This document shows positions 1 through 64,000 of a stretch of 64,000 nucleotides of DNA, piece by piece (positions within the stretch are counted from its first letter, which is position 1; each line of letters opens with the position of its first letter). The notes below the pieces were generated by a model, which was not told where the DNA came from, made no database searches, and saw only the letters and a list, made by a program, of their open reading frames with translations. Source of the stretch: a virus (Duplodnaviria > Caudoviricetes); the IMG/VR virus record IMGVR_UViG_3300021399_000014, positions 2,566 to 66,565 of that record; one strand, 5' to 3'. Both the position numbers and the translations under genes were made by a program.

Positions 1-2
1 GA

Positions 3-188
3 AAAATTCTCTATGCGATCCGGGATGATAGAATGAACTCTGTGACTGTTCTGTACAACGACGAAAAACTCGGAGGAGGGATAATCGTTGAGAACGGAAA
101 AGAGGAATGCTACATCTTCAAACCGGAAACAATAGACAAGATGATGGAGCTCATTGAAGAGATGAGAAAGAAAGGAGAAAAGATTTAA
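3..188 (+). CDS. 3' end of a hypothetical protein (5'-truncated by the window)
   Basis: Open frame from position 3 to TAA 186-188 (...ETIDKMMELIEEMRKKGEKI*), followed by a terminator hairpin. Confidence 0.5.
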   Translation, partial: KILYAIRDDRMNSVTVLYNDEKLGGGIIVENGKEECYIFKPETIDKMMELIEEMRKKGEKI

Positions 189-199
189 ATAACTAGAAG

Positions 200-229
200 G
201 AGGGCAGTATAAACAGCTGCTCTCTTTTT
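200..229 (+). terminator. Intrinsic terminator
   Basis: GAGGGCAG...CTGCTCTC stem followed by a T-run. Confidence 0.6.
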
Positions 230-335
230 ATTACACAATGTTTACAATTTATTAATTTTTTGTTAATCTATCACACGAAACGTGCCTACCGGTAGTGTGC
301 GTTCACGAATCTATGTCTAATTAGGAGGTAAGACA

Positions 336-578
336 ATGCGTGGACGTAAGAAACCAACTGACAACAGAGCTAACATCATCAAAGGGCGAGCAAGACTAAA
401 AGGATTAGGCGTATCTGATTTGGCAAAAAGATGCGGCTTATCCCAGAGTACGCTTTATCGTAAGTTAAACAGTCCAGGGGATATTTCACTACTAGAACTG
501 GAGCTTATGGATGAACTTGTGGGGTTTGATGATGCAGACCTTTTATATTTTGTTAGATGGCGGAGGTGCGAGAGATGA
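336..578 (+). CDS. XRE/Cro-like helix-turn-helix regulator
   Basis: GVSDLAKRCGLSQSTLYRKLNSPG HTH pattern; AGGAGG RBS upstream. Confidence 0.75.
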   Translation: MRGRKKPTDNRANIIKGRARLKGLGVSDLAKRCGLSQSTLYRKLNSPGDISLLELELMDELVGFDDADLLYFVRWRRCER

Positions 579-979
579 GTACCGTTATCCGCAATGAGGT
601 AAGCAAGAAGAATCCCTATTATATTTCTAAGCACAGAATGCTGGAGCTTAAACATTTTTGTTTGCAGTACGAAGAATGGAGAAAGGAACGAGCAAAGATT
701 ATGGTACTACAGAGTTACGGATATGAAAAAATTCCCGGGAAGAAAATTTCTGATAAAGTTCCAAAACTTGCAATGAGAGCTGCTATGCTTGACGGATATA
801 TGGATCTCGTGCTCAGGTGCTGTAAGGAGACTGATGCTTATATTTGGACGTGGCTGTTTGAGGCTGTAACCTGCGGGCTTAGCTATGGAACGATGGTTAC
901 GAGAGGTATTCCATGTGGTAAGGATTATTACTACGACAGGTATAGGAAGTTCTTTTGGCTGCTTGATAAAGAGAGATGA
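566..979 (+). CDS. Conserved phage protein, possible transcription regulator (LELKHFCLQY type)
   Basis: ORF track 557..979; ATG at 566 preceded by GGAGG; C-terminal GLSYGTM...YYDRYRKFFWLLD resembles ArpU/RinA-like regulators (recall). Confidence 0.5.
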   Translation: MREMSTVIRNEVSKKNPYYISKHRMLELKHFCLQYEEWRKERAKIMVLQSYGYEKIPGKKISDKVPKLAMRAAMLDGYMDLVLRCCKETDAYIWTWLFEAVTCGLSYGTMVTRGIPCGKDYYYDRYRKFFWLLDKER

Positions 980-986
980 TTATATT

Positions 987-1003
987 TTACAGCTCCTTTA
1001 GTG
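987..1003 (+). promoter_or_regulatory. Phage early promoter motif copy
   Basis: TTACAGCTCCTTTAGTG preceded by GATTATATT. Confidence 0.65.
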
Positions 1004-1033
1004 ACAATAGTGTCGCACAGTAAGGAGGTAAGC

Positions 1034-1285
1034 ATGAACTATAACATCAATGCAACGATCCCTGAGACTGAGGAAATGCCGGTTCCGGATGTATATGGAA
1101 TTGTGAGCAACGGTCACTGGGTTGATGTATTCAACAGCGGCTATGACAAAGAAAAGATCAGGCTGCATTTTGTGTCACCAAGTGGCAAACAGGTTTACGT
1201 AGACATTACGGTAAAAGAGGCGGCAGACCTCAGAAAGGAGTTGAAGGCGGCGACCACATTAGTTCTCATTGCTGAGGACTACTAA
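1034..1285 (+). CDS. Hypothetical protein
   Basis: AAGGAGG RBS then ATG 1034; own promoter and terminator. Confidence 0.7.
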   Translation: MNYNINATIPETEEMPVPDVYGIVSNGHWVDVFNSGYDKEKIRLHFVSPSGKQVYVDITVKEAADLRKELKAATTLVLIAEDY

Positions 1286-1373
1286 GTCAAAAAGGAGAGA
1301 AGGCCATCTACTACAGGTGGTCTTCCTTTTTACTTTGCTGTATACTTATTAAAAACTCAAGGAGGTCTACCAA

Positions 1374-1721
1374 ATGGAAAACGTTAAAATAGTACCTGCG
1401 ATTTGCCCTATGTGTGGAGCTAATATTACAGTAAAACCCGAAGAAGATGCTGCGGTTTGCGAATACTGTGGTAGGGCTTTTATTGTGGATAAAGCTATAG
1501 AGAAATACGATGCCAAATACCATGTCGATAAGATGGAGTACAAAGGAATAGGATATGGCTTAGGCAGAGCTAAGGAACTGGAGCAGCAGAGGAAACTGGA
1601 AGCTGAGAGATTTGACAGAGAGCACTACGAAGATAAGGCCAAGAGCAATACTAGATTCTTCATCTTATTTATGATATTTATTTTTGGGTTAATGATACTA
1701 CTGCACGTTATGATACCGTGA
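1374..1721 (+). CDS. Zinc-ribbon protein with C-terminal transmembrane helix
   Basis: CPMCGA...CEYCG motifs; hydrophobic tail FFILFMIFIFGLMILLHVMIP. Confidence 0.7.
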   Translation: MENVKIVPAICPMCGANITVKPEEDAAVCEYCGRAFIVDKAIEKYDAKYHVDKMEYKGIGYGLGRAKELEQQRKLEAERFDREHYEDKAKSNTRFFILFMIFIFGLMILLHVMIP

Positions 1722-1728
1722 TTAAGTA

Positions 1729-1746
1729 TTACAGCTCCTATAATAG
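1729..1746 (+). promoter_or_regulatory. Phage early promoter motif copy
   Basis: TTACAGCTCCTATAATAG (consensus). Confidence 0.75.
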
Positions 1747-1776
1747 CAATAATGCTGATTTAAAAGGAGGTAAATC

Positions 1777-2034
1777 ATGAAACTTTATTACGACCCGGCG
1801 GGGAATAAGCGCAAAATGAGCAACAAGTTTAGTATCATGAATATGGTAGAAGCGGAGGAATCTCGGATTATTGTGACCGGAAGTCCTGCCGACATTCGCA
1901 AAATGATGAGGGTCGCTGAACAGTATGGCTTTATCAGCTATCACTGCGGCAGACCGATCATGAGGGAAGGTAGGATTTACGAATTGCATGTCGTAGAGGG
2001 AGAGCCCTTCTACCATATCTACAGAGCAGTCTAA
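1777..2034 (+). CDS. Hypothetical protein, paralogue of 3895..4170
   Basis: Shared KKMSxxF...GSPxDIRKxxRV motif; RBS AGGAGG. Confidence 0.7.
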   Translation: MKLYYDPAGNKRKMSNKFSIMNMVEAEESRIIVTGSPADIRKMMRVAEQYGFISYHCGRPIMREGRIYELHVVEGEPFYHIYRAV

Positions 2035-2060
2035 ACGGCTGCTCATTTTTTGTTCATAAT

Positions 2061-2078
2061 TTACAGCTCCTATAATAG
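2061..2078 (+). promoter_or_regulatory. Phage early promoter motif copy
   Basis: TTACAGCTCCTATAATAG (consensus). Confidence 0.75.
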
Positions 2079-2114
2079 CAATAATGCTGATTCAAAAAAT
2101 AGGAGGAAACTATC

Positions 2115-2318
2115 ATGAAGATGAGCGAGATTATGAGGTACGCTATTTTGGGATATATTTGCGTTGCATTGGCTCTTACACTCATAGGAGTGTTTACGGA
2201 AACATTTGCATTCGCAGGATATCTTCTTGCGATAGCGCTGCCAATTACGATCTTTGGATCGGTAGCAATAATATTTGTAGAAGAGCATGAGGAGCGAAAG
2301 GAGAGCAAGGGTCTTTAA
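2115..2318 (+). CDS. Small two-TM membrane protein
   Basis: Two hydrophobic segments and a charged tail; RBS AGGAGG. Confidence 0.7.
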   Translation: MKMSEIMRYAILGYICVALALTLIGVFTETFAFAGYLLAIALPITIFGSVAIIFVEEHEERKESKGL

Positions 2319-2348
2319 CAGGCCCTTCTCTTTTTGCCTGTACCATTT

Positions 2349-2366
2349 TTACAATTCGTATAATAG
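2349..2366 (+). promoter_or_regulatory. Phage early promoter motif copy
   Basis: TTACAATTCGTATAATAG. Confidence 0.65.
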
Positions 2367-2397
2367 CAATAATGCTCATTATAAGGAGGATAACAAA

Positions 2398-2766
2398 ATG
2401 AGAAAAATGGTATATGTATTTGTAACAGTAGTTATGATGGTACTTAGCGGAATGCCGGTTATGGCAAAAGAGGCTAAGGTATCGGAAACAAAGGAAGCAA
2501 AAACATACACATTCTCGGACGTTGTGGACGAGATTGAGTATTATGGCATCGAAGAAGAGGAGACTGAGAAAATTGTCTCCGTGGTGAAGAACGTTAACTA
2601 TGACACCGAGAACTATACTCTCGTGATCACATACAGTGAGCCCACCGATGATGGATTCGAATGGATTTCCATTACAGTAGATAATGGAATGATCGAACTC
2701 CAGGCAAAGGGGCCCGGCTGCGTTGTGGCGGCAGAGTATACGTATCGGGAGTTCATGGAACAGTAA
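2398..2766 (+). CDS. Secreted or membrane-anchored acidic protein
   Basis: Signal-peptide-like MRKMVYVFVTVVMMVLSGMPVMA followed by an E/D-rich domain; RBS AAGGAGG. Confidence 0.7.
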   Translation: MRKMVYVFVTVVMMVLSGMPVMAKEAKVSETKEAKTYTFSDVVDEIEYYGIEEEETEKIVSVVKNVNYDTENYTLVITYSEPTDDGFEWISITVDNGMIELQAKGPGCVVAAEYTYREFMEQ

Positions 2767-2816
2767 TCGGCACGGAGTGAGGAGTAACAGCTCCTCCTCT
2801 TTTTTTTGCTTGTTTT

Positions 2817-2834
2817 TTACGACTCCTATAATAG
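2817..2834 (+). promoter_or_regulatory. Phage early promoter motif copy
   Basis: TTACGACTCCTATAATAG. Confidence 0.65.
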
Positions 2835-2862
2835 AAAAACTATTTTTCAAAGGAGGATTATC

Positions 2863-3162
2863 ATGAATAAAATTGATTATGAGGAACTCGTTGAAAAGCT
2901 TGAGGCTGATGGCTTTATTAAGAGAAAAGATAAAGAGGTCGTACCTCAGACGTATTTCAAGCAGGCAATCGAGCATATGAGCCAGAAGTATTCGGATAAC
3001 GACAGTGATGCTATTCACGGTGGTTGGGGTACTGCATGGGATCAGGTTCGTAAACTTGTGTTGTGGTCGTATGGGGCGCGGACTGTATCTTGGATGAAGA
3101 AAGAACAGCAGCAAGAAGCTAACGATAAGGCGATTGCATTGATCGATATCTTATTTGAGTGA
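2863..3162 (+). CDS. Hypothetical protein
   Basis: RBS AAGGAGG then ATG 2863; terminator follows. Confidence 0.7.
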   Translation: MNKIDYEELVEKLEADGFIKRKDKEVVPQTYFKQAIEHMSQKYSDNDSDAIHGGWGTAWDQVRKLVLWSYGARTVSWMKKEQQQEANDKAIALIDILFE

Positions 3163-3226
3163 TGGTTTAAAAGAAGATTCACTATCGCAGTGGGTCTTCT
3201 TTTTTCGACTTTTTGGTGTACATAAA

Positions 3227-3244
3227 TTACAGCTCTTATAATAG
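3227..3244 (+). promoter_or_regulatory. Phage early promoter motif copy
   Basis: TTACAGCTCTTATAATAG preceded by GTGTACATAAA. Confidence 0.7.
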
Positions 3245-3288
3245 AAAGATTAACTATTTATATAGTTCTTTATTATAGGAGGTAAATT

Positions 3289-3369
3289 ATGGCAATTATC
3301 ATGTTAATAGGTATCATCATCGTTCGTATTGGAATGGATGCAATTGACATCCAGGAAGGTAGAGCATGA
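3289..3369 (+). CDS. 26-aa hydrophobic peptide (not in ORF track)
   Basis: MAIIMLIGIIIVRIGMDAIDIQEGRA*, AGGAGG RBS, downstream of a promoter motif. Confidence 0.5.
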   Translation: MAIIMLIGIIIVRIGMDAIDIQEGRA

Positions 3370-3458
3370 TGAGAAGAATACTAGAAATGATATTTGGCAA
3401 AAAACTGAATAAGGAACAATTAGAATGGACTATATATCTTGAGGAATTTGGAGCATAA
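3366..3458 (+). CDS. 30-aa peptide coupled to the previous ORF
   Basis: ATGA overlap; MMRRILEMIFGKKLNKEQLEWTIYLEEFGA*. Confidence 0.4.
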   Translation: MMRRILEMIFGKKLNKEQLEWTIYLEEFGA

Positions 3459-3496
3459 CTTACGGCTCCTATTCCTTTTTGTTTTCTGATTATATT

Positions 3497-3514
3497 TTAC
3501 AGCTCCTATAATAG
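3497..3514 (+). promoter_or_regulatory. Phage early promoter motif copy
   Basis: TTACAGCTCCTATAATAG preceded by GATTATATT. Confidence 0.75.
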
Positions 3515-3547
3515 CTATAAATCTATATAAAAAAGGAGGATTTTAAA

Positions 3548-3823
3548 ATGAATAAACTTTGGAATGTTGTAATAAACCTAGTCGAGCTGAATGACGAAGA
3601 GCTATGGAAACTTTTCGCATTCTACGAGATCATAGGAGTAATCTTCTCAATAGGAGTAACGGCTATCATCGGATGGCTTGTCGGCTTAATCGTCGGCATG
3701 GCACCGTATGCTAGTGAGCTGTTCCTGGGATGGTTGATTATCTATCTCGTAGTAGAGAGGTGGTTCATAGTAGAAGTTCTGGCTGACTGGATCGAAGCGT
3801 TCAAAGGGGAATGGAAAATCTAA
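3548..3823 (+). CDS. Membrane protein
   Basis: Long hydrophobic stretches; RBS AGGAGG. Confidence 0.7.
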   Translation: MNKLWNVVINLVELNDEELWKLFAFYEIIGVIFSIGVTAIIGWLVGLIVGMAPYASELFLGWLIIYLVVERWFIVEVLADWIEAFKGEWKI

Positions 3824-3894
3824 CAAAAAGAAAGGAGTAGCGTTCAAAGAGCATCTTAACGGGTGCTCTTTGTTTTTTAAGAAAGGAGAAACAT

Positions 3895-4170
3895 ATGTAC
3901 GTACACTTATTAGGCAAGGGAACCTACAAAAAGAAGATGAGTAAGCAGTTCAAAGATGAGAGCTTCATTGATGAGGATGGTTACATCATATATTCGTTTC
4001 AGGGAAGTCCTTCAGACATTCGCAAGGTGGCCAGGGTATTCGAGAAATACTATGGAAAACGCGACGCGGACCCCCATTGGACTTATCAAGTCATGCAGCA
4101 TAACTTTTTAATGGAATACCCGATCGATATAGCTACTTGCGACGGCCGAAATTTTTATGACATTTTCTGA
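3895..4170 (+). CDS. Hypothetical protein, paralogue of 1777..2034
   Basis: Shared motif GSPSDIRKVARV; RBS GAAAGGAG. Confidence 0.7.
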   Translation: MYVHLLGKGTYKKKMSKQFKDESFIDEDGYIIYSFQGSPSDIRKVARVFEKYYGKRDADPHWTYQVMQHNFLMEYPIDIATCDGRNFYDIF

Positions 4171-4177
4171 TTATATT

Positions 4178-4194
4178 TTACAAGCCTTTTAGTG
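4178..4194 (+). promoter_or_regulatory. Phage early promoter motif copy
   Basis: TTACAAGCCTTTTAGTG preceded by GATTATATT. Confidence 0.6.
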
Positions 4195-4224
4195 ACAAAT
4201 TATGTCGCAGAGAAAGGAGAGTAT

Positions 4225-4557
4225 ATGATTGTTGAAATGTTTTGTGGAGCAGCGGCTGGAGCATACATCTATCATCATGCGAAGGGATTAGTAGAGGCGG
4301 TACGCGAGTACAAGGAGACTAAGAAGGAAACCGCTAGAAAACTTGTTGAGCTTGAGGAAGCAAAGAGGGACCTTGAGCGTTTCAAGGAACTCAAAGCTAG
4401 ACTCGAGCAGGAAAAAGAGAAAGCGGAATCCGACAGACGATTCTACAGGAACTTGTGTAAGCAAGCGGATCTGTTAATCTCGCCAGATGATAGCATAGAG
4501 GAGTTCAGCCGCAAGATGAAAAAAGACAATACTGTAATAGTATTCGACGAAGACTAA
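4225..4557 (+). CDS. Small N-anchored coiled-coil protein
   Basis: GAAAGAYIY hydrophobic start, then a K/E-rich heptad region; RBS GAAAGGAG. Confidence 0.7.
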   Translation: MIVEMFCGAAAGAYIYHHAKGLVEAVREYKETKKETARKLVELEEAKRDLERFKELKARLEQEKEKAESDRRFYRNLCKQADLLISPDDSIEEFSRKMKKDNTVIVFDED

Positions 4558-4612
4558 GTTGTCAGAAGAGGAGGTCTACATGGCCTCTTCTTTTTTTTCA
4601 AATGTTCGCGTT

Positions 4613-4630
4613 TTACAAGCTTTATTATAG
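4613..4630 (+). promoter_or_regulatory. Phage early promoter motif copy
   Basis: TTACAAGCTTTATTATAG. Confidence 0.6.
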
Positions 4631-4750
4631 AAACAATGCTTGAAGAGGACACTCGTGATGGGGGCGTGCTATGGCGTTAGTCGCAAGCAAAGTAAGCCAA
4701 TGGATTCTACGGAGACTGAATCTATGCTGAACATAGCAGTTTCTATTTAT
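4627..4750 (+). ncRNA. Candidate structured small RNA
   Basis: Promoter motif upstream, no RBS-linked ORF, ATAGAAAC pairs with GTTTCTAT at the far end, internal hairpins, T-rich end. Confidence 0.4.
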
Positions 4751-4774
4751 TTTTTATTTTTTGGTGTACATAAA

Positions 4775-4792
4775 TTACAGCCCGTATAGTAG
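4775..4792 (+). promoter_or_regulatory. Phage early promoter motif copy
   Basis: TTACAGCCCGTATAGTAG preceded by GTGTACATAAA. Confidence 0.65.
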
Positions 4793-4872
4793 AGAGAAAG
4801 GAGGTGAATTAGACTATTTCCCATCTGAGGCAAATCTATGGCACATCATTTTTCATATCTAAACACACAAGG

Positions 4873-4911
4873 AGAGGTCTTGGTAGAAATATCACGGCCT
4901 CTCTTCTTTTT
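4873..4911 (+). terminator. Intrinsic terminator (near-identical copy at about 6019-6056)
   Basis: GAGAGGTCTTGGTAGAAATATCACGGCCTCTC + T-run versus AAGAGGTCTTGATAGAAATATCAGGGCCTCTT + T-run. Confidence 0.65.
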
Positions 4912-4963
4912 TGCCGCACGTGGGTGACAACAGTAGCAATTATATTTGTAGAAAGGAGACAAT

Positions 4964-5212
4964 ATGAAAGAAGTGTACATGGTAATTTTTGATGGCTATC
5001 GTGGAGGGTACGGATCGTATTCTTATCTTCTTGGTATATACGAATCCGAAAAAGAAGCAAAAAAGGCAACAGAAGGAATTCCTGAAGAAATTAGATCTGA
5101 TGATACCGCCGTCTGCATTATGCCTATGACATTAAATAAAACGCTCGACATATACAAAGACAGATGGGGAGATTACCACACTGAGTGCTGTTTAGGAGGG
5201 TATTCGGAATAA
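4964..5212 (+). CDS. Hypothetical protein
   Basis: RBS GAAAGGAG; ORF track. Confidence 0.7.
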   Translation: MKEVYMVIFDGYRGGYGSYSYLLGIYESEKEAKKATEGIPEEIRSDDTAVCIMPMTLNKTLDIYKDRWGDYHTECCLGGYSE

Positions 5213-5466
5213 TGTTTAATTATCACATTCCTTTAATCATTGCAGTAATTTTGTGCTTGCTGTGTATACTGATCGGCTTTGGAATAGGGACGTTTATCAT
5301 ATGCCCGCCGAAGGAGATGACTGATGGGGATCTGGTTATCGAGGTAGATAAGCAGTCGAACCAGATAAATATGTATTTGGCGTTGAATACCAGCCCGGTT
5401 CAGATAATAAGAGAATACCATACAGGAGATCTGGCTCACTTGCGGATGCTTATCAAAGATGTCTGA
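5212..5466 (+). CDS. N-terminal TM protein
   Basis: TAATG coupling to the previous gene; hydrophobic N-terminus. Confidence 0.65.
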   Translation: MFNYHIPLIIAVILCLLCILIGFGIGTFIICPPKEMTDGDLVIEVDKQSNQINMYLALNTSPVQIIREYHTGDLAHLRMLIKDV

Positions 5467-5469
5467 CAA

Positions 5470-5487
5470 TTACAGCTCCTATAGTGG
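5470..5487 (+). promoter_or_regulatory. Phage early promoter motif copy
   Basis: TTACAGCTCCTATAGTGG. Confidence 0.65.
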
Positions 5488-5521
5488 TAACTGTCAATTA
5501 TATTTGTAGAAAGGAGTAAAT

Positions 5522-6004
5522 ATGACAGAAGCTGAAGAATTGAGGAATCTGATAGTGAGTGATGTCCTCAAGCAGTACAAGGAGGAAGAAGATACTGAAG
5601 TCAGGATCGACCTGAACACGCTCGATTGCTTGACCAATATCATATCGAGCAACAAGAAAGCGGAAGCCGAACTTGAGCGGATCAAGATGGAGCTGGAGAA
5701 GGCCGAGATGGAGAATCGTCTCGAGCTCGAAAAGCAGAAAATCGAAATCGAGGCCAGAATGGAACTCGAGAGACAGAAAGCTGAATTCGAGGTTGAGAAG
5801 ACCAAGATCGAAGCTGAGGCTGGTAACAAGAGATCAACCAAGGACGTCGTCCGCACTGTTATCGACGTGGCCGGCAAGCTGGTAGTGGCGGGGTTGACCC
5901 TATTCGGCATCTGGAAGCAGACTAGTACTGTGGAAAGGGCAGAGGAACAGGAAACATACGTTAGATCCGATTCGCAGAAATTCTGGATTAAACCCAGATT
6001 GTAA
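5522..6004 (+). CDS. Coiled-coil protein with near-C-terminal TM helix
   Basis: E/K-rich heptads then VAGKLVVAGLTLFGIW; RBS GAAAGGAG. Confidence 0.7.
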   Translation: MTEAEELRNLIVSDVLKQYKEEEDTEVRIDLNTLDCLTNIISSNKKAEAELERIKMELEKAEMENRLELEKQKIEIEARMELERQKAEFEVEKTKIEAEAGNKRSTKDVVRTVIDVAGKLVVAGLTLFGIWKQTSTVERAEEQETYVRSDSQKFWIKPRL

Positions 6005-6078
6005 TTGAGTTACCGAATAAGAGGTCTTGATAGAAATATCAGGGCCTCTTTGTTTTTCGACTTTTTGATGTACACAAT

Positions 6079-6096
6079 TTACAGTTTCTATAATAG
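6079..6096 (+). promoter_or_regulatory. Phage early promoter motif copy
   Basis: TTACAGTTTCTATAATAG. Confidence 0.65.
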
Positions 6097-6134
6097 AAAC
6101 TTATTATATTTGTTTTTAGGAAAGGAGGAGAACA

Positions 6135-6197
6135 ATGTCGTTTGGTATTGTGCTTATTTTACTTGGTGTTGCTTGGATCATATTCGTAGATAAGTAA
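6135..6197 (+). CDS. 20-aa single-TM peptide (not in ORF track)
   Basis: MSFGIVLILLGVAWIIFVDK*; AAGGAGGAG RBS; own promoter and terminator. Confidence 0.55.
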   Translation: MSFGIVLILLGVAWIIFVDK

Positions 6198-6272
6198 CAC
6201 CAAAAGAGGAGTACATGCGAAAAGTGTGACTCCTCTTTTCTTTTTGACTGATTATATTTTAGGAGGTACAAA

Positions 6273-6692
6273 ATGGGAGCCGTATATGATATTTATTTAA
6301 CTCTGCGCGGAATAGAGGACGAAGACGAGATTGTAAGAAAAACAGCGGAATTCGTAGCAAATCATCCTAGCTATCGATTTGTGGACGCAGCATATAAACT
6401 CGATGAGAATTCGACTTTACTTGATGCACTGGATTCGATCTTTGGCGGATATGTTACTTCGACCTATTACGAAGAGGACAATTTTGGAAGATGCATACCG
6501 GAGCCGGACGAGTTCACCGCGCAATTTGACGCTGGCTATGGCTGGGCCGATGCTATGACGGAATGGTTCGAGTATATTAATCCTGCGTTAGGGGTCACTT
6601 CGAGTCTTCGTATTTATCCAGACGAACATCCGATAAAGATGATCAAATGGAGTAATGGCGAGATTGTTGACGGTGATCTTGCTAAGCTCTGA
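6273..6692 (+). CDS. Acidic hypothetical protein
   Basis: RBS AGGAGG; strongly D/E-rich. Confidence 0.7.
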   Translation: MGAVYDIYLTLRGIEDEDEIVRKTAEFVANHPSYRFVDAAYKLDENSTLLDALDSIFGGYVTSTYYEEDNFGRCIPEPDEFTAQFDAGYGWADAMTEWFEYINPALGVTSSLRIYPDEHPIKMIKWSNGEIVDGDLAKL

Positions 6693-6699
6693 TTATATT

Positions 6700-6717
6700 T
6701 TACAGCCATTATTATAG
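6700..6717 (+). promoter_or_regulatory. Phage early promoter motif copy
   Basis: TTACAGCCATTATTATAG preceded by GATTATATT. Confidence 0.65.
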
Positions 6718-6748
6718 ACACTAAAAACTTGCCTAAAGGAGGTACAAA

Positions 6749-7006
6749 ATGGCAAAGAAAGTTATTGAAACTGTTGTGAAAGTAGCGTGCGGTCTTACTA
6801 AGATCGGAATCTTCGGCTATGCATTCGGGGCTGGCGTTACTGCGGTAGCTGGTGCATTTGCATCAACATTTGTCGCAGGAGCTGAGACCGGAATGCTGGT
6901 TGCGGATAAGGTCAAGAAGGACGGCACAGACACTGGCACTGACAGCGAAAACTCAGAGCCTGAAGATGAAGAGACTCAGGACAAGGTAACGTTTACTGAA
7001 GAGTGA
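6749..7006 (+). CDS. Small Gly/Ala-rich membrane protein with acidic tail
   Basis: GIFGYAFGAGVTAVAGAFA helix; tail DSENSEPEDEE. Confidence 0.7.
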   Translation: MAKKVIETVVKVACGLTKIGIFGYAFGAGVTAVAGAFASTFVAGAETGMLVADKVKKDGTDTGTDSENSEPEDEETQDKVTFTEE

Positions 7007-7100
7007 TCTATTCAGAGAGTCATCCATAATATTGGGTGACTCTCTTTTTTTCTTACCGTAGGAGGTATCGATTATATTCTGAAAGGAGACCAAATTGAGT

Positions 7101-8267
7101 ATGACCAGAGAAGAAAATATAAAAAGGCACAACGAACAGCAGACTATCCTGAAGGACAAGCGGCTTAACGAGTGCTATGAGATGGCTATAAATTCAGCAA
7201 ACGGAATCACAGTCAAAGAGGTCTGCATTACGTTTAAAGTTAGCAGCACATGCGCAAGAAGATATCTAAAAGAACTGATGGAGAAAGGACTCGTTCGAGA
7301 AGCAGGAAAAGACGGCCATACGGTTATATTTAAGGCAAACGATGGTCAGACCACAGATAGTAGCAAAGCGGTCATGGAAGTAGCAAATGACGGGAAAGAG
7401 TTTGAGCAGGACAGTTACATCCCGTGCACAGATAACTGCAAGCCAGGAGATATTATCTGGATCAGCTCTAGATCAGGCGGAGGAGCGTTCTTTAGATATC
7501 TCATCATTACTCCTTGGGAGCATAAAGCAATGGTTCTTGGGATATGCAGCGAGGAGCATCCTATGATCAATCTTAATGATCCTTATTATGTCTTTGTGGG
7601 CAACGATCCAGAAACCGGTAAGAAACTCTATGCGGACATTCGCAATAACTGCCAGAGAGGCTATAAGCAGTTCGGCGAAAGAGTCATGCATGTGGACCAG
7701 GACAGCTTTGATATTGTGAAGGCAAGACTTGCAAGAAGCATGGGTATCAGCACAGGAGGAACAAAGAGCGCAGATCCGCAGCTTCTTAGGGAAATCGAAG
7801 ACTGGAAGAAGCGATATAAGAAGCAGGCTGAAGAAGCTAGTCAGACTATTAATAAATTAACTTATGAAAGGGACCGCGATATACTGGATGAGCAGACTAA
7901 GCGGACAGAAGTTGAGGAGAAGTATGACGATCTGATGCGAGACTATAAGGCGGTTCTCCAGCGTGAAGAAGAAGCTAACAAGAGATGGCAGGAAGCTCAC
8001 GAGATGGTTGTTGAACTCGGAGAAGAACGGGATAGACTCTACGAGCAGCTTAACGCCACAACTGAGAAAACAAACGAGGTTGCTGTATCGGTGAATCAGG
8101 AGCTCGTGGTGGATCTTCAGAGCGAAAACGAGCGGCTTAAAGAACAACTCGTCGACCTTTCTATGCAGCTGGCGAGCGATTCCGCAAAGATAGCTGCGTA
8201 CGAGAAGCATGATGACACTCTCACGAAATTGTTATTCTGCATGATCAAGGGAGGAAAGAATGACTGA
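7101..8267 (+). CDS. N-terminal winged-HTH protein with long C-terminal coiled coil
   Basis: GITVKEVCITFKVSSTCARRYLKELMEKGLV wHTH pattern; C-terminal heptads. Confidence 0.65.
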   Translation: MTREENIKRHNEQQTILKDKRLNECYEMAINSANGITVKEVCITFKVSSTCARRYLKELMEKGLVREAGKDGHTVIFKANDGQTTDSSKAVMEVANDGKEFEQDSYIPCTDNCKPGDIIWISSRSGGGAFFRYLIITPWEHKAMVLGICSEEHPMINLNDPYYVFVGNDPETGKKLYADIRNNCQRGYKQFGERVMHVDQDSFDIVKARLARSMGISTGGTKSADPQLLREIEDWKKRYKKQAEEASQTINKLTYERDRDILDEQTKRTEVEEKYDDLMRDYKAVLQREEEANKRWQEAHEMVVELGEERDRLYEQLNATTEKTNEVAVSVNQELVVDLQSENERLKEQLVDLSMQLASDSAKIAAYEKHDDTLTKLLFCMIKGGKND

Positions 8268-8436
8268 GAAGAAATTAGGAAGACCTCCTCTCCCGGACGA
8301 AGATCGTAAAGGGACTTCTGTACGGGTTAGGCTTACTAATTCCGAGCTCGATGATGTTAAAAAGGAGGCTGAGGCTAACAAGGTCTCAGTCTCTGATTAT
8401 ATTCGAGAAAGGATTAAAGATAATGGAAAACACTAA
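8260..8436 (+). CDS. Ribbon-helix-helix (CopG/Arc-like) protein (not in ORF track)
   Basis: MTEKKLGRPPLPDEDRKGTSVRVRLTNSELDDVKKEAEANKVSVSDYIRERI; GGAGG RBS. Confidence 0.65.
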   Translation: MTEKKLGRPPLPDEDRKGTSVRVRLTNSELDDVKKEAEANKVSVSDYIRERIKDNGKH

Positions 8437-8584
8437 GTTTGTAAAATTTGACGAATACTGTAAGAAATGCGTGAATAAGGACACCGAGGAAAGCGATCCT
8501 TATAAGCCTTGTAACGACTGTTTGGCTGTACCAGCGAGAGAATATTCGGAAAGGCCAGTGAATTTTAAGGAGAAGACCAGGTAA
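8423..8584 (+). CDS. Small Cys-rich protein
   Basis: YCKKC...PCNDC putative Zn site; ATG 8423 after GAAAGGA. Confidence 0.55.
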   Translation: MENTKFVKFDEYCKKCVNKDTEESDPYKPCNDCLAVPAREYSERPVNFKEKTR

Positions 8585-8598
8585 CCGGTGATTATATT

Positions 8599-8616
8599 TT
8601 GCAGGTCCTAATATAG
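8599..8616 (+). promoter_or_regulatory. Degenerate phage promoter motif copy
   Basis: TTGCAGGTCCTAATATAG preceded by GATTATATT. Confidence 0.5.
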
Positions 8617-8651
8617 ATTAGTAAAAAGTCCAAATAAGAAAGGAGATTAAA

Positions 8652-9029
8652 ATGGACAAAACTATGCTGAAATTTAGGATTGAGGGACTCAAACGTAAGG
8701 CAAAAGAACTTGCGGAAAAAGTGGCGAAGGCAGTTAAGCAGGTCGCGCTCGCAGTCGTAGAGTTTGCTAAGAAGTACCCTCTTGAGTTTGCTACTATGTT
8801 GGTAGCAGCAGCTGGTGGAGGAATGAAGCTTATAAGGCGTCATGACAACCAGAAGGCTATCAAGGCAGAGGAAACCAAGAGAGAAAGGCAGATCTACGAC
8901 CGCAGCGAAGGTCACTACTGGACACTTAAGCGCAAGCCCAAAGCTGAAGAATGGGGCGAGATCAATTTCAGGAAGCGTAATGGTGAAGGCTATTACGAGA
9001 TCCTGACTGACATGGGACTTGTAGACTAA
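8652..9029 (+). CDS. Hypothetical protein with central hydrophobic helix
   Basis: RBS GAAAGGAG; FATMLVAAAGGG segment. Confidence 0.7.
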   Translation: MDKTMLKFRIEGLKRKAKELAEKVAKAVKQVALAVVEFAKKYPLEFATMLVAAAGGGMKLIRRHDNQKAIKAEETKRERQIYDRSEGHYWTLKRKPKAEEWGEINFRKRNGEGYYEILTDMGLVD

Positions 9030-9097
9030 TTATATTTAAGGAGTCATCCTACGTGGTGGCTCTTTTTATTTTTAGTGCTAGGAAAGGAGACATTTAA

Positions 9098-9370
9098 ATG
9101 AGGGCGTTTATTTGCGATTGGTGCGGGGACGCGTATAAACCTGAACCCATCTTAGTTTATGGTGGTTCACTGGCTGCTCAGCTTAAATTTAAGCAGGATA
9201 ACAAGCAGATAGAAGCTCCAATCGGCAGCGAAGCAATTCATATGAGTTGGAAAACGGAATATAGCGATTCGATTGCGGAACACTCGGGAAAAGTATATGA
9301 CATTTGTCCGAGTTGTGCCGAAGCGCTTAGAGATTTTATCAAAGGCAGGCAGAAAGGAGAACATAAATGA
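9098..9370 (+). CDS. Small Zn-finger protein (CxxC...CxxC)
   Basis: MRAFICDWCG...DICPSCA; same architecture as 16432..16701. Confidence 0.65.
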   Translation: MRAFICDWCGDAYKPEPILVYGGSLAAQLKFKQDNKQIEAPIGSEAIHMSWKTEYSDSIAEHSGKVYDICPSCAEALRDFIKGRQKGEHK

Positions 9371-10233
9371 AACTTAAAGACATTTTCACGCCTAAAGTAC
9401 TGAGCGGATTGGCAGTAGTTGGCGTAGTAGGAACAGCGGTATTGGCGGCTATGGAAGGAATGGCGTCCAAGGAAAAGATCCAGAAGATTAAGGAAGAGAT
9501 GCCCGAGGAGAAGAAAGAGAGTAAGCTGGCAGTATCCTCTTATTATGCTCCTCGTGTGGCCGGATGCTTCTGGAAGACGATCGTAGTAGGCGGAGTAACA
9601 ATTACTTGCATAGTCGCATCATGCTATCTTAGTGGACTTCAGCTTGCCGCTATGGCCGGTACAGTATCTTATCTTGTATCACAGAGGACAGCAATCGAGA
9701 AGGAGGTAAGTAAAATTCCGGGAGGCAAGGAGGCCCTGGATAAAGCTAAGAAGGAAGTAGCCAAGCTTACTGCCGAGAAGAAGATCGACGAAGCAGAAAA
9801 GAAGAAATCGCCATGGCTTATACAAACGATCGAAGAGACCGGCGAGGGAGAAGACATATTCATAGACGAATGGTCCGGGCGAGTCTTCAGATCGAGTCCT
9901 GAGGCGGTCAAAAAAGCCTGGGACAGTATAAACGCCAGAAGAGACGAGGGATTAGATCTTCCCTTTAGTGATGACGGCGACATGAATATTCCAGAAGCCA
10001 TACCCTATAATGATATTTTCATAGCGCTGAATCTCGAACCAAGCGGCATAGGCCATCAGTTTGGATACCCGGCAAATGATGATCTTTACAGCCATAGAGA
10101 AATCCCCTATGAGATTCAACGGCTTGAGTTCGACGACATGGACGAAAGTCAGAAAAAGAGATATGGCGAAGGAATCTATGTAGTACATATTCCGTCCGAC
10201 TACTATCCTATGGAGTGCTGGGCTGAATACTGA
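9367..10233 (+). CDS. DUF6353-like membrane-anchored protein, paralogue 1
   Basis: PKVLSGLAVVGVVGTAVLA N-terminal helix, second hydrophobic segment, soluble C-domain; family name from recall. Confidence 0.6.
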   Translation: MKLKDIFTPKVLSGLAVVGVVGTAVLAAMEGMASKEKIQKIKEEMPEEKKESKLAVSSYYAPRVAGCFWKTIVVGGVTITCIVASCYLSGLQLAAMAGTVSYLVSQRTAIEKEVSKIPGGKEALDKAKKEVAKLTAEKKIDEAEKKKSPWLIQTIEETGEGEDIFIDEWSGRVFRSSPEAVKKAWDSINARRDEGLDLPFSDDGDMNIPEAIPYNDIFIALNLEPSGIGHQFGYPANDDLYSHREIPYEIQRLEFDDMDESQKKRYGEGIYVVHIPSDYYPMECWAEY

Positions 10234-10240
10234 TCGAGAA

Positions 10241-10258
10241 ATACAGCTCCTATAATAG
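10241..10258 (+). promoter_or_regulatory. Phage early promoter motif copy
   Basis: ATACAGCTCCTATAATAG. Confidence 0.7.
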
Positions 10259-10299
10259 AAACTGATTATATTTGTTTTTATTAGAAAGGAGGAGAAATT

Positions 10300-10476
10300 A
10301 TGGTAACTTTATTGTCTATCTTGATGATAGCAGTTATAGTACTTGCTCTTGCCGGAGGGTTGATAGCATTCACCTTCGGAGCAATAGCGAGTTTTATTCC
10401 GCTAATGTTCAAATTAGGGACAATCGTGTTGCCTATATTACTGATTCTCGGCATTATAGGCGCTATGATCGGTTGA
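10300..10476 (+). CDS. 58-aa fully hydrophobic membrane protein (not in ORF track)
   Basis: MVTLLSILMIAVIVLALAGG...IIGAMIG*; GAAAGGAGG RBS. Confidence 0.6.
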   Translation: MVTLLSILMIAVIVLALAGGLIAFTFGAIASFIPLMFKLGTIVLPILLILGIIGAMIG

Positions 10477-10538
10477 TGCGACAAGAGGATTCGTATAGAG
10501 AGTACGGGTCCTCTTATATTTTTTAAAGGAGGTTTACT

Positions 10539-11342
10539 ATGAAATTTTCATGGCTTAAGAAAGCTGGTAATGTTATTAATGCCGGTGTGAAAGTAGTCGA
10601 TAAGTACGGACCGCAGATTATGGCTGTTGTAAGTACTGGCTGTTTCATCGGCTCGATTATATTCGCTGTAAAAGAGAGCCCTAAGGCAAGAGAGGCTCTT
10701 GAAGAGAAAGAAGAAGCTGGACAGGAGCTGAACATTCTTGAGAAGAGCGCAACAGTAGTATCCAACATGCCTTGGACGTTCGGTTTGGCCGGTGCTGGGC
10801 TTGGATTGCAGATCGGATGCTGGATTAAGGAATCGGCAAGAGTAGCGGCTATGACTGGCCTTATTGCTACTCAGGTTAAGGATAATGAGACCTTAATCGA
10901 AGCGGCCAAGCAGGTTGTAGGACCTGATAAGACCGAAGAGATCCTCCAGAAGAAAGAAGAGATCGTTATAGAGAACGATAAGAAGGAGCTGAGAGATACT
11001 TTCCTCAACTGGCAGTATTATCCGTTCCTCTTTCCTACTGGAGATGTTATCTGGATGACCTGGAGACAGTTCGACGAACGGCATCGAGACTGCATCAAAG
11101 ATCTGGCGTCGAATCAGGAGTTGTGTCTGTATGACTATATGTCTAACATGCACTCGCCTAATCCGGCACTTTTGGAACTCGGATGGTCGTGCGAAGGCTG
11201 CGGAACATCACCTGAAGATTATCTCAGATGGGCAGAGGAAGAACTCGATTATGACTATGACATGATTGAGTACAACGGCGATCCTAAGCTTCCCGGATTC
11301 AGAATTAGCTGGAAGAATAACCCGACTCCGCCTGTGGACTGA
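10539..11342 (+). CDS. DUF6353-like membrane-anchored protein, paralogue 2
   Basis: KYGPQIMAVVSTGCFIGSIIFAVKESPKA N-terminal motif. Confidence 0.6.
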   Translation: MKFSWLKKAGNVINAGVKVVDKYGPQIMAVVSTGCFIGSIIFAVKESPKAREALEEKEEAGQELNILEKSATVVSNMPWTFGLAGAGLGLQIGCWIKESARVAAMTGLIATQVKDNETLIEAAKQVVGPDKTEEILQKKEEIVIENDKKELRDTFLNWQYYPFLFPTGDVIWMTWRQFDERHRDCIKDLASNQELCLYDYMSNMHSPNPALLELGWSCEGCGTSPEDYLRWAEEELDYDYDMIEYNGDPKLPGFRISWKNNPTPPVD

Positions 11343-11357
11343 ACAGGTGTACGAGTT

Positions 11358-11375
11358 TTACAGGGTCTATAATAG
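11358..11375 (+). promoter_or_regulatory. Phage early promoter motif copy
   Basis: TTACAGGGTCTATAATAG preceded by GTGTACGAG. Confidence 0.65.
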
Positions 11376-11414
11376 GAACTTATGTTCAATGCCAAACGAA
11401 AGGAGAAAAAAATA

Positions 11415-11684
11415 ATGGCAACAATTATTGAAGATCTTAAAGGTAAAGTATCGGACATTAAGGACGCAAAGGATGAGGGCGAGAAGAACCCCACATCTGA
11501 GAATGGCGAAGGAACCGACAAGGAGGCCAAGAAGAAGGCAGCCGGAAAGATCGTTAAGAAAACGGTCGGGTATCTGCTTGCCGCACTCGCAGGAGCGGGA
11601 ACGGTATTTGTAGCTACCAGAGCGAAGAAAGACGATCAGGAGGCTGACGAAAGCGAGGCACCGGCGGAGGAAGAAGAAGCATAA
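11415..11684 (+). CDS. Small TM protein with acidic tail
   Basis: VGYLLAALAGAGTVFVA helix; tail DESEAPAEEEEA; RBS GAAAGGAG. Confidence 0.7.
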   Translation: MATIIEDLKGKVSDIKDAKDEGEKNPTSENGEGTDKEAKKKAAGKIVKKTVGYLLAALAGAGTVFVATRAKKDDQEADESEAPAEEEEA

Positions 11685-11742
11685 TCAGATGGAGGGAGTC
11701 AGACTTACTGGCTCTCTCCTTTTTTCTTTTTGGAGGTAGCGT

Positions 11743-12018
11743 ATGGCAGAACTGGACTTGGCAAGCCTGATTATATTTGTGCTTGGACTGATAGGCATTG
11801 TAATTGAACCGTGGAGCCCGCAGCCTATATGGATGGCTTGGTATGGCGGGTTATATTTCTGCATGCGTTTTACAGTCCATATTATAGTAACTGTAGTTAT
11901 GTCTAGAAAGGAGACAAAATATGTGGAACTTGAAAACAGTAAGAAAGGTCTGCGGAATCGTAGGCGCTATCTTCAGCGGAGTGATGGGAATCGCAGGAGG
12001 TTACATCGCCGGTTCTGA
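11743..12018 (+). CDS. Membrane protein (3' part overlaps the next gene)
   Basis: GGAGG RBS; two hydrophobic segments. Confidence 0.45.
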   Translation: MAELDLASLIIFVLGLIGIVIEPWSPQPIWMAWYGGLYFCMRFTVHIIVTVVMSRKETKYVELENSKKGLRNRRRYLQRSDGNRRRLHRRF

Positions 12019-12103
12019 AGCGGCACCTAAGGTACTTAAGGCCAAGAAGATCTGGGACGAGTTGAATTCCGAAGACGACTCTCCCGAAGATGTAACAGAG
12101 TAA
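11921..12103 (+). CDS. Small Gly-rich TM protein with acidic tail
   Basis: CGIVGAIFSGVMGIAGGYIAG; tail SEDDSPEDVTE; RBS GAAAGGAG. Confidence 0.65.
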   Translation: MWNLKTVRKVCGIVGAIFSGVMGIAGGYIAGSEAAPKVLKAKKIWDELNSEDDSPEDVTE

Positions 12104-12161
12104 CTGGATTAAAGGACTCGTGCTTAATGTGCGGGTCCTATTAAATTTTTAGGAGAAAAAT

Positions 12162-12809
12162 ATGGCTGAAGTAAAACTTGATGATGTGCTTGCCAACAAT
12201 AGCGATTCAGCAAGGCGAACTGAAGAGAACAAACCGCCGGCACCGACCGAAGAGTTCAATCCATATGTGGAAGAGCCTGTGTCCATGAGAAAGCCGAGTA
12301 TTATAGGACGCTTCATCGGTATGTTCGGGCTCGGAAGCAATTTTGAAGGCGCTGGTAGCATGGTTCTGCAGGAAGTAATCATTCCGACGATTATCGACGG
12401 ACTTAGAGACTCAATCTATGCAGCTACTGATTATATTCTTTATGGCGGTGGACAGAGAAGCATTGCTGGAGGCCGCAAAGGTAGTGGAAGGAAGAACGGG
12501 TATACAGCATACAGCCAGAAGAGCCAGCAGAGAGGTAACAACAGAAAAGGAAGCCCCTCAGCAAGCGCATATTACTTCACATTTGATATTCGGGCAGACG
12601 CTGAGAAGGTTCTTGAGCAGATGCGCGATGTATCGGACCAGAGAGACTTCGTAACGATCATGGACATGTTTGCGATCGCTAAGAGGCAGACCAGTAACTA
12701 TACCTATAACGATTGGGGATGGTACGATCTGCGGTCGGCTCTTGTGAGAAGAACTAATGACGGACGATATTATCTGGACCTCCCGAAACCGGTTCCGATC
12801 GAGGACTGA
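12162..12809 (+). CDS. Conserved hypothetical phage protein
   Basis: 215-aa ORF with RBS; C-terminal WGWYDL...YYLDLPKP pattern recalled from related phages. Confidence 0.7.
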   Translation: MAEVKLDDVLANNSDSARRTEENKPPAPTEEFNPYVEEPVSMRKPSIIGRFIGMFGLGSNFEGAGSMVLQEVIIPTIIDGLRDSIYAATDYILYGGGQRSIAGGRKGSGRKNGYTAYSQKSQQRGNNRKGSPSASAYYFTFDIRADAEKVLEQMRDVSDQRDFVTIMDMFAIAKRQTSNYTYNDWGWYDLRSALVRRTNDGRYYLDLPKPVPIED

Positions 12810-12812
12810 ATT

Positions 12813-12983
12813 ATGGTTTGCCCGTGTAAAGGCTGCGAAGTTAGAGAAGCTGGATGCCACGATAGGTGTCCAGCTTATTCTTTGTGGCGAGATGAACTTA
12901 AAGAAATAAAGGAGAAAATGGACTGGGAAAGAAAACTTGATTCTTTCTTCAGTGAACCCGAAAGATGGGTTGATCATATTTAG
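12813..12983 (+). CDS. Small Cys-rich protein (not in ORF track)
   Basis: MVCPCKGCEVREAGCHDRCPAY. Confidence 0.55.
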   Translation: MVCPCKGCEVREAGCHDRCPAYSLWRDELKEIKEKMDWERKLDSFFSEPERWVDHI

Positions 12984-12995
12984 GAGGTACACATA

Positions 12996-13769
12996 ATGTT
13001 TAATGCAAATAGAGTTAATGCAAAAACAATTAATAATCTGCGTGAGTTCGGCACTTCAATAAAAAACAAAACTTTCAACAATATTGAGGTTTTACGCAGT
13101 TCCTTTGACACATGTCGTTTTCGCAATATTCAAGCTATGGAACTGATGTTTGACTGGGACAGCTTTAACGACTGCTTTATCATCGATTGCTTTTTTCAAG
13201 AGTGTTACTTCGATAGATGCTCCTTCCATTTGTCTCATATAGTCAAAACGATTTTTAGAGGTGTGACATTTGAGAGCTGCAACTTCGCCGATAGCTGGCT
13301 CGGAGATATTGGAGAGTCGTTTTTTATAGGATGTCGCTTCGTGGACTGTATTTTTAGCAACGACTCGTCGATTGAAATGTTTCAAGAGTGCGAGTTCGTA
13401 CGTCCCCAAAAGTTGCCGTATATGTCAATGGCTTGTCCCGATGAAGGAGAGTTTATCGGATATAAAAAGGCGTACGCCAACGGAAAGTTCGTGATCGTAA
13501 CGCTTCGTATCCCAGCCGATGCAAAACGCTCTTCCGCTTTTGGGCGAAAATGCAGATGCAGCAAAGCTGAAGTTATAGCGATAGAAAGCGTAGATAACCC
13601 CGAATTATCAATAAACACCGCTTTCTCGTGTTATAGCGGTTCAGAAAATGAGATTGCCTATACTGTAGGCGAAACAGTGTACCCAGACCAGTTCGACGAA
13701 AACCGCTGGTTAGAGTGCAGTAGCGGAATACATTTCTTTATGAACAAAGAAGAAGCCATAAGGTACTAG
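12996..13769 (+). CDS. Pentapeptide-repeat protein with C-terminal DUF5758-like domain
   Basis: F-x4 periodic N-half (CFFQECYFDRCSF...); C-half GYKKA...LRIPADAKRSSAFGRKCRCSKAEV...CSSGIHFF. Confidence 0.7.
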   Translation: MFNANRVNAKTINNLREFGTSIKNKTFNNIEVLRSSFDTCRFRNIQAMELMFDWDSFNDCFIIDCFFQECYFDRCSFHLSHIVKTIFRGVTFESCNFADSWLGDIGESFFIGCRFVDCIFSNDSSIEMFQECEFVRPQKLPYMSMACPDEGEFIGYKKAYANGKFVIVTLRIPADAKRSSAFGRKCRCSKAEVIAIESVDNPELSINTAFSCYSGSENEIAYTVGETVYPDQFDENRWLECSSGIHFFMNKEEAIRY

Positions 13770-13778
13770 GAGGTAACT

Positions 13779-14063
13779 ATGGAAAGCGTATATGTCGGCA
13801 GGAAACTGTGCAGAGAAGTCATAAAAGCCGGGCGAGTGCTTCTTGACGTGGGCATTAACCCTAAAATCGGTTGCGAAGACAAGAACTATCAGCAGCTCGT
13901 AGAAGACGGGATGGATATGGAAACCGCTATGAAAGAAGCATCATTATATTCCAAGAACAAGAAAGCCTCTGATGGCGCAAAATACGCAGTTATATGCGAG
14001 ATCCTTGAACGGGCTAAGGCTCTTGTGGATGCTGGTATTAACCCGGAGATCGTGATGAGGTGA
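13779..14063 (+). CDS. Hypothetical protein
   Basis: AGGAGG RBS; internal repeat LxDxGINP twice. Confidence 0.65.
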   Translation: MESVYVGRKLCREVIKAGRVLLDVGINPKIGCEDKNYQQLVEDGMDMETAMKEASLYSKNKKASDGAKYAVICEILERAKALVDAGINPEIVMR

Positions 14064-14078
14064 GAAAGGAGACGACGA

Positions 14079-14744
14079 ATGACTAGAGAGGAAATGATAG
14101 AGACACTCAGTAACTATTGCCTGAATAGAAGTGACTGCGTGAGCTGTCCTATAAAGAAAATTACGGGAGTGATATGTAATAATGTCTTCAGCGAAATGAC
14201 GGATAAGGAACTTGAGGAACGGATGGCTCTTCTCGAAGCGGAAGAAAAAAGCGGTAAGCCCAAGGATGCATCGCATGATGAGGTTGCTAAGCAGATTATG
14301 AAATATCTGACAGGTACGGATAACCCTGAAGAAGCGGCCAAGCGGATTGTATTTGGAACAGACAATCAGCAAGCTAAAGCAGATGCAGGAAAAGCTCCTA
14401 TTAGTCTGGTGCCTATGGATATCGTGTGGGCAATCGCATGGATTCGCAAGTACGGCAACGAGAAATATGGCGATCCTGAAAACTGGAAGACCGTAGAACC
14501 GGAGAGGTATAGGGATGCTCTGATGAGACATCTTCTTCATTATATTTCCGATCCCAAGAGTATCGACGAAGAGTCCGGTTATCCTCACTTATGGCATGCG
14601 GCTTGCAACATGGCGTTTCTGATGAGTATGGATTACGGAGATCGCGTATATTCCGGAGATACATTTGAGTCGCTTAGATGGAATGGGATTGGCGAAACAC
14701 TAAGTCAAGGCTTTAAGGAGGGTCTCAGCAATGAAACTAACTAA
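14079..14744 (+). CDS. dATP/dGTP diphosphohydrolase-like (former DUF5664) domain fused to a Cys-rich N-terminus
   Basis: KADAGKAPISLVP...YGNEKYG..NW....YRDALMRHL...DEESGYPHLWHAACNMAFL signature. Confidence 0.75.
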   Translation: MTREEMIETLSNYCLNRSDCVSCPIKKITGVICNNVFSEMTDKELEERMALLEAEEKSGKPKDASHDEVAKQIMKYLTGTDNPEEAAKRIVFGTDNQQAKADAGKAPISLVPMDIVWAIAWIRKYGNEKYGDPENWKTVEPERYRDALMRHLLHYISDPKSIDEESGYPHLWHAACNMAFLMSMDYGDRVYSGDTFESLRWNGIGETLSQGFKEGLSNETN

Positions 14745-15183
14745 AGAGGAGGCCGTACGTTTGTTTCATGAGCAGTGGAGCGATATGCAGAAGGAGTTGG
14801 GAGATTGTCCGGACCCTTGCTCAAGACTAGAGTTCAAAAGGCACTGGTGCAAAACGCATTTTCCCGAGGAATCAATAAAAAATAATTGCTTTTTATGTGA
14901 GTATGCCTTCCATGTTGTTACTACCGACCGTTTTGAGTGCTATTCTTGTCCGATCGCTTGGCCTTTGGCCGGGGAGGGTATTATTCCTGATTGTGCTGTA
15001 CATATGTCGTATCTTTTGTCTCCTATTTCCGAGATCTTGGCGTTACCTGTTAGAGAGGAGGCGAGTTTTCTGTCCGCCAAGAATCCGGTAGATGTCGTGT
15101 ATCAAGAGCTCAAAAATATGCACGAAGAACTTAAGCAATATGAGGAAAAGGAGGTAGCAAATGACGCCAACAAGACTGTTTGA
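14731..15183 (+). CDS. Cys-rich hypothetical protein
   Basis: CFLCEY...CYSCPI motif; GGAGG RBS. Confidence 0.65.
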   Translation: MKLTKEEAVRLFHEQWSDMQKELGDCPDPCSRLEFKRHWCKTHFPEESIKNNCFLCEYAFHVVTTDRFECYSCPIAWPLAGEGIIPDCAVHMSYLLSPISEILALPVREEASFLSAKNPVDVVYQELKNMHEELKQYEEKEVANDANKTV

Positions 15184-15352
15184 AGTAGCTTGTGAGCAGG
15201 CGAAGGACATGATGGACCTTAAAGAGCTCACAGAAACGTATAAGAGAGTCGACTCAGGGGCTGTCGAGATGAAGCTCAAGAACGGGAACAAAGCCGTATT
15301 CCGAATCGACGGTAACAGCAAAAGAAAATATCTCATGTTTCAGTGGAAGTAG
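15161..15352 (+). CDS. Hypothetical protein
   Basis: AGGAGG RBS; ORF track. Confidence 0.6.
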   Translation: MTPTRLFEVACEQAKDMMDLKELTETYKRVDSGAVEMKLKNGNKAVFRIDGNSKRKYLMFQWK

Positions 15353-15360
15353 GAGAAAAA

Positions 15361-15603
15361 ATGAATAGCATAAAAGAATTATTTATGGCAACGGCCGAAG
15401 TTGTAGCTAGAATGGCGATAGCGATAGCAATGGTCGTTTGCATTATATTTTCTGTAGCCGTGATCGTAGCCTGCCCTATTCTTATAGTGGCGGGCTTATT
15501 TTTTGTAGTATGCCTGATAGCCCACATTACGTTCAGCTGGTATATTCCGGTGATGATAGGGTTAGCTATACTTGTATGCTTCGGACTGGCTACGTTGGAG
15601 TAG
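15361..15603 (+). CDS. Membrane protein
   Basis: Almost entirely hydrophobic after residue 15. Confidence 0.65.
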   Translation: MNSIKELFMATAEVVARMAIAIAMVVCIIFSVAVIVACPILIVAGLFFVVCLIAHITFSWYIPVMIGLAILVCFGLATLE

Positions 15604-15618
15604 AAAGGAGGATCTCTC

Positions 15619-15768
15619 GTGATGGGCGCAGAAGAGGCAATCGAAGTTCTGAAAGCATTAGAAGACTGGTTATATTTCAGTTCGATGAACGGAGGGTCAA
15701 AGATACAGAGAGAAGCCATTGAAGTGGCCATAACAGCTCTCGAGAAAAAAGTCGATAGGGAGGATTAG
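15619..15768 (+). CDS. Small helical protein (tandem pair with the next ORF)
   Basis: EEAIEVL...EAIEVAITALEKK; GAAAGGAGG RBS. Confidence 0.55.
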   Translation: MMGAEEAIEVLKALEDWLYFSSMNGGSKIQREAIEVAITALEKKVDRED

Positions 15769-15770
15769 AC

Positions 15771-15917
15771 ATGATGACTATAGAAGAGGCGATTGATCAG
15801 CTCGAAGAAGTGATGGATATCGCGCACGAAGGCAATCCGGTTTACATTAGCGAGGACGACGTCGAGGCAATCAGAATCGCCAAAGAAGCTCTTGAAGAGA
15901 AAGCGGGGTATAGATAA
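15771..15917 (+). CDS. Small helical protein (tandem pair with the previous ORF)
   Basis: EEAIDQL...EAIRIAKEALEEK; GGGAGG RBS. Confidence 0.55.
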   Translation: MMTIEEAIDQLEEVMDIAHEGNPVYISEDDVEAIRIAKEALEEKAGYR

Positions 15918-15918
15918 T

Positions 15919-16089
15919 ATGACTTGCATGGAATATTTGTTCGAAGTGAATGAGGTGATTACAGAAAATAATAATTTACTTCCCGAACAGCTGACCCAGC
16001 TATCCAATACGGCTTTTCTTAGGTCCATAGCCTATTCTCTTGCCGTGATCGCTGATAAGCTTGGCGAGTCGAAAGAAAATGAAAGCTGA
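15919..16089 (+). CDS. Hypothetical protein
   Basis: ATG 15919 one base after the previous stop; ORF track 15892..16089. Confidence 0.5.
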   Translation: MTCMEYLFEVNEVITENNNLLPEQLTQLSNTAFLRSIAYSLAVIADKLGESKENES

Positions 16090-16300
16090 CGAGCCTGATT
16101 ATGTCTACATGGCAATAACAAAAGACGAGTATGAACTTCCTATTGCAGTAGCTGACTCCGGGCCTGAGCTGTCAAGAATGCTTGGGCTCGAAGCAAACAC
16201 TGTTACACAACAGATATGGCATTGCGCTAAAAAGGGGTGGCGGTGTAAGTATAAGAAAGTTTATATCGGAGATGAAAGGAGCGATATATGTGGATCGTAA
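16079..16300 (+). CDS. Small phage protein, probable HTH
   Basis: YMAITKDEYELPIAVADSGPELSRMLG pattern common in Clostridia phages (recall). Confidence 0.6.
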   Translation: MKADEPDYVYMAITKDEYELPIAVADSGPELSRMLGLEANTVTQQIWHCAKKGWRCKYKKVYIGDERSDICGS

Positions 16301-16431
16301 CGCAGGACTACATTAAAGGTGAACTCTGGTACCTGGTAGTAAACACTAAAACCGGTGAGCAGAGGGGTAAGTTCGACTGGCAGGCCAGAGCACAGGAATT
16401 TGCGGATGAGCTGAATAGGGAGGCGGACTAG
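16288..16431 (+). CDS. Hypothetical protein (not in ORF track)
   Basis: GAAAGGAG RBS; MWIVTQDYIKGELWYLVVNTKTGEQRGKFDWQARAQEFADELNREAD*. Confidence 0.55.
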   Translation: MWIVTQDYIKGELWYLVVNTKTGEQRGKFDWQARAQEFADELNREAD

Positions 16432-16701
16432 ATGAAGGCGTATAAGTGCGGTATATGCGGAAGATATTTTGAGGACGAGCTGTTGCCTGCCGAAGAACGT
16501 ATTACGGCAAAAGGACATTATAGCATATGTTTATATTTGGAGACCAATACAGAAGACTATACGGTCATACACGACGACATATGTCCAGAATGCGCCGGAT
16601 ATATTACCACTGGGCTGATCGAAAAAGGCTGCTCCAATGAAAACGTGAGATATATATCTGCTGAATACCTTGCCGATCTTCGTAGCAAGATGCAAAAGTG
16701 A
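16432..16701 (+). CDS. Small Zn-finger protein (CxxC...CxxC)
   Basis: MKAYKCGICG...DICPECA; same architecture as 9098..9370. Confidence 0.65.
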   Translation: MKAYKCGICGRYFEDELLPAEERITAKGHYSICLYLETNTEDYTVIHDDICPECAGYITTGLIEKGCSNENVRYISAEYLADLRSKMQK

Positions 16702-16708
16702 TTATATT

Positions 16709-16726
16709 TTACAGGCCCTATAATAG
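16709..16726 (+). promoter_or_regulatory. Phage early promoter motif copy
   Basis: TTACAGGCCCTATAATAG preceded by GATTATATT. Confidence 0.7.
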
Positions 16727-16768
16727 AGTAGAAATGGGTCTACTCGGTTTTATTATAGGAGGTGTAAA

Positions 16769-16909
16769 ATGAAGGAATTCGTAATGGGAGCAGTTAAGAA
16801 CGTGGCTATGGCTGCATTAGGAGGCTTTGTTGTAGCAACAGGAATCTTCAATGTAGTGTACGGAACCATGATCTGTGCTCAGCCGTTTATGAATAATTCG
16901 GAAGATTAA
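16769..16909 (+). CDS. 46-aa hydrophobic peptide (not in ORF track)
   Basis: MKEFVMGAVKNVAMAALGGFVVATGIFNVVYGTMICAQPFMNNSED*; TAGGAGGTG RBS. Confidence 0.55.
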   Translation: MKEFVMGAVKNVAMAALGGFVVATGIFNVVYGTMICAQPFMNNSED

Positions 16910-17019
16910 TCCGAAAAAAACCGAGTAAAAACTGAATACTGAACAAAAAAGAGCTTTGGCAGGACGCTGGGGCTCTTTTTTCTTTTTCCTATTTATATTA
17001 AGAAGAAAGGAGATTAATT

Positions 17020-17313
17020 ATGAGGGAAGAGAATATGAGTTACGAATTCAAGAACATGGACGAAGCTAAAGGATTTGCCCTGCGGAGTATGCACGATCGG
17101 CATGGCGATGAGTACAAGAAGTCAGAGAGAACCAGCTTCGTCCTGTCATTAGCGTTCGAGGTTCTTACGTGTCTCAGTCTGGCCGGCGCTATGATCTTCA
17201 GCAATAGAGAAGGCTACTGGAGAGGCGTGAATACTCTTACCGGTGACAAATGGGAAGACGCAGTTCGCAGCGACGTCAAGGAAATGGGCGATACGATCAA
17301 GTACGACGACTGA
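17020..17313 (+). CDS. Single-TM hypothetical protein
   Basis: GAAAGGAG RBS; central hydrophobic helix. Confidence 0.65.
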   Translation: MREENMSYEFKNMDEAKGFALRSMHDRHGDEYKKSERTSFVLSLAFEVLTCLSLAGAMIFSNREGYWRGVNTLTGDKWEDAVRSDVKEMGDTIKYDD

Positions 17314-17320
17314 TTATATT

Positions 17321-17338
17321 TTACAGTTGCTCTAGTAG
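17321..17338 (+). promoter_or_regulatory. Degenerate phage promoter motif copy
   Basis: TTACAGTTGCTCTAGTAG preceded by GATTATATT. Confidence 0.5.
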
Positions 17339-17354
17339 AAAGGAGGTACTCAAG

Positions 17355-17573
17355 ATGAAAAAGAGGTTAAGTCTGCCGAATATGGTCAGCAAGCTTAGAC
17401 TTTGGTACCACGGTACTATGATCGACCTTGTTAATTCAGGCAATCAGCTTGGACTTATCAAGGATGACGCGGCCGAGGAGCTGAACAAGAAGCACTGCAT
17501 GATTATATTCAATGACATTTTCCCTAGACTTCATCCCGGAGTAGACCTGAGTAAAGTCTTAGGAGACAAGTAA
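17355..17573 (+). CDS. Hypothetical protein
   Basis: AGGAGG RBS then ATG 17355; terminator follows. Confidence 0.65.
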   Translation: MKKRLSLPNMVSKLRLWYHGTMIDLVNSGNQLGLIKDDAAEELNKKHCMIIFNDIFPRLHPGVDLSKVLGDK

Positions 17574-17671
17574 TAAGCAGAAGGCTTGTATGATTCTAAC
17601 GAGTTGTACAGGCCTTCTTATTTTTCCACGTGCGCAAAAAAATATATTTATATAAGGAAAGGAGACCAAAA

Positions 17672-18601
17672 ATGGGTTTCAAAAGAGGACTTATCAAGTT
17701 CGGTATGACAATTAAGAAGTATTCTCCACAGATTCTGGCTGTAGTGGGTACGGTCAGCACGATCGGAGGCGTTCTGTGGGCCTGCAAGTCAAGTATGGAC
17801 AGCGCCGAAGACATTAAAAAAACTCACGACGAGATCGAAGAGGTCAAGGCCAGCATGGAAAGCGGTGCGATCGAGGCTAAAGACGGTAAGAAGGCCATCT
17901 TTAACGCCCGAGTAGAGTGCTTTAAGGCTGTTGGTCCCAGGTTTATCGGTCCGGTTACCATGATCGGAGGCGGATTATATTCTCTGCTTAAGTCTGGAAT
18001 GATCTACGCACAGTGGCTCACCGCAACATCAGCAGCGCTCAACTCCGAGCATAACAGGAGAGAAATGCTGGAGGAGAACATCCGTCGAGAATACGGCCAG
18101 GAAGTCCTTGAGAGGCTCAAATACGGCCTTTACGACGATACTGCGGAGATCCGTACCACCGATGAGAACGGCATCGAGACGGCCCATATAGAGGGTTTTA
18201 ACGAGGTTGTAGATACGAATAAGCTGGGCCGCTTCACTTATATTTTCGACAAGACGTCCAATCGTTACCAGTCCGACGCCACTCATTGTGATAATTTCTT
18301 CGTTAATGCCGAGAGAGTCTTCACCCAAAAATTGCGTTCGAACGGCGTTTTGTGGCTTTGGGAGGTGCTGAGAGACCTGGACATCAAACCAGTAAGCAAG
18401 GAAGCCGCAGATTTTGCCCGTAGAGTGTGCTGGACTTACGATCCGAGCGACAAAAACAAGGATTGCTACGTCAATTTGAGGGCAAAACGGGTTTACGACG
18501 GCAATTCTCGCAACTTTGCAAGCGGATTTGACCCGGTTTACGTCATCGATCCCAACTACGACACCGCAGAAGACGGAAAATGGTTCGATTTCATGAGATA
18601 A
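17672..18601 (+). CDS. DUF6353-like membrane-anchored protein, paralogue 3
   Basis: KKYSPQILAVVGTVSTIGGVLWACKSS N-terminal motif; GAAAGGAG RBS. Confidence 0.65.
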   Translation: MGFKRGLIKFGMTIKKYSPQILAVVGTVSTIGGVLWACKSSMDSAEDIKKTHDEIEEVKASMESGAIEAKDGKKAIFNARVECFKAVGPRFIGPVTMIGGGLYSLLKSGMIYAQWLTATSAALNSEHNRREMLEENIRREYGQEVLERLKYGLYDDTAEIRTTDENGIETAHIEGFNEVVDTNKLGRFTYIFDKTSNRYQSDATHCDNFFVNAERVFTQKLRSNGVLWLWEVLRDLDIKPVSKEAADFARRVCWTYDPSDKNKDCYVNLRAKRVYDGNSRNFASGFDPVYVIDPNYDTAEDGKWFDFMR

Positions 18602-18769
18602 TGAGGTAAAATATGCTCAAAAAGACAGAAATTTGGGGCGATTGTCCGTACAGAAGGCTGGGCTGGGTCCGGAACGGCGGCGGTTGGAGTTATATTTGTG
18701 GCAAAACAGACGAAGGATGCGCTCCAGATTACTGTCTCGGGCCCGATGAAGACGCGAAAGGAGACAAAA

Positions 18770-19528
18770 ATGAACAAAAATGTAGCTAAAGCGCTTATAT
18801 TTATGGCTGGATCGGCTGTAGGAGCGGTCATTTCAGCGTTTGCAACCAAGAAAGTAGTGGAAAAAGCCTACTGGGACGAATGCGATAAGGAGCTGAACGA
18901 GGCTGCTCTACGTCATAAGGAGGAAATTAAGGCCTATAAGGACGAAATTGAGGAGCTTAAGGGCACAATTTCGCAGCAGAATGTGGCGATTTCGGTCCTC
19001 AGTAAGAAGGTTTCGGACGAAAAACAGAGTGAAAACGAGGAAAATAGCTCTGATGACTCGGAGGATGACCCACCAGGACGACGAAAAAGCGCTGGAAGAG
19101 GCCAAAATGAGGGTGAAAACGAGGCTTATGAGCGGGAAAGAAGGCCATATTGGAGGGAAAGTGAGATCGCTGAAGACTATTTTGACGAGGACGAAGGCGA
19201 TGATTCCGAAGATATTGAAGAGAGAATAGAGAGTCAGGAACCCTATATTATAGATGAATTGCTATACGAAACTACCGGCTTTGACTACCGTAAAGAGGAC
19301 GCTAAATATTATATTTATGACGGTAAAGTGGTCGATGCAGACGGTGAGTGGATGGGTAATTATGCCGGAATTTTGGGCGAAAAATGGCTCGAAGGAGACC
19401 ATAAAAACGGCGATATTGCCTATGTCAGGAACGAATATTATCAGGTTGATTATATGATTGAGTTCGTTGCTGACTACGGTGAAAGGCATATGAATGTGGG
19501 TGTTTCCGACTCTGAATGGGAGGACTAA
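18770..19528 (+). CDS. N-anchored coiled-coil / acidic protein
   Basis: ALIFMAGSAVGAVISAFATKK anchor, heptads, D/E-rich linker, C-terminal domain. Confidence 0.7.
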   Translation: MNKNVAKALIFMAGSAVGAVISAFATKKVVEKAYWDECDKELNEAALRHKEEIKAYKDEIEELKGTISQQNVAISVLSKKVSDEKQSENEENSSDDSEDDPPGRRKSAGRGQNEGENEAYERERRPYWRESEIAEDYFDEDEGDDSEDIEERIESQEPYIIDELLYETTGFDYRKEDAKYYIYDGKVVDADGEWMGNYAGILGEKWLEGDHKNGDIAYVRNEYYQVDYMIEFVADYGERHMNVGVSDSEWED

Positions 19529-20079
19529 TGAATAAGAGCGGTATTCAGAGAAGGTATTTTGAATGGCTCTGTAAGGTGGTAAAAGCGTCAAAAGAGTACT
19601 CCATGTTGTGGGATAAATTGCGTAGAACTGACTTCGTTTGGATCGTTGGAATGGACGAAAACAGGGCCAATGACGGGGTAACTTTGAGGTATAATTTTGC
19701 TGTTGAGTCAGGTTTTTTGGACGTAGACAGTCAGAAATTAGTAGAGGAATATCTCAGCGGACCGTGCTCTTTATTGGAGATGATGGTCGCTTTATCGATC
19801 AGAATTGAACGGGATATTATGAGTGATGTTGACCATGAAGACCGTACCTCCTTCTGGTTTTACAACATGCTTGAGAACCTTGGAGTATATCCTTCGTACG
19901 ATAATAAGCACTATGATGAGAACCAAGTTGACGAAATTTTGAACCGATTTATGAGCCGAAAATACGAGCAAAATGGGGTTGGAAACCTGTTTTTGGGTGG
20001 GCCAAAAAGTGGGCCATTTTTTCTGGAAAAAGAGATTTGGGCTCAGGCGAACTCCTACTTGCTCGAATTTTTTATCTAA
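19528..20079 (+). CDS. Conserved hypothetical phage protein
   Basis: TAATG coupling; YFEWLC...DENRANDG..LR...CSLLEMMVALS pattern. Confidence 0.7.
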   Translation: MNKSGIQRRYFEWLCKVVKASKEYSMLWDKLRRTDFVWIVGMDENRANDGVTLRYNFAVESGFLDVDSQKLVEEYLSGPCSLLEMMVALSIRIERDIMSDVDHEDRTSFWFYNMLENLGVYPSYDNKHYDENQVDEILNRFMSRKYEQNGVGNLFLGGPKSGPFFLEKEIWAQANSYLLEFFI

Positions 20080-20350
20080 AATGCCCATTTTTGAGGGGGG
20101 TGGGCCACTTTTGGCCCACTTTTGGCCCACTTTTTTTTGAAAAAATGGCCCACCCTAAAGGGCAAAAAAGTGCCTTTTTGGAGCATTTTTGGGGTAAAAT
20201 TGGCCGTTTTTGGGGGTTTTTAGGGCAAAATTAGGTAAAAATTAGGGGGGTGGGCCAAAAACCCACTTTTTTTCTCTACCTTTATATAGAAAAATTATTA
20301 TTTATAAAAAGTTTTTGGAAATGGGTTTGGCCCGGGCCAATGGCCCACCC
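19995..20350. repeat. Iteron-like repeats and AT-rich element: putative replication origin
   Basis: Eight copies of GTGGGCCA/TGGCCCAC in both orientations, homopolymer runs, AT-rich tract 20281-20320, directly upstream of the helicase-primase-polymerase gene. Confidence 0.65.
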
Positions 20351-20383
20351 TCTCACAACTAGCTAGGAGGTACGAAATGAACG

Positions 20384-23300
20384 ATGCTTGACTTCATCGA
20401 TATTATCGTAAAATTCAATAAAGACGGTTCAATCGAAGTTAGTCCTGACTTTATTAGCGGCGACAGAGTTACCGATCTCTTAATACGAGGAGGTGCTTTT
20501 CAAGCTGTATGGGACGCTGATAAAAGTATGTGGTCTACTAATGGACATGACGTTACCCGACTTGTGGATAATGAACTATGGCGTAAGGTCGATGAGCTAA
20601 AACTTAAATATGGCAGTGACCGTAATTATATTGTCAAGACCATGGCTAAGTTTTCATCAGGTAAGCTCACGGAATGGAATAAGTTCTTAAAGCAGAGTCC
20701 AGACCTTGCGCATTCATTAGACGACTATGTTACATTCAGTGACCAGAAAGTAACAAAGGAAGATTATGTCAGTAAGAGGCTGCCTTATTCTTTATCCGAT
20801 GGTCCTACTCCGTCATATGACACATTGGTTGGAACGTTATATTCTGACGAGGAACGCGACAAGATCGAATGGGCAGTTGGAGCAATAATGTCCGGCGATG
20901 CAAAAAAGATACAAAAGTTCATCGCTTTATACGGAGAAGGCGGAACCGGCAAATCCACAATTCTTAATATCATAAAGGATCTGTTCTCCGGATACTGTGT
21001 AACATTTAATGCCAAGGCACTAACGTCTAGTGGAAACCAGTTCCCTTTATCAAAGTTCAGGACCAATCCGCTAGTTGCTATACAGTACGACGGTAACCTA
21101 AGCCGTATCGAAGATAACTCAATACTTAACAGTTTGGTCGCTCATGAACCGATGACCGTCAACGAAAAATATAAAGCCGAGTACGATGCCGCGTTCTCGA
21201 CTTTTTTGTTTTTGGGCACAAATAAACCGGTTGCGATAACTGATGCTAAGTCTGGAGTTATTCGAAGGCTCATCGATGTTATTCCGTCTGGTAAACTTCT
21301 GCCTTACGATGTTTACGAACGGTGCATGAACGGCATACAGTTTGAGCTCGGTGCGATTGCTAAGCACTGCATTGACAAGTATAAGAGCATGGGACTCAAC
21401 TATTATGACAAGTACAAGCCAAATGCAATGTTTAGTGCGACAAACGATATGTATAACTTCGTCTACGACAACTATGACGAGTTCTGCAGCGAACCTTATA
21501 TTACTCTGAAGCATGCCTGGATGCTGTATAAGGATTACATGGAAGAAGGGCAATTTCAGTATCCGATGAACCAAAGAGCGTTTAAGTCAGAACTGGCAAA
21601 TTACTTTGAGCACTTCGACGAACGAGTTAGAACCGGCAACGGAGAAAGGCTCAGAAGTGTCTATCGAGGTTTCAAGAAAGACAAGTTCACGATCAGAGAG
21701 CATATCGAAGAAGAATATATTCCTATCGATGAGCTTGATTCTAAGGAAACGGCGGTTGAGGATGTAAGTGATTGGCTCGACCTTTGTAAGACAGAGAGCA
21801 TACTTGATTATATTCTTAAAGACTGCCCTGCTCAGTATGCCAAGGAGGACGGAACTCCGGAGAAATCGTGGGACCGGGTTACTACAACACTGAAAGACCT
21901 GGATACATCCAAGCTCCATTATATTTTGTTACCAGAGGGTCACATCATAATTGACCTTGATCTTAAAGACGAGTTTGGTAATAAATCTATGGACCTCAAT
22001 CTGGAATACGCCAGGAAGTTTCCACCTACATATGCCGAATTCAGTAAGAGTGGAGGAGGCATTCATCTGCATTATATTTATGACGGAGACGCAAGCAAGC
22101 TCAGTCGCATTTATGATGACAATGTAGAAATAAAAGTCTATAGCGGAAAAGCATCGCTCAGAAGGAGGCTGAGTTACTGCAACGATTCACCTATAGCAAC
22201 TATCAGCAGCGGATTACCGTTGAAAGGAGACAAAACAACTATGCTTAACGTAGATAGCATTCGAAGCGAGGTGCAACTGCGTAAGCTGATTAAGAACTGT
22301 TTGGCAAAGAAACACCACGGTCATACGGCTCCTGAAATTAATTATATTTTCAGCGAGCTGGACAAGGCATATAAGAATGGCATCCAATATGACGTCAGCG
22401 ACTTGTACAGACCGATTAAGGCATTTGCCATAAACAGCAGCAATCAGCCAAAGCAGTGTATGCGGCTTGTCGGGAAGATGAAGTTTAAGTCAAAAGAGTT
22501 TGAAAAGAATTCCGAAGGGAATCCAGAGGAACGAAATCAGATTATATTTGATCGAAGCGATCAGCCAGACGCATATGAAGAGAAGAAAGAAGATTCAGAT
22601 AAACCTTTGATTATATTTGATATCGAGGTTTTTCCGAATCTTCTTTTAATTTGTTGGAAAGAGCTCGGAGACAATAAACCCGTTTACACGATGATTAATC
22701 CGTCTCCTCAGGAAGTTAGCGACTTTGTCGAGAATCATCGGCTTATTGGCTTCAACTGCAGAGGATACGACAATCATATTCTCTATGCCAGGATTCTGGG
22801 GAAGAACAATGCTGAGATTTATAAGGTTTCACAAGACATCATCGGGAACAAGTTCGCTGGTTATGGTCCCGCATACAAGATTTCTGAAGCCGATATCTAT
22901 GACATCTGCAAGAAGAAGCAGGGTCTTAAGAAGTGGGAGATTGAGCTTGCTGAGAAAGGTCTGCTTGTTCACCATCAGGAGCTTGGCCTCAGATGGGATA
23001 AACCTGTGCCTGAAGATCAGTGGCATCTCGTCGGAGAATACTGTGCTAACGACGTTATTGCGACAGAAGCTGTTTGGAATGCCAATCAGGAAGACGTTAA
23101 GGCTAGAAGAGCACTGGCAAAAATTAGCGGTCTGAGCATTAACGAGCGTAACAGAGCGCATGCTGCCCGGATTATATTTGGCAACGATAAGCATCCTAAA
23201 CTGATATATACGGATTTAGCCACAGGAAAACGTAGCGATGGAACAATGGACGTTGCAGCGTTCCCTGGATACAAGTACAGCAGAGAAGGTATCGACAAAG

Positions 23301-24463
23301 AATTATATTCTGGCAAGGTTGTAACCGGTAAGTCCATTTACAAAGGGCAGGATCCGGGAGAAGGCGGCAGAGTGTTTGCGAAACCGGGAATGCATTACAA
23401 CGTTGCGCTTCTCGATATCGCGTCTATGCATCCGTCAAGTATCATTGCTCTGAATCTGTTCGGCGAGTATACGAAGCGGTTCAAGGAAATCGTAGACGCA
23501 AGACTGGCTATCAAGCATCGCGATATAGAGAAGCTCAAGACTCTTCTTGGCGGAGCCCTTATGGATGCTATCGGAAGTGACGAAGACATGGACATTTTGT
23601 CTGACGCACTGAAGCTCGTAATCAACAGTGTTTATGGATTCACTACTGCCACCTTCGACAATCCGTTTAAGGATCCCAGGAACGATGACAACATCGTGGC
23701 TAAGCGCGGTGCTCTCTTCATGATAGATCTTCAGGAAGAAGTAGAGAAACGCGGATTTACTGTTGCTCATATTAAGACAGACTCAATTAAGATTCCGAAT
23801 GCTACTCCGGAGATCATCGACTTCGTTATGGAGTTCGGTAAGAAGTACGGGTACAACTTTGAGCACGAAGCAACTTATGAACGCATGTGCTTGATGAACG
23901 ACGCTGTTTATATTGCTAAGTATGACGACAAAGGACAGCGTAATAAAGGCGGAAAGCATGCCGGTCAGTGGACTGCAACAGGAAAGCAGTTCCAGGTTCC
24001 TTATGTGTTCAAGAGCCTGTTCAGCCACGAAGCTATCGAGTTCAAGGATCTTTGTGAGACCAGATCGGTTTCTACAGCAATGCATCTCGATATGAACGAA
24101 GGACTTCCCGAGAACGAGCACAATTATATTTTCGTCGGAAGAGTCGGACAGTTCTGCCCTATCAAAGCTGGATGCGGTGGAGGAGAGCTTCTTCGTGAAG
24201 GCAAAGAAGAAGGCACTTTCGGAGCCGTTAACGGTACCAAGGGATATCGCTGGCTTGAGTCCGAAGTAGTGAGAACTCTCGGTAAAGAAGACGACATCGA
24301 CAGAAGTTACTATAAGGAGCTTGCTGACAGAGCTGTCGAAGATATTTCTAAACTTGGCGATTTCGAATCATTCGTTGGCGAGAGCGCTGATGCGTACGTT
24401 AATGCTGTGCCGTTTATGAATCCGCCAGTAGAAGCGGTTGGTGATGCGGCACAATTCAACTAA
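20384..24463 (+). CDS. SF3 helicase - AEP-type primase - family B DNA polymerase fusion
   Basis: Walker A GEGGTGKST; primase-like IIDLDLKD...SKSGGGIHLHY; exonuclease FDIEVF / GFNCRGYD; Pol motifs DIASMHPS, KLVINSVYG, IKTDS. Confidence 0.85.
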   Translation: MLDFIDIIVKFNKDGSIEVSPDFISGDRVTDLLIRGGAFQAVWDADKSMWSTNGHDVTRLVDNELWRKVDELKLKYGSDRNYIVKTMAKFSSGKLTEWNKFLKQSPDLAHSLDDYVTFSDQKVTKEDYVSKRLPYSLSDGPTPSYDTLVGTLYSDEERDKIEWAVGAIMSGDAKKIQKFIALYGEGGTGKSTILNIIKDLFSGYCVTFNAKALTSSGNQFPLSKFRTNPLVAIQYDGNLSRIEDNSILNSLVAHEPMTVNEKYKAEYDAAFSTFLFLGTNKPVAITDAKSGVIRRLIDVIPSGKLLPYDVYERCMNGIQFELGAIAKHCIDKYKSMGLNYYDKYKPNAMFSATNDMYNFVYDNYDEFCSEPYITLKHAWMLYKDYMEEGQFQYPMNQRAFKSELANYFEHFDERVRTGNGERLRSVYRGFKKDKFTIREHIEEEYIPIDELDSKETAVEDVSDWLDLCKTESILDYILKDCPAQYAKEDGTPEKSWDRVTTTLKDLDTSKLHYILLPEGHIIIDLDLKDEFGNKSMDLNLEYARKFPPTYAEFSKSGGGIHLHYIYDGDASKLSRIYDDNVEIKVYSGKASLRRRLSYCNDSPIATISSGLPLKGDKTTMLNVDSIRSEVQLRKLIKNCLAKKHHGHTAPEINYIFSELDKAYKNGIQYDVSDLYRPIKAFAINSSNQPKQCMRLVGKMKFKSKEFEKNSEGNPEERNQIIFDRSDQPDAYEEKKEDSDKPLIIFDIEVFPNLLLICWKELGDNKPVYTMINPSPQEVSDFVENHRLIGFNCRGYDNHILYARILGKNNAEIYKVSQDIIGNKFAGYGPAYKISEADIYDICKKKQGLKKWEIELAEKGLLVHHQELGLRWDKPVPEDQWHLVGEYCANDVIATEAVWNANQEDVKARRALAKISGLSINERNRAHAARIIFGNDKHPKLIYTDLATGKRSDGTMDVAAFPGYKYSREGIDKELYSGKVVTGKSIYKGQDPGEGGRVFAKPGMHYNVALLDIASMHPSSIIALNLFGEYTKRFKEIVDARLAIKHRDIEKLKTLLGGALMDAIGSDEDMDILSDALKLVINSVYGFTTATFDNPFKDPRNDDNIVAKRGALFMIDLQEEVEKRGFTVAHIKTDSIKIPNATPEIIDFVMEFGKKYGYNFEHEATYERMCLMNDAVYIAKYDDKGQRNKGGKHAGQWTATGKQFQVPYVFKSLFSHEAIEFKDLCETRSVSTAMHLDMNEGLPENEHNYIFVGRVGQFCPIKAGCGGGELLREGKEEGTFGAVNGTKGYRWLESEVVRTLGKEDDIDRSYYKELADRAVEDISKLGDFESFVGESADAYVNAVPFMNPPVEAVGDAAQFN

Positions 24464-24480
24464 GAAAGGAGATTATATTT

Positions 24481-25017
24481 ATGGCAACTAAGACTAATAT
24501 GACAATCAACAGAGAAGACGAGACTGTAGCATTCAACAACGCACAGATCCCTTATGGTGCGTGGAGAAACTTTGCAGGAGGGCCGACTCGTTTCGACCCC
24601 AAGAACACAAAGCGGTTCTTCGAGGTATTCTTGACTGAAGAAGAGGCTCAGCGTCTCTCCGATAAGGGATGGAACGTCAAGTGGCTCGAGCCTCGTAATC
24701 CCTCTGAGCCCAGACAGGCTCATATTAAGGTGTTCGTTAACTACGATGTGCCCAGAAGGTTCCAGCCTCGTATTTGGATGACCAGAAAGAAAGGTGATCC
24801 TATTCTGCTGGATGTCGAAGACCTTGCGCAGCTTGACGGCGATGATATCACGAGAGCTAAGCTCCAGATTCGTCCGTATGACTGGGAACTTCCTACAGGA
24901 GCTTGTGGCCGTAAGGCTATGCTGAAACAGATGTTCGTTACTATTGAGGAAGACGACTTCGGAGCTGAGTTCTTCGGTAATGATGAGGACGACGAAGATC
25001 TTCCGTTTGAGGAATGA
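24481..25017 (+). CDS. Single-stranded DNA-binding protein
   Basis: Position after the polymerase; OB-like core; acidic tail DEDDEDLPFEE. Confidence 0.7.
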   Translation: MATKTNMTINREDETVAFNNAQIPYGAWRNFAGGPTRFDPKNTKRFFEVFLTEEEAQRLSDKGWNVKWLEPRNPSEPRQAHIKVFVNYDVPRRFQPRIWMTRKKGDPILLDVEDLAQLDGDDITRAKLQIRPYDWELPTGACGRKAMLKQMFVTIEEDDFGAEFFGNDEDDEDLPFEE

Positions 25018-25028
25018 TTATATTTTAA

Positions 25029-26231
25029 ATGAGTTTTGAATTAAGAGAGCACCAGAAAGCGGCGCTTAAGAAGATGCGCAATGGATGCATCCTAAACGGT
25101 TCTGTCGGTTCTGGAAAGTCTCTTACTTCACTTGCCTATTACTATACTTTTGTGTGTAAAGGTTCTATGGCTAAGCGCACTATGAGCAAACCAAAGGACC
25201 TTTACATAATCACTACGGCAATGAAGAGAGATAAAAAAGAATGGCCATTAGAATGCGCTAGGTTTGGCTTGACTGAAGGCGATAATGATGTCGGCGTTAA
25301 AATCACGATCGACAGCTGGAATAATATCGCTAAGTATACTCAAGTCACTGGCGCATTCTTTATATTTGATGAACAACGAGTTGTAGGAAAAGGAGCTTGG
25401 GTCAAAGCGTTTCTATCTATAACTAAGCGAAACAAGTGGATACTTCTTACCGCAACTCCTGGAGACAACTTTATGGACTATTGTCCCGTGTTCATCGCTA
25501 ATGGCTTTTACAAGAACCGTACGGATTTTATCAGACAGCACGTCATACCTAAGCCATACGTTAAATATTGGGCAGTGGAACGATACGTCAATGTAAGAAA
25601 ATTATATTATTACAAAGACTTAATACTCGTCCCAATGGAGTATAAGCGAGACGTAGAATACCATCACATGGACGTTAAGGTGCCTTACTCATCAACAGCA
25701 TATAAACGAGCCATGAAAGATCGATGGAATATATTCGAGGACCGTCCAATTGCTAACGCCAGTGAGCTATGTTACGTGCTTAGGAGAATAGTGAACAGTG
25801 ACAGGCGGCGTGTCGACGCTGTAGGCGAACTTCTTGAAATGCATGGCAAGGCAATTATATTTTTTAACTTTACATACGAAGCGGAGATACTTGAAAAGCT
25901 GTGTAAAGATAAAAATATAGTATCAGCAAGATGGGACGGGCATAAACATGAGAAAATACCGGATGCTGAAAAGTGGGTATATCTTGTTCAGTACGCTGCC
26001 GGCGATAGTGGATGGAACTGCATAGAGACCGACACTATTATATTTTACTCACAGAACTATTCTTACAAGTCTACGGTTCAAGCGGCAGGACGAATAGACA
26101 GAATGAATACGCCGTTTAAGCATCTGTATTACTATCATGTCCGTTCACAGTCTGGAATTGACAATGCAATTCATAGAGCGCTGAAGCAGAAGAAGAAATT
26201 CAACGAGCGATCATATTTTAGCTCTTTTTAG
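25029..26231 (+). CDS. SNF2/SF2 helicase
   Basis: GSVGSGKS Walker A, FDEQ Walker B, LLTATP, QAAGRIDR motif VI. Confidence 0.85.
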   Translation: MSFELREHQKAALKKMRNGCILNGSVGSGKSLTSLAYYYTFVCKGSMAKRTMSKPKDLYIITTAMKRDKKEWPLECARFGLTEGDNDVGVKITIDSWNNIAKYTQVTGAFFIFDEQRVVGKGAWVKAFLSITKRNKWILLTATPGDNFMDYCPVFIANGFYKNRTDFIRQHVIPKPYVKYWAVERYVNVRKLYYYKDLILVPMEYKRDVEYHHMDVKVPYSSTAYKRAMKDRWNIFEDRPIANASELCYVLRRIVNSDRRRVDAVGELLEMHGKAIIFFNFTYEAEILEKLCKDKNIVSARWDGHKHEKIPDAEKWVYLVQYAAGDSGWNCIETDTIIFYSQNYSYKSTVQAAGRIDRMNTPFKHLYYYHVRSQSGIDNAIHRALKQKKKFNERSYFSSF

Positions 26232-26242
26232 GTGCACGTGTT

Positions 26243-26260
26243 TTACAATTCCTATAGTGA
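26243..26260 (+). promoter_or_regulatory. Phage promoter motif copy upstream of the nuclease-RNAP operon
   Basis: TTACAATTCCTATAGTGA preceded by GTGCACGTG. Confidence 0.55.
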
Positions 26261-26316
26261 GGAGAAAGAGAAGATATAAAAGTCGACTCTTTCTCTTTTT
26301 GTTTTTGGAGACAATT

Positions 26317-26604
26317 ATGCTTGAAAACAAATTTAAAACGAATCTGGTACAGACCATCAAAGATCGACTACCTGGTTCTATTATATTTCACCTAGATCCT
26401 AATGAACTTCAGGGTGCACCTGACTTACTCGTATTATATCGCGACAAGTGGGCGGCCCTTGAAGGAAAGAAAAACGCTAGTGCTTCCAAAAGACCTAATC
26501 AGGAGTACTACGTCAAACTGTTTAACAGTATGTCATTCGCAAGATTCATATATCCGGAAAACAGTAAGGAGGTTCTAGATGAGCTCATCGATTTTATGGA
26601 ATGA
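26317..26604 (+). CDS. VRR-NUC / PD-(D/E)xK nuclease (resolvase-like)
   Basis: GAPDLLVL...ALEGK...RPNQ motif. Confidence 0.75.
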   Translation: MLENKFKTNLVQTIKDRLPGSIIFHLDPNELQGAPDLLVLYRDKWAALEGKKNASASKRPNQEYYVKLFNSMSFARFIYPENSKEVLDELIDFME

Positions 26605-27157
26605 CCATCGCCGTCTTAAGGGACAGCATGCGTTGTTCAGTCCATCGAATCCGTCATGGATTAGATATGACGCAGACAAAGTTCGATCATATTTGCAATC
26701 TATTGAAGCTAGAGCTCTTGGTACTAGACTTCATGACTACGCTTGTCAAAGCATCGAACTAGGACGAAAACTTCCGAGCAGACCGGCGGACACAATATCC
26801 CTTTATGTGAACGATGCCATCAAACTCGGAATGACACCAGAGCAATGCTTATATTATTCGCAGTATTGCTATGGTCACGCAGATGCTATTAAATTCGATC
26901 GTGGCACGATCAGAATACATGATCTTAAAACCGGCTCGCTTCCTGGCAAAATGGATCAGCTATTGATCTATGACGCTCTGTTCTGTCTCGAATATGGATA
27001 CGATCCGCATAGCATCAAGCACAATCTCAGGATTTATCAGTATGACGACATTAACGAAGTCACGCCGCATCCTGATGATATTGCAGAGTATATGGATCAG
27101 ATTATCAAGGTAGACGAGATCAAAACTGGCGCAATGGGGGAAGCGAATTATGAGTGA
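26579..27157 (+). CDS. Cas4-like / DUF2800-type PD-(D/E)xK exonuclease
   Basis: HALFSPS...GTRLHD...GHADAI...IHDLKTG...QLLIY motifs. Confidence 0.7.
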   Translation: MSSSILWNDHRRLKGQHALFSPSNPSWIRYDADKVRSYLQSIEARALGTRLHDYACQSIELGRKLPSRPADTISLYVNDAIKLGMTPEQCLYYSQYCYGHADAIKFDRGTIRIHDLKTGSLPGKMDQLLIYDALFCLEYGYDPHSIKHNLRIYQYDDINEVTPHPDDIAEYMDQIIKVDEIKTGAMGEANYE

Positions 27158-29957
27158 ATTATATTCTATATGGGAAGGCGAGTTCCTATCACATGAGGGT
27201 AAAGCTCATGACGAGAACCCTCCTGGACGAGGTTCTGGTAGATATGGCTGGGGTACTGGTGAACGAAAGTACCAGCATCTTCCTTGGGCGACCAAGGCTG
27301 GTATGGAAATAAAGCAGCTTCAAGCTGAAGGTCTAAAGATGAAGCAAATCGCAGCTGCTCTCGGGACGAGTCAGGCTAATCTGCGAAGGTGCTTAAGCAT
27401 AGACAAAGAGGCTCGCGACATTCGCGACAGGAACGAGCTCATCAGACTCAGGGATATCGAAGGCGTTACGTCTATGCGAGAAATGTCCAGGCGCACAGGC
27501 ATTCCTCTCACTACCGTGGGCAATCTCTTGAGAGAAAACACCCAGGCTAAGATAGAACGTAATGCTAAGTATATGGAGATTCTGCGTAAGCAGATTGAAG
27601 AGAAAGGGCATATCGACGTCGGAGCTGGGACTGAACATAACTTAGGCGTTAGCTCCACAAAGATGAACCAGCTGGTTAAGTCCCTTGCTGAAGAAGGCTA
27701 TGTACTGTCTCATCCTAAAGTGCCGCAGGCCGGAACCAGCTATGATACAAATATGCTCGTTCTGTCCAAGAAAGGTACGCCGAAGAATTATATTTATAAC
27801 CACATAGAAGATATTAAGACATTAGACGATCTTCATGTGGTGGACGACGGTAACGGTCCAAAAGAAGCTAAGTTCCATGATCCTAAGAGTATTGACTCAT
27901 CGAGAGTAGCTGTTAAATACAATGAGGAAGGCGGACTCGCTAAAGATGGACTAATTCAGTTAAGGCGTGGAGTTCCTGAACTTAATCTCGGCAACAGCAA
28001 CTATGCGCAGGTTCGTATTGCCGTTGACGGTACACATTACATTAAGGGAATGGCCGTCTATGGTGACGACGAAGACTTCCCGAATGGTGTCGACGTTCTC
28101 TTTAACACCAATAAGAAACTCGGCACTCCCATGATGGGCGCTAAAGACAACACTGTGTTCAAGCCGATCAAAGGTGAAGGACTTCAGGCATTTGGCGCTA
28201 CAATCAGAGACCAGAACGACTGGACTGATGAGAACGGTAAACACCATGAGGGTCTCGTAAACATTGTTAAAGAGCAGGGTGTATGGCATGAGCAGCAAAG
28301 AACGCTTGCCTCACAATTCTTGGCTAAGCAATCACATCAGCTGGCCAAGAAACAGCTTGACCTTGCTTACGCCGATAAAGAGAACGAGTTCAAGGAAATT
28401 CAGGCACTTGACAATCCCGTTGTTAAACAGCGCATGCTCCGGTCTTTCGCTGAAGAATGCGACGCTGCTGCTGTACATCTCAAAGCTGCGGCAATTCCGA
28501 GACAGTCATGGAACGTTATTATTCCAATGACCACTCTTAAAGATAACGAAATCTATGCTCCCGCCTATAAAGATGGCGAAGAGGTGGTCTGCATTCGTTA
28601 TCCTCACGGCGGTAAATTTGAACTTGTACAGCTTAAGGTCAATAACCGTAACAAAGAGGGCAAGAAAGTACTGGGTTCGGACGCCTTTGACGCCGTAGGC
28701 ATAGGCAAATCGTCTGCTGACAAGCTCTCTGGTGCTGACTTTGATGGCGATACAGTTCTTGTTATACCTAACCCTAAGAAGCCCACTAAAAATGGGAAAT
28801 ACAAGTATGAGATTTCTGTTAGAGACTCGCTCGAAGGACTCAAAGACTTTGATCCTAAGATAACTTATGGTGGCGTAGCTGAAAAAGACAGGATGACGAG
28901 CAAAAACACTCAGCGCCAGATGGGCATCATATCTAATCTTATTAGTGATATGACGATCCTTGGGGCCGATGATGATGAACTTGCCAGAGCAGTAAGACAT
29001 AGCATGGTCGTTATCGACGCTGAGAAGCACGGGCTTGATTACAAGCGGTCGTATAAAGACAACAAGATCGCTGAGCTCAAGAAGAAGTACCAAGGCGGCG
29101 GAGGCGTAGCGACACTTCTGTCTAGAGCCAAGAACCCCAGGTACGTGCCTGCCCGAGTCACCAACAACCCCTATGATATCGATGAAGAGACTGGCGAACG
29201 CATCTGGAATAACCAGAAAGAACGTAAGTACATCGATAAGGACGGGGTAGAGCGTACTATCAAGCCCCGCAACATCAAGACGTACTGGATGGATACTGTA
29301 TCTGATGCTCGAGAATTAATCTCCGATCGGAACACGGTAATAGAGAACGTTTACGCTAACTTTGCTAATGAGTGTAAGGCTTTGGCTAATCGTGCGCGCA
29401 AAGAACTCGTTCGTTCTAGTAAAGAGGAGCACCTTGAATACAGCAAGGAAGCAGCCAAGACCTATGCAAAAGAAGTAGAGGAGCTTAATCGCAAGCTTTT
29501 GACCGCACAGAAGAACGCGCCCAGAGAGAGGGCGGCGCAAAGATTAGCCAACCTCAGGGTAAAGGATGCGGTAGAGAATGCAAAGCTGAACGGAACCGAG
29601 CTGACTGATAGCGAGGTACGTAAGCTCCTTGCTAAACAGATTGAACCTGCCCGCAGAGAGGTGGGAGCTAAGAAAGAGCGGGTCAAGTTCACCGAACGTG
29701 AGTGGGAAGCAGTGCAGAAGGGGGCTATTCATCAGACCACCCTGGCCAAGCTTCTAAGCAATGCGGATGAGAAGAACTATAAGACCCTGGCTACCCCTAG
29801 AGACCAGCGTGGGCTGTCACAGTACAAGATCAACCGGATAAAGGGTATGCTAGAGGCCGGGGTAGATACCCGTACCATGCAGTGGATAGCCGACTACATG
29901 GGAGTGTCCCTGTCAACTATTGCTGCAGTCAAGTCTGGTAAATACGACAAGAAGTAA
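27150..29957 (+). CDS. Single-subunit two-barrel RNA polymerase (YonO / RdRP-like) with fused HTH domains
   Basis: RYPH (28596-28607), catalytic LSGADFDGD (28731-28751), GIISNLI and VIDAEK motifs; two N-terminal and one C-terminal HTH-like segments. Confidence 0.8.
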   Translation: MSELYSIWEGEFLSHEGKAHDENPPGRGSGRYGWGTGERKYQHLPWATKAGMEIKQLQAEGLKMKQIAAALGTSQANLRRCLSIDKEARDIRDRNELIRLRDIEGVTSMREMSRRTGIPLTTVGNLLRENTQAKIERNAKYMEILRKQIEEKGHIDVGAGTEHNLGVSSTKMNQLVKSLAEEGYVLSHPKVPQAGTSYDTNMLVLSKKGTPKNYIYNHIEDIKTLDDLHVVDDGNGPKEAKFHDPKSIDSSRVAVKYNEEGGLAKDGLIQLRRGVPELNLGNSNYAQVRIAVDGTHYIKGMAVYGDDEDFPNGVDVLFNTNKKLGTPMMGAKDNTVFKPIKGEGLQAFGATIRDQNDWTDENGKHHEGLVNIVKEQGVWHEQQRTLASQFLAKQSHQLAKKQLDLAYADKENEFKEIQALDNPVVKQRMLRSFAEECDAAAVHLKAAAIPRQSWNVIIPMTTLKDNEIYAPAYKDGEEVVCIRYPHGGKFELVQLKVNNRNKEGKKVLGSDAFDAVGIGKSSADKLSGADFDGDTVLVIPNPKKPTKNGKYKYEISVRDSLEGLKDFDPKITYGGVAEKDRMTSKNTQRQMGIISNLISDMTILGADDDELARAVRHSMVVIDAEKHGLDYKRSYKDNKIAELKKKYQGGGGVATLLSRAKNPRYVPARVTNNPYDIDEETGERIWNNQKERKYIDKDGVERTIKPRNIKTYWMDTVSDARELISDRNTVIENVYANFANECKALANRARKELVRSSKEEHLEYSKEAAKTYAKEVEELNRKLLTAQKNAPRERAAQRLANLRVKDAVENAKLNGTELTDSEVRKLLAKQIEPARREVGAKKERVKFTEREWEAVQKGAIHQTTLAKLLSNADEKNYKTLATPRDQRGLSQYKINRIKGMLEAGVDTRTMQWIADYMGVSLSTIAAVKSGKYDKK

Positions 29958-29969
29958 GGAGGAACGAGT

Positions 29970-30248
29970 ATGGCTAAAGACTATTGGGTCACTACCTCGA
30001 AGAATCCTTATGACCCCTTTACCCAGTGGGCTGACTGGTATCATTATGACGAGTATGAGAAGCGCTACTGTACAACTGGTTTGATGGCGCGTTTTTCATC
30101 GTGTAGTGACGATGACCCGGAAAGCTGGAAAAGGGAATCTGATTTACGGGCAGCTACCATAATTATTAACGAAATACCTCTCCTGTCAGACGACGAAGAG
30201 TATGTGCTTGTTACAAGAGATGTCCCTGATGAAGACGAAGATTCATAG
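29970..30248 (+). CDS. Small acidic protein following the RNAP gene
   Basis: AAGGAGG RBS; TTSKNPYDPFTQWADWY motif. Confidence 0.65.
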   Translation: MAKDYWVTTSKNPYDPFTQWADWYHYDEYEKRYCTTGLMARFSSCSDDDPESWKRESDLRAATIIINEIPLLSDDEEYVLVTRDVPDEDEDS

Positions 30249-30249
30249 G

Positions 30250-30830
30250 CTTGACCTCCTCCTTTAATACAAGACATAGTGTGATTATTATAGCTTTGTA
30301 TGCACTTGCTTTTACACATCTGTATGCAAAGCTATTGATTCACACTATAACGATCTTAACGTGTCTTTACAACACCATACTCACTGCACAAACCTTATTG
30401 TTATGCATACAGTTGCTTAAAGATATAGAATCAAACAAATTAATTTAGTTTCTTTTAGTATTTTAGTTATTAACAAACAGAATAAAAAGTATTTGACTTT
30501 GTTTTAATCTATTCAAAACAAAACTTTTTAACTAATTTAAACTATTTGTTTAATGTTTTTAAGTATTTTTGTTATATTGAATGGATTTTGTTTGTTTTTA
30601 ATCTCATTTAAAGGCAGAAATAGGTATAAACATGCTTAAAAACGAAGAAATTAAAAGATTTTCAATCAAAAATCCTTTTGCAGGCTTCAAAAAGCATACA
30701 AAACGCTCACCACTCTGGTCTATTTCGACAAAAAGAGGGTAGAGGGGGGTCCAAAAAATGCACACCCCCACCCATATCGCGCCCATCTTTATTTTTCCCC
30801 CGGAGGATTATATTTTCAAAACTTTCTAGT
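30250..30830. other. Non-coding AT-rich / G-C tract region, candidate genome end (cos/pac)
   Basis: No credible gene; very AT-rich 30420-30660; GGGTAGAGGGGGGT...CACCCCCACCC symmetry; lies just upstream of the terS/HNH/terL operon. Confidence 0.4.
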
Positions 30831-30991
30831 CCCGCTTTCTGCGCCCCGTAAGCCAAGGACGGCATTTTTTCTAAGTCGCTACTGCTTAGGGTAAGTGTCT
30901 GTCTCCTTTCTGCCGTTCATAGTACCTCCTAATTTACTATAAAAGTCTATCGGGACGCAGAAAGAGGTATTAGAAAAGAAAGGAAAGTCTA

Positions 30992-31342
30992 ATGAAAAGC
31001 AAAGAATCTCCTCCGATTTCTTCTAGAAAGTCTCGTGGAAGAGCGAGGTCGCCTGAAGAACGGGAGGCTCAGTTAATTTCTTTGGCTATGGACCGTGTCG
31101 AAGAGCGTATGATGAACGGTACTGCGTCTTCACAAGAGTATGTACACTTCCTCAGAGCGGCTTCAACCAAAGAAAGATACGAAACTGAAAAGGTAGCACT
31201 AGAACTGGAACTCGTTAAGGCTAAAACAGAGAATCTGCGCCTGCAACAGAAGAACGAAGAGCTATATGCTAATGCTCTTAAGGCGTTCAAACGCTATACA
31301 GGAGCGGACGACGAGGACGAAGACGATGAGGACCTATACTGA
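30992..31342 (+). CDS. Probable terminase small subunit
   Basis: First gene of the packaging operon; helical, EEREAQLISLAMD...ASSQEYVHFLR; position-based call. Confidence 0.5.
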   Translation: MKSKESPPISSRKSRGRARSPEEREAQLISLAMDRVEERMMNGTASSQEYVHFLRAASTKERYETEKVALELELVKAKTENLRLQQKNEELYANALKAFKRYTGADDEDEDDEDLY

Positions 31343-31757
31343 TCTGCTCAAAATCTCTTCGTTTGAAGAGCGTCTAAAATATCTGATGCTTTACGGTAAA
31401 GTTGGTCATGATACATTTGGCTATGACCGGTATCTTAACCAGTACCTATATCAGCGATCAGAAGACTGGAAACGAATTCGTAAATACGTTATTAATCGTG
31501 ATAACGCTTGTGACTTGGCGCATCCAGATTACGAAATTCATCCTGACGGCAGAAGATACATTATATTAGTTCATCACATGAACCCAATTACCAAAGAGGA
31601 TCTTCTGAACCGCTCTGACATTGTGCTTGACCCAGAGTTCCTAATTACAACAACTAGAGACACACACAACATTATTCACTATGGCTTCACCAAGTCCAAA
31701 CGTCCGACACTGATTGAACGGACGCCTAACGATACTTGCCCTTGGAGAAAGAGGTAA
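31326..31757 (+). CDS. HNH endonuclease (packaging-associated)
   Basis: WKRIRKYVINRDNACD...VHHMNP...THNIIHYG. Confidence 0.8.
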   Translation: MRTYTDLLKISSFEERLKYLMLYGKVGHDTFGYDRYLNQYLYQRSEDWKRIRKYVINRDNACDLAHPDYEIHPDGRRYIILVHHMNPITKEDLLNRSDIVLDPEFLITTTRDTHNIIHYGFTKSKRPTLIERTPNDTCPWRKR

Positions 31758-31762
31758 ATGCT

Positions 31763-32116
31763 ATGGCCGTAAACGACAGCATCTTAACTAGTGTAAAACT
31801 TTACAGTCTGGTCCCTAAAGAGACCACAATTTACGATGCTCAGATCATCGACCATATCAATGCGCAGTTTAATACTGTGAAGCAGCTTCTCAAGGGCTTC
31901 AAAGGCTACGTGATCGTAGACGAGCATGACACTTGGGAAGATATAGGAATCAGCGATCCGACACTGCTATCGGCAATAATCGATTACGTGAAGATTGCTG
32001 TTAATTTAAAATTTGACCCGCCAACGAATTCCTACCTGGTTACACTCCGTAAGGAGCAGCTGGCAGAAGCGGAATGGCGGATCTGCAACGACTATTCATG
32101 CGTGGAGGAAACGTGA
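31763..32116 (+). CDS. Putative head-tail connector (gp6-like)
   Basis: SILTSVK...DAQIIDHIN...LKFDPP...EAEWR pattern recalled from related phages. Confidence 0.5.
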   Translation: MAVNDSILTSVKLYSLVPKETTIYDAQIIDHINAQFNTVKQLLKGFKGYVIVDEHDTWEDIGISDPTLLSAIIDYVKIAVNLKFDPPTNSYLVTLRKEQLAEAEWRICNDYSCVEET

Positions 32117-32526
32117 GTACGACTTTAGTGATCGGGCTTCCTGGCACCGGTAAAACTACTTATGCGAAAGAGAATCGTGGTGATGCGCTAGTCTACGACT
32201 TGGACTATCTCAAAGCGGCTCTTACATATTCGGATGTTCACAGCCCAGACGACGAGGACGCAAGAAAGGTGGCTAACGCTTTTCTGGCATCTTTTTGTTT
32301 ATTTGCGCCTCTTCAGCGTAGGGACTGCTTTATCATTCGAACGGCTCCTAAGTTGGACGAACTTAAAGTATTAAAACCGGACAAACTTGTCGTTATGACT
32401 AAAGAATACGACATTTCCAACCGTGCAGATTTTCATGATGTCGACAAAGAACTCTATAACATTCGCATCACAGCATGCATCAAATGGTGCGACAAGAACG
32501 GAGTCGATATTGAAATTAAGGAGTAA
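32113..32526 (+). CDS. Small P-loop NTPase/kinase
   Basis: GTG start; LVIGLPGTGKTTYA Walker A. Confidence 0.7.
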   Translation: MSTTLVIGLPGTGKTTYAKENRGDALVYDLDYLKAALTYSDVHSPDDEDARKVANAFLASFCLFAPLQRRDCFIIRTAPKLDELKVLKPDKLVVMTKEYDISNRADFHDVDKELYNIRITACIKWCDKNGVDIEIKE

Positions 32527-32528
32527 CT

Positions 32529-33671
32529 ATGGCTTACAACAGATGGCTATCACCAGTTTATTATCGTGGTATTGAACTAGCGTCAGACCATCTTGAGCAT
32601 CATGGAGTTTTAGGACAACGAAAAGGCAAACGTAATGGTCCTCCTTATCCTCTGGACCGCTCAGTATCTAATGGGCATAAACTTCTTAAAGGAGACGGTT
32701 CGCCTCAGGGAAAGAAGAAACGAAAACAGAAAACGGTTTTTGTCTCTGGTTCTTCTAAAACACAAGACGAAGCTTCTGGTTATTACCGTAAAGAACTCCC
32801 TAAAGATATTCAGAAGCAGCTCGATGACCATATCAGAAAAGGTAATCGTATCATCGTAGGCGATGCTCCTGGCATTGATAGGCAGGTTCAAGACTATCTG
32901 AACGCTAAGAAATACAGAAATGTGGAAGTCTATGGACCAGGGAAAGAAGTTCGATACTCTGCAAATTCCAAGTGGAAAACCAATCCGATTGACGATCCTG
33001 ATCATGAACCTGGGTCCAAAGAATGGCTAGCTAAGAAAGACATAGCCATGACTGAAGCAGCCGATGAGGGGCTAGCAATTGTATTGGACGAAGGTGCAAA
33101 AGCCACGAGAAAAAACGTTCAACGTCTGTCTGACAGCGGTAAGGGTGTTAAGGTCTATTCTCTTAATAAAGACGGAACTGATAACTGGGAAGACGATTGG
33201 GATAGAAAATGGAATACGACGTACGCTAGTAAGGACATTAAGAAAGCTAACGATATCTATAATACGTTATCCAAACAGGAAAAGTATTTCTTGACGGCCG
33301 AAGAAAATTCAAAGCGATACGTTAGTCGTGAAGAATATGGTAAAAAAGGGACCAACGCCTATTCATTAATAGAACAATATAAAGATACGCCGATTTCGGT
33401 TATCGACATATGGAAAAATGATCGTGGTGGCGCAGACGTATCTATCGCAGTCAGAAATGATAGCAAATATAGGCATAAAGGATATGCAAGCCGTGCCTTA
33501 GAGAATGGCATTAAGTATTTTTACGATCACCCGGAAATCGAGTATTTAATATGGGGCGTTAATCATAAAAACAGACCTAGTATTGAATTAGCGAAGAAAT
33601 ATGGATTTTATCTATACGATAGCCGAGACGACGGCTGGGATATCTATACGTTAGATCAAAAGAAGAGGTAA
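32529..33671 (+). CDS. HHG-leader protein with SLOG (YspA-like) and GNAT acetyltransferase domains
   Basis: Leader LEHHGVLGQRKG; VFVSGSS...IIVGDAPGIDRQVQ...KDIAMTEAAD SLOG pattern; YRHKGYAS...NRPSIELAKKYGF GNAT pattern. Confidence 0.7.
   Translation: MAYNRWLSPVYYRGIELASDHLEHHGVLGQRKGKRNGPPYPLDRSVSNGHKLLKGDGSPQGKKKRKQKTVFVSGSSKTQDEASGYYRKELPKDIQKQLDDHIRKGNRIIVGDAPGIDRQVQDYLNAKKYRNVEVYGPGKEVRYSANSKWKTNPIDDPDHEPGSKEWLAKKDIAMTEAADEGLAIVLDEGAKATRKNVQRLSDSGKGVKVYSLNKDGTDNWEDDWDRKWNTTYASKDIKKANDIYNTLSKQEKYFLTAEENSKRYVSREEYGKKGTNAYSLIEQYKDTPISVIDIWKNDRGGADVSIAVRNDSKYRHKGYASRALENGIKYFYDHPEIEYLIWGVNHKNRPSIELAKKYGFYLYDSRDDGWDIYTLDQKKR
32598..32653 (+). repeat. 56-bp leader-coding repeat, copy 1 (copy 2 at 33713-33768)
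   Basis: Near-identical DNA encoding HHGVLGQRKGKRNGPPYPL in two adjacent genes. Confidence 0.85.
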
Positions 33672-33676
33672 TCATA

Positions 33677-34636
33677 ATGTACAACAGATGGACTTATAGT
33701 GACGAGTTGTACCATCATGGAGTTCTGGGACAGCGAAAAGGCAAACGTAATGGTCCTCCATATCCTCTTTACAGGCAGGAGCGATTCAAATCCCAACGCC
33801 CTGACGGTAGCCCTATCACGTCTAAAAAAGCCTATAAAAAGGCCATGCAGGTAGAGCGGGCTCAGAAAAAAGAGGAGCGCAGCAGTCACCCTAAAGGGAC
33901 AGCAGAGGACCGTAAAGAGCGAGACAGTGTAGCGGCAAGATTTAAGCGCGCTTATCGCCAGTATCGTAATGAACAAAAAGAGACAGTAGAGAGAAACAGA
34001 GTTCGTAAGGAAGCATATGATAAGGCTAAAGACCGCCTTGATAAGTCTTATCTTCCAGAGGATCGAAAAAAGAAGCTTCTCGAGGATACAAAGAACTGGA
34101 AAAGTAATGACGATAGCGCCAAGAAGATTAACGATGCTATCGACAAGTACGAAACAGAGGAGAGAGAAGCGGCTAAGTCCCATGGAACTGCTGAAGAGGT
34201 TATGAAGTTCCGAGAATCGTTTTCTAAAGACGAATGGAAGGAAATCGCAGATCGCCTTGAACAGGAAAACCGCGTTAGAAAACTTACATCGGACACGACT
34301 TCCGGTCAGCAGAATCAGAACAATAAAGGTGGCAATCAGCAAGGGACAAGCTTTGTACCTGAGAAGTTTAACGACAAGAAAACTCAGAAGATTTATGACC
34401 GAGGACGTGCTACTACTGTTTGGAAAAATAGAGACAAGTTTACACCCGAACAGCTAAACTCTATTGCCGCCAGAATCGAAGCGGAAGATAAAATAGCAAA
34501 ATACGCTAATAACTCCGTGGATCCCAAAGGCAACGCTGCTTTGAGATTTGAAAAAATAGTCGATATTCTTTCTACAATGGGGAAAGGAGCCGAGGCCATC
34601 AGCAAGATCAAGAAGCTATTCCCCGAGGACAAATAA
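33677..34636 (+). CDS. HHG-leader basic helical protein
   Basis: Leader ELYHHGVLGQRKG; K/R-rich; internal repeat G.A..V.K.R..F...E...I..R.E.E twice. Confidence 0.7.
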   Translation: MYNRWTYSDELYHHGVLGQRKGKRNGPPYPLYRQERFKSQRPDGSPITSKKAYKKAMQVERAQKKEERSSHPKGTAEDRKERDSVAARFKRAYRQYRNEQKETVERNRVRKEAYDKAKDRLDKSYLPEDRKKKLLEDTKNWKSNDDSAKKINDAIDKYETEEREAAKSHGTAEEVMKFRESFSKDEWKEIADRLEQENRVRKLTSDTTSGQQNQNNKGGNQQGTSFVPEKFNDKKTQKIYDRGRATTVWKNRDKFTPEQLNSIAARIEAEDKIAKYANNSVDPKGNAALRFEKIVDILSTMGKGAEAISKIKKLFPEDK

Positions 34637-36384
34637 TGAGCTTATCTAATACAGCGACGCCAAAGTATTACGGTATGTTCCGAGACAAGGTTCTTCGAGG
34701 TGAGATTCCAGTCTGTCGAGAGATTGAGATGCAGATGAACCTTATCGACAAGCTCATCGAAGACCCACAATACTATTACGATGACAAGGCCGTAGAAGGC
34801 TGGATTGCGTTTTGCGAGGAAGAGCTTACTCTTACTGACGGCGCGGATCTGCATCTACTGGATTCGTTTAAACTATGGGCTGAAGATGTATGGGGCTGGT
34901 ACTATTTTGTCGATAAGAAAGTCTGGAAACCAGGACTCCATGGTACAAAAGGACGCTATATTCATAAGCGAGTAAAGATGCGCTTACGCAACAAGCAGTA
35001 TCTTATCGTCGGACGAGGCGCTTCTAAATCCCTTTATGCCACATGTCATCAGGCTTTTGAACTTACCTGCGACGGCGCAACAACATATCAACTTACAACA
35101 GCCCCGACTATGAAGCAGGCTGATGAAATTCTGTCACCTTTCCGCACAGCTATCGTCCGTTCTAAAGGACCATATTTCCAATTCTTAACAGATGGCTCTC
35201 TCCAGAACACAACTGGTTCTAAAGCCAATCGAGTACGTCTCACCTCAACCAAAAAAGGCATTGAAAATTTCATGACGGGGTCTCTTCTTGAGATTCGTCC
35301 TATGTCTATACCGAAGCTTCAGGGAATGAGACCGAAGATGGCAACAGTTGACGAATGGCTTTCTGGCGATATTCGAGAAGATCCTATAGGTGCTATCGAA
35401 CAGGGCGCGGCTAAGGTTAAGGATTGGCTTATTATAGCCACAAGCTCAGAGGGAACAATACGAAACGGCTGTGGCGATACCATCAAACTGGAGCTGATGA
35501 AAATTCTCAAGGGGGATTACGTCAACCCGCATGTATCGATTTGGTGGTATAAACTTGACGATATTTCGGAAGTAGCCGATCCAGATATGTGGATAAAAGC
35601 TAATCCGAATCTCGGCATAACGGTGTCATATGAAACATATCAGACCGAAGTCGAAAGAGCCGAGAATGCTCCAGCGGCTAGAAACGATATTCTGGCTAAA
35701 AGATTCGGTCTGCCTATGGAAGGATATACTATATTCTTCACATATGACGAGATACAACGCCATAAGCGCAAAAGAGATTATTGGCAAATGGCTTGTGCTA
35801 TGGGCGCTGACTTATCACAGGGCGATGACTTCTGTGCATTTACTTTTATGTTCCCTCTCCCCGGCGGCAAGTATGGTATTAAGACAAGAAGTTATATCTC
35901 TGATCTTACTTATCATAACTTGCCGCTTGCTATGCGCCTCAAATACGATGAATTCCAGAAAGAAGGAAGCTTGGTCGTAATGGAAGGCGCTGTTCTTGAT
36001 TTAAACGACGTCTACGATGACTTAGACGCATATATTCAGGAACACGAGTACGACGTCAGATGCTTTGGCTATGACCCGTACAATGCTAAAGAATTTGTCA
36101 ATCGATGGGAGCTTGAAAACGGTCCTTTCGGTATTGTCAAAGTTATACAGGGTTCCAGAACAGAGTCTGTTCCCCTTGGCGAGTTGAAGAAGCTTGCTGG
36201 GGAGCGGATGCTTTTGTTTGACGAGGCCCTGATGGAGTTTGCGATGGGTAACTGTGTAACTATCGAAGACACTAACGGAAACCGCAAACTCCTTAAGATG
36301 CACCGTGAACAAAAAATCGACAATGTGTCTGCAATGATGGACGCTTTTGTCGCTTACAAACTGAATAAGGATGCTTTTGAATAA
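34636..36384 (+). CDS. terL: Terminase large subunit
   Basis: Walker A-like VGRGASKS, Walker B ATVDEW, nuclease GADLS..DDF, C-terminal KIDNVSAMMDA. Confidence 0.9.
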   Translation: MSLSNTATPKYYGMFRDKVLRGEIPVCREIEMQMNLIDKLIEDPQYYYDDKAVEGWIAFCEEELTLTDGADLHLLDSFKLWAEDVWGWYYFVDKKVWKPGLHGTKGRYIHKRVKMRLRNKQYLIVGRGASKSLYATCHQAFELTCDGATTYQLTTAPTMKQADEILSPFRTAIVRSKGPYFQFLTDGSLQNTTGSKANRVRLTSTKKGIENFMTGSLLEIRPMSIPKLQGMRPKMATVDEWLSGDIREDPIGAIEQGAAKVKDWLIIATSSEGTIRNGCGDTIKLELMKILKGDYVNPHVSIWWYKLDDISEVADPDMWIKANPNLGITVSYETYQTEVERAENAPAARNDILAKRFGLPMEGYTIFFTYDEIQRHKRKRDYWQMACAMGADLSQGDDFCAFTFMFPLPGGKYGIKTRSYISDLTYHNLPLAMRLKYDEFQKEGSLVVMEGAVLDLNDVYDDLDAYIQEHEYDVRCFGYDPYNAKEFVNRWELENGPFGIVKVIQGSRTESVPLGELKKLAGERMLLFDEALMEFAMGNCVTIEDTNGNRKLLKMHREQKIDNVSAMMDAFVAYKLNKDAFE

Positions 36385-36396
36385 ACGGAGGTAATA

Positions 36397-37680
36397 ATGC
36401 CAACGATAATGCAACGCATCCAGCACGCCTGGAACGCATTCAGAAACCCTAGGGACCCGACTTATACAAGTATTGGACCGTCATACTCATACAGACCTGA
36501 TCGGTTCCATTTTACCAGAGGCAACGAACGCTCAATTGTGACTACTGTATTCAACCGAATTGCTGTAGACGCGGCAGCGGTTGGTATCGAACACGTAAAG
36601 CTTGATCAAAATGGAAGATATAAAGACACATTAGCGACCGGACTTAATACGTGTTTGACGCTTAGCGCTAACGAGGATCAGACAGGACGAAGTTTTATAC
36701 AGGATGTAGTCCACTCGATGTTTGACGAGGGATGTGTCGCGATTGTTCCGGTTGTTACCGACTCCGATCCTCTATTTACGCAGACATACGATGTATACAG
36801 CGTGAGGACCGGAAAAATTGTCCAGTGGTATCCGCATCATGTAAAAGTGCGAGTATACAACGAAGATACTGGGCAGCAGCAGGACGTACTGTTACCCAAA
36901 TCTATGGTTTGTATCATAGAAAACCCATTCTATGCGATCATGAACGAACCGAACAGTACGCTTCAAAGACTCATCAGAAAATTGAATCTTCTGGACTATG
37001 TTGATGAACAGTCTTCGTCCGGAAAGATCGATCTTATCATACAGCTACCGTACGTCATTAAGTCTGATGCTCGTAAGAGACAGGCCGAAGAGAGACGTCA
37101 AGCCATCGAAGACCAGTTGGCCGGATCCAAATACGGTATCGCTTACACCGATGGCACTGAGAAAGTTACCCAGCTCAACCGATCAATAGAAAACAATATA
37201 TGGACCGAAGTCAAGGACCTGCAAGCCATGCTGTACAATCAGTTAGGCATTACTGAAGCGGTTTTGAATGGTACTGCGGACGAACAGACGATGATTAATT
37301 ATTACAACAATACCATCGAACCTATTCTGTCTGCGATTGCTCTGGAAATTCAGCGCAAATTCCTTACCCCGAATGCTCGGACAAGAGGACAGGCCATCCG
37401 TTTCTATAGAGACGCATTCAAACTCGTATCTGCAACAACGTTTGCTGAGCTCGCAGACAAGCTTACCAGAAACGAGATTGCTACGTCTAACGAACTTAGG
37501 ACATCTATTGGCTGGAAACCGTCCGACGACCCCAAAGCAGATATGTTAATCAATGCAAACCTCAATCATACAAACGAGGACCTCGGACTTGGTGTAGTTG
37601 GTAACAATGAAGGTAGCAGAGTACAGTCCATCGTTGACCGTTTTCGCGATCAGCCATTAGGACGACGAACAACTAAATAG
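36397..37680 (+). CDS. Portal protein
   Basis: Follows terL; 427 aa; NRIAVD...GCVAIVP...IENPFYA...YYNNTIEPI HK97-like portal pattern. Confidence 0.85.
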   Translation: MPTIMQRIQHAWNAFRNPRDPTYTSIGPSYSYRPDRFHFTRGNERSIVTTVFNRIAVDAAAVGIEHVKLDQNGRYKDTLATGLNTCLTLSANEDQTGRSFIQDVVHSMFDEGCVAIVPVVTDSDPLFTQTYDVYSVRTGKIVQWYPHHVKVRVYNEDTGQQQDVLLPKSMVCIIENPFYAIMNEPNSTLQRLIRKLNLLDYVDEQSSSGKIDLIIQLPYVIKSDARKRQAEERRQAIEDQLAGSKYGIAYTDGTEKVTQLNRSIENNIWTEVKDLQAMLYNQLGITEAVLNGTADEQTMINYYNNTIEPILSAIALEIQRKFLTPNARTRGQAIRFYRDAFKLVSATTFAELADKLTRNEIATSNELRTSIGWKPSDDPKADMLINANLNHTNEDLGLGVVGNNEGSRVQSIVDRFRDQPLGRRTTK

Positions 37681-37694
37681 AGGAGATGATCAAA

Positions 37695-39524
37695 ATGGTG
37701 AAAAATTACGATTTTCGTGGCTGGGCCACACGTAATGATTTGCTATGCGCCGACGGCAGGACGATCAGGAAAGACGCTTTTAAGGAGTGCGATGGAAAGA
37801 AAGTACCACTTGTATACAACCATCAGCGGTCCAGCGTTCATGACGTTCTTGGCCACGCTATTCTGGAGAATAATCCGGAGGGCGTAATAGCATATGGTTA
37901 TTTCAATGACACAGAAGAGGGTCGAAACGCTAAAGCAAAAGTTCTGCACGGCGATATCGACTCTCTTTCTATTTGGGCAAATCAGCTCAAACAGGTCGGC
38001 GGAGACGTTCTACACGGCGTTATCAGAGAAGTCAGTCTCGTGCTCGCTGGCGCAAATCCCGGAGCTTTTATCGACGACGTGATCTCTCATGCTGGATCTG
38101 AGTATTTCGAAGGCGAGATTTTCACAGGCGAATCCATCGAGCTGTATCACGCCGACGACGAGGAAGACAGCAAGACCGATGGCAAAGACGCCGAGGACAG
38201 CGCGCCTAAAACTATCGGAGCCGTTCTGGACACTATGAATGATGAACAGAAAGAGGCTGTCTTGCAACTGATCGGACTCGTAACCGAAGACCAGGGAGCC
38301 GACGAGGACGACGATAAAAACGACAAAGACGAAGCTCCCGATAAAACTGAAAATTCCGAAGGAGGAAAAACTATGAAGCACAACATCTTTGACCAGGCTT
38401 CTGGCGGTGTGTACGCTGGTGCGCCTGTTGACGCCCTTACAATGAATGCGATTAAAGAAGACGCTAAGAGACTTGGCTCCATGAGAGCTGCCGTTAAGTC
38501 CAGGATCGAGAGCGGCGAACTCACTCATGCTCTGACCGTCCCTATGGATGGCATGGAAGGCCCCTCTGCCGAGACAGCAGATCAGACTTACGGTTTCCGT
38601 GATCCCGATATGCTCTTCCCTGAGTATAAGAGTCTGAACACCCCGCCCGAATGGATCAAGAGAGATACCGGCTGGGTGAGCACTTTCCTGAACGGCGCTC
38701 ATCATACACCCTTCTCCCGCATCAAGTCTATGTTCGCTGACCTTACAGAGGACGAGGCTCGTGCAAGAGGTTACATCAAGGGCAAGCTGAAGAAAGAGCA
38801 GGTCTTCACTCTGCTGAAGAGAACTACTGATCCTCAGACTGTTTACAAAAAGCAGAAGATCGACAGAGATGACACTATCGACATCGTTGATTTCGACGTC
38901 GTTGCATGGATCAAGGGCGAGATGAGAGGTCAGCTGGATGAGGAGATTGCAAGAGCAGGTCTTATCGGCGACGGCAGACTCGCTTCTTCCGACGACAAGA
39001 TCCAGGAAGCTCACATCAGACCTATTGCTACAGATGTTCCGCTCTTCACTATCCGTTCTGAGGTTGATCCCGGCAAGAACGAGCAGGAGATGGCTAAGAA
39101 CTTCATCGTTGCTGCTATCAGAGCGCGCAAAGATTACAAGGGTTCCGGCAATCCGATTCTCTTCACTACCGAGGATATGCTCACTTCCATGCTGCTGATC
39201 GAGGACGGTATCGGCCACTTCCTGTATGCTTCCGAGCAGGAACTTTGCACCAGACTTCGTGTCAGAAGCATTGTTACTGTTGAGGTTATGGAAGGCTTCC
39301 ATGTCGACACTACAGACGGCGATCAGTCCACCGGCGTTGAGCTTCTGGGTCTTATTGTCAATCCTGCGGACTACACCTACGGTGCTGACAAGGGCGGTGC
39401 AGTCAACATGTTCGACGACTTCGATATCGACTACAACCAGATGAAGTATCTGATCGAGACCAGATGCTCCGGCGCGCTGACCAAGCCTTTCAGCGCAATC
39501 AGATTCACTAAGAAGGCTGCCTGA
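37695..39524 (+). CDS. Prohead protease - scaffold - major capsid fusion
   Basis: N-terminal HK97 protease (YNHQ...LGHA...LSIWAN...EVSLVLAGANPGA), acidic linker, C-terminal capsid domain. Confidence 0.85.
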   Translation: MVKNYDFRGWATRNDLLCADGRTIRKDAFKECDGKKVPLVYNHQRSSVHDVLGHAILENNPEGVIAYGYFNDTEEGRNAKAKVLHGDIDSLSIWANQLKQVGGDVLHGVIREVSLVLAGANPGAFIDDVISHAGSEYFEGEIFTGESIELYHADDEEDSKTDGKDAEDSAPKTIGAVLDTMNDEQKEAVLQLIGLVTEDQGADEDDDKNDKDEAPDKTENSEGGKTMKHNIFDQASGGVYAGAPVDALTMNAIKEDAKRLGSMRAAVKSRIESGELTHALTVPMDGMEGPSAETADQTYGFRDPDMLFPEYKSLNTPPEWIKRDTGWVSTFLNGAHHTPFSRIKSMFADLTEDEARARGYIKGKLKKEQVFTLLKRTTDPQTVYKKQKIDRDDTIDIVDFDVVAWIKGEMRGQLDEEIARAGLIGDGRLASSDDKIQEAHIRPIATDVPLFTIRSEVDPGKNEQEMAKNFIVAAIRARKDYKGSGNPILFTTEDMLTSMLLIEDGIGHFLYASEQELCTRLRVRSIVTVEVMEGFHVDTTDGDQSTGVELLGLIVNPADYTYGADKGGAVNMFDDFDIDYNQMKYLIETRCSGALTKPFSAIRFTKKAA

Positions 39525-39545
39525 TCAAAATGAAAGGATTCGGCA

Positions 39546-39866
39546 ATGAAATTTTATGATGACGTTATGTTCTCTATGCCTAATGAAATCCGTCCTGGAG
39601 TCTGGGGTCCGGATAGAGTAATCGTAAAAAAGTATCCAGGCGACATGAACCGGATGATATCCAAATGGACGCGTGACGGTGACAAGGTAAACGAGGACAA
39701 GCGCGTAAACAATCAGCTGAAAATCATTGCCGATGAATTTCTCGACATGAACTGGACGCGTATACGAAGCATTAGATACAAGGGGGTCGAATGGGCTGTT
39801 AACACGGTTACATACGAACCCCCTCATTTAATTCTGGAAATCGGAGAAATCTACAATGGTGCGTGA
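39546..39866 (+). CDS. Head-tail adaptor / head closure protein
   Basis: Position after the capsid gene; size 106 aa. Confidence 0.55.
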   Translation: MKFYDDVMFSMPNEIRPGVWGPDRVIVKKYPGDMNRMISKWTRDGDKVNEDKRVNNQLKIIADEFLDMNWTRIRSIRYKGVEWAVNTVTYEPPHLILEIGEIYNGA

Positions 39867-40176
39867 GAGAAGAAGACTAGAGCTTCACGAGAAACTTTGC
39901 GAGCTCCTTGGTAGCAGATATGTGTACTACCAGCCGCCCGACAACGTTCAAATGCATTATCCGTGCATAGTATATCACCCAAATCCGGCAGAGGATCGCT
40001 ATGCCGATAACCGGAGGTATCTTGTCTACTATTCCTACAATGTCCAAATCATTGCTCACGATCCTGAATACCCGTTATTCGATTCATTTCCGGACAACTT
40101 TATGCACTGCACCGAAAACGCTCCCCGGTTCGAAAAAGACAACCTTAACCACACCAACTACAAACTCTACTACTAG
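39856..40176 (+). CDS. Tail terminator-like protein
   Basis: VYYQPP...MHYPCIVY pattern; precedes the major tail gene. Confidence 0.6.
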   Translation: MVRERRRLELHEKLCELLGSRYVYYQPPDNVQMHYPCIVYHPNPAEDRYADNRRYLVYYSYNVQIIAHDPEYPLFDSFPDNFMHCTENAPRFEKDNLNHTNYKLYY

Positions 40177-40188
40177 GAGGATAAATAT

Positions 40189-40872
40189 ATGCTTACATGG
40201 GATGACAGCGGAAAACATCTTTATGAAACCGGTATCGACCATATGGTCCTTTATCTGCCCGACGAGAATGGTGACTACACTGACGGCGTAGCCTGGAATG
40301 GTATTACCGCCTTCACTGAGGCACCTTCTGGAGCAGACTCCAACCCGATTTATGCTGACAATATCAAGTACCTCGATCTGAGAGCTGCTGAGGAATTCGG
40401 TGCTACCCTTGAGTGCCTGTTCACTCCTGCCGAATTCGCTGCTTGCGATGGCGTTAAGGAGATTGCTCCCGGCATCTACGTAAACCTGCAGTCTCGTTCT
40501 GCGTTCGGCCTGTCTTACAGAACGCTGGTCGGCAATGAGATCAAACAGAACGATTACGGCTACAGGCTGCACCTTCTCTACAATGCTACGGCATCTCCGT
40601 CCGAGAAGAATTACAACACGGTCAACGACAGCCCTGAGACGTCCAACCTGAGTTACGAGCTTACAACAACTCCCGTTGCGGCTCCTGGTCTGAAGAACAC
40701 CGCTCTGATCACTATCGATTCTACGATCGTAGCTAAGGAGAAGCTGAAAGCTCTGGAGGACGTTCTGTACGGCGCAGGCGAGAACACGAAGGCCCGTCTG
40801 CCCAAGCCCCAGGAAGTATTTACTCTGCTTGGCCTTACACAGGGCTCTGACGGCACATGGCAGGCTGCCTGA
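40189..40872 (+). CDS. Major tail protein
   Basis: LTWDDSGKHLYETGIDH...GVAWNG...YADNIKY pattern; strong terminator downstream. Confidence 0.8.
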   Translation: MLTWDDSGKHLYETGIDHMVLYLPDENGDYTDGVAWNGITAFTEAPSGADSNPIYADNIKYLDLRAAEEFGATLECLFTPAEFAACDGVKEIAPGIYVNLQSRSAFGLSYRTLVGNEIKQNDYGYRLHLLYNATASPSEKNYNTVNDSPETSNLSYELTTTPVAAPGLKNTALITIDSTIVAKEKLKALEDVLYGAGENTKARLPKPQEVFTLLGLTQGSDGTWQAA

Positions 40873-40891
40873 TCAAAATGATCGAACATAT

Positions 40892-40923
40892 GAGGCTCTA
40901 GCTAAGCGCTGGGGCCTCCTTTA
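40892..40923 (+). terminator. Intrinsic terminator
   Basis: GAGGCTC...GGGGCCTC stem followed by T-run. Confidence 0.6.
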
Positions 40924-40940
40924 TCTGAAAGGAGACAAAT

Positions 40941-41378
40941 ATGCTTAGAAAGATGATTACCTACACAGACTATAATGGTCAGACCAGAACGGAGGCTTTT
41001 TACTTCAATCTGTCCAAAGCCGAGCTTGTTGAGATGCAGATGACCACAGACGGTGGTATGGATCGTTTTCTGCAGAGAATCGCTGAGACAAAGGACAACC
41101 GCGATCTGTTCAATCTCTTTAAGACCATGATCGAGAAATCCTATGGCGAGAAAACAGTAGACGGTAAGCGGTTTGTTAAGTCTCCAGAGCTCTCCAAGGC
41201 TTTCATGGAGACCGAGGCTTACACAGAACTGCTTCTGGAGCTCATGGGCGATGATTCGGCAAATAAGGTCGCTGAATTTGTAAAGGGAATTATGCCTCTT
41301 GACGGAGTACCGGAAGAAGAGATCGAGAAAGTTATGAAGGAAGCCACAGCCGATGTGATTCCGATTCCTGCACCGTAA
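40941..41378 (+). CDS. Tail assembly chaperone
   Basis: Position after the major tail gene; ITYTDYNG...FYFNLSKAEL. Confidence 0.65.
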   Translation: MLRKMITYTDYNGQTRTEAFYFNLSKAELVEMQMTTDGGMDRFLQRIAETKDNRDLFNLFKTMIEKSYGEKTVDGKRFVKSPELSKAFMETEAYTELLLELMGDDSANKVAEFVKGIMPLDGVPEEEIEKVMKEATADVIPIPAP

Positions 41379-41383
41379 TTGCT

Positions 41384-41953
41384 ATGCCTATAAAAATTTT
41401 CGTTCCCGAATGCGAGCTATTTGATCCGACTACGGAAGAATTCTATACGGTTAAGCCGGTAACGCTTATTATGGAGCACTCCCTTATTTCGGTTTCGAAA
41501 TGGGAAGAAACATGGAAAGTCCCTTTTATCGAAGGCCCAAACCCAAAGTCTAAGAAAAAGACAACTACCATGTGGAACGACTATTATCGCTGTATGGTAA
41601 TCAGCCCGAAAGAGGTCGACCCCAAGGTTTTCAGTGCAATTCCGGCTAAAGAAAGGCGACGCATTGACTCTTACATATCGGAGCAGCGAACCGCATCCTA
41701 CGTTAGCGACGACGGTAAAAAAGGAGGCGCAGGAGAACAGATCACGTCTGAACTCATTTACTTCTGGATGATAAATTACAACGTTCCGGAAAGCTTCGAA
41801 AAGTGGCATTTGAGCCGACTGCTGATGCTTATTCGGATCTGTCAGAGAAAGACGGCTACTCCTAACAAAAAGAGCACCAAGGATAAGAGTCTTGAGTACG
41901 CCCGGATTAGTGCGGCGAGAAGAAAAGCGGCAGCGGCAAAGAGGAAGACATAG
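41384..41953 (+). CDS. Tail assembly chaperone 2 (GT-like)
   Basis: EHSLISVSKWE...ITSELIYFWMI...EKWHLSRLLMLI; position. Confidence 0.55.
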   Translation: MPIKIFVPECELFDPTTEEFYTVKPVTLIMEHSLISVSKWEETWKVPFIEGPNPKSKKKTTTMWNDYYRCMVISPKEVDPKVFSAIPAKERRRIDSYISEQRTASYVSDDGKKGGAGEQITSELIYFWMINYNVPESFEKWHLSRLLMLIRICQRKTATPNKKSTKDKSLEYARISAARRKAAAAKRKT

Positions 41954-41955
41954 TT

Positions 41956-42378
41956 ATGGCACAGATGAGAATACTTCAGGGAGAAGTAAAAGGCGATTTT
42001 CGCAAGACTGATACGTGGCTTCGAAAACTATTAAAACTTGATGTTCAAAATGTATTGAATAAATACGGAAAAATAGGAGTCGAAGCGCTAAGTCGGGCTA
42101 CGCCTAAGGAGACAGGTAGAACGGCTGCTTCTTGGACTTACACCACCAAAGTTAACAGAGGTCCTAACGGGATTACTGGCGCTACCATTACGTGGAGTAA
42201 TACCAATACAACAAGCAGCAATTCTACAAAGAATATCCCGATCGTAATTCTCATTGAATGCGGACATGGAACTAGAAACGGCGGATACGTACCTCCAAAT
42301 CCATTTGTTGGAGATACGTTGAAGCCGATTTTTGATGATATAGCTAAGTCCTTGTGGAAGGAGGTGAAAAGTCTATGA
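41956..42378 (+). CDS. HK97 gp10-like neck/tail component
   Basis: ATPKETGRTAASW...LIECGHGTRNGGYVPPNPF. Confidence 0.7.
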   Translation: MAQMRILQGEVKGDFRKTDTWLRKLLKLDVQNVLNKYGKIGVEALSRATPKETGRTAASWTYTTKVNRGPNGITGATITWSNTNTTSSNSTKNIPIVILIECGHGTRNGGYVPPNPFVGDTLKPIFDDIAKSLWKEVKSL

Positions 42379-45300
42379 ATGCTGATCGCAGTACGGTTAT
42401 CGATGAAGCCATTGCCAGACTTAAGTTTGACAATGAGCAGTTCGAAAGCGGAGTATCCCAGTCTTTAAGTACTCTAGACAAGCTTAAAGCTGCGGTTGGC
42501 GGGGCTTTTATAGGCTTTAACGTAAAGGCCTTTGATACAATCAAGCACTCGTTAGCCTCTTTGAACACTAAAGGAATGGAGAAGTCTGTTAGTACCATTT
42601 CCGATCGCTTTACCAATCTTGGTATCGTTGGTACTACAATTCTTCAGGAAATAACAAGAAAAGCTCTGTCGCTTGGATCTAGCTTAACGCATAAGGTATT
42701 GTCTCCAATCAATAGCATCTGGGGAATCATTACCAATAAGGGCTGGGCCAGAGCAACTAACGTCAAGCAGGCGGAGTTCATGATTAAGAATCTCGGCTTG
42801 TCTTGGAAAAAGGCTTATGATGATATCGAACCGGCCGTAAGAGGTACAAGATTCGGTTTCGATGAGGCTGCTACGGCGGCTGCACAGTTAGCTACTTCTG
42901 GAATCAAGTTTGGCGAAGAGATGCCTGCTGTGCTAAAGGCCATCGGTAACGCCGCTTCTATGGCTAACGTCGAATATAGCGATATGGCTCACATCTTCAC
43001 TACGATGGCGAGTAACGGTCGTGTGTACGGCGAACAGCTTCAGCAGATGTCTTATAGGGGCCTGAACGCTACTAAAGCTCTTGCCGACTACTTAGGCAAA
43101 TCAGAAGCAGAAGTTAAGGAGCTCGTGTCTAAGGGCAAAGTTAGTTTCGCTGACTTCTATAATTCGATGAATAAGATGTTTGGCGACGCTGCTCATAAGG
43201 CTAACGAAACGTTCAGCGGTGTCTTGGCAAACAATAAGGCAGTCTTTGCAAGAATCGGTCAGGTATACGCTACCGGTTTTATGGATGCTTCGCTTAAGGT
43301 CCTTCAGCATACGTTACCTAAGCTTCAAGAGTTCGAGAAAGCGATTAAGCCGATTGGAGAATTAGCATCATCCGCTATGGGCGTTGTTGCGGATCGTCTG
43401 GTTCCCCTTATCGATCGGATTGATTTTACCCCCATTACTAAGTTCATAGATACATACGTTAAGCCTCTTAAGGAGCAGATAAGCGGCGTTGTTGCTCCAA
43501 TACAGGATGTTCAAAATGCGGTAGAAGAAGCCGTCAAGCCTGCAGAAGATCTCCTTGAGCTCGCCAATAAAGTTATCCGAGGCGACTTCGGAAACGGCAA
43601 GGCAAGAAAAGATAAACTGGAAGAGCTTGGCTACTCTTATGAACTGGTCCAAAATAAGGTTAACGAACTTCTCGGATGCAATTTCCGTTACGAAGTTCAG
43701 GCAAAAGAGACAGCTAAAGTGGAAAGCCATGTTGCACAGGTTACAACCCAGCACACTGCGGCTCTGTCCTCTATGTCAGACGTAGTAACTAATCTTACAA
43801 GATTCCTCGGAGGCCTTCAGTCGGCATGGAAACTGGTCAAGCAGGCTGGTAAAGCTGTATACGACATAGTTATTGTTCCGTTCTTAAGGTATCTTCCTAC
43901 TCTTATCGGAATTATATCTAAGTGGCTTGGCGACGCTGGAGCTCTATTCAGTAAATTTGCAGACTGGGTAGAACGATTAGATCCGGTCCGAAAGATTCTT
44001 GGCGGAATCGTTGGAATCAGCAAGATGTTTTTTAGTGCTATCGCGACCATTGCAGGCGGCTTAGCTAATTTCTTCGCTACTATTGCACGATATGACGAGC
44101 CTCAGCAGTTCCTTGCTAGTATCGGAGATAACATCGAATTCCTGCTTAGACGTTTCTCTAAACTCCACGTCTTCGCTCAGCGGACCTTTAACCAGATCTC
44201 CAACTTATCGGGAGTCAAGAGGCTTACTGCAATCCTTTCTAAGCAATTCAAGTTACTTAGAAATAGTTTAATTAAGCAGATTGTTCAGATCTTCAAAGGC
44301 CTCAATTTCATTTTCAATAAAGATAGCGACATTGATATCTTTAGTAAAATCGGAGAGATCCTTATCGGTGACGGCGGAGTCATTGATACGGTTGCTAATA
44401 AACTGGCTGACTTTGCGGAATTAATAGGGCGTGCCGGCGATCTTGTCTACACAGCCATCTGGGGCAAATATGGCATCGGAACGCTTGCTACTACTTTTGG
44501 CGATAAGATTTCCGATACGTTTAAGAACACAGATGTGATTCCTGCTTCTATTAAGAACCTGTTCAACAACTCGCTGATTCAGAACGTAAAGAATTTCGGA
44601 GAAATTGTTATCGGCTTCTTCTCCGGTCTGATCGATAAGTTCAAAGAAGCGTCCAAGCTTGAAGGCGTACAGAAACTCGTAGCTGCCCTAAGCAACCTGT
44701 TCGAAATTCTTAAAGGAGGAGCTCTTGATCTTCTAGCAAAGGCATTAGAGCAGATCGATAAACTTCTTAATTCGAATATGTTCAAGGATAGCGAGTTTAT
44801 TAACTTCTTTGGCGAAGGCGGCGTTATCGATACTGTATCAGGTGTACTTGCTACTTTTGTCGAACAGTTGCAGAACGCGCCCGGATATATCGAGAATTTT
44901 ATCGGCAAGTTAACCAATCTCCCTTCTAAATTTGGCGACATTGGAGAAATGATTCAGGGAGCAATCGACACATTCGCTAAGTTTTTCAAGGAAGCATCTA
45001 AGGGAGTACCGAACTTCATTGAGTACCTGTTCGTTAATATGCTGGATCCAAGTGCTGCCAAAGGCGCAATCGGTACTACGGCAAAAGACGTTCTGGAAAT
45101 GCTGCGCGACCGAATCGTTTCAGATTTCATAAGCGCACTTCCCATTAAGCCAGAACAGTTAAAGAGCATAGGCGAGTGGATTGGCGAGCTGTTTAGCGGT
45201 GCTCTGTCTGGAAGTAAAGCTAGTCTTATTGAGAGCGCTAGCGGATTTGGAGATGTTCTGTCTGTCTTAAAGAGATTATTCGTTGAGAATCTGTCGGCAA

Positions 45301-48300
45301 TCATCAATCCAAATCTTTTGAGTGCGTTTGATCACTTTAAAGACTCTCTTGACTCGACAAGAGGATCTGTTGATGGAGTAGTTGAAAGCGGACAGGACCT
45401 TTCTGGAGTTCTTGAAGCGATTCAGAAGTACGGAAAACCGGTACTGGATTGGCTCGCTAAAGCCGCATCTGAGGCAGGTAATTGGTCTTTCGCAGAGTGG
45501 ATTGGCAATCTTACTGGCGTCGCCAATTTGAATATCCTGTTCAAAATCGGAGGTCTTATTAAGGCAATCACCAACGATATCAAAGACTTCGGTACGATAC
45601 TTCAAAACGTTGCGCTGGTGCCTAAAGAGTTTGCTGGTGTGTTTACGGCGTTAAAAGACGGTTTCAGCAGTTTTGGTACATTAGCTAAGAACTGGAGCGA
45701 CGTCGAGAACGTGTTCAAACAGTGGCGCAAGAAGGCGTTTACTACGGCGCTCAGAGATTTTGCTATTTCTGTAGCTTTAGTCGCCGGTTCGATCGCTTTG
45801 CTTGGCTCTGACTTTGTCAACTACGATCGCATCCGTGACAATGCTGATGTGCTGTTGACATTCGTTGGGGTCTTAGGTGCGTTCTATTACGTAGCAGCCT
45901 CGACTCCTCCTACCGTGTTGGATTCTGTAGCTAATGCGTTCGTAAAGATTGGCGGCGGACTGTTCCTCCTTTCAGCAGCAGTCTTCTTGTTCGGTAAGAT
46001 GAATCCGGAAGTGCTGATTCAGGGCGGAGAAGCGGTGCTCATCTTTATGACTTTCATGGCTGGCGCAGCGGCGATCGCGGGAAAGGCAAATGCTAAGGGA
46101 TTTGTCGGTATGGCTGCGGCTATACTGCTTCTTGTTCCAAGCGTGTGGCTATTAGGGCACATGGATCCCGCGACTCTGATTCAGGGCGGATTTGCAATTG
46201 CTACATTTATGGGCGCTATGGCAGGCGCCATGAAACTTGCGGATACAGCTAAACCGCGTGGCTTCGTTGCCATTGCTGCGGCTTTGCTTCTTCTTGTACC
46301 TAGCGTTTGGCTCCTTGGCACTATGAAGTTTGAGAAGCTCGTCATCGGTGGTTCCGCTATATTGATATTCATCACGTATATGGCGGCGGCAGCGAGGGTA
46401 GCCGGAAATGTCGAGCATTCTTTGACCGCGTTTGGCGGAGTGGCCCTCGCAGTAGCAGCCATTACCGCATCTCTGTTCTTACTGTCGCTGATGAAGCCTA
46501 GTAAGTTGATAGCGTCGGCTCTGGCGTTGAGCGCGGTTATGTCTGCGTTGATCGCGGCGATGATTGTTGCTAAGTCTGTCGGAGACGTTCAGACTCTAGG
46601 CCTTACTATAGGAGCTATGGTTGCTATGTTGGCTGTAATTTCTCTGGTGTTAACTGAGCTTGCTAGTATGGATAACATTGGCTCTCTCGTGGCCGTTGCA
46701 GTTACTCTCGGCTTGGTGATCGGAGCTCTTACGCTGTCGTTAAAGATGCTGTCTGGACTCGATCCGGCTATAGCTCTTAAAGCAGGTTTAGCTTTTGATG
46801 CTTTTGCTGTTTGTATCGGAGTGCTGTTGAGCCTTGCGGGTGCTCTTGGCCAGTTGGAGGCAGTTCAGAAAGCCGCTGAAGGACTCGGCAAATTAGTCGG
46901 TTCGTTCTTCAAAGGGATGGAAGAAGCTAATCCCAAGAGAGCAGATGAACTTAATCAGACCGCAGATAAGATGTCTTTGTTCAGCGAGAAGATTAAGGGC
47001 TTTATTGAGATGCTTACCAGCGTTGACGAGACGACCGCTCGCGCTGCTAACATACTCGCGTCAGCACTGATCAAAATGACAGCAGCTGAACTAATAGATT
47101 CTTTGTCCGGTTTCGTTTCCAAGTTCGGTAAAGACAATTCGCTTGGCGGCCAGCTCGAATCGTTTGGCGTTTCGCTTAAGAATTTCCTGGAAACGGTCAA
47201 AGATATCGACACGGGAGACGATTCCAAGCTTGCGAGTATTGTTAGAGCCATAGACTTTATGGTTGAAGTAGCCAATAAGCTAAAGCCATCCGGTGGTTTT
47301 GTCCAGAAAATAACTGGTCTCCCGGATCTTGGCGACTTCGGTAAGAAATTATCCGCGTTCGCAGACGGTTTCAATCCGTTCAACACCAAAGTCAATCTGA
47401 TGCAGAATGTCGATGACGGCAAAATGGAGCAGATTGGTAAAGGCGCTGGGTATATGGCTGACGTTGCTGGAAAGCTTCAGAACAGCGGCGGAAAGATCGA
47501 TTGGCTTGTCGGACAGAAGAATCTTGGCGATTTCGGTGCTAAATTGGCAGCGTTCGCAAACGGCTTTGACAGCTTCAACGACAAGGTTAACCGCTTAGAG
47601 GATATCGATAAAGAAAAGATTAGCAAGGTTACTTCTGTTACGGAAGAACTAATCAAGATGTCTGGTAAACTCAAAAGCGGAGATGGCTTTGTTCAGTGGG
47701 TTATTGGCCAGCAAGATCTCGGAGAGTTCGGTAAGAAATTAACTAAACTCGCAGCAGGACTGGTTGAATACTCAGCAGCGACGGCAGAACTTAACACCGA
47801 AAAGATGTCTAAGGTTACATCGCTGTTGATGTATATGGCTTCGTTTGACGGAATGGGTGATATTATTAATGCCGATACTGTTCCGATGATCGATGCTGTA
47901 ACTAGACTTGCCACATCTCTTAGCGCATGGACTCAATACACATCAGACTTTAACCCCGAGCAGTTCGTTACTGCAGTAGGGGCGCTTAAGAAGCTTGGAG
48001 AGTTCTTTGCCGAGATTGACGGAATTAACGTAGGAACAGCAGATACTTTCGGTTCAGCTATGATAAAACTGGCGATGACCGATACTGCGGCCTTCTGCAG
48101 CGCTTTCGTCAATGCGGCAGCCGACGCTAAAGTTGCGGTTCAAATATTCCTTGAAGGTGCGGCAGCTGGTCTTAGCGATCCAGAAGGAAACTTCGAGCAT
48201 TATGGCGTTACGCATGCTACAAAGTATGGTGATGGCGTGACTTCAATGACCGAAGGTGTAAAAGGTCGCATCATAGCTTTCGTCAACATAATATTAGCCG

Positions 48301-49073
48301 CCATTCTGGCCAAGAATAAAGAATTTATTGCCAGAGGTACAATTGCGGCACACTCCTATGCCAAAGGAATTACTGATAACTCTGGAGCAGCTAAAAAAGC
48401 TGCTAGTGGCATGGCTGACCAAGCAGTTAGCGGACTCGATGGGGTTAAGGGCAAATTCTTTGACAAGGGTAACGATGCAGCAGAAGGGTTTGCGGAAGGT
48501 ATTCGTGATAAGGCTGACGATGCTGCTAGAGAAGCTTCCGATATGGTTACTAACGCTATTGAAGCGGCTAGACGAGCTCAGGATTCAGCGTCACCTTCTA
48601 AGATTACTCGCGGCTTAGGTCACGACTATGATGACGGTTACGCGCTTGGTATCGACGACAACGCGTATAAGGCATCTGATGCTGTTGACGATATGATCGC
48701 GGCTACGATGCTTACAATGATGGGCGGTATGCAGCAGTTATCCGAGCTTATCGACAATGAGCTGGAAACTGAGCCTGTTATACGTCCGGTGTTTGATCCG
48801 TCAGGTGTCACCTACGGAATCGGACAGGCTAATGCGATGCTTAGTAACATGAACACGGACGTAACTGGTGGTGTTGGCGCAATAATTTCCAATGCTCAAA
48901 ATGGTGAAGCCGCTAAGAAACTCCAGCTATCTGAACTCGATTATACTGGAGACATAGCACGACTCATCGAGAACACGTCAACCATGATTAGCGCTATACG
49001 TGAGAACCGTTACGCAATAATTGATGGCGAGTATGTGTTTGACTTTGTTGACACCAGAATGGGCATGGCATAA
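42375..49073 (+). CDS. Tape measure protein
   Basis: About 2230 aa; tape-measure N-domain (GTRFGFDEAATAAAQL), hydrophobic central repeats, one CW_7-like repeat. Confidence 0.9.
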   Translation: MNADRSTVIDEAIARLKFDNEQFESGVSQSLSTLDKLKAAVGGAFIGFNVKAFDTIKHSLASLNTKGMEKSVSTISDRFTNLGIVGTTILQEITRKALSLGSSLTHKVLSPINSIWGIITNKGWARATNVKQAEFMIKNLGLSWKKAYDDIEPAVRGTRFGFDEAATAAAQLATSGIKFGEEMPAVLKAIGNAASMANVEYSDMAHIFTTMASNGRVYGEQLQQMSYRGLNATKALADYLGKSEAEVKELVSKGKVSFADFYNSMNKMFGDAAHKANETFSGVLANNKAVFARIGQVYATGFMDASLKVLQHTLPKLQEFEKAIKPIGELASSAMGVVADRLVPLIDRIDFTPITKFIDTYVKPLKEQISGVVAPIQDVQNAVEEAVKPAEDLLELANKVIRGDFGNGKARKDKLEELGYSYELVQNKVNELLGCNFRYEVQAKETAKVESHVAQVTTQHTAALSSMSDVVTNLTRFLGGLQSAWKLVKQAGKAVYDIVIVPFLRYLPTLIGIISKWLGDAGALFSKFADWVERLDPVRKILGGIVGISKMFFSAIATIAGGLANFFATIARYDEPQQFLASIGDNIEFLLRRFSKLHVFAQRTFNQISNLSGVKRLTAILSKQFKLLRNSLIKQIVQIFKGLNFIFNKDSDIDIFSKIGEILIGDGGVIDTVANKLADFAELIGRAGDLVYTAIWGKYGIGTLATTFGDKISDTFKNTDVIPASIKNLFNNSLIQNVKNFGEIVIGFFSGLIDKFKEASKLEGVQKLVAALSNLFEILKGGALDLLAKALEQIDKLLNSNMFKDSEFINFFGEGGVIDTVSGVLATFVEQLQNAPGYIENFIGKLTNLPSKFGDIGEMIQGAIDTFAKFFKEASKGVPNFIEYLFVNMLDPSAAKGAIGTTAKDVLEMLRDRIVSDFISALPIKPEQLKSIGEWIGELFSGALSGSKASLIESASGFGDVLSVLKRLFVENLSAIINPNLLSAFDHFKDSLDSTRGSVDGVVESGQDLSGVLEAIQKYGKPVLDWLAKAASEAGNWSFAEWIGNLTGVANLNILFKIGGLIKAITNDIKDFGTILQNVALVPKEFAGVFTALKDGFSSFGTLAKNWSDVENVFKQWRKKAFTTALRDFAISVALVAGSIALLGSDFVNYDRIRDNADVLLTFVGVLGAFYYVAASTPPTVLDSVANAFVKIGGGLFLLSAAVFLFGKMNPEVLIQGGEAVLIFMTFMAGAAAIAGKANAKGFVGMAAAILLLVPSVWLLGHMDPATLIQGGFAIATFMGAMAGAMKLADTAKPRGFVAIAAALLLLVPSVWLLGTMKFEKLVIGGSAILIFITYMAAAARVAGNVEHSLTAFGGVALAVAAITASLFLLSLMKPSKLIASALALSAVMSALIAAMIVAKSVGDVQTLGLTIGAMVAMLAVISLVLTELASMDNIGSLVAVAVTLGLVIGALTLSLKMLSGLDPAIALKAGLAFDAFAVCIGVLLSLAGALGQLEAVQKAAEGLGKLVGSFFKGMEEANPKRADELNQTADKMSLFSEKIKGFIEMLTSVDETTARAANILASALIKMTAAELIDSLSGFVSKFGKDNSLGGQLESFGVSLKNFLETVKDIDTGDDSKLASIVRAIDFMVEVANKLKPSGGFVQKITGLPDLGDFGKKLSAFADGFNPFNTKVNLMQNVDDGKMEQIGKGAGYMADVAGKLQNSGGKIDWLVGQKNLGDFGAKLAAFANGFDSFNDKVNRLEDIDKEKISKVTSVTEELIKMSGKLKSGDGFVQWVIGQQDLGEFGKKLTKLAAGLVEYSAATAELNTEKMSKVTSLLMYMASFDGMGDIINADTVPMIDAVTRLATSLSAWTQYTSDFNPEQFVTAVGALKKLGEFFAEIDGINVGTADTFGSAMIKLAMTDTAAFCSAFVNAAADAKVAVQIFLEGAAAGLSDPEGNFEHYGVTHATKYGDGVTSMTEGVKGRIIAFVNIILAAILAKNKEFIARGTIAAHSYAKGITDNSGAAKKAASGMADQAVSGLDGVKGKFFDKGNDAAEGFAEGIRDKADDAAREASDMVTNAIEAARRAQDSASPSKITRGLGHDYDDGYALGIDDNAYKASDAVDDMIAATMLTMMGGMQQLSELIDNELETEPVIRPVFDPSGVTYGIGQANAMLSNMNTDVTGGVGAIISNAQNGEAAKKLQLSELDYTGDIARLIENTSTMISAIRENRYAIIDGEYVFDFVDTRMGMA

Positions 49074-49082
49074 CGATATTTT

Positions 49083-49116
49083 GGGCGGCTTCGTTTCATA
49101 GCGAGGTCGCCTTTTT
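49083..49116 (+). terminator. Intrinsic terminator
   Basis: GGGCGGCTTCG...CGAGGTCGCC + T-run. Confidence 0.6.
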
Positions 49117-49133
49117 ACTGTTAAGGAGACGAT

Positions 49134-50075
49134 ATGCGGTATTTTAAGCTATTAACCGATTCGCCAAATCCTAAGGAACTGGATATTACAACGACTAAGA
49201 TTCTGTTTCATGATATTTCGGGTCTCGGGTTTGATGAAGACAACACGTTCAGAGCATTGGGAGACGTATGGTGGCTTGATAAAACCGCCTATCAGCAAAC
49301 CCCGGTCAGCGGAAAGATAGTATTCACCGAAGAAGGAAATACAAGTCCTTACGCTAAGTATCAGGAGTTTGTGCGTTTCATATCGGACCCTCCGCTTATT
49401 CTTTTGTACTATCCTTTTGGTCCGGACAGTAAGGTCTATAGACGAAGAATACGTGTAGGGAAAATCGGTAAGACTGAGATCAACCAGTATGGCGTATTGG
49501 ATATAGATGTCGAGTTTGTACCCTATACGCCTTGGTATGAGGTATTTACTCGTGACATTGATCCCGGCGAGCAAGAGGAATCGTTCGATGAAGGATGGAT
49601 CTGGGGCGGCTCATCGAATCCTCCGCTTAAATTTGAACCTACGAAAGCAGAGGTCGATGGCGGTCTTGCTAGAAGGGCTAAGTTTAGAGGGGAAGCTCTA
49701 AAACGGGTAACATTTGAAGGCGTAACAACCAGCAGAGACAATCCCGTAAAGCTTACCATCTATGGGCCGGTAACCAAACCTGAATGGATTCAATACGTGA
49801 ATGGCGAACGGTATGCTTCCGGCGGTTTCATCGGTACTTTTATCTTGGAAGCCGGCGAGTATCTTGTTGTCGATAATACATCGGGCCAATATGTAATGAA
49901 GGTTTATGACGAAGGAACCGGGGCCGAAAAGCGAAACGTTTACCCGATAAGAGACTTTGATAAGGAATGCTTTCTCAATCTGAAAAAAGGTAACAACGCG
50001 ATTTCTATCTCAACTTCAGACGGCAAGGGCGTTCGATTTAGTGTAGAAGGACACATCTATTATGCAACCGTATAA
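49134..50075 (+). CDS. Distal tail (Dit)-like protein
   Basis: Immediately after the tape measure gene; C-terminal FLNLKKGNNAISI. Confidence 0.7.
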   Translation: MRYFKLLTDSPNPKELDITTTKILFHDISGLGFDEDNTFRALGDVWWLDKTAYQQTPVSGKIVFTEEGNTSPYAKYQEFVRFISDPPLILLYYPFGPDSKVYRRRIRVGKIGKTEINQYGVLDIDVEFVPYTPWYEVFTRDIDPGEQEESFDEGWIWGGSSNPPLKFEPTKAEVDGGLARRAKFRGEALKRVTFEGVTTSRDNPVKLTIYGPVTKPEWIQYVNGERYASGGFIGTFILEAGEYLVVDNTSGQYVMKVYDEGTGAEKRNVYPIRDFDKECFLNLKKGNNAISISTSDGKGVRFSVEGHIYYATV

Positions 50076-51171
50076 CGTTAATTTCTTTGACCGTTCTATG
50101 ACGTATGTGCACCATGATAGCGTAGCCAATATTCTTATCGATGATGATTATGTTTCTGCGGTTGCTAACTCAATCGAAATAAGCCCTACCGATCTGGTAA
50201 AAACTGGGCAGTTTCTTCATATTACCAGAGATGATATGTCCTTCTTTGGCGTTGTAACAGATGCCGTACCCGGAGAAGAGAAGACGACCGTTACATACAA
50301 GCCGTTTATTACGATATTTGACGAGGACTTTTTATTCGATACAAGCACCCAAGGAACGAGTTCCCAAAAAGAGCATCCGACGCTCGAGGCAACCATTAAG
50401 CGCTATTTGGAGGAACTGTACGTACATAATTCCGACACCAAGCAAAGGCTTCCTATTAGCGTTCTAATCGACGATAACATTACGCAAACGGTAAACTGGA
50501 GCCTTAATGTTACCCCAGAGACAGAAGGAAGTCATTACTGCATCATGGGACTATATACGTCTCTTATTGTGAACGCTTGCAAGAAGTATGGAGTAACTAT
50601 TATCGCCGAGCCTAGCTTCAGAGGTAAGACAATATATCTCACAATTACCAAATCTTCAGCAGTGTTCAACATAGACGGCGATTTAAACAATGTAAAAGTT
50701 GTCGCGCTTAAATACAACGACAGACCCAACGGTACGAATAAGTTAGTTGTCTATAACACGGAGAACTATTCGCAATTCGTCAGCTTTTACGTGCATACAG
50801 ACCGAAGCTGGGACACGGACGGAGAGAACAACAGAATAGTACCTGTTATAAGAGAGACGAGAAGCACTGCACCAGATACAGAATTCGAAGACCCTACCCA
50901 AGGTTTTCTTGCTTCGGCACTTGATATCGCTTATAGCACTTTGTCTGGGCTTGATTGGGATAACTATATAGAACTTGAAACTATGACGAGAGATCCGATT
51001 ATTACTCCTATGGACCTTAAGATAGGGCAAAAGATTTCTCTTCGATATAAAGATGGAGTTTATACCAGCATCTTGACTGGCAGGAAACTGAGAACCGACG
51101 GAGTAAGCTTACTGCTTGGCTCTGATCGTATTCAGTACTCCAAACGCATTAAGAGAAGCGGAGGAAAATAA
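50062..51171 (+). CDS. Tail hub / Tal-like baseplate protein
   Basis: Position after Dit; LKIGQKISL...ILTG C-terminal pattern. Confidence 0.6.
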   Translation: MQPYNVNFFDRSMTYVHHDSVANILIDDDYVSAVANSIEISPTDLVKTGQFLHITRDDMSFFGVVTDAVPGEEKTTVTYKPFITIFDEDFLFDTSTQGTSSQKEHPTLEATIKRYLEELYVHNSDTKQRLPISVLIDDNITQTVNWSLNVTPETEGSHYCIMGLYTSLIVNACKKYGVTIIAEPSFRGKTIYLTITKSSAVFNIDGDLNNVKVVALKYNDRPNGTNKLVVYNTENYSQFVSFYVHTDRSWDTDGENNRIVPVIRETRSTAPDTEFEDPTQGFLASALDIAYSTLSGLDWDNYIELETMTRDPIITPMDLKIGQKISLRYKDGVYTSILTGRKLRTDGVSLLLGSDRIQYSKRIKRSGGK

Positions 51172-52236
51172 ATGGACGCTGATATTCGCATTTATCCAGA
51201 TAAAGAAATGATGGCTCTGGATATGGCCGAACTGATGAAAAAAGCTATTCCAGGAAACGGTATTATCCAGGGTTGTAAAATTAGTGTTGCTAGCGGAGCA
51301 CTGAAAATTACTGCAGGGCGACTCGTGATTGGAGGAAGGCTTGGGGTCGTGGTAGAAGATTCAACGATCGAAATTCCTTCTTCTATTACAGGAACAGGAC
51401 GAGCTACTTGTTATCTTGCTGCTGTTTGCGATCTGCAGGCTCCTTCAGCTCCGTTCTTCATCAGGATCTACACTGCATCTGAATTCCAGGCGCTTGAGAC
51501 TTCCGCTAGTGACAGCGAAACATTTAACGTCGAAAACGGTCAGGAATATATTCATCTTGGCGATGTAGTCGTGGATCTCGTTAATCGCGTCGTTATTAGC
51601 TTTACGGCGAACCCCAGCGCTAGAAGTATCGGCTCGGAAGCAGGCATCGAAGAGTTGAGAAGGAGCATTGCTAGCACTGATCAGTCCCTGCTGAACTACG
51701 AAACCTCTAATGATAAGGCAATAGCTGACCTTTCCGGCGAGCTAATATCTTGGATCAATTATCTTAGAAAACGAGTTCATGCATCGTCAAAGAACCGCAC
51801 CTATTCAAACGTATTTAGCGGCGTTGTAGTACCTGCCGGTGTAACCAGAACTTTTAACGTGCGCAAGGAGTATGATGCTGAGACAATAGTTGAAACCGGT
51901 AGTGGCGGTGGAAGCGTTCTTCCCTCTGATAAGGCGTATCTTATCATGAGCACTAACGGTAATATCGTAACCGAAGCTGGATCGCAAGATGCAACGCCCT
52001 CTAGTCCAGTTGATAAATACGGCGTTCCAACTGACATAGATACTAGGCTCGTGGCTGTAGGAATAGGCGGAATTAACATCGCTAACGCGTCTTCTGGAGG
52101 AGCCAACGCAGCGAATTGTACAATCCAGTCGTTTGGTATTTCCGGAGATCATGCCTATGTATCGGTCAGAAACAACGGAACGGCTCAGGCAGTTCTTAAG
52201 ATCGGCATCAGAATCGAATACTCTCAGAGAGAATAA
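51172..52236 (+). CDS. Baseplate / tail fibre-associated protein
   Basis: GIIQGCKI...LKITAGRLVIGGR N-terminal pattern, coiled coil, beta-rich C-terminus. Confidence 0.55.
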   Translation: MDADIRIYPDKEMMALDMAELMKKAIPGNGIIQGCKISVASGALKITAGRLVIGGRLGVVVEDSTIEIPSSITGTGRATCYLAAVCDLQAPSAPFFIRIYTASEFQALETSASDSETFNVENGQEYIHLGDVVVDLVNRVVISFTANPSARSIGSEAGIEELRRSIASTDQSLLNYETSNDKAIADLSGELISWINYLRKRVHASSKNRTYSNVFSGVVVPAGVTRTFNVRKEYDAETIVETGSGGGSVLPSDKAYLIMSTNGNIVTEAGSQDATPSSPVDKYGVPTDIDTRLVAVGIGGINIANASSGGANAANCTIQSFGISGDHAYVSVRNNGTAQAVLKIGIRIEYSQRE

Positions 52237-52248
52237 GGAGGAACACTA

Positions 52249-52878
52249 ATGGCTTTAGAAAAGATAGTATCGAATCTTATTCTTGACGTATACGATCACG
52301 ATACTACTCCTACAACTATTAAGTCCATCGCCTGTGACGACGAGACTAGATATGCCTTTGCAGAACTTAATTATAGAGGCGTACCGTACTATATCACGTC
52401 TAATGCAAAAGTTACGCTAACTGTTCTTAGGCCGGATGGTGCTGGAGTATCGATCGACGGACGCCCCGAAGGCTTTACAGTAACTGAGGATGGCGGAGAC
52501 GTTACTAAGTACGGTCCTTATGCTGAACTCGACGCGGCTGCTATATGCGTGTCTGGTACTCTCCTTGCACAGTTCAAAATAGAAGACGGACAGCAGATTC
52601 TCCGTACTGAGATTTTTAGGATAAAAAATGGCAGAGCTCTCGACGCTGAAATTTCTGATTGGGCTGGCAAGTATCAGGGGTATGATCTTGATGACTTAGT
52701 TAAGAAGGTTGACGCTATAGGCATGGGGGCGGTCAGAATCGACGGTGACGTTCTGGCTATAACCACGCTGGATTCTACCGTCGAGGCTTACCATGCATAC
52801 GTTGATCAGAAGGTAGCTGGGCTCGTAATACCTGTAGTAACTGCCGACACAGCGATCCATATTGATGACGGGAGGTGA
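52249..52878 (+). CDS. BppU-like baseplate upper protein
   Basis: LILDVY...IACDDETRY...TLTVLRPDG pattern. Confidence 0.55.
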   Translation: MALEKIVSNLILDVYDHDTTPTTIKSIACDDETRYAFAELNYRGVPYYITSNAKVTLTVLRPDGAGVSIDGRPEGFTVTEDGGDVTKYGPYAELDAAAICVSGTLLAQFKIEDGQQILRTEIFRIKNGRALDAEISDWAGKYQGYDLDDLVKKVDAIGMGAVRIDGDVLAITTLDSTVEAYHAYVDQKVAGLVIPVVTADTAIHIDDGR

Positions 52879-52883
52879 TATAA

Positions 52884-53801
52884 ATGGCCTATAAGCATTT
52901 AGAAAAAATTACAATAGACGGCGAACAGGTCAAATTCCCTGCCGCCAATGTGCTGGAAGAAGAACTTGCGTCACTCAAATACGTCAAAGACGGAGCTTCT
53001 GACAACGGCGGCGTGATCGAGGGCGACGTAGAGTACAATGTGGCGAGTGGCATATACTCCCATGCAGAGGGCAGCGAAACAACGGCGAGCGGAGAGAAGT
53101 CCCATGCAGAAGGCGGCATGTCCGTGGCGACAATGAGCTGTGCCCATGCGGAAGGCTGCGCGGCAAAGGCTAAAGGGGCAAACTCTCATGCGGAGGGGAA
53201 CGCTACAGAAGCAAGCGGACCGTGCGCCCATGCGGAAGGTAATTTGGCCATCGCAAGCGGAGCAAGTGCACACGCTGAAGGAACGAGTACGACCGCAAGC
53301 GCAAACGATACCCATGCAGAAGGCGGGAATACAAAAGCAACCGGGAATCAGTCACACGCTGAGGGATCTGGAACGACAGCCAGCGGCGCATCGTCTCATG
53401 CAGAAGGTGCAATGACCAATGCTATAGGGGCAGACTCTCACGCAGAAGGAGGCGGCACAAAGGCAATCGGGACAGTATCTCATGCCGAAGGTGGTGCTAC
53501 AGAAGCAAGCGGACAGAGCTCTCACGCAGAAGGTGGTGGTACAATCGCAAGTGGTGACTGTTCTCATGCAGGAGGGAGTGGTACGATTGCTCGTGGATAT
53601 GCACAGCACGCCATCGGAAAATTCAACGTAGAAAATGGAACGAATGCGACAAGTGACTACGCGTTTATTGTTGGCAATGGTAGTGCCAATGATCACCGCT
53701 CCAACGCCTTTGCTATCAAATGGGATGGCACTCTCGTCTTTGCCAACGGCACGGAGATAGCTCCTGCACAATTTGCGGCACTTCTGGCTCTTTTGTCGTA
53801 A
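52884..53801 (+). CDS. Tail fibre / adhesin with YadA-head-like SHAEG repeats
   Basis: About 14 tandem 14-aa repeats (SGxxSHAEGxxTxA), then HAIGKFN...VGNG...SNAF. Confidence 0.75.
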   Translation: MAYKHLEKITIDGEQVKFPAANVLEEELASLKYVKDGASDNGGVIEGDVEYNVASGIYSHAEGSETTASGEKSHAEGGMSVATMSCAHAEGCAAKAKGANSHAEGNATEASGPCAHAEGNLAIASGASAHAEGTSTTASANDTHAEGGNTKATGNQSHAEGSGTTASGASSHAEGAMTNAIGADSHAEGGGTKAIGTVSHAEGGATEASGQSSHAEGGGTIASGDCSHAGGSGTIARGYAQHAIGKFNVENGTNATSDYAFIVGNGSANDHRSNAFAIKWDGTLVFANGTEIAPAQFAALLALLS

Positions 53802-53966
53802 CATTGCGTTTAGAAAAACAACAGAGCGAAGAGAAAATAGAGCAATGATTGTGAAAACTATACTTGCGTTTATTACGCCATTATTGATTGCGTTGCCGTC
53901 TTGCATATTAGCTGTTATAGACCTGTGACGCCAAACTCATAAAATAGATAATAAGGAGCGTTCAAA

Positions 53967-55172
53967 ATGGGACTGATTTGGCATGTACCTGGCTTCTCCA
54001 AATACGAGAATGATACTCGTTACGGAGATTGCCAGTTTTTTATTTACACATATCCAAAGACGGGCCATAAACTCTTCTTTGCGATTGACGGTTACGATAA
54101 AGATGGGGACGACAGATTCATTGAAGATCTGTATCTCTTTAAGGCCAACAAAGATTCTGAAATTTGGGTAGAGATCTCCCATGGGCATTACGACCACCTT
54201 AAGGGTATCCGTACGGCCATTAATCACAAGACAAACGGCAAGTATACCTTTAACATAACGCGCCTTTACATGCAGGATCCGGCTTCTCTTAAGGTTGGCC
54301 TTAGAGATAATAAGGGCTCTGGCTATGTTAGGAATGCTATCAATACGCTTTACGAGATTAAAGCCGAGGCTGAAGCAAGAGGAATCAAGGTTATTTTCGT
54401 TAAGAACATGCAAAAGATTAAGTTCGGCGATACGACTATTCAATTCTTCAGAGAGCAGCCAACGAGAGTAGAAGATAGTGACCGCTACGGAGACACTTAC
54501 CTCAATCACGGCTCTATCATCACGTGGTTTCCTGACCTTAGTTACATCACCTCTGGCGACGGCCCCAAGAGACTAGACCAAATCTGTGATAAGTACGGCC
54601 TCGATCCTATATTTGTCAAAGGTCCTCATCACGGCAACATCCTTATCAGGGTCTGTGCTACCTGGCTTAAGAATCACGGATGTCTTTACTATTGGGACAA
54701 CGACCTGTCTAAGGATATTACAGGCTTCCTTGAGACGGGAAGAGAAGATGCAATTGCTGTCGGCATGGAGGTTCTTAACTGTATTGGTGACATCAATGGC
54801 GTAGCTCATAACGGCAAGTTCTATGTATACAAGAACGGTAAGCTCGCATTCAGCTATGACTGCTCTTACAAAGGACCGAAGACCCTCATCCAGAAGCCTA
54901 CAGTCACTCTTGTAAGGATGATCTTAAGAGGCAAGTACAGCACCGGTGACCGCAGGATTTCTAAGATTCTGGCTATCGGTTATGCTCCTCTTGAAGCTCA
55001 GAAGTATGTCGACCGGGTCATCAATACGGCGAAAGGTATACTAAGCGGACGCCTCGACTATGGCCAGAACAAAGAGCGCATCAAAAAGATCGATGAGGTT
55101 TTCGGCGGAAACTACGGCCAGCTCGTGCAGGATTATATTAATGTACTCGCTGGAGTAAAGGAGAACGTATGA
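53967..55172 (+). CDS. Metallo-beta-lactamase-fold hydrolase with C-terminal CW_7-like cell-wall-binding repeats
   Basis: SHGHYDH (HxHxDH), GPHHG; tail VRMILRGKYSTGDRR...GY / AKGILSG...YGQNKER...VQDYIN. Confidence 0.7.
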   Translation: MGLIWHVPGFSKYENDTRYGDCQFFIYTYPKTGHKLFFAIDGYDKDGDDRFIEDLYLFKANKDSEIWVEISHGHYDHLKGIRTAINHKTNGKYTFNITRLYMQDPASLKVGLRDNKGSGYVRNAINTLYEIKAEAEARGIKVIFVKNMQKIKFGDTTIQFFREQPTRVEDSDRYGDTYLNHGSIITWFPDLSYITSGDGPKRLDQICDKYGLDPIFVKGPHHGNILIRVCATWLKNHGCLYYWDNDLSKDITGFLETGREDAIAVGMEVLNCIGDINGVAHNGKFYVYKNGKLAFSYDCSYKGPKTLIQKPTVTLVRMILRGKYSTGDRRISKILAIGYAPLEAQKYVDRVINTAKGILSGRLDYGQNKERIKKIDEVFGGNYGQLVQDYINVLAGVKENV

Positions 55173-56698
55173 GTTTAAACGGCTGTGACGGTGCTAGTTA
55201 TCAGTGGGACATCGAACCCGCAAAGATGACTACTACCGACTTTTTTATATTCAAGGTCTCTCAGGGTAAGTGGTATGTGAATCCCTATTTCGAGAAGCAA
55301 TACGCGAAAGCCAAAAAAGCAGGTAAACTTCTCGGTGCATATTGCTATGGCGAAGGTAAAGATCCTGTCGGCGAGGCACGGTACTTCGTCAAACTGCTCG
55401 GGAATAAAATAGGAGAGTGTATCCTGGCTTTTGATCATGAAGGCAGAGACAACCGCATATTTGGCAAGGTAGAAGAGGTCGAGTACGTAAGGAAATTTGT
55501 GGAAGAAGTTCACAGACTTACCGGCGTATGGCCTCTTCTTTATGTCTCTAAGGGAGTTACCCGTCGTCGAGATTGGTCTTCCGTAGCAAAGAATGTCAAG
55601 CTCTGGTGCGCTCAATACGCAAGCGACCGTAATACCAATTACCAATCAGAACCTTGGACAGATGACTATGGCTTTGGCGCGTGGAAGAAAGACACTATCA
55701 GACAGTATTCTTCTCACGGCAGAGTAAGAGGATATTCGCGAGATCTTGATGTCGACCTTGCATACCTTACGGCGGAAGAGTGGATGAAGCTTGCAAGACC
55801 TGAGTCTATGGGCGCAGTCGTTGAGTCCAATATTCCTGTCGTGACGGATGCTGTGCCTACTACCGAGTGGTCTGATTATATTTACAAAGTCACATCTCCT
55901 GTTCTCATCTCAAACAGCGGCTCTGATGAGAGAGGAGCTTACAAGGGCGGACAGGCAGGAGATCAGACCGGTAAAGAATGGCGCATAAGAGACTGGTACA
56001 ACAGGCCATGGAACTGCGTGCTCCGTCATCCATTAGCCGAGGTCAGGGCATGCATTGCTACAATGGCAGTTAAAGCGGCTAAGAACGACCGCATCGGCTA
56101 TGACCAGTCGCAGAGGGACAGCTATGGCGAGGCTCTTGCTAAGGCTGACTACGACCCCAGTAAGATCACAAAGAACGTAGAGTCGGACTGCTCTAAAGGC
56201 GTTATCGACAATGTTAGGGCAACCGGCAACGTTCTAGGCATCGATAAGCTTAAGAAACTGGACGCTACATATACGGGTAATATGCGTGCTGCCTTCAAAG
56301 CTGCTGGCTTCCAGGTCCTTACCGATCCTAAGTACCTTACAAGTGGCGACTATTTGCTTGCTGGAGATATTCTGCTCAACGATGCTCACCATACCTGCAC
56401 GGTAATTACCAATGGTTCAAAATCAGCAGGACAACAGGCCACACCTTATGAAGAGAATATGGAGGAATACGAGATGCTGCCTCTTCTTAAGAAAAATCGC
56501 AAAGGCAATGCGGTAAGTCATCTTCAGTGGATGCTTAATCATGCCTCGTATAAGGATAAAAAGACACTGACTGAGGACGGGGAGTTCGGCTACAAGACCC
56601 TCAATCAGGTTATTTATTTCCAGAAGTCACACGGTCTGTCTCCCGATGGTGAAGTAGGTCCTAAGACCTGGAAGAAGCTTTATGATGTAGTATTCTAA
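55169..56698 (+). CDS. Endolysin: GH25 muramidase + Cys/His peptidase-like domain + PG-binding domain
   Basis: DGASYQ...KVSQG...DHE...QYSS..G...DLD GH25; SDCS...GDILL...HHT second domain; GNAVSHLQWML...DGEFG...FQKSHGLSPDGEVGPKTW. Confidence 0.85.
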   Translation: MSLNGCDGASYQWDIEPAKMTTTDFFIFKVSQGKWYVNPYFEKQYAKAKKAGKLLGAYCYGEGKDPVGEARYFVKLLGNKIGECILAFDHEGRDNRIFGKVEEVEYVRKFVEEVHRLTGVWPLLYVSKGVTRRRDWSSVAKNVKLWCAQYASDRNTNYQSEPWTDDYGFGAWKKDTIRQYSSHGRVRGYSRDLDVDLAYLTAEEWMKLARPESMGAVVESNIPVVTDAVPTTEWSDYIYKVTSPVLISNSGSDERGAYKGGQAGDQTGKEWRIRDWYNRPWNCVLRHPLAEVRACIATMAVKAAKNDRIGYDQSQRDSYGEALAKADYDPSKITKNVESDCSKGVIDNVRATGNVLGIDKLKKLDATYTGNMRAAFKAAGFQVLTDPKYLTSGDYLLAGDILLNDAHHTCTVITNGSKSAGQQATPYEENMEEYEMLPLLKKNRKGNAVSHLQWMLNHASYKDKKTLTEDGEFGYKTLNQVIYFQKSHGLSPDGEVGPKTWKKLYDVVF

Positions 56699-56725
56699 AT
56701 TTTCCCCGGTAGGATTTTTCGAAAA

Positions 56726-57094
56726 ATGTTTATAAACTACAATGCAAATCCTTCGGGCAAGGCTACGGGGGACTGTGTAATAAGGGCTATTTCCACGATT
56801 ACTGGTCTTCCGTGGCGAACCGTTCACTGGGAACTTGCCATGCTTAGCAATGACGTATACCAGATGATGGACGATAATCCGGTCTGGCACGAATATTTGC
56901 GCAGGCTAGGTTTTAATATTCGTATGGTGGAATGGCCTTGCTCGAGGATTAAAGATTTTTGCAAGTGCTTTCCTTATGGCTGTTATATTCTCGGCACCGG
57001 GAAGCACGTTGTAGCAGTAATTGACGGCGACTATTACGATACCTGGGATTCCGGTAACGAGCTCGCCGTCTTTTATTGGAAATTGGAGGGATAG
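56726..57094 (+). CDS. Papain-like (C39-type) peptidase-like protein
   Basis: GDCVIRAI...HVVAVIDG...DTWDS giving a Cys-His-Asp order. Confidence 0.55.
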   Translation: MFINYNANPSGKATGDCVIRAISTITGLPWRTVHWELAMLSNDVYQMMDDNPVWHEYLRRLGFNIRMVEWPCSRIKDFCKCFPYGCYILGTGKHVVAVIDGDYYDTWDSGNELAVFYWKLEG

Positions 57095-57109
57095 AAAGGA
57101 GAATTCAAA

Positions 57110-57442
57110 ATGCCTACAAATTATGGACAGTATCAGGCGCCGCAGACAATTACTATGTTTACGGTGCATGGAGAAGAAGGGGCAAATGCGTTTCCCATCG
57201 GTCCAGGCCAGAAAGTTACCCTGATCGACGCTGACAACGCTGTTATTTACGTAAAAAGCGCTAATAACTTTGGCCAGACACTCCCGCTCGAAGTATACGA
57301 CATGGTCTACAGACAGCCTCCTCAGCCTGAAGTGCCTAACGCGGCTCCTTCGATGAGTAAGGACGAGATTGTCACTACTGTGAACGATGCTGTTAAGGCA
57401 GCTATGCAGAAGTATTTTCCACAGATTAACTTTGGCGAGTAA
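57110..57442 (+). CDS. Uncharacterised protein, module gene A
   Basis: GAAAGGAG RBS; VHGEEGANAFPI...IYVKS pattern. Confidence 0.7.
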   Translation: MPTNYGQYQAPQTITMFTVHGEEGANAFPIGPGQKVTLIDADNAVIYVKSANNFGQTLPLEVYDMVYRQPPQPEVPNAAPSMSKDEIVTTVNDAVKAAMQKYFPQINFGE

Positions 57443-57453
57443 GGAGGTAGAGT

Positions 57454-57693
57454 ATGGGTAATCCTTTATTTGGTAATGGCGGTTTTGGTGGAGGTATGCC
57501 TCAGAACAATATGTTTGGCGCGTTCGGCGGGATGATGAACTTCATGAACCAGTTCAATCAGTTCAGAAGCGGCCTTCAAGGTAATCCTCAACAAATGGTA
57601 CAAAGTATGATTCAAAATGGACAAATGAGCAATGAGCAGTTTAACCAGCTCAGCAATATGGCCAATCAGATCATGCCGTTCATAAAGAGATAA
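57454..57693 (+). CDS. Gly/Met/Gln/Asn-rich low-complexity protein, module gene B
   Basis: MGNPLFG...NPQQMVQSMIQNGQMSNEQFNQL. Confidence 0.7.
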   Translation: MGNPLFGNGGFGGGMPQNNMFGAFGGMMNFMNQFNQFRSGLQGNPQQMVQSMIQNGQMSNEQFNQLSNMANQIMPFIKR

Positions 57694-57697
57694 GGAG
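57674..57697 (+). repeat. 24-bp direct repeat, copy 1 (copy 2 at 59714-59737)
   Basis: TGCCGTTCATAAAGAGATAAGGAG exact in both places. Confidence 0.85.
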
Positions 57698-57704
57698 GTA
57701 ATAT

Positions 57705-57866
57705 GTGAATACTTCCAATGTTATTGTAGGCGTAGTCAGTAACGGTGATTACGGTAATACTTCTAACGCATTTGGCATAAAGTGGGACGGCACCTTTGTG
57801 TTTGCGAATGGTATAGAGATCACACCGGCACAGTTTGCGAAGCTACTGGCTCTGCTAGGCAACTAG
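57705..57866 (+). pseudogene. Orphan copy of the C-terminus of the SHAEG fibre
   Basis: SNAFGIKWDGTFVFANGIEITPAQFAKLLALL versus SNAFAIKWDGTLVFANGTEIAPAQFAALLALL in 52884..53801. Confidence 0.65.
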
Positions 57867-57888
57867 AAAAAGACTAGGAGAATTAATT

Positions 57889-59646
57889 ATGGCTATATTA
57901 GACGAACTTAAAGCAAAAGCTAATGGCGCTGCTGATCAGGCTAACAACATCCAGGAAGCCGTGTCCATGATGGAGTTTGGTGGTGGAAGCTCTGGCGGTG
58001 GAGCAGGCTTGGAAGAGATTACCTATGCCGAGCTGAAAGTAAAGCGTGACGGCGGTCAGCTGACACCTGGCGGTCAATATCGTATCACGGACTATGTTTG
58101 TACAACTACGCAAGCTGAATCTCAGGCAGTATCGCATCCGTTCGACATAATCGTAGTTGCTGACAGTGCATCCGTCCTCAATGAGAATGCCAGAGCATGT
58201 CTGCATGACGGGGATGACTACTACTCTGCGCAAGACCATCAGGCAAACCTTGAGGCGTGGGAGCTGAAGTACTGTATCGACAATGATGATAATCGGTTCG
58301 CATGGGCAGATACTGTAAATGGTAAGGGCGTCATCTATTACATGAAAGACGATCGGAACAACGAATGCCCGTATGACTTCAAACAGATCCAGTTCAAGAG
58401 ATATCCGATCACGGAATGTGCAAAAGTTCCGAGTCTTGTCGGGAAATATGCAGCAATTAACCGAAGCGAGGATATAACCGGCATTGATGAGCAGAACCCG
58501 GTCTGGTGTTATACCTTCTCTGTGAGTGATCAGGAGGCTACATCTGTTATTTATGATGGGACAATTGCACCACTTAGCGATGATGGGTTAGATCACGGTT
58601 GTTTTGTGTTAGACAATAAAATAAACCCGTTGTTTGACTATAAAGATTTAGAAGAAGGCTATGGACAAAAGGTTTTATATTTAAACAATATTGTTTTTAC
58701 CTGTTATTTTGGATCCAGCTGCTCCATTAATACCTTTGGAGATAACTGCGGCTCCAATACATTCGGAGATAGCTGCGGCTCCAATACCTTTGGAGATAAC
58801 TGCTACTCCAATACCTTTGGATATGGCTGCGGCTCCAATACATTCGGAGATAACTGCGGCTCCAATACATTCGGAGATAACTGCGGCTCCAATACATTCG
58901 GAGATAGCTGCGGCTCCAATACCTTTGGAGATAGCTGCGGCTACAATACCTTTGGAGATAGCTGCGGCTACAATACCTTTGGAGATAGCTGCGGCTCCAA
59001 TACCTTTGGATATGGCTGCGGCTCCAATACCTTTGGATATGGCTGCTACTCCAATACCTTTGGAGATAACTTCGGCTCCAATACCTTTGGAAATGGCTGT
59101 AACGAAAACACCTTTGGAAATAACTGCGGCTCTAACACCTTTGGGGATAACTGCGCCTCTAACACCTTTGGAAATAGCTGCGGCTCTAACACCTTTGGGG
59201 CTAACTGCTTATCTAACACCTTTGGAAATGGCTGTCACGAAAACACCTTTGGAAATAACTGCTACTCTAACACCTTTGGGGCTAACTGCTTCTCTAACAC
59301 CTTTAGGGATGACTACTCCTTTAACACCTTTGGGGATAATTGCGCCTTTAACACCTTTGGGGATAACTGCTACTCTAACACCTTTGGAAATAGCTGCGGC
59401 TCTAACACCTTTGGGGCTAACTGCTTCTCTAACACCTTTGGGGATGACTGCAAGTATGTCGACCTTGCAGCGGGGCTAAGCTCAGCGAATTCAAAACGAT
59501 ACTACCATGTTCTTGACGGCGTACATGGAACGCAAAACTCTCACATTTCCATCACAGGCACAAACGGAAACAATTTCGAGACCTATGTCGGCATGAACAG
59601 CAGTGGTGTACTCAAGACTTGGGTACCGGCGGACCTTGCAACGTAA
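57889..59646 (+). CDS. Fibre/receptor-binding-like protein with 27 x 9-aa beta-helix repeats
   Basis: ITYAELK...GGQYRITDY N-domain; xxCxxNTFG repeats. Confidence 0.7.
   Translation: MAILDELKAKANGAADQANNIQEAVSMMEFGGGSSGGGAGLEEITYAELKVKRDGGQLTPGGQYRITDYVCTTTQAESQAVSHPFDIIVVADSASVLNENARACLHDGDDYYSAQDHQANLEAWELKYCIDNDDNRFAWADTVNGKGVIYYMKDDRNNECPYDFKQIQFKRYPITECAKVPSLVGKYAAINRSEDITGIDEQNPVWCYTFSVSDQEATSVIYDGTIAPLSDDGLDHGCFVLDNKINPLFDYKDLEEGYGQKVLYLNNIVFTCYFGSSCSINTFGDNCGSNTFGDSCGSNTFGDNCYSNTFGYGCGSNTFGDNCGSNTFGDNCGSNTFGDSCGSNTFGDSCGYNTFGDSCGYNTFGDSCGSNTFGYGCGSNTFGYGCYSNTFGDNFGSNTFGNGCNENTFGNNCGSNTFGDNCASNTFGNSCGSNTFGANCLSNTFGNGCHENTFGNNCYSNTFGANCFSNTFRDDYSFNTFGDNCAFNTFGDNCYSNTFGNSCGSNTFGANCFSNTFGDDCKYVDLAAGLSSANSKRYYHVLDGVHGTQNSHISITGTNGNNFETYVGMNSSGVLKTWVPADLAT
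58714..59442 (+). repeat. Tandem array of 27 units of 27 bp
   Basis: Unit consensus GATAACTGCGGCTCCAATACCTTTGGA; unit ends fall at 58740+27n. Confidence 0.9.
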
Positions 59647-59743
59647 TTGAAACACAAAAACGGCGCCGACAATGCCATGGTGTGAGGCTTAATGTTTGGG
59701 GCGATAATACGAGTGCCGTTCATAAAGAGATAAGGAGCAGAAT

Positions 59744-59956
59744 ATGGCAGAATTTGATACTCCTCAGAGCAGAGTAGAAGCCCTACTTCAAAATGCTCTT
59801 GGCGGAACTAACGAGGTTAATCCTGAGAGTAGAGTGGAAGAACTCCTCGAAAAACTAGACAAGACTCTGGAAGACATGGGTATCGGCACTAGAACTAATG
59901 TTGATACCGTTATAGCGGACAATAAAATTCAGTTCTTCACGAAAGGAGGCGACTGA
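59744..59956 (+). CDS. Small protein upstream of the esterase fibre
   Basis: AAGGAG RBS; internal repeat PQSRVEALL / PESRVEELL. Confidence 0.65.
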   Translation: MAEFDTPQSRVEALLQNALGGTNEVNPESRVEELLEKLDKTLEDMGIGTRTNVDTVIADNKIQFFTKGGD

Positions 59957-59958
59957 GT

Positions 59959-61674
59959 ATGGCTACGATGGAAGGTCTTTATATTAATGGCGAAAAAGCC
60001 AAATTCCTTCCGGAAAACATCATCGAAGGCGACGTCGGCGCTTATGCAGAGGCTGTAGGAGCTGGTGTTGAAGCTTGGATGGACGAGCATCTCGATCCAG
60101 CAGGAAGCGTCGTAATCGATAAAAACCTGTCTATTGAAGGCGCTGCGGCTGACGCTAAAGCTACTGGCGATGCAGTTAATGAGTTAAAGAGTGCCTTAAA
60201 TAACAGAACAGGAATCGCATTTACAGAGACGGAAGGCAAATACGTATCAGGTACAGGACACTTTTATGACAATACTAATTATAATTGTACCAATTATATT
60301 TCGGTACATAATCTTTCGGATGTATATGTAAAAGCGTATTCAGGTAGTGGGTGCAACTATGAATTTTATGACTCAGATCATATCTTTATTAGCGGCGGTC
60401 ATACACCTGACAACAACAATAATCTTGTTTCTCTCCCTGTCCCAAATGGTGCATATTATTTTAGAATATCGTACTACGCAAATAGAGGAATGCAGGTATT
60501 TGTCGGAAACATACCTAACACCATAACAAAAATCAACGATGCTATATCAGAAAGAAAAAGCAAGTATATCACGCTTAATGATTTAGATTGGATTGATGGG
60601 TATTATCTGGCAGTTTCGGCAGATATAAAGTATGAAAATACAGGCTTCAAATATTCCGAAAAAATACCGCTTGAATACATGAATTTGCATAGCATCTCTT
60701 TGCACGGCAGAGCAAGTGGTGTAGCATCTATTGTATTTTATGATGAACGTCAGATGTTTATATCTTCTGTTGTAGGGGTATTTATTGAAAGTGTGGAAAT
60801 TCCATCTAACGCAAAATATATGGCTATATGCGTTGAAAAATCAAAAACGAATGACCACGCAGAATTTATAGTAGATGACTTCACAATAACTAATTTTGTA
60901 GGGCTTTTAAAAGAAAAACAGCTTGATAACGTGCCATTGGAGCAAATCATACAGACGGGCGGTATGTGCAAAATATTCCGCACTATCGGTGTTGTGGGGG
61001 ATAGTCTTTCAAGCGGTGAAATGGCATATGGAAACGCTTCTGATGAATCCACAACACAATTTGTTGACATGTATGAATATAGTTGGATTCAGTACATGGC
61101 GAGATACTGCGGAAATGAAGCATATAATTTTTCAGCAGGTGGATTAAGCACAAGAACATTTTTCACAGCACAAAGCGGAAAGTTTTACAACGAATTAATG
61201 GATGGTCAGCATAAATGTCAGGCATATTTTATTGCATTGGGACACAATGACAAAAACCAGAATGTTCCAATAGGCTCTATCAATGATATTAATCTAAGCA
61301 ATCCTGATTTAAACAATGATACATATTATGGAAATTATGGGAAAATTATTTCAAAAATAAAGACTGTTCAGCCAAACGCAAAGATTTTCTGTGTTTGCAT
61401 GAAAAACAAAACCCAGTTCGGGGCATACAATGTGGCGATTAAAAACATTGCCAATCTTTTTGCGACAAATGTGTATGTGCTTGACATGGAAGCGTATGCT
61501 CCACCATTGGAATCATGGGAATACACTCAAGGGCACGGCAATACTATGGGGTACTTAAATTATTCATATCAAATTTCATCGTATGTTGATTTTTTGATTA
61601 GGAAAAATCCTTCTGAATTTAAGTATGTGCAGTTTATTGGCACAGAATATGACGGATATATCCCGAACGCATAA
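59959..61674 (+). CDS. Fibre-like N-terminal anchor fused to carbohydrate-binding-like domains and an SGNH/GDSL hydrolase
   Basis: AADAKATGDAVNELKSAL junction; GDSLS (block I), LGHND (block III), terminal GHGN; sharp GC drop after about 60190. Confidence 0.7.
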   Translation: MATMEGLYINGEKAKFLPENIIEGDVGAYAEAVGAGVEAWMDEHLDPAGSVVIDKNLSIEGAAADAKATGDAVNELKSALNNRTGIAFTETEGKYVSGTGHFYDNTNYNCTNYISVHNLSDVYVKAYSGSGCNYEFYDSDHIFISGGHTPDNNNNLVSLPVPNGAYYFRISYYANRGMQVFVGNIPNTITKINDAISERKSKYITLNDLDWIDGYYLAVSADIKYENTGFKYSEKIPLEYMNLHSISLHGRASGVASIVFYDERQMFISSVVGVFIESVEIPSNAKYMAICVEKSKTNDHAEFIVDDFTITNFVGLLKEKQLDNVPLEQIIQTGGMCKIFRTIGVVGDSLSSGEMAYGNASDESTTQFVDMYEYSWIQYMARYCGNEAYNFSAGGLSTRTFFTAQSGKFYNELMDGQHKCQAYFIALGHNDKNQNVPIGSINDINLSNPDLNNDTYYGNYGKIISKIKTVQPNAKIFCVCMKNKTQFGAYNVAIKNIANLFATNVYVLDMEAYAPPLESWEYTQGHGNTMGYLNYSYQISSYVDFLIRKNPSEFKYVQFIGTEYDGYIPNA

Positions 61675-61730
61675 ATGGACTTAAAGCACCATTTAAACCA
61701 GTAACGCATCAGCTAAAAAGAGGTTACGAG

Positions 61731-62009
61731 ATGGACTGGATTTTCTGCCATTTAATCGGTGACTATGTTTTGCAAATAGATTACATCGCAAAAACAAAAG
61801 GCGAGAACTGGTATCATCTGCTCGTCCACTGTTTGCTTTACATACTGCCGTTTCGCATTGTATACGGTGCGGATTGGAGACTTGTTATATTGCTTGTCTC
61901 TCACATCGTCATCGATGCGCTCAAGGCAAGATATAAAAAGCTAACATACATACAAGACCAAGCGTTACATTATGTGACCGTGTTTTGGCTTTATGTGTTC
62001 GTTAAATAA
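61731..62009 (+). CDS. DUF3307-like membrane protein
   Basis: HLIGDYVLQ...LLVHCLLY...HIVID...DQALH. Confidence 0.7.
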   Translation: MDWIFCHLIGDYVLQIDYIAKTKGENWYHLLVHCLLYILPFRIVYGADWRLVILLVSHIVIDALKARYKKLTYIQDQALHYVTVFWLYVFVK

Positions 62010-62027
62010 AGAACATTTCAATCAACT

Positions 62028-62056
62028 AGAGGACTCTATCACAGGGTCCTCTTTTT
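62028..62056 (+). terminator. Intrinsic terminator
   Basis: AGAGGAC...GTCCTCT + T-run. Confidence 0.6.
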
Positions 62057-62171
62057 AATGCAGAAAGAAGGTGATTCCATTGGGCTAGTTTCACCTACTG
62101 CTGGATTATATTTATTAAAACTTAATAAGGAATAACAACTATGAATATTTACATTAAGAGGAGGATAGATT

Positions 62172-62972
62172 ATGTCTCTTATGGATTCTAACAACAACGG
62201 AATGGTAATGCCTGTTTCTCCTATGTATGGTGGTGGACAGGGCGGATTTGGTTACGGCTCGTATGGCGATGGCCTTTTCTGGATTATTATTCTGTTCCTC
62301 TTCGCTGCGATGAACGGCAACGGCTGGGGTAACAACGCTGGAAACGGCTATAACGGCATCCTTCCATTCATGATGAATCAGAATACCAATAACGATGTCC
62401 AGCGCGTGGTCGATCAGCAGTCTGTTATGAATGGTATCTCTGCTCTGTCTGCGGCTCAGGCTAATGGCTTTGCGAATGCCGAGATTTCTAGATGCAACAT
62501 GCTTTCCGGTCTTACAGGCCAGCTCAATAGCATCGCCATGACTCAGCAGAATTGCTGCTGTGAGAACAGACAGGCAGTTGCAGATCTTAAGTACACCATG
62601 GCCCAGGAAGCGGCAGCGACAAGAGCTAATACCGACGCCAAGGTTCAGGGCGTAATGGATAAACTCTGCCAGCTTGAGATGGATGGTATGAGACAGAACT
62701 ATGAGAATCGCATCGCAACTCTTACAGCCAATTACGACAATCGTATCTCCGGCATGCAGAACACGATCGATTCCCTTCGCACCATGAATTCCGACGCGAG
62801 ATTCGATGCTTCTCAGAATGCTCAGACAGCAGCGATCCAGGCCGGTCAGAGAACCCTCGCCAATGAGATCGAGCAGTACGTTCTTCCGACAGCAAAGCCT
62901 GCATACATCGTTCAGAACCCTAACTGCTGCGCTCCTCAGACATTCGGCTGTGGCTGCGGCGCTGTAGCATAA
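62172..62972 (+). CDS. Gly-rich TM + coiled-coil Cys-rich protein (QNCCCE), module gene C
   Basis: GG..GDGLFWIIILFLFA; N/Q-rich heptads; QNCCCEN; C-terminal NCC...GCGCG. Confidence 0.75.
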   Translation: MSLMDSNNNGMVMPVSPMYGGGQGGFGYGSYGDGLFWIIILFLFAAMNGNGWGNNAGNGYNGILPFMMNQNTNNDVQRVVDQQSVMNGISALSAAQANGFANAEISRCNMLSGLTGQLNSIAMTQQNCCCENRQAVADLKYTMAQEAAATRANTDAKVQGVMDKLCQLEMDGMRQNYENRIATLTANYDNRISGMQNTIDSLRTMNSDARFDASQNAQTAAIQAGQRTLANEIEQYVLPTAKPAYIVQNPNCCAPQTFGCGCGAVA

Positions 62973-62981
62973 GGAGGCCCA

Positions 62982-63374
62982 ATGGAAGATATCTATCAGT
63001 TAATCTCGCAGTTTCATTTTCGTAACGAACTGTGGGTGTTGTTCATTCCGCTCGGGCTTATGGCCATCGACGTTTTGACCGGCATCGTTAAAGCATGGGC
63101 TCATAACGATTTCCAGTCTGCGATCATGAGATCTGGTCTTGCTAAAAAAGCTGGTGAGATCATGATTCTTGTGGTTGGAGAGCTGATGTCTTATGGCCTT
63201 ATGCTCCCCAACATCATCATGAACTGTGTGAGTTTCTACATTATATTTATGGAAGTCATGTCTATTCTGGAAAATGCAGACGAACTTGGTATCCCCGTTC
63301 CTAAGTTTGTTAAGGACGTTATCAACAACGTGGACGATACACTCCAGCATGGCGACAAGAAAGATGAGGAATAA
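62982..63374 (+). CDS. Holin (Cph1/TcdE-like, phage holin 4 type)
   Basis: DVLTGIVKAW...SAIMRSGLAKK...EVMSILENADELGIPVPKF. Confidence 0.8.
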   Translation: MEDIYQLISQFHFRNELWVLFIPLGLMAIDVLTGIVKAWAHNDFQSAIMRSGLAKKAGEIMILVVGELMSYGLMLPNIIMNCVSFYIIFMEVMSILENADELGIPVPKFVKDVINNVDDTLQHGDKKDEE

Positions 63375-63377
63375 AAT

Positions 63378-63815
63378 ATGGCAGCAGAATATGGAAACGT
63401 TCAGGACCAGACTGTTGAAGATAACCAGAACGTGCTCTTCGATAATATTATTTCTTGCGCCAGAGGCTTAATTCTTCACGGTAATGGTTCTGGTATATTT
63501 ACCATTAAGCCTCAGGTCACAAACCCGTGCGCGAGATACGTGAGGCTTCTTGTACTGTTTCACGGCAACGTAAGTATACCTGAAGGCGGCACACCAGGAC
63601 CCATTTCGTTTGCAATTTCCATCAACGGAGAGGCCGACCAGACAGTTGTAGCTACGACAACTCCTACTGTGGCGGAAGCCCTGTTTAATATCGGACTTGC
63701 AAAGCTTATAACGATTCCGGTTGGTTGCTGCACGCAGATCGCGGTGAAGAATATTTCTGGGGTGGCGGTCGATGTCAACAAACCTCACTTGATTATCATG
63801 CCGCCTACCAACTAA
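63378..63815 (+). CDS. Beta-rich BclA-CTD / C1q-like protein, module gene D
   Basis: Jelly-roll-like alternating strands, FAISINGE, VGCC..IAVKN. Confidence 0.55.
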   Translation: MAAEYGNVQDQTVEDNQNVLFDNIISCARGLILHGNGSGIFTIKPQVTNPCARYVRLLVLFHGNVSIPEGGTPGPISFAISINGEADQTVVATTTPTVAEALFNIGLAKLITIPVGCCTQIAVKNISGVAVDVNKPHLIIMPPTN

Positions 63816-63830
63816 GGGAGGGATTATATT

Positions 63831-64000
63831 ATGTCGATGACACAGGAACAGATGAGAACAATCAAAGAATTCGGCGAGATGCTGTGCAAACAGATTGATA
63901 AGATCAACAAGAAAGGCGACATCACTCCTGACGAGCTCCAGAGAATGGATAAAGCCGTTGATATTATCAAGGACATCTCGGTGATCTGCGCTATGGAGGA
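63831..64000 (+). CDS. Helical protein, module gene E (3'-truncated by the window)
   Basis: GGGAGG RBS; MSMTQEQMRTIKEFGEMLCKQIDKINKKGDITPDELQRMDKAVDIIKDI, open to the window end. Confidence 0.6.
   Translation, partial: MSMTQEQMRTIKEFGEMLCKQIDKINKKGDITPDELQRMDKAVDIIKDISVICAME

Follow-up and report, generated by a model that had tools for sequence, protein, structure and literature searches.

The 64,000-nucleotide stretch of phage DNA analysed here (the window) encodes a 935-residue protein that, judged by its structural model and its conservation, appears to be a single-chain two-barrel DNA-dependent RNA polymerase whose DFDGD loop would bind the catalytic metal. The reading that we favour, and regard as rather likely, is that DNA-binding units fused to this enzyme read the phage's own promoters, a class (termed class I) represented by 21 copies in this genome.

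Family membership

By its sequence, the protein is a full-length member of a known family, PHROG 4291, to which orf75 of Lactococcus phage 1706 belongs. The profile match (E 3.7e-291) places residues 27-930 on profile positions 19-907 of 909, of 250 phage records with a match, 249 carry a full-length copy, there are over 7,200 matching metagenomic clusters, and isolate homologues share 35-45% identity over 93-94% of the length. The novelty implied by an earlier note on this DNA, made from the sequence alone, does not hold, because the family and its combination of helix-turn-helix (HTH) units with an RdRP-like core are already in print, in PHROGs and in RefSeq. Ruprich-Robert and Thuriaux (2010; PMC2919709) listed a '1706' family among the YonO-like proteins, Koert et al. 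(bioRxiv 10.1101/842583) reported an 'HTH domain-containing / putative RNA polymerase' as signature protein of an actinophage-Lactococcus-Faecalibacterium phage supercluster, and HTHs at both ends of the 1706 orf75 family were described in 2021. The published descriptions that we found are computational, and bench or biochemical data on a family member were not found in the literature.

Two other memberships were rejected. The YonO profile (phrog_8308, confirmed as the YonO family) matches locally (29.7 bits, E 4.4e-7, residues 459-817), which points to a sister family, and hhalign against a single YonO sequence gave no match. Pfam PF05183 (eukaryotic-type RdRP) matches residues 521-635 with 20.8 bits, under its gathering cut-off of 23.8; it matches 28 of 40 family members at E values of up to 0.01.

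Fold and catalytic residues

Structure prediction and Foldseek comparison recovered the two-barrel fold that the earlier note had proposed. The AlphaFold2 model of the entire chain (pLDDT 78.6, pTM 0.66) contains two double-psi beta-barrels (DPBBs), and Foldseek matched it to QDE-1 (E 8.7e-10) and to P74-26 gp62 and the phage 'P32' gp64 RNA polymerase (8f72; E 2e-7). VIA gave Z scores of 15.8 for ZmRDR2 (457 aligned residues), 15.3 for QDE-1 (381), 12.3 for gp62 (343), 8.0 for crAss gp66 (363) and 7.8 for P23-45 gp96, with the RDR2, QDE-1 and gp62 alignments beginning at residue 245. The region of the second barrel (443-650) reached Z scores of 9-10 against the largest subunits of Pol I, Pol II and bacterial RNAP and against designed DPBB proteins; alignments of this beta-prime type extend to about residue 650 and cover a helical hairpin that is probably the bridge-helix region. 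The best structural matches, RDR2 and QDE-1, are enzymes named as RNA-dependent.

The gene is the longest open frame at its site, and the RYPH, GADFDGD and VIDAEK motifs read from it by the earlier note are all present and invariant in the family. In an alignment of 40 sequences (44-77% identity), every member keeps R483, P485, H486, G528, A529, D530, D532, G533, D534, D623, K626 and H627, and the catalytic motifs are also invariant in isolates from two host phyla. The superfamily has an invariant R-x-P (Rpb1 R446/P448) in the barrel that bears DxDGD (PMC2919709), to which, from their position in the barrel, we infer R483 and P485 of RYPH to be equivalent. For the beta-like barrel, the superfamily criterion is one acidic and two basic invariant residues (Rpb2 D837, K979 and K987); barrel 1 of this protein has D266, G267, R272, Y285, Q287, V288, R289, K299 and K322 invariant in the family alignment. 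Of the features by which superfamily membership was tested, the two DPBBs, the DxDGD loop and R-x-P were found.

Fused DNA-binding units

Three HTH modules had been claimed (residues 62-80, 108-127 and 906-923). All three segments are supported, by Pfam matches that are weak in this protein, and the count proved too low because the model adds a winged helix and a three-helix unit at about residues 849-881. The model thereby suggests about five fused DNA-binding units: two N-terminal HTHs, the winged helix and two C-terminal HTHs. Near the N-terminus, Pfam places Sigma70_r4_2 at 59-79 and HTH_IclR/HTH_24 at 105-128 (weak matches), followed by a weak MarR_2 match at 165-185 within the winged helix, for which VIA returned Z scores of 8.3 (5aim, TFIIIC eWH, 86 aligned residues), 7.4 (Zalpha) and 7.0 (BlcR, IclR-type). 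The last C-terminal unit is an HTH of the sigma-region-4 or resolvase type (HTH_7, HTH_38 and Sigma70_r4 at 887-925), and a PDB profile search likewise matched this end to HTH proteins. Across the family these HTH families recur in 31-39 of the 40 members (HTH_23 in 39, Sigma70_r4_2 in 38, HTH_38 in 36), those of the C-terminal end in 31-36.

The chain opens with a leader (pLDDT below 50) in which H15, G17, R27, S29, G30, R31, Y32 and G37 are invariant, the actinophage and Lactococcus 1706 homologues included. A search of this genome for a second leader copy gave no statistically significant match.

Table 1. Features of the polymerase locus and of the class-I promoters (positions in the window)
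Feature	Residues	Position (nt)	Strand	Remarks
Class-I promoter copies (19)		987, 1729, 2061, 2349, 2817, 3227, 3497, 4178, 4613, 4775, 5470, 6079, 6700, 8599, 10241, 11358, 11870, 16709, 17321	+	region 987..17338
One further class-I copy		73 nt ahead of window start	+	
Class-I copy of the polymerase operon		26233..26260	+	TG-N8-TTACAA-N4-TATAGT; ahead of endonuclease-exonuclease-polymerase-p92
VRR-Nuc-type endonuclease		26317..	+	probable ATG start; phrog_93 / phrog_3953 matches for this and the next gene
Cas4-type exonuclease		26579-27157	+	co-transcribed upstream of polymerase
Polymerase gene	935 aa	27150..29957	+	PHROG 4291 / phage 1706 orf75 family; ATG start
N-terminal leader	1-48	27150..27293	+	L-x-H-x-G ... 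R-x-SGRY-x-x-G-x-G; predicted disordered
Two HTH units (about 49-80, 105-127)	49-127	27294..27530	+	long helix between; Pfam, model
Winged-helix domain	134-222	27549..27815	+	structural matches
First DPBB (beta-subunit-like)	245-380	27882..28289	+	model strands
Second DPBB (beta-prime-like)	446-560	28485..28829	+	holds RYPH and metal loop GADFDGD
RYPH	483-486	28596-28607	+	
GADFDGD	528-534	28731-28751	+	
Helical hairpin past catalytic barrel	584-648	28899..29093	+	helices 584-603, 608-627; holds VIDAEKH
VIDAEK	621-626	29010-29027	+	VIDAEKH is 621-627
Two C-terminal three-helix units	845-930	29682..29939	+	model, Pfam
p92 (phrog_4303)	92 aa	29970..30248	+	acidic; directly after polymerase; candidate partner
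cos-like right genome end		30735..30788	+	G-run, about 10 nt, C-run, then ATCGCGCCCATCT

A promoter class that accompanies the polymerase gene

The class-I motif consists of T-N3-CA, 4 nt, TTACA, 5 nt and TATAAT, about 32 bp in all, with the three boxes spaced about one helical turn apart. Its 21 copies all lie on the gene strand and precede early and middle genes and the polymerase's own operon, sitting 15-60 nt upstream of the ribosome-binding sites of successive small genes. A pattern search of this genome yielded 20 matches against 2.1 expected, and a PWM scan separated 21 sites, all on the + strand, with scores of 29-43 (35 for one site outside the training set) from a next best of 17.4. 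The promoter motif that the earlier note had placed at 26243 does belong to this class: it scores 30.4, against 17.4 for the best non-member, with a PWM whose training set included this copy, and it also departs from the core pattern at a single position.

Of 11 other phage genomes with the polymerase (from Arthrobacter, Streptomyces, Gordonia, Rhodococcus and Lactococcus phages and uncultured ones), at least 10 carry this motif with identical spacing, on the gene strand. Lactococcus phages 1706 and CHPC971 have about 12 matches each and Arthrobacter phage Correa 7 sites; the motif was likewise found in further isolates (Arthrobacter Gordon 9/0, Streptomyces Bing 6/0, Gordonia Petito 10/0, ReqiPepy6 5/0). 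Among the uncultured relatives, G001 has 13 gene-strand matches against 0 in the control, G003 and G004 have 4-5, which are clustered, and G002 is modestly enriched (5 forward against 0 in the control, with 4 on the reverse strand). Neither the motif nor the polymerase gene was found in four phages of these host genera that served as controls. Furthermore, of the proteins that are conserved throughout the five isolate genomes, the polymerase alone has HTH or transcription-type domains. This joint presence across two host phyla, and joint absence from the controls, favours the sigma-independent promoter recognition suggested by the earlier note, and the polymerase itself probably reads the class-I promoter. 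A class-I promoter stands ahead of the polymerase operon both in this phage and, at the equivalent position, in relatives, so autoregulation of the gene through its copy is plausible.

An alternative that we consider unlikely is that the 21 promoters are served by the host RNAP and its primary sigma factor, and that the phage enzyme, not carried in the virion and the last to be made, transcribes only the structural operon, from an unrecognised promoter close to the joined cos ends, following the logic of T7 or of YonO in SPbeta. The TATAAT box is indeed a perfect sigma-70-type -10 hexamer, and it could still be a host sigma -10 element, with another factor reading TTACA. However, the gap between TTACA and TATAAT is 5 nt, where a -35 box would need 16-19 nt; no conserved -35 element was found at the class-I promoters, sigma-70-like matches near the polymerase gene are about as many as chance predicts (26, with 25.7 expected), and the whole motif is kept from Streptomyces to Lactococcus hosts and missing from those hosts' other phages. 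The late-only alternative also draws on the absence of class-I promoters from the late (structural) half of this genome and from the structural arm of the relatives, and on the place of the polymerase gene, the last but one in the early-to-middle direction and, with the ends joined, directly ahead of the late operon. YonO, too, reportedly transcribes late SPbeta genes. Against it, the spacer between p92 and terS holds no conserved second promoter in 23 non-redundant relatives, where cos-like and anti-SD-like elements were the only ones seen.

Operon neighbours and the genome end

The order endonuclease, exonuclease, polymerase and small protein at the right genome end is that of the family, in agreement with isolate annotations; of 81 loci, 77 have an endonuclease homologue and 78 an exonuclease homologue ahead of the polymerase gene. 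For the endonuclease, the ATG at 26317 is the probable start, having GGAGA 6 nt upstream, whereas the GTG at 26257 overlaps the promoter. The 92-aa gene that the earlier note saw after the polymerase is real, has a homologue at 62 of 81 loci and always comes next after the polymerase; p92 as an accessory subunit is suggested by this strict co-conservation and, weakly, by the score of a complex prediction with the polymerase.

The sequence homologous to this cos-like end forms the physical right end in isolate relatives, and the terminus of ReqiPepy6 is annotated as a 3' cos overhang. The polymerase gene lies mid-record because the assembly is circularly permuted. The second template motif of the earlier note, CCCCGG-AGGATT, is unsupported as such because it occurs once and adjoins this end: CCCCGGAGGATT is unique in the genome, and its near-matches are at chance (4 found, 3.2 expected).

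Proposed transcription programme

In the mechanism that we propose, the two double-psi beta-barrels (245-380 and 446-560) would form the active site, and the fused DNA-binding units would read the phage-private promoter of about 32 bp without a sigma factor. Transcription would probably begin at purines after TATAAT, in a T7-like layout, and the last class-I copy would drive the endonuclease-exonuclease-polymerase-p92 operon, creating positive feedback. The late half, which is devoid of class-I copies, might be served by the host RNAP, by transcription running on through the joined cos ends or by a p92-dependent change of specificity.

At the start of the cycle, the enzyme may be carried in the virion and injected, a suggestion to which we give somewhat less than an even chance. 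The depositors of GenBank EU081845 label 1706 orf75 a 'structural protein', which makes virion delivery possible; the gene itself lies far from the morphogenesis genes. The record of ReqiPepy6 repeats the label of the 1706 homologue, and the invariant leader peptide has been counted as a hint in the same direction. A fully self-contained system, with a virion-borne enzyme delivered via its leader, all early and middle transcription started by the private promoter, and p92 as modulator, is a more tentative proposal still.

It is very improbable that the enzyme is instead an RNA-dependent RNA polymerase, making double-stranded or antisense RNA from transcripts of the phage or the host, whether for regulation or counter-defence. 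The top structural matches, the local Pfam match (seen in family members also) and the RdRP name used by RefSeq and PHROGs would suit such a role. However, the Pfam score falls under the cut-off, about five units of a dsDNA-binding type make little sense on an RNA template, and the co-inheritance of a DNA motif with the gene points to DNA templates. Moreover, QDE-1 has DNA-dependent activity too (PMC9508822), and the solved phage members of this clade are described as promoter- or DNA-dependent transcriptases (PMC10770324; PMC5467207). Also very improbable is a role in replication, as a transcription-type primase or an activator of origins, with the motifs as priming sites or origins: the gene does come last in a conserved block that also holds PolB-primase, helicase, endonuclease and exonuclease, but a primase-polymerase is already present (1359-aa ORF, 20384-24463; Correa homologue annotated 'DNA primase/polymerase'), and motifs just ahead of ribosome-binding sites, always on the coding strand, form a promoter pattern.

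Comparison with known systems

To our knowledge, work on single-chain two-barrel RNA polymerases covers only a few enzymes (YonO, phi14:2 gp66, and P23-45 gp64 and gp96); we know of none among them with built-in sigma-like DNA-reading modules, and none was found described in the literature. YonO of the Bacillus prophage SPbeta is likewise a phage one-polypeptide two-barrel enzyme of about 100 kDa, but it lacks full-length homology to the polymerase described here. We are aware of neither fused HTH arrays, nor an N-terminal leader, nor a comparable conserved private promoter in YonO. It is a single-chain two-barrel DNA-dependent RNA polymerase (PMC5467207). The non-virion P23-45 gp64 / P74-26 gp62, together with P23-45 gp96 and phi14:2 gp66, fall into the same major clade and are phage transcriptases with two barrels in a single chain (PMC10770324). 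Of these, gp96, fused to the tape-measure protein, and gp66, a multidomain protein of 2,180 residues in the crAss-like phi14:2, are virion-delivered, as the present polymerase may be; none is described with fused HTH arrays, and sequence similarity to it is undetectable past the catalytic loop.

QDE-1 and RDR2 (PF05183) match the model over both barrels and the clamp helices and have the DxDGD loop in common with it, but they are eukaryotic enzymes at 10-14% identity that act in RNA silencing and have no HTH modules; RDR2 works on RNA templates. T7 RNA polymerase is a functional analogue only, being a sigma-independent, promoter-specific single chain of an unrelated (right-hand, Pol-I-like) fold. 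The T7 promoter is compact, with a TATA element directly before a purine-rich start, and resembles the layout envisaged here.

The family is very large, with members in 250 sequenced phages and in metagenomic clusters that number in the thousands; common gut phages and SEA-PHAGES actinophages are among its carriers. If its polymerase reads the class-I promoter, the pair would constitute a compact, host-independent transcription system of the cellular RNAP fold, would show how a minimal two-barrel enzyme can incorporate promoter recognition, and would be a candidate tool for orthogonal expression in Gram-positive bacteria. The promoter would then have changed very little as the phage lineage passed between Firmicutes and Actinobacteria, and expression independent of host sigma factors could help to explain this cross-phylum spread. 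The pairing makes the question testable in cultured phages already in collections.

The 1706-family isolates share with this phage the HTHs at both ends, the DxDGD core, the invariant leader, the gene order by the right cos end and the promoter motif. Differences are at the lineage level only: the host here is an uncultured gut bacterium, and the upstream promoter box reads TG(T/A)(A/T)(C/T)A, as opposed to TCGCA or CCACA in relatives.

The polymerase gene and its predicted fold

The window (bases 2566-66565) is a nearly complete copy of the 66,565-bp virus record, with nearly all of its long frames on the + strand. ORF 27150-29957 encodes a product of 935 residues, which the earlier note had described as a single-chain two-barrel RNA polymerase with three fused HTH modules; the motifs quoted there (RYPH, GADFDGD and VIDAEK) and the HTH-like segments are all found in this frame. 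In an alignment of 40 homologues (44-77% identity), R483, P485, H486, D623, K626, H627 and every residue of G528-D534 except F531 are invariant, F531 being >90% conserved.

An AlphaFold2 model built from the 40-homologue alignment (mean pLDDT 78.6, pTM 0.66) gives the domain order listed in the table below. When this model was compared with the PDB using Foldseek, the top match was QDE-1 (E 8.7e-10), followed by Thermus phage P74-26 gp62 and the phage 'P32' gp64 RNA polymerase (8f72), each at E 2e-7, and then by plant RDR2. An independent all-against-all structural search placed ZmRDR2 at Z 15.8 (457 residues aligned, model range 245-887), QDE-1 at 15.3 (381 residues), gp62 at 12.3 (343 residues), crAss-like phi14:2 gp66 at 8.0 (363 residues) and P23-45 gp96 at 7.8. 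Residues 443-650 match, at Z 9-10, the double-psi barrel found in the largest subunit of Pol I and Pol II and of the bacterial, archaeal, vaccinia and ASFV enzymes. The absence of a two-barrel fold had been named as evidence against the proposed reading; the model and its matches to QDE-1, RDR2, gp62 and gp66 predict that the fold is present.

A sequence-profile search of the PDB with the polymerase returned HTH proteins only and did not find the polymerase core. HTH families match 31-39 of the 40 homologues and the model contains further units of this kind, so that the proposed HTHs stand while their number, three, is too few. The core interpretation of a single-chain two-barrel RNA polymerase with fused HTH modules is upheld by the model, the structural matches and the conserved motifs.

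Features of the polymerase (residue numbers) and of the DNA (window positions, unless a locus of a relative is named)
Feature	Location	Remarks
Leader	residues 1-48	conserved, disordered (model)
Two HTH units	residues 49-127	model
HTH-like segments	residues 62-80, 108-127, 906-923	
Winged helix	residues 134-222	model; Z 7-8.3 to eWH, Zalpha and IclR-type folds
Beta-like barrel	residues 245-380	model
Helical connector	between beta-like and beta-prime-like barrels	model
Beta-prime-like barrel	residues 446-560	model
RYPH	residues 483-486	
GADFDGD	residues 528-534	
Helical hairpin with VIDAEKH	residues 584-648	model
VIDAEK	residues 621-626	
Beta-rich insert and long helices	between hairpin and C-terminal units	model
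Two C-terminal three-helix units	residues 845-930	model
20 class-I sites	-73 to 17321 (+)	early and middle region, 15-60 nt 5' of ribosome-binding sites
ATTATATT copies matching the upstream box	987, 3497, 4178, 6700, 8599, 16709, 17321	plus a near-copy 73 nt before the window start
21st class-I site	26243 (+)	immediately 5' of the endonuclease-exonuclease-polymerase-p92 operon; linked to the polymerase gene in the earlier note
Cos-like right-end element, homologous	30735-30788	puts the physical genome end ~540 bp after the p92 gene
Cos-like right-end element, relatives' loci	L086 4640-4692; ends of L083, L084, L085, L088	also at the ends of many uncultured loci

Placement in a described family

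PHROG 4291, annotated as 'RNA-dependent RNA polymerase', matches the polymerase over its full length (E 3.7e-291). A tblastn search retrieved 250 phage records, 249 of them at full length and 35-45% identity, from phages of Arthrobacter, Gordonia, Streptomyces, Rhodococcus, Curtobacterium and Microbacterium as well as 1706-group Lactococcus phages, Faecalibacterium phages and human-associated siphovirus contigs. Matches also extend to more than 7,200 metagenomic 90% clusters. In phage records these homologues are labelled 'HTH DNA-binding domain protein' or 'RNA-dependent RNA polymerase'.

The 'phage 1706' family was listed among YonO-like two-barrel proteins by Ruprich-Robert and Thuriaux 2010 (PMC2919709), while Koert et al. 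(bioRxiv 10.1101/842583) reported that the 'HTH domain-containing protein' of the supercluster to which these phages belong gives an HHpred match to PF05183 and has a DxDGD loop with HTHs at both ends, and proposed an RNA polymerase activity for it. With the family already in print, this gene adds one more member to it, its product being a predicted enzyme. Our literature searches found neither bench or biochemical work on the PHROG 4291/1706 orf75 family nor a description of the class-I promoter.

The relationship to YonO is, as judged from sequence, distant: phrog_8308, verified as the YonO family, matches the polymerase only locally (E 4.4e-7), and hhalign could not significantly align the polymerase family profile with the one YonO sequence. 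The Pfam RdRP match is likewise local and under the cut-off. What is added here is a pairing of promoter and polymerase, assessed with controls and open to direct test, together with the placement at a cos end, a co-conserved small partner and a hint of virion association.

A class-I promoter in this genome

The element TTACA-N5-TATAATAG occurs 20 times at no more than two mismatches, against 2.1 expected, and alignment of the sites adds an invariant TG ten bases 5' of TTACA, within an upstream box that reads TG(T/A)(A/T)(C/T)A. A weight matrix applied to the whole genome returned 21 sites, all on the + strand, with scores of 29-43; one site that was not in the training set scored 35, and the best non-site position 17.4. 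The same scan found no class-I site in the late half. Since TTACA lies only 5 nt from TATAAT, this is not a promoter of the -35/-10 type, and its three boxes, spaced ~10 bp apart, would lie on the same face of the helix. A scan for sigma-70-type promoters around the polymerase gene gave 26 matches against 25.7 expected and is thus uninformative.

In eight of its copies (979-17321, counting one near-copy), the 8-mer ATTATATT is simply the upstream box TGATTATATT; copies within genes fall outside this account. The listed GTG start of the VRR-Nuc-type endonuclease (26257-26604), at 26257, overlaps the promoter, and the ATG at 26317, with GGAGA 6 nt 5' of it and a product of ~95 aa, is the more likely start. 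The sequencing runs that contain this stretch are gut-metagenome DNA from a single study, with no RNA run listed.

The promoter and the polymerase across phages

The core recurs at an unchanged spacing in relatives, oriented with the genes and concentrated where the early region begins. In G001, the closest uncultured relative, there are 13 matches, against 0 for a reversed-pattern control; two others (G003 and G004) have matches on the gene strand, and a fourth (G002) shows only a modest enrichment. Among isolates, forward and reverse matches number 6 and 0 in Streptomyces phage Bing, 10 and 0 in Gordonia phage Petito, 5 and 0 in Rhodococcus phage ReqiPepy6, and 9 and 0 in Arthrobacter phage Gordon. 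Lactococcus phages 1706 and CHPC971 have ~12 sites each, and Arthrobacter phage Correa has seven, one of them directly 5' of the endonuclease gene, a position where Bing, Petito and ReqiPepy6, like many uncultured relatives, have degenerate copies. Four control phages from these host genera, namely Lactococcus sk1 and TP901-1, Streptomyces phiC31 and Gordonia GTE2, lack both the motif and the polymerase gene.

An alignment of sites from the different lineages gives T-N-C-(G/A)-C-A, 4 nt, TTACA, 5 nt, TATAAT or TATAGT, then GAGA or AGAA. This layout is similar to that of T7-type promoters, and by analogy transcription may start directly after TATAAT. In the early regions of Bing, Petito and ReqiPepy6 (loci L102, L105 and L109), the leader GAGACCCCTAYGAAAG, with a ribosome-binding site at its end, comes after every copy of the promoter; many early genes thus share a cassette of promoter and 5' UTR.

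Of this phage's proteins, all five complete isolate genomes examined share the primase-PolB, a 178-aa protein, helicase, endonuclease, exonuclease, polymerase, p92, a terS-like protein, HNH, TerL, portal, protease-capsid, connectors and tail proteins. Within this set, a DNA-reading or transcription-type domain is present in the polymerase alone. Retention of the promoter from Lactococcus to Streptomyces phages, and its absence from other phages of the same hosts, is, on comparative grounds, best explained by a co-inherited reader, for which the polymerase is the sole candidate found.

The 178-aa protein (24481-25017), encoded between the polymerase-primase and the helicase and found in 5/5 isolate genomes from both phyla, has an acidic tail and may on that account be a single-strand-binding protein. 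The DNA of Correa (L083, whole locus) is 45% G+C, and the G+C content of its host is well over 60%. Host-independent transcription would fit this divergence, because an AT-rich promoter stays usable. Divergence in %GC between phage and host has been reported for this phage group by Koert et al. (bioRxiv 10.1101/842583).

The start of the infection cycle

Since the private promoter precedes the polymerase operon as well as all the early operons, some factor has to prime the system. In Lactococcus phage 1706, both orf75 (the homologue of the polymerase) and orf71 were labelled 'structural protein' by the depositors; the two genes lie far from the morphogenesis genes, and the ReqiPepy6 record repeats this label. 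The virion proteins of phage 1706 were reportedly identified by SDS-PAGE and LC-MS/MS (work of Garneau et al. in 2008). The N-terminal leader of the polymerase, predicted to be disordered, is invariant from actinophages to this phage, which would fit a packaging or interaction signal.

An HMM of the leader detected no further significant copy in this genome, and the two 'cargo' genes (32529 and 33677) reached only E ~3, over the L-x-H-x-G part. A leader shared across phage proteins is therefore statistically unsupported, although within the polymerase family the leader is invariant. With the 'structural protein' label and the invariant leader set against this result, delivery of the polymerase in the virion appears possible, falling somewhat short of probable.

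The p92 protein as a candidate partner

A homologue of p92, the 92-aa product of the gene following the polymerase, comes after the polymerase in 62 of 81 uncultured loci, and several of the remainder stop short of it. The same arrangement is seen in 68 isolate genomes, all of polymerase-bearing lineages, where the p92 gene is always the last; a homologue is also found in each of the five complete genomes examined. The complex of polymerase residues 49-935 with p92 was predicted with alignments for both chains and scored 0.44 (runs of 0.44, 0.58 and 0.44), the best of three controls scoring 0.00. Of 80 solved complexes, 58 attain the pass mark, as do 2 of 110 mismatched pairs; passing scores of 0.60 or lower comprise 7 of the 80 solved complexes and both of those mismatched pairs. 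At least 68% of contacts agree between runs, with a partner pLDDT of at least 79. The prediction thus supports a complex weakly, and the accessory subunit envisaged in the earlier note is better described as a plausible candidate partner than as an established subunit.

The genome end and the late-operon spacer

In isolates, and likewise in many uncultured contigs that are linear, no gene follows the polymerase and the small gene, and the DNA ends in a conserved right-end element, comprising a G-run, ~10 nt, a C-run able to pair with the G-run, and then TGCATCGCCGSCCT (an ATCGCC-type tail), which is annotated in ReqiPepy6 as the 3' cos overhang and is conserved from Lactococcus and gut phages through to actinophages. 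Its homologue in this genome makes the polymerase and p92 the rightmost genes of the packaged DNA. At bases 1-121 and 66445-66565 the record has a 'direct terminal repeat', an exact overlap of 121 bp within coding-like sequence; rather than a terminal redundancy or physical end, it is the assembly closure of a cos-type genome.

CCCCGGAGGATT was discarded as a repeated template motif, since its one exact copy is at 30798, just past the cos-like element, and near-matches are no more frequent than expected by chance. The p92-terS spacers of 23 relatives, searched for a conserved late promoter, yielded no class-I site, only the cos-like G/C runs and TCTCCTTTC. The latter precedes the late operon in 18-21 of the 23 non-redundant relatives (30901-30911 in the window), and its sequence is complementary to the GAAAGGAGA ribosome-binding sites of this phage.

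Follow-up and report, generated by a model that had tools for sequence, protein, structure and literature searches.

The gap between the cohesive-end site (cos) and the first late gene of this phage holds a long hairpin that very probably is a conserved leader RNA of the + strand, working through pyrimidine tracts complementary to Shine-Dalgarno (SD) sequences (anti-SD tracts). If this is true, a phage RNA shows the ribosome's own docking sequence as bait. The leader has no Rfam family: at gathering and E-value thresholds Rfam 15 gave none for the window and 16 relatives, and the best matches below threshold were unrelated hairpins. Conserved in well over 100 sequences, it would be a widespread structured RNA in a large group of phages and prophages from the gut, with Clostridia, Faecalibacterium, and Lactococcus as hosts, and the cultured phages FP_oengus and 1706 both carry the hairpin.

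Position and fold of the hairpin next to cos

The window analyzed (a stretch of 64,000 nt from a 66.5-kb phage record) has all its genes on one strand. The gap with the hairpin separates the upstream RNA polymerase module, with the gene for a single-chain two-barrel RNA polymerase (27150-29957; phrog_4291), from the downstream packaging module. The first gene after cos (30992-31342, + strand; phrog_4259) encodes a protein of 116 amino acids. Next to it lies the HNH endonuclease gene of the cos packaging module (31266-31757, + strand; phrog_4321, E = 7e-49), and the large terminase gene is found further downstream in the same module.

An earlier note, made from the letters of the window, had proposed that a structured + strand element heads the late (packaging and structural) operon, and the proposal is supported by the fold, the covariation and the strand signal. 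Reading the sequence of the window confirmed the reported positions of the stems, of the inner hairpin and of the two pyrimidine tracts. The + strand from 30815 to 30995 was found to fold with a minimum free energy (MFE) of -53.6 kcal/mol (z = -3.5 relative to dinucleotide shuffles). The long closing stem, P1, pairs its 5' arm (30823-30848, + strand) with its 3' arm (30951-30976, + strand). The long stem of the earlier note is real and has 23 pairs, while one position that had been taken as paired is a C.A mismatch.

Within P1, stem P2 (30857-30918, + strand; 30857-30864 pairs with 30911-30918) encloses the small inner hairpin at 30871-30889 and the single-stranded tract 1 (30901-30911, + strand) with the core CTCCTTTC. 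Tract 1 lies in an internal loop of the MFE fold and has an unpaired probability of 0.87. The P2 topology recurs in relatives, where the main motif is typically located at the 3' side of the loop, directly before the closing strand. The hairpin P4 (30919-30940, + strand), which is kept in the closest clade, carries tract 2 (30922-30931, core ACCTCCT) unpaired in its 10-nt loop. The ribosome-binding site (RBS) AGAAAGGA and the start codon of the first late gene follow at 30977-30994 (+ strand).

The cos context was absent from the earlier account. The hairpin starts 36 nt to the right of the mature left end of the genome, and both ends could be placed from related sequences. The 116-aa protein led us to 161 related loci, of which 57 lie on contigs that stop 100-300 nt ahead of the homologous gene. 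Eighteen contigs begin on the identical base, 10 nt to the left of a near-palindrome. In three loci, adapter remnants of Illumina libraries (L044 1-15, L046 1-33, and L099 1-13) are fused to this same first base; in these IMG/VR contigs they are assembly artefacts, but they prove a physical DNA end. In five linear relatives, rated as 98-100% complete, the polymerase gene and the gene for the 116-aa protein lie at opposite ends.

In the window the first mature base is 30787, and the left-end signature (30787-30814) continues with an A/T run, a 10-bp near-palindrome at 30797-30806 and ATTATATT at 30807-30814. The same signature was found in Streptomyces and Arthrobacter phages with curated ends and in Lactococcus phages. 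The right-end flank of cos (30744-30777, + strand) consists of a conserved hairpin motif of a G-run and a C-run, followed by 4 nt, which places the mature right end at 30777; the right ends of three complete, linear genomes (G002-G004) terminate just past the motif. When considered as repeated promoters, the G-run motif and the near-palindrome were each found only once in the window.

Between the two ends lies the 9-nt cohesive-end overhang cosN, CGCGCCCAT (30778-30786). The read-through contig G005, L003 and FP_oengus contain these nine bases, but both ends of G002-G004 lack them, which fits a 3' overhang removed in end repair. From this pattern we infer that the overhang of this phage probably protrudes at the 3' side. 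This agrees with the 3' overhangs of 9-10 nt measured in Lactococcus phage 1706 and related phages (PMC4110766). With cos of the phage family now placed to the base, the genome ends of many metagenomic phage contigs become easier to annotate.

In cos phages of Firmicutes and Actinobacteria, the phrog_4259 gene is conserved as the first to third from the left end, beside the HNH endonuclease gene, and it has 551 confirmed relatives in IMG/VR alone. The protein may be an unrecognized small terminase or a cos accessory protein. Its AlphaFold model consists only of a basic tail, a helix and a 57-residue helix, and speaks neither for nor against a role as small terminase; a profile of the protein gave no hit among PDB sequences. 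To the left of cos, positions 30449-30700 form an AT-rich stretch of 250 nt with an extended -10-like word near 30571-30579; a 36-codon open reading frame lies at 30632-30742. The AT-rich stretch is absent from relatives such as L002.

Conservation and strand of the structure

The core CTCCTTTC was found on the + strand, at most 220 nt upstream of the gene for the 116-aa protein, in 114 of 149 unique loci, compared to 36 loci for its reverse complement. It lies 64-205 nt (mostly 75-140 nt) to the right of the near-palindrome. A hairpin of 22-64 pairs (median 42) encloses it in 100 of the 114 loci. The tracts were also predicted to be exposed: in relatives the core motif had an unpaired probability of 0.74 and all tracts together one of 0.62, compared to 0.33-0.40 for the background. 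The earlier note had named burial of the tracts in cis pairing and lack of conservation in relatives as findings that would count against the element; as the tracts are conserved, and predicted to be exposed in the window and in relatives, it passes on both points.

The stem was analyzed in a MAFFT alignment of 55 hairpins, which gave a consensus stem of 27 pairs, the homologue of P1. Compensatory changes were found at all 27 pairs. Paired bases filled 88% of the alignment cells compared to 66% in shuffles, and the covariation score was 0.657 compared to 0.286 in shuffles (none of 500 reached 0.657) and to 0.10-0.18 when the partners were slid. The consensus stem of 27 bp is often extended further in relatives; its counterpart in the window has 23 bp.

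A covariance model built from the hairpin alignment, termed R1, defines the phage leader hairpin family. It gave one hit per genome, at the position between cos and the first gene. The window was hit at 30830-30969 with 28.9 bits (E = 0.009), its sequence being part of the seed, while FP_oengus and L002, which are members from outside the seed, were hit at the same place with 35.6 and 38.4 bits. A scan for tRNA and tmRNA in the window found none, and blastn of the region against phage records gave no match.

Several observations assign the structure to the + strand. The fold z-scores across relatives were -5.3 for the + strand and -4.0 for the minus strand. The + strand fold was more stable by a mean of 11.7 kcal/mol, and was the more stable one in 93 loci compared to 20. 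Long-range G.U pairs numbered 621 on the + strand and 207 on the other. In a strand-neutral alignment, 175 cells were G.U and 58 were A.C, with 42 sequences favoring the former and six the latter. Mutational skew does not explain the G.U excess, since the + strand has more A than T genome-wide and the hairpin stems have more T than A. That G.U pairs are about three times as common as A.C on the + strand, contrary to the skew of the genome, therefore points to an RNA structure on the gene strand, and the strand specificity argues that the hairpin is neither a minus-strand gene nor merely a DNA site. The small clade to which the window belongs has shorter stems and no excess of G.U pairs, so the strand call depends on the wider family.

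A short minus-strand gene was the alternative offered in the earlier note. The 13-codon open reading frame does exist, and it has an ATG and, as its own RBS, a perfect SD-like word on the minus strand of the window. The gene reading was rejected, since it is not conserved: just 42 of 114 relatives have an SD and a start codon there, the reading frames vary between 2 and 30 codons in differing frames with no conservation of the peptide, and L007 lacks a start codon. Together with the selection of the structure on the + strand, this leaves the minus-strand gene with practically no credibility.

More can be said for a packaging element that acts as DNA, comparable to cosB of lambda and bound by the small terminase or an accessory protein. 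The hairpin occupies the same place as cosB and the Nu1 leader, at about 200 nt from the left end and between the cohesive-end nick and the first packaging gene (left end 30787 and gene start 30992 in the window). The tracts form direct repeats spaced by two to three helical turns, and what looks like covariation could also come from inverted binding sites co-evolving with a protein. However, cosB works as duplex DNA, with R sites for terminase and a site for IHF, whereas pairing here is RNA-like and specific to one strand; a 3:1 ratio of G.U over A.C on one strand is unexpected for duplex DNA sites. Nor is the hairpin present wherever the packaging module is, as it is missing from phages that share the left-end signature, the HNH gene and the first gene. 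As a packaging signal it was rejected on its absence from the Streptomyces phages Rima and Scap1 and the Arthrobacter phage Circum, all with the cos signature; these actinophage relatives indicate that packaging does not need the hairpin. The near-palindrome with its A/T element, at a fixed distance of 10 nt from the end, is a better candidate for the terminase site. Taken as a whole, a DNA-level role is improbable. A packaging RNA like the pRNA of phi29 was also considered and rejected, with nothing but the left-end location in its favor.

Anti-SD tracts and their possible targets

The core of tract 1, CTCCTTTC, is identical to the last bases of the 3' tail of 16S rRNA, and tract 2 to its CCUCC part. 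Apical domains carry one to four tracts, and two to four were found in 52 of 100 hairpins. Unpaired pyrimidine motifs complementary to the SD, as seen in small RNAs that target SD sequences, are thus a feature of the element. Judged from the predicted folds, these unpaired copies of the sequence with which the ribosome docks onto mRNA suggest that the element probably acts by pairing with ribosome-binding sites.

The function that we favor, tentatively and from sequence and predicted structure, is competition in cis at the first late RBS combined with cutting of the stem by RNase III. The long covarying stem would raise an apical domain that displays single-stranded tracts. Since the tracts mimic the docking sequence of the ribosome they can pair with any SD site, and by pairing with the unusually strong RBS of the first late gene on the same molecule they would compete with 30S subunits and lower the translation of that gene. 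The long perfect duplex would be a natural substrate for RNase III, and a cut would remove the competitor and fix the 5' end of the late mRNA. Be it by gating the first late gene, by timing late translation or by a broader competition with ribosomes, the element offers a concrete and cheaply testable handle on the late switch of these phages.

The arrangement is consistent with such competition, as tract 1 lies upstream on the same strand and matches the RBS of the next gene over 8 bp in the window. Pairing between the RBS of the first gene and a tract is possible in every locus, with a mean of -13.5 kcal/mol. The SDs of the first genes are in the top 10% of all genes (-13.1 compared to -10.15 kcal/mol, p = 1.5e-12). 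The first genes of operons generally have strong SDs anyway, and in the clade of the window the first-gene SD is merely average (-10.3 kcal/mol). The stem also has the length of an RNase III substrate (about two turns of near-perfect double-stranded RNA), with 23 pairs in the window and 27 in the consensus.

The flank of each tract was compared to the RBS of its own locus and to those of other loci, and the duplex energies were the same (permutation p = 0.46). Absence of covariation within the locus is expected of a mimic of the 16S tail, but it gives cis pairing no specific support. Also against cis competition, the hairpin stands anywhere from 16 to about 110 nt ahead of the start codon, and about half of the hairpins have two or more tracts, which is more than a single cis target requires.

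The earlier note had put forward a different function, in which a late RNA pairs with many early RBSs in trans and shuts translation off. In its present form, the apical domain, perhaps released by RNase III, would accumulate late in infection and silence early mRNAs of the phage or mRNAs of the host via their SDs. The RBS sites that had been listed were all found in the window. The RBS words complementary to the tracts occur in 7-10 copies each, compared to about 0.3 expected; on the + strand the 10-mer complement of tract 1 occurs nine times (chance 0.26) and the 9-mer complement of tract 2 five times (chance 0.31). In each of the six complete genomes analyzed (the window and G001-G005), the full RBS word GAAAGGAG clusters in the early half; the window has 26 copies in positions 1-30000 compared to four in 31000-55000. 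The tracts are exposed and invariant in phages of different hosts, more than half of the hairpins have several of them, as do small RNAs that target SD sequences, and the position of the hairpin is unchanged when the first gene differs, as in phage 1706, whose left end has a hairpin with three tracts followed by another first gene.

The extended matches of 10-11 nt to the early RBS classes, on which the earlier note had relied, are peculiar to the window and reduce to the generic 8-nt SD core in relatives. G001-G003, which share the tract of the window, had no excess of the matching RBS flank, and no covariation was found between the tract flank and the RBS flank genome-wide. Selectivity for early genes proved weak, as late genes also have strong SDs: the SDs of early genes exceed those of late genes only slightly in strength (-10.35 compared to -9.84 kcal/mol, p = 0.008). 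GGAGG is carried by 32-53% of the late genes, so a trans-acting RNA would hit late genes of the phage itself. A bare anti-SD of 8 nt must also compete with tens of thousands of ribosomes bearing the same sequence. No terminator-like site was found after the hairpin, and no + strand promoter of the sigma-70 type in the gap from 30449 to the hairpin, that would make a discrete RNA; it is possible that the RNA is instead released by processing. With weak early selectivity, a match specific to the window, and neither promoter nor terminator found, competition in cis is preferred over action in trans. Trans shut-off is a possible function that gained no specific support from the relatives, and we regard it as rather unlikely.

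A further use of the tracts may be considered in which the hairpin, excised from an abundant late transcript, is a free mimic of the 16S rRNA 3' tail. As a sponge it could retune which mRNAs get ribosomes late in infection, and as a decoy it could soak up a host factor or a defence nuclease aimed at the anti-SD tail of the ribosome. Toxins of the MazF type that remove the anti-SD exist (PMC12274833). The sponge or decoy is an unlikely reading.

The tracts may also not be read as anti-SD sequences at all. The hairpin could be an operon-start RNA mainly for processing, stability, attenuation or antitermination of the long late transcript, with tracts recognized by a protein or by Rho; the roles that can be named are an RNase III site, a protective hairpin at the 5' end, a loading site for Rho and an RNA that modifies the polymerase. 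The long duplex, the conserved sequence, the fixed G.U columns and a conserved bulge suggest recognition by a protein, and the hairpin is placed at the start of an operon of more than 30 kb whatever gene comes first. Such roles leave unexplained, however, why 114 of 149 loci hold an exact copy of the 16S tail and why the hairpin is absent from actinophage relatives, whose hosts are presumed to rely less on the SD; there is no U-tract after the stem either. An operon-start RNA of this kind has a low probability.

Transcription context and comparison to known systems

The leader was compared to known systems, and it is related in kind to anti-SD leaders, to RNAs that target the SD and to hairpins cut by RNase III. 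In riboswitch platforms, RNA thermometers, and leaders of the ermC type, an upstream pyrimidine tract on the same mRNA can likewise occlude the RBS. Unlike the phage hairpin, their anti-SD and SD form a local hairpin by default; as the anti-SD of the phage is unpaired at the tip of the hairpin and the SD lies outside, pairing would need a contact resembling a pseudoknot. The C-rich loops of Firmicutes RNAs, such as RsaE/RoxS and the hairpins of S. aureus RNAIII, resemble the element in having several unpaired pyrimidine motifs complementary to the SD. These RNAs are separate genes with their own promoter and terminator, have motifs of the UCCC type and gain specificity by extended pairing, whereas the phage hairpin lies within an operon leader, has a stem of at least 27 bp and copies the 16S tail itself.

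The RNase III hairpins of the T7 R sites and the lambda N leader share the long duplex at an operon junction, and in the lambda N leader RNase III cleavage relieves a translational block. They differ in lacking conserved loops like the 16S tail, and cleavage of the phage hairpin is a prediction. RegB of T4 is a functional analogue of the trans reading, as it silences early mRNAs via the SD, but it is a protein nuclease that cuts GGAG and not an RNA.

We also analyzed where transcription of the late operon may start. The early promoter word has 17 copies on the + strand (up to two mismatches), 16 of them before 17.4 kb, and none was found in the intergenic gap 30449-30991. ATTATATT occurs 51 times in the window, always on the + strand, and one of the copies is that directly after the near-palindrome. 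There, at 30807-30832, ATTATATT is followed by a degenerate early promoter word, TTACA-N5-TATAATAG, possibly a weak or late promoter variant. With a degenerate promoter after ATTATATT, the late transcript may start near the hairpin. Alternatively, it may read through cos from upstream once the genome circularizes; the late transcript of lambda crosses cos.

In SPbeta, late-operon transcription by the polymerase YonO begins ahead of an unannotated non-coding RNA (PMC5467207). The two phages thus share a single-chain two-barrel RNA polymerase and a non-coding leader at the start of an operon, and that the late operon of SPbeta, with its related polymerase, also begins with a non-coding RNA (PMC5467207) speaks for the operon-start reading. 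They differ in that the SPbeta leader is 1.7 kb long and has no match to R1, and in that the candidate promoters of the window's polymerase are in the early region. As a source of a shared motif, the late-promoter region of SPbeta was rejected, since the published primers for primer extension place the start elsewhere and no usable similarity was found. The SPbeta leader of 1.68 kb (L172 9154-10834, minus strand; the gap between yonN and yonK) was seen to have 11 CU tracts resembling anti-SD sequences, compared to 2.8 expected from shuffles and six on the other strand. It also contains a hit to the DUF3800-VIII RNA (RF03075, 47.5 bits) at 9410-9475.

Follow-up and report, generated by a model that had tools for sequence, protein, structure and literature searches.

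In the exosporium of the Bacillus cereus group, BclA or F-Anchor sits on ExsF (ExsFA/BxpB; structures 1wck, 7r1m, 8d02, 9h38, and 9h3d), and the fiber protein docks a proline-rich peptide in the clefts of the ExsF trimer after an N-terminal cut (PMC12357932). In the C39/double-glycine systems (ComA, PCAT1, and LahT), a papain-fold protease that is usually the N-terminal domain of an ABC exporter cuts leaders of the LSXXELXXIXGG type (PMC1538908). Two further groups, the spanins (Rz-type i-spanin) and the class I fusion proteins, the latter with a hydrophobic head that is exposed by proteolytic priming, are comparable to the locus described here by analogy of architecture only.

The window analyzed here, a 64,000-nucleotide stretch that ends together with the 66,565-bp record of a temperate phage of ~66 kb, carries, in its late-gene region, one copy of a phage cassette of six genes that is both widespread and mobile (Table 1). 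The cassette encodes a peptidase-like protein (the 56726 protein) and five further proteins, A to E. All of the reading frames on which an earlier, sequence-only reading of this DNA was built are present in the ORF listing, in the same positions.

Table 1. Features of the cassette and its surroundings in the window
Feature	Position	Strand	Evidence or remark
Endolysin (GH25 + ELLD + PG_binding_1)	55169..56698	+	Pfam E 2e-24 to 2e-60; context, immediately precedes the first part of the split cassette
Cassette gene 1, peptidase-like, 122 aa, phrog_3754	56726..57094	+	PHROG E 2.7e-24
Cassette gene 2 (A), 110 aa, phrog_21718	57110..57442	+	PHROG match
Cassette gene 3 (B), 79 aa, phrog_22984	57454..57693	+	PHROG match
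Inserted block splitting the cassette	57705..62009	+	ORF contents, Pfam and PHROG matches
Terminator-like hairpin, 10-bp stem followed by a T run	62028..62052	+	Between the inserted block and gene C
Ribosome-binding site of gene C, strong, AAGAGGAGG	62156-62164	+	Just 5' of the ATG of C
Cassette gene 4 (C), 266 aa, phrog_16490	62172..62972	+	PHROG match
Holin, Phage_holin_4_1 / TIGR01593	62982..63374	+	Between C and D, gaps of 9 and 3 nt
Cassette gene 5 (D), 145 aa, phrog_20016	63378..63815	+	PHROG match, predicted fold
Cassette gene 6 (E), 5' part	63831..64000	+	Rest at bases 122-398 of the record

We retrieved 126 loci by way of homologues of C or D (an alignment of eight C sequences was used for the related-locus search). 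The six families are colinear in ~100 of them, and the order peptidase-A-B-C-D-E on one strand is dominant. The peptidase is present in 112 of these loci, A in 109, B in 90, D in 109, and E in 114, and five records that have no peptidase in the fetched stretch all encode it elsewhere in the same record. The genes thus co-occur far above chance, and a chance gene cluster is rejected. This survey of the neighborhoods of C agrees with the proposal, made from the sequence alone, of one conserved module split by inserted cassettes, which is interrupted here by 4,478 bp between B and C. The C family, with 701 clusters at 50% identity and >5,000 at 90%, is a large one and travels with the same five partners across dissimilar tailed phages; the ESM Atlas clusters nearest to C are all viral and hypothetical.

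Ceridwen, a virulent phage of Butyrivibrio fibrisolvens (PMC7372960), has the six families complete and colinear, and Dulem virus 33 has them colinear as well, with identities of 27 to 45% across the two. Homologues of C with cassette-like neighbors are also present in Bacteroides phage C3_41T2LP and in crAss-like phages. The crAss-like phages are the most abundant human gut viruses. Overall, the carriers come from the gut and rumen and infect very different hosts, namely Firmicutes, Bacteroidota, and (from the annotation of records) archaea; they are tailed phages that differ widely in size and genome layout. We found the cassette in viruses exclusively, with strict linkage to A, B, D, and E. 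A cassette this common and conserved is likely to be important for phage fitness in the gut, and it is directly testable in both of the cultured carriers, Ceridwen on B. fibrisolvens DSM 3071 and C3_41T2LP on B. uniformis.

The cassette lies on the late strand in every case examined, and its placement varies: it is found after endolysins, before integrases, among fiber genes, or between a head-tail connector gene and TerL/head-closure genes. It is directly 3' of a Phage_connect_2 head-tail connector gene in ~25 loci, and here and in ~20 loci it adjoins an integrase at the end of the late region. An endolysin gene is located 5' of the peptidase gene in many relatives, and fiber genes often flank or split the cassette. 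A recognized lysis gene is found inside the cassette or within 1 kb of it in 31 of 120 loci; the count rises to 52 when the distance is widened to 4 kb, so that more than half of the loci have none nearby.

Searches of Pfam, NCBIfam, and PDB sequence profiles gave no significant match for the peptidase, A, C, D, or E, and gene B had none in Pfam or NCBIfam. No name, Pfam family, or publication was found for any cassette gene, and neither the cassette nor DUF7211 was found described in a literature search. No signal peptide is present in any of the six proteins. None matches a family of ordinary tail or lysis parts either, and that identity, which the sequence-only reading had named among the outcomes that would speak against its proposal, is rejected for this reason.

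The AlphaFold2 model of D (pLDDT 94.6, pTM 0.88) supports, with high confidence, a stand-alone ten-strand jelly roll of the TNF/C1q/BclA type, in keeping with the fold that had been suggested from its sequence. VIA-align gives a Z of 16.3 to the C-terminal domain of F-BclA (9h38; rmsd 2.2, 124 residues aligned), 15.3 to BclA (1wck), and 13.7 to ExsFA, and the top Foldseek match is ExsFA (7r1m; probability 1.00, E 3e-7, TM 0.72). Other structural matches include cyanophage tail fiber domains, the tail needle knob of Sf6, PRD1 P5, and lactococcal RBP heads (Z 9 to 13), along with TNF-fold lectins. The sequence of D has no match in Pfam at an E of ≤0.1 (BclA_C, PF18573, included), in NCBIfam, or among PDB sequence profiles. 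Its invariant cysteines are C27 and C117-C118, and the protein is conserved, not hypervariable.

The likeness to the exosporium extends by analogy beyond the predicted fold of D, in that a fibrous-looking C with a leader and a Pro-rich tail is encoded beside a peptidase and the trimer-fold D. However, there is no detectable sequence similarity between the two systems, C has neither collagen repeats nor a match to the exosporium leader (TIGR03720), and D is a stand-alone protein of 145 aa with no collagen-like stalk. The cassette genes are also all viral and located in the late-gene region, and their carriers include a phage of a nonsporulating host, with homologues of C reaching Gram-negative hosts.

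The 56726 protein is confidently assigned from its model (pLDDT 95.9) as a minimal stand-alone papain-fold Cys-His-Asp enzyme. D16, C17, R20, H94, and D105 are invariant in 59 peptidase sequences, and all 50 of the top 50 VIA structural matches have the papain-like cysteine hydrolase fold. The description of this protein as C39-like therefore holds for the predicted fold, for Cys17, His94, and the conserved Asp, and for Z values of ~7 to C39 domains (PCAT1, 7.2; ComA, 7.1; LahT, 6.8), although the best scores are middling and staphopain is on top (7.5), so that the fold does not single out C39. No match was found in Pfam at an E of ≤0.1, C39 (PF03412) included, and the peptidase profile found no C39 chain among PDB sequences. 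The oxyanion Gln expected on the N-terminal side of Cys17 is not evident, and a conserved Asn-Pro-Asn stretch is located there (conserved residues Asn6, Asn8, and Pro9). Unlike the usual C39 domain, the enzyme is not fused to an ABC transporter, and no gene for one was found near it in the window or in related loci.

In C3_41T2LP and in the crAss-like cr116_1, a small HExxH protein encoded after the C homologue replaces the cysteine peptidase; the evidence for this swap is the GenBank annotation of C3_41T2LP, whose copy is labeled PolyVal metallopeptidase, together with HExxH motifs read by eye. Pfam gave no family for the small ORFs with HExxH motifs at four divergent loci from metagenomes (MAGs). 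Replacement of one type of peptidase by another suggests that proteolysis is probably integral to the cassette. It also led us to reject a transglutaminase or deamidase role for the enzyme, which is attractive in view of the Gln-rich partners.

Protein C begins with a leader-like N terminus (residues ~1 to 23), followed by a 13-residue apolar core with Gly-rich flanks (LFWIIILFLFAAM; residues 35 to 47, nt 62274 to 62312), a proline-free predicted helical region of 162 aa (CCC at residues 128 to 130), and a highly conserved Pro/Cys tail with CC...CGCG (residues 237 to 266, nt 62880 to 62969); the tail contains the stretch P-A-Y-I-V-Q-N-P-N-C-C. The Gly-rich N terminus, the CCC, and the terminal cysteines that the sequence-only reading had pointed out are all present, whereas the long coiled coil is not borne out, as a Fourier test of heptad periodicity over the whole helical region was not significant, and the transmembrane segment is borderline. 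The heptad signal is marginal in some 42-residue stretches (18 to 68 of 1,000 shuffles). The number of cysteines in the tail is not correlated with that in D (Spearman 0.14, P = 0.17), and the best PDB profile match to HA2 has an E of 0.94. The apolar core is found in nearly all of 118 full-length C proteins. It is short (median, 13 residues), its 19-residue Kyte-Doolittle maximum has a family median of 1.47 versus the usual cutoff of 1.6, and hardly any Lys or Arg residues flank it. With these features, the core may fall short of a genuine transmembrane anchor.

The N termini of C proteins are of conserved types, M-x-M-P-V-x-P...G-G, which is the more common, and L-S-x-x-D-(I/V)-A-A-V-x-G-(G/N). 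The second, found in part of the family, matches the spacing of the double-glycine leader (L-S-x-x-(D/E)-hydrophobic-x-x-hydrophobic-x-G-G). A relaxed leader motif is present in 88 of 118 C proteins, compared with 122 of 1,420 background ORFs, but this count is inflated by the Gly-rich context of the C N termini, and the strict double-glycine pattern is found in only 15 of 118. Ten leader-bearing N termini matched no bacteriocin or exosporium leader model in NCBIfam. The motifs suggest that the leader-like N terminus could be removed by the peptidase, and a Gly-rich hydrophobic stretch lies on the C-terminal side of the putative cut site, as in the C39 systems. In contrast to those systems, the putative substrate is a 266-aa protein and not a peptide, most leaders are of the M-x-M-P-V-x-P type, and some cassettes use an HExxH protein. 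One lineage (L123/L124) has a C with no leader helix and keeps the peptidase, which counts against leader trimming.

The three remaining proteins are of low complexity. A has a Pro/Gln/Tyr-rich N terminus and a small conserved core (W-V-x-G-E...Y-P-V-x-P-G), with no PDB, Pfam, or usable ESM Atlas match. B is rich in Gln, Asn, Met, and Gly (family averages of 17% Q, 11.5% N, and 9% M), and E has helical ends around a middle rich in Arg, Gly, Tyr, Ser, and Met.

We tentatively favor a protease-primed rod-and-knob of C and D that most likely acts on a lipid membrane late in infection, and we regard this as a possibility rather than as the expected outcome. The papain-fold peptidase would trim the leader-like N terminus of C, and this would expose or activate the greasy, Gly-flanked segment. 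As a helical, Cys-rich protein, C would pair with trimers of the BclA/ExsF-type knob D, probably via its Pro/Cys tail, with A, B, and E as helpers or partners. Once assembled, the rod-and-knob would most likely target a membrane as infection ends and contribute to lysis, release, or exclusion. The occurrence of carriers in Firmicutes, Bacteroidota, and annotated archaea fits a universal target such as the membrane.

The architecture of C is reminiscent of fusion proteins in its hydrophobic head, long helical regions, and conserved cysteines, and crAss-like GenBank records label the C homologue as spike protein or glycoprotein; the cassette is reminiscent of spanins in being in or near lysis genes in a sizeable minority of phages. 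However, there is no homology to either group. The borderline core and the lack of a significant heptad signal set C apart from spanins, there is no outer membrane lipoprotein partner in Firmicutes cassettes, and no enveloped particle is involved. Most hosts are monoderm, among them Butyrivibrio, the host of the isolated carrier Ceridwen. Several observations also count against the membrane-acting rod-and-knob: the absence of signal peptides, which leaves D outside the cell unaccounted for; the many loci with no lysis gene nearby; and the fiber genes that flank or split the cassette, which would fit a virion part equally well. A broader idea is that the cassette constitutes a phage machine of a new class, with C as a membrane effector that resembles fusion proteins and is primed by proteolysis and D as its TNF-fold trimer cap. 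Phages of Firmicutes and Bacteroidota (crAss-like phages included) and perhaps viruses of methanogenic archaea would use this machine on membranes at release or entry, whatever the wall type of the host. We consider this unlikely, if still worth stating.

Compared with action on a membrane, attachment to the virion is less likely by a small margin only. C might be the shaft of a structure on the neck, tail, or capsid that has D as its distal knob and is assembled with the help of the peptidase, and such a decoration would serve adhesion or stability in the gut and not the recognition of a specific host receptor; we view this as a doubtful but serious candidate. A TNF-like knob on a helical or collagen shaft is a standard design of viral fibers, and the matches of D to viral fibers and knobs and to TNF-fold lectins are consistent with it, as are the constant location of the cassette in the late structural/lysis region, the connector and fiber genes beside it, the neck protein label on a PHROG matched by an inserted 571-aa protein, and the shared gut and rumen origin of carriers with such different hosts. 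A greasy, Gly-flanked segment would be unusual for a virion fiber, however, and movement among unlike phage architectures and positions would be hard for a part that docks on a specific virion protein. D is conserved, in contrast to hypervariable receptor-binding tips, and no longer or fused shaft-knob forms of it were found, which is weak evidence. The location beside an integrase is the usual place for accessory genes and, along with the mobility of the cassette and the hydrophobic head of C, would suit superinfection exclusion or another host-directed accessory role, in which a membrane-tethered complex blocks the entry of other phages or adsorption to debris. This appears improbable, since the virulent Ceridwen keeps the full cassette (PMC7372960), many phages have it within head or fiber modules, and six conserved genes, a protease among them, exceed the needs of known exclusion systems.

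More improbable again is a bacteriocin-like weapon, with a leader-bearing, Gly-rich, membrane-active C that would be activated by the C39-like enzyme and released at lysis against competitors. C does combine a double-glycine-like leader, a Gly-rich hydrophobic segment, and C-terminal Cys pairs, and the peptidase has a C39-like predicted fold (PMC1538908), but neither an ABC exporter nor an immunity gene is present, the 266-aa C has a long helical body, and the exclusively viral cassette is strictly linked to its partner genes and conserved across phages of unrelated hosts. We give hardly any weight to the decoration of host spores by an exosporium-like, disulfide-linked appendage, which the sequence-only reading had entertained. 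The nearest solved folds of D are indeed those of exosporium proteins (BclA, F-BclA, and ExsFA/BxpB), and the Cys-, Tyr-, and Gly-rich compositions resemble those of spore coat proteins. Butyrivibrio, however, is a nonsporulating genus. The presence of the whole cassette in a virulent phage of B. fibrisolvens (PMC7372960) thus makes a spore role unlikely, as do the C homologues with cassette-like neighbors in Bacteroides and crAss-like phages. There is no sequence-level match to spore families in Pfam or NCBIfam, and the TNF/C1q fold is common in viruses.

In this phage, fiber, esterase, and DUF3307 genes separate B from C. Two ORFs of the inserted block are short (53 and 70 aa). The block also encodes a Cys-ladder repeat protein of 585 aa, in whose gene a 27-bp repeat occurs 27 times, a GDSL/SGNH protein of 571 aa with matches to PHROGs labeled neck protein and tail fiber protein, and a membrane protein of the DUF3307 family. 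Close relatives have other contents at the same junction, 2.1 kb (L010), 3.3 kb (L011), and 4.0 kb (L008) in length. The B-C junction is a recurrent insertion site and the usual weak point of the cassette, and the window adds that it is a swap site for fiber cassettes.

The holin gene between C and D (PF05105, E 2.4e-22, 79.6 bits versus a cutoff of 22.2 bits; TIGR01593, 60.3 bits versus 40.2 bits) is the only recognized holin gene of the phage. It has this position only in close relatives (L006 to L012), and C and D are separated by 3 to 20 nt in most loci. A holin is inside or adjoins the cassette in only 11 of 126 loci, so export of the products through the holin, as had been proposed from the sequence, fails as a general feature. 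Even in loci that have the cassette in the head module (L081, L092, and L094), a holin_4_1 gene is found after E, and the window adds that a holin gene can be recruited into the cassette operon. The record has a 121-bp direct terminal repeat, and gene E is not truncated in the phage; its reading frame continues at the record start to a full length of 148 aa.

A gene neighborhood survey bears out the proposal that the peptidase-like gene and genes A to E form one module, since they co-occur and are colinear in related loci. The sample was fetched through C (80 IMG/VR loci and 40 MAG contigs), and an iterated profile of each window protein was run against the ORFs of these loci. Among 126 loci, the peptidase gene was present in 112, A in 109, B in 90, D in 109, and E in 114, all on one strand and mostly spaced by a few bases or overlapping. 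The commonest order is peptidase-A-B-C-D-E, and a divergent group has A-(B)-C-(D)-E-peptidase; in five records from which the peptidase gene seemed to be missing, it was found farther off in the same record. By tblastn, 15 GenBank phage records have C and D next to each other. Butyrivibrio phage Ceridwen and Dulem virus 33 carry all six genes colinearly, at 27 to 45% identity, and no holin separates C from D. The C family has more than 5,000 clusters at 90% identity, and 701 at 50% identity, that pass an E value of 0.001, and the closest ESM Atlas clusters are all viral.

Layout of the cassette and its neighbors in the window
Feature	Position	Assignment or size
Endolysin	5' of peptidase-like gene	GH25, ELLD, PG_binding_1 domains
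Peptidase-like gene	56726-57094	PHROG 3754
Gene A	57110-57442	PHROG 21718
Gene B	57454-57693	PHROG 22984
Block between B and C		4,478 bp
Gene C	62172-62972	PHROG 16490
Holin	62982-63374	Phage_holin_4_1
Gene D	63378-63815	PHROG 20016
Gene E	from 63831	no confident PHROG

All ORFs listed in the sequence-only reading are present in the window, and five of the six cassette proteins fall in function-unassigned PHROGs. The IMG/VR virus record, of which the window is bases 2566-66565, is 66,565 bp long and has a direct terminal repeat of 121 bp, so that its map is circular and the window stops on the right at an assembly cut. Truncated there at 64000, gene E is completed within bases 1 to 398 of the record and encodes a protein of 148 aa. 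It is followed by two small genes with fiber-type N-terminal helices and then by a tyrosine integrase on the opposite strand, so the phage is temperate. The nearest TerL relatives come from MAGs labeled Ruminococcus, Oscillospiraceae, and Clostridia, one of them embedded in a 273-kb contig.

The B-C junction usually measures 40 to 220 nt, and 17 loci have 0.7 to 7.6 kb of other genes there: tail-fiber-like proteins, SGNH esterases, homing endonucleases, or entire lysis cassettes. In near relatives of the window, the flanking cassette genes are 75 to 90% identical, yet the inserts (2.1, 3.3, and 4.0 kb) differ in content, so the description of the module as split around inserted cassettes was correct. 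Upstream of C lies a terminator-like hairpin (62028-62052), followed by a strong ribosome-binding site. A DUF3307 membrane protein gene (61731-62009; phrog_2470, labeled moron/membrane protein) closes the inserted block just before this hairpin. The holin between C and D is restricted to the clade of the window (loci L006 to L012). A holin of the same family directly follows E in four other loci, in three of which the cassette sits among head and packaging genes.

The position of the cassette varies: it is found after an endolysin, before an integrase, or among fiber genes. One group of phages has it with a Phage_connect_2 connector gene on one side and TerL or head-closure genes on the other. 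Of 120 loci, 31 have a recognized lysis gene inside the cassette or within 1 kb of it, and 52 have one within 4 kb, counts that are lower bounds given incomplete recognition of lysis genes and that we estimate at roughly twice the random-position expectation. Together, the varied positions and these counts indicate a late module that is autonomous and mobile and is partly linked to lysis genes. The connector-linked cassettes adjoin multicopy genes with an N-terminal L-x-H-H-G...K-W-G motif (weak DUF7211 match). In about 31 related phages (loci L015 to L097, e.g., L032 4224-6964 and L027 588-3524), two to six genes per locus start with L-x-H-H-G-I-x-G-Q-K-W-G-x-R-R-Y-Q-N-x-D-G-S-L-T; these weak DUF7211 matches have unrelated bodies and are concentrated near TerL and immediately after E. 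The same leader had been noticed at 32529 and 33677 in the window.

The model of D (pLDDT 94.6, from a 60-sequence alignment) is a TNF/C1q jelly roll, in line with the BclA/C1q-like jelly roll of the sequence-only reading. The best VIA-align matches were the F-BclA C-terminal domain (Z 16.3), BclA (15.3), EDA-A1 (14.5), and ExsFA (13.7), with phage fiber tips and TNF-fold lectins lower in the list; ExsFA/BxpB was the first Foldseek match. BFVD holds many stand-alone viral proteins of this size and fold. C27 and C117-C118 are invariant in the alignment. A (P/Q/Y-rich), B (Q/N/M-rich), and E (R/G/Y/S-rich) are of low complexity, with no detectable relatives of known structure.

The peptidase-like protein (model pLDDT 95.9) has the papain-like cysteine-hydrolase fold in all 50 of its best VIA matches, among them staphopain (Z 7.5), PCAT1 (7.2), ComA (7.1), Josephin (6.9), and LahT (6.8), and D16, C17, R20, H94, and D105 are invariant. 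The C39 domains of PCAT1, ComA, and LahT share the fold, but the Pfam C39 model is not matched, and we therefore name the protein a predicted papain-fold (peptidase clan CA-type) enzyme that is C39-like without belonging to C39.

The sequence features described for C are seen in the window ORF, which is built of five segments: N-terminus, Gly-rich linker, apolar core, proline-free stretch, and tail. Across the family, the median length of the apolar core is 13 residues, Lys and Arg are nearly absent from its flanks, and the median Kyte-Doolittle 19-residue maximum is 1.47, under the usual cutoff of 1.6. The proline-free stretch (162 residues) bears the motif C-C-C-E-N-R. A 3.5-residue periodicity was not significant overall in a Fourier test, so the proposed long coiled coil is unproven. 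The tail, E-Q-Y-x-x-P-x-P-x-P-A-Y-I-V-Q-N-P-N-C-C...G-C-G-C, is the most conserved segment. The N-terminus is conserved in distinct types. One, L-S-x-x-D-(I/V)-A-A-V-x-G-(G/N), is spaced like the LSXXELXXIXGG leader that PMC1538908 lists for C39 proteases. The window has the more frequent type, M-V-M-P-V-x-P-M-x-G-G, with hydrophobic residues kept at -4 and -7 before Gly-Gly. A relaxed leader pattern occurs in 88 of 118 C proteins, a count inflated by their Gly-rich context, versus 122 of 1,420 other ORFs; a strict pattern occurs in only 15 of 118, and NCBIfam leader models match none of ten leader-bearing N-termini. Judged by sequence, the N-terminus is a reasonable but unproven candidate leader for the cassette peptidase.

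Homologues of C occur in Bacteroides phage C3_41T2LP, which was isolated on B. uniformis, in at least 15 crAss-like records, labeled "spike protein/glycoprotein" or "viral fiber" in GenBank, and in two viruses whose records name Methanomassiliicoccales as host. Against the C profile, the Bacteroides and crAss proteins reach E values of 1e-50 and 1e-44. In one of the latter (NC_092586.1, 1-4259), the homologue (phrog_16490) lies just downstream of reverse transcriptase and tail protein genes that look like a diversity-generating retroelement. The Bacteroides and crAss neighbors keep the layout, with Cys-bearing beta-rich, beta-plus-helix, and small Arg/Tyr/Asp-rich proteins. A 131- to 164-aa HExxH protein, annotated as a PolyVal metallopeptidase in C3_41T2LP, replaces the cysteine peptidase; because this peptidase type is unrelated, the swap suggests that the cassette needs proteolysis and not other papain-fold chemistry.

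Butyrivibrio, the host genus of Ceridwen, is known as non-sporulating, and C homologues with cassette-like neighbors occur in Bacteroidota phages, so the suggested decoration of spores is unlikely. Only lytic growth was observed for Ceridwen (PMC7372960). The nearest worked-out system is the exosporium nap, in which residues 1 to 19 of BclA are removed and clefts of the ExsF trimer take up a Pro-rich peptide (PMC12357932). The cassette peptidase may, by analogy, trim C, which would dock on D trimers via either of its conserved Pro-rich ends. The order of parts in C (putative removable leader, Gly-flanked greasy head, helices, and cysteines) also recalls proteolytically primed membrane-active proteins. 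Since the hosts share little beyond a lipid membrane, we tentatively favor a rod-and-knob device that is produced as infection ends and acts on membranes. Only slightly less probable is a virion appendage that serves adhesion or stability in the gut.

The inserted block also encodes a 585-aa protein (57889-59646) with a repeat array at 58729-59451, where a 27-bp unit occurs 26.8 times with 83% matches. It encodes a nine-residue repeat, N-T-F-G-D-N-C-G-S, with a single Cys in each turn; the protein, with 34 Cys altogether, matches no Pfam or PHROG family and looks like a Cys-ladder beta-solenoid. Its N-terminal 35-residue helix (57889-57993) is shared, with 29 of 35 residues identical, with a 147-aa protein downstream of E (record bases 414-518, stretch L003); a Gly/Ser linker follows in both, and the bodies are unrelated. 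A second motif, S-R-V-E-x-L-L, begins two other small genes (window 59744 and L003 870). The helix and motif resemble shared docking peptides that would serve exchangeable fiber or whisker modules. HNH homing endonuclease genes are recurrently inserted in or beside the cassette (L005 7169-7720, L106 5105-5683, L114 5251-5712, and other loci); they form two clusters covering 10 and 8 loci, with several copies between cassette genes.
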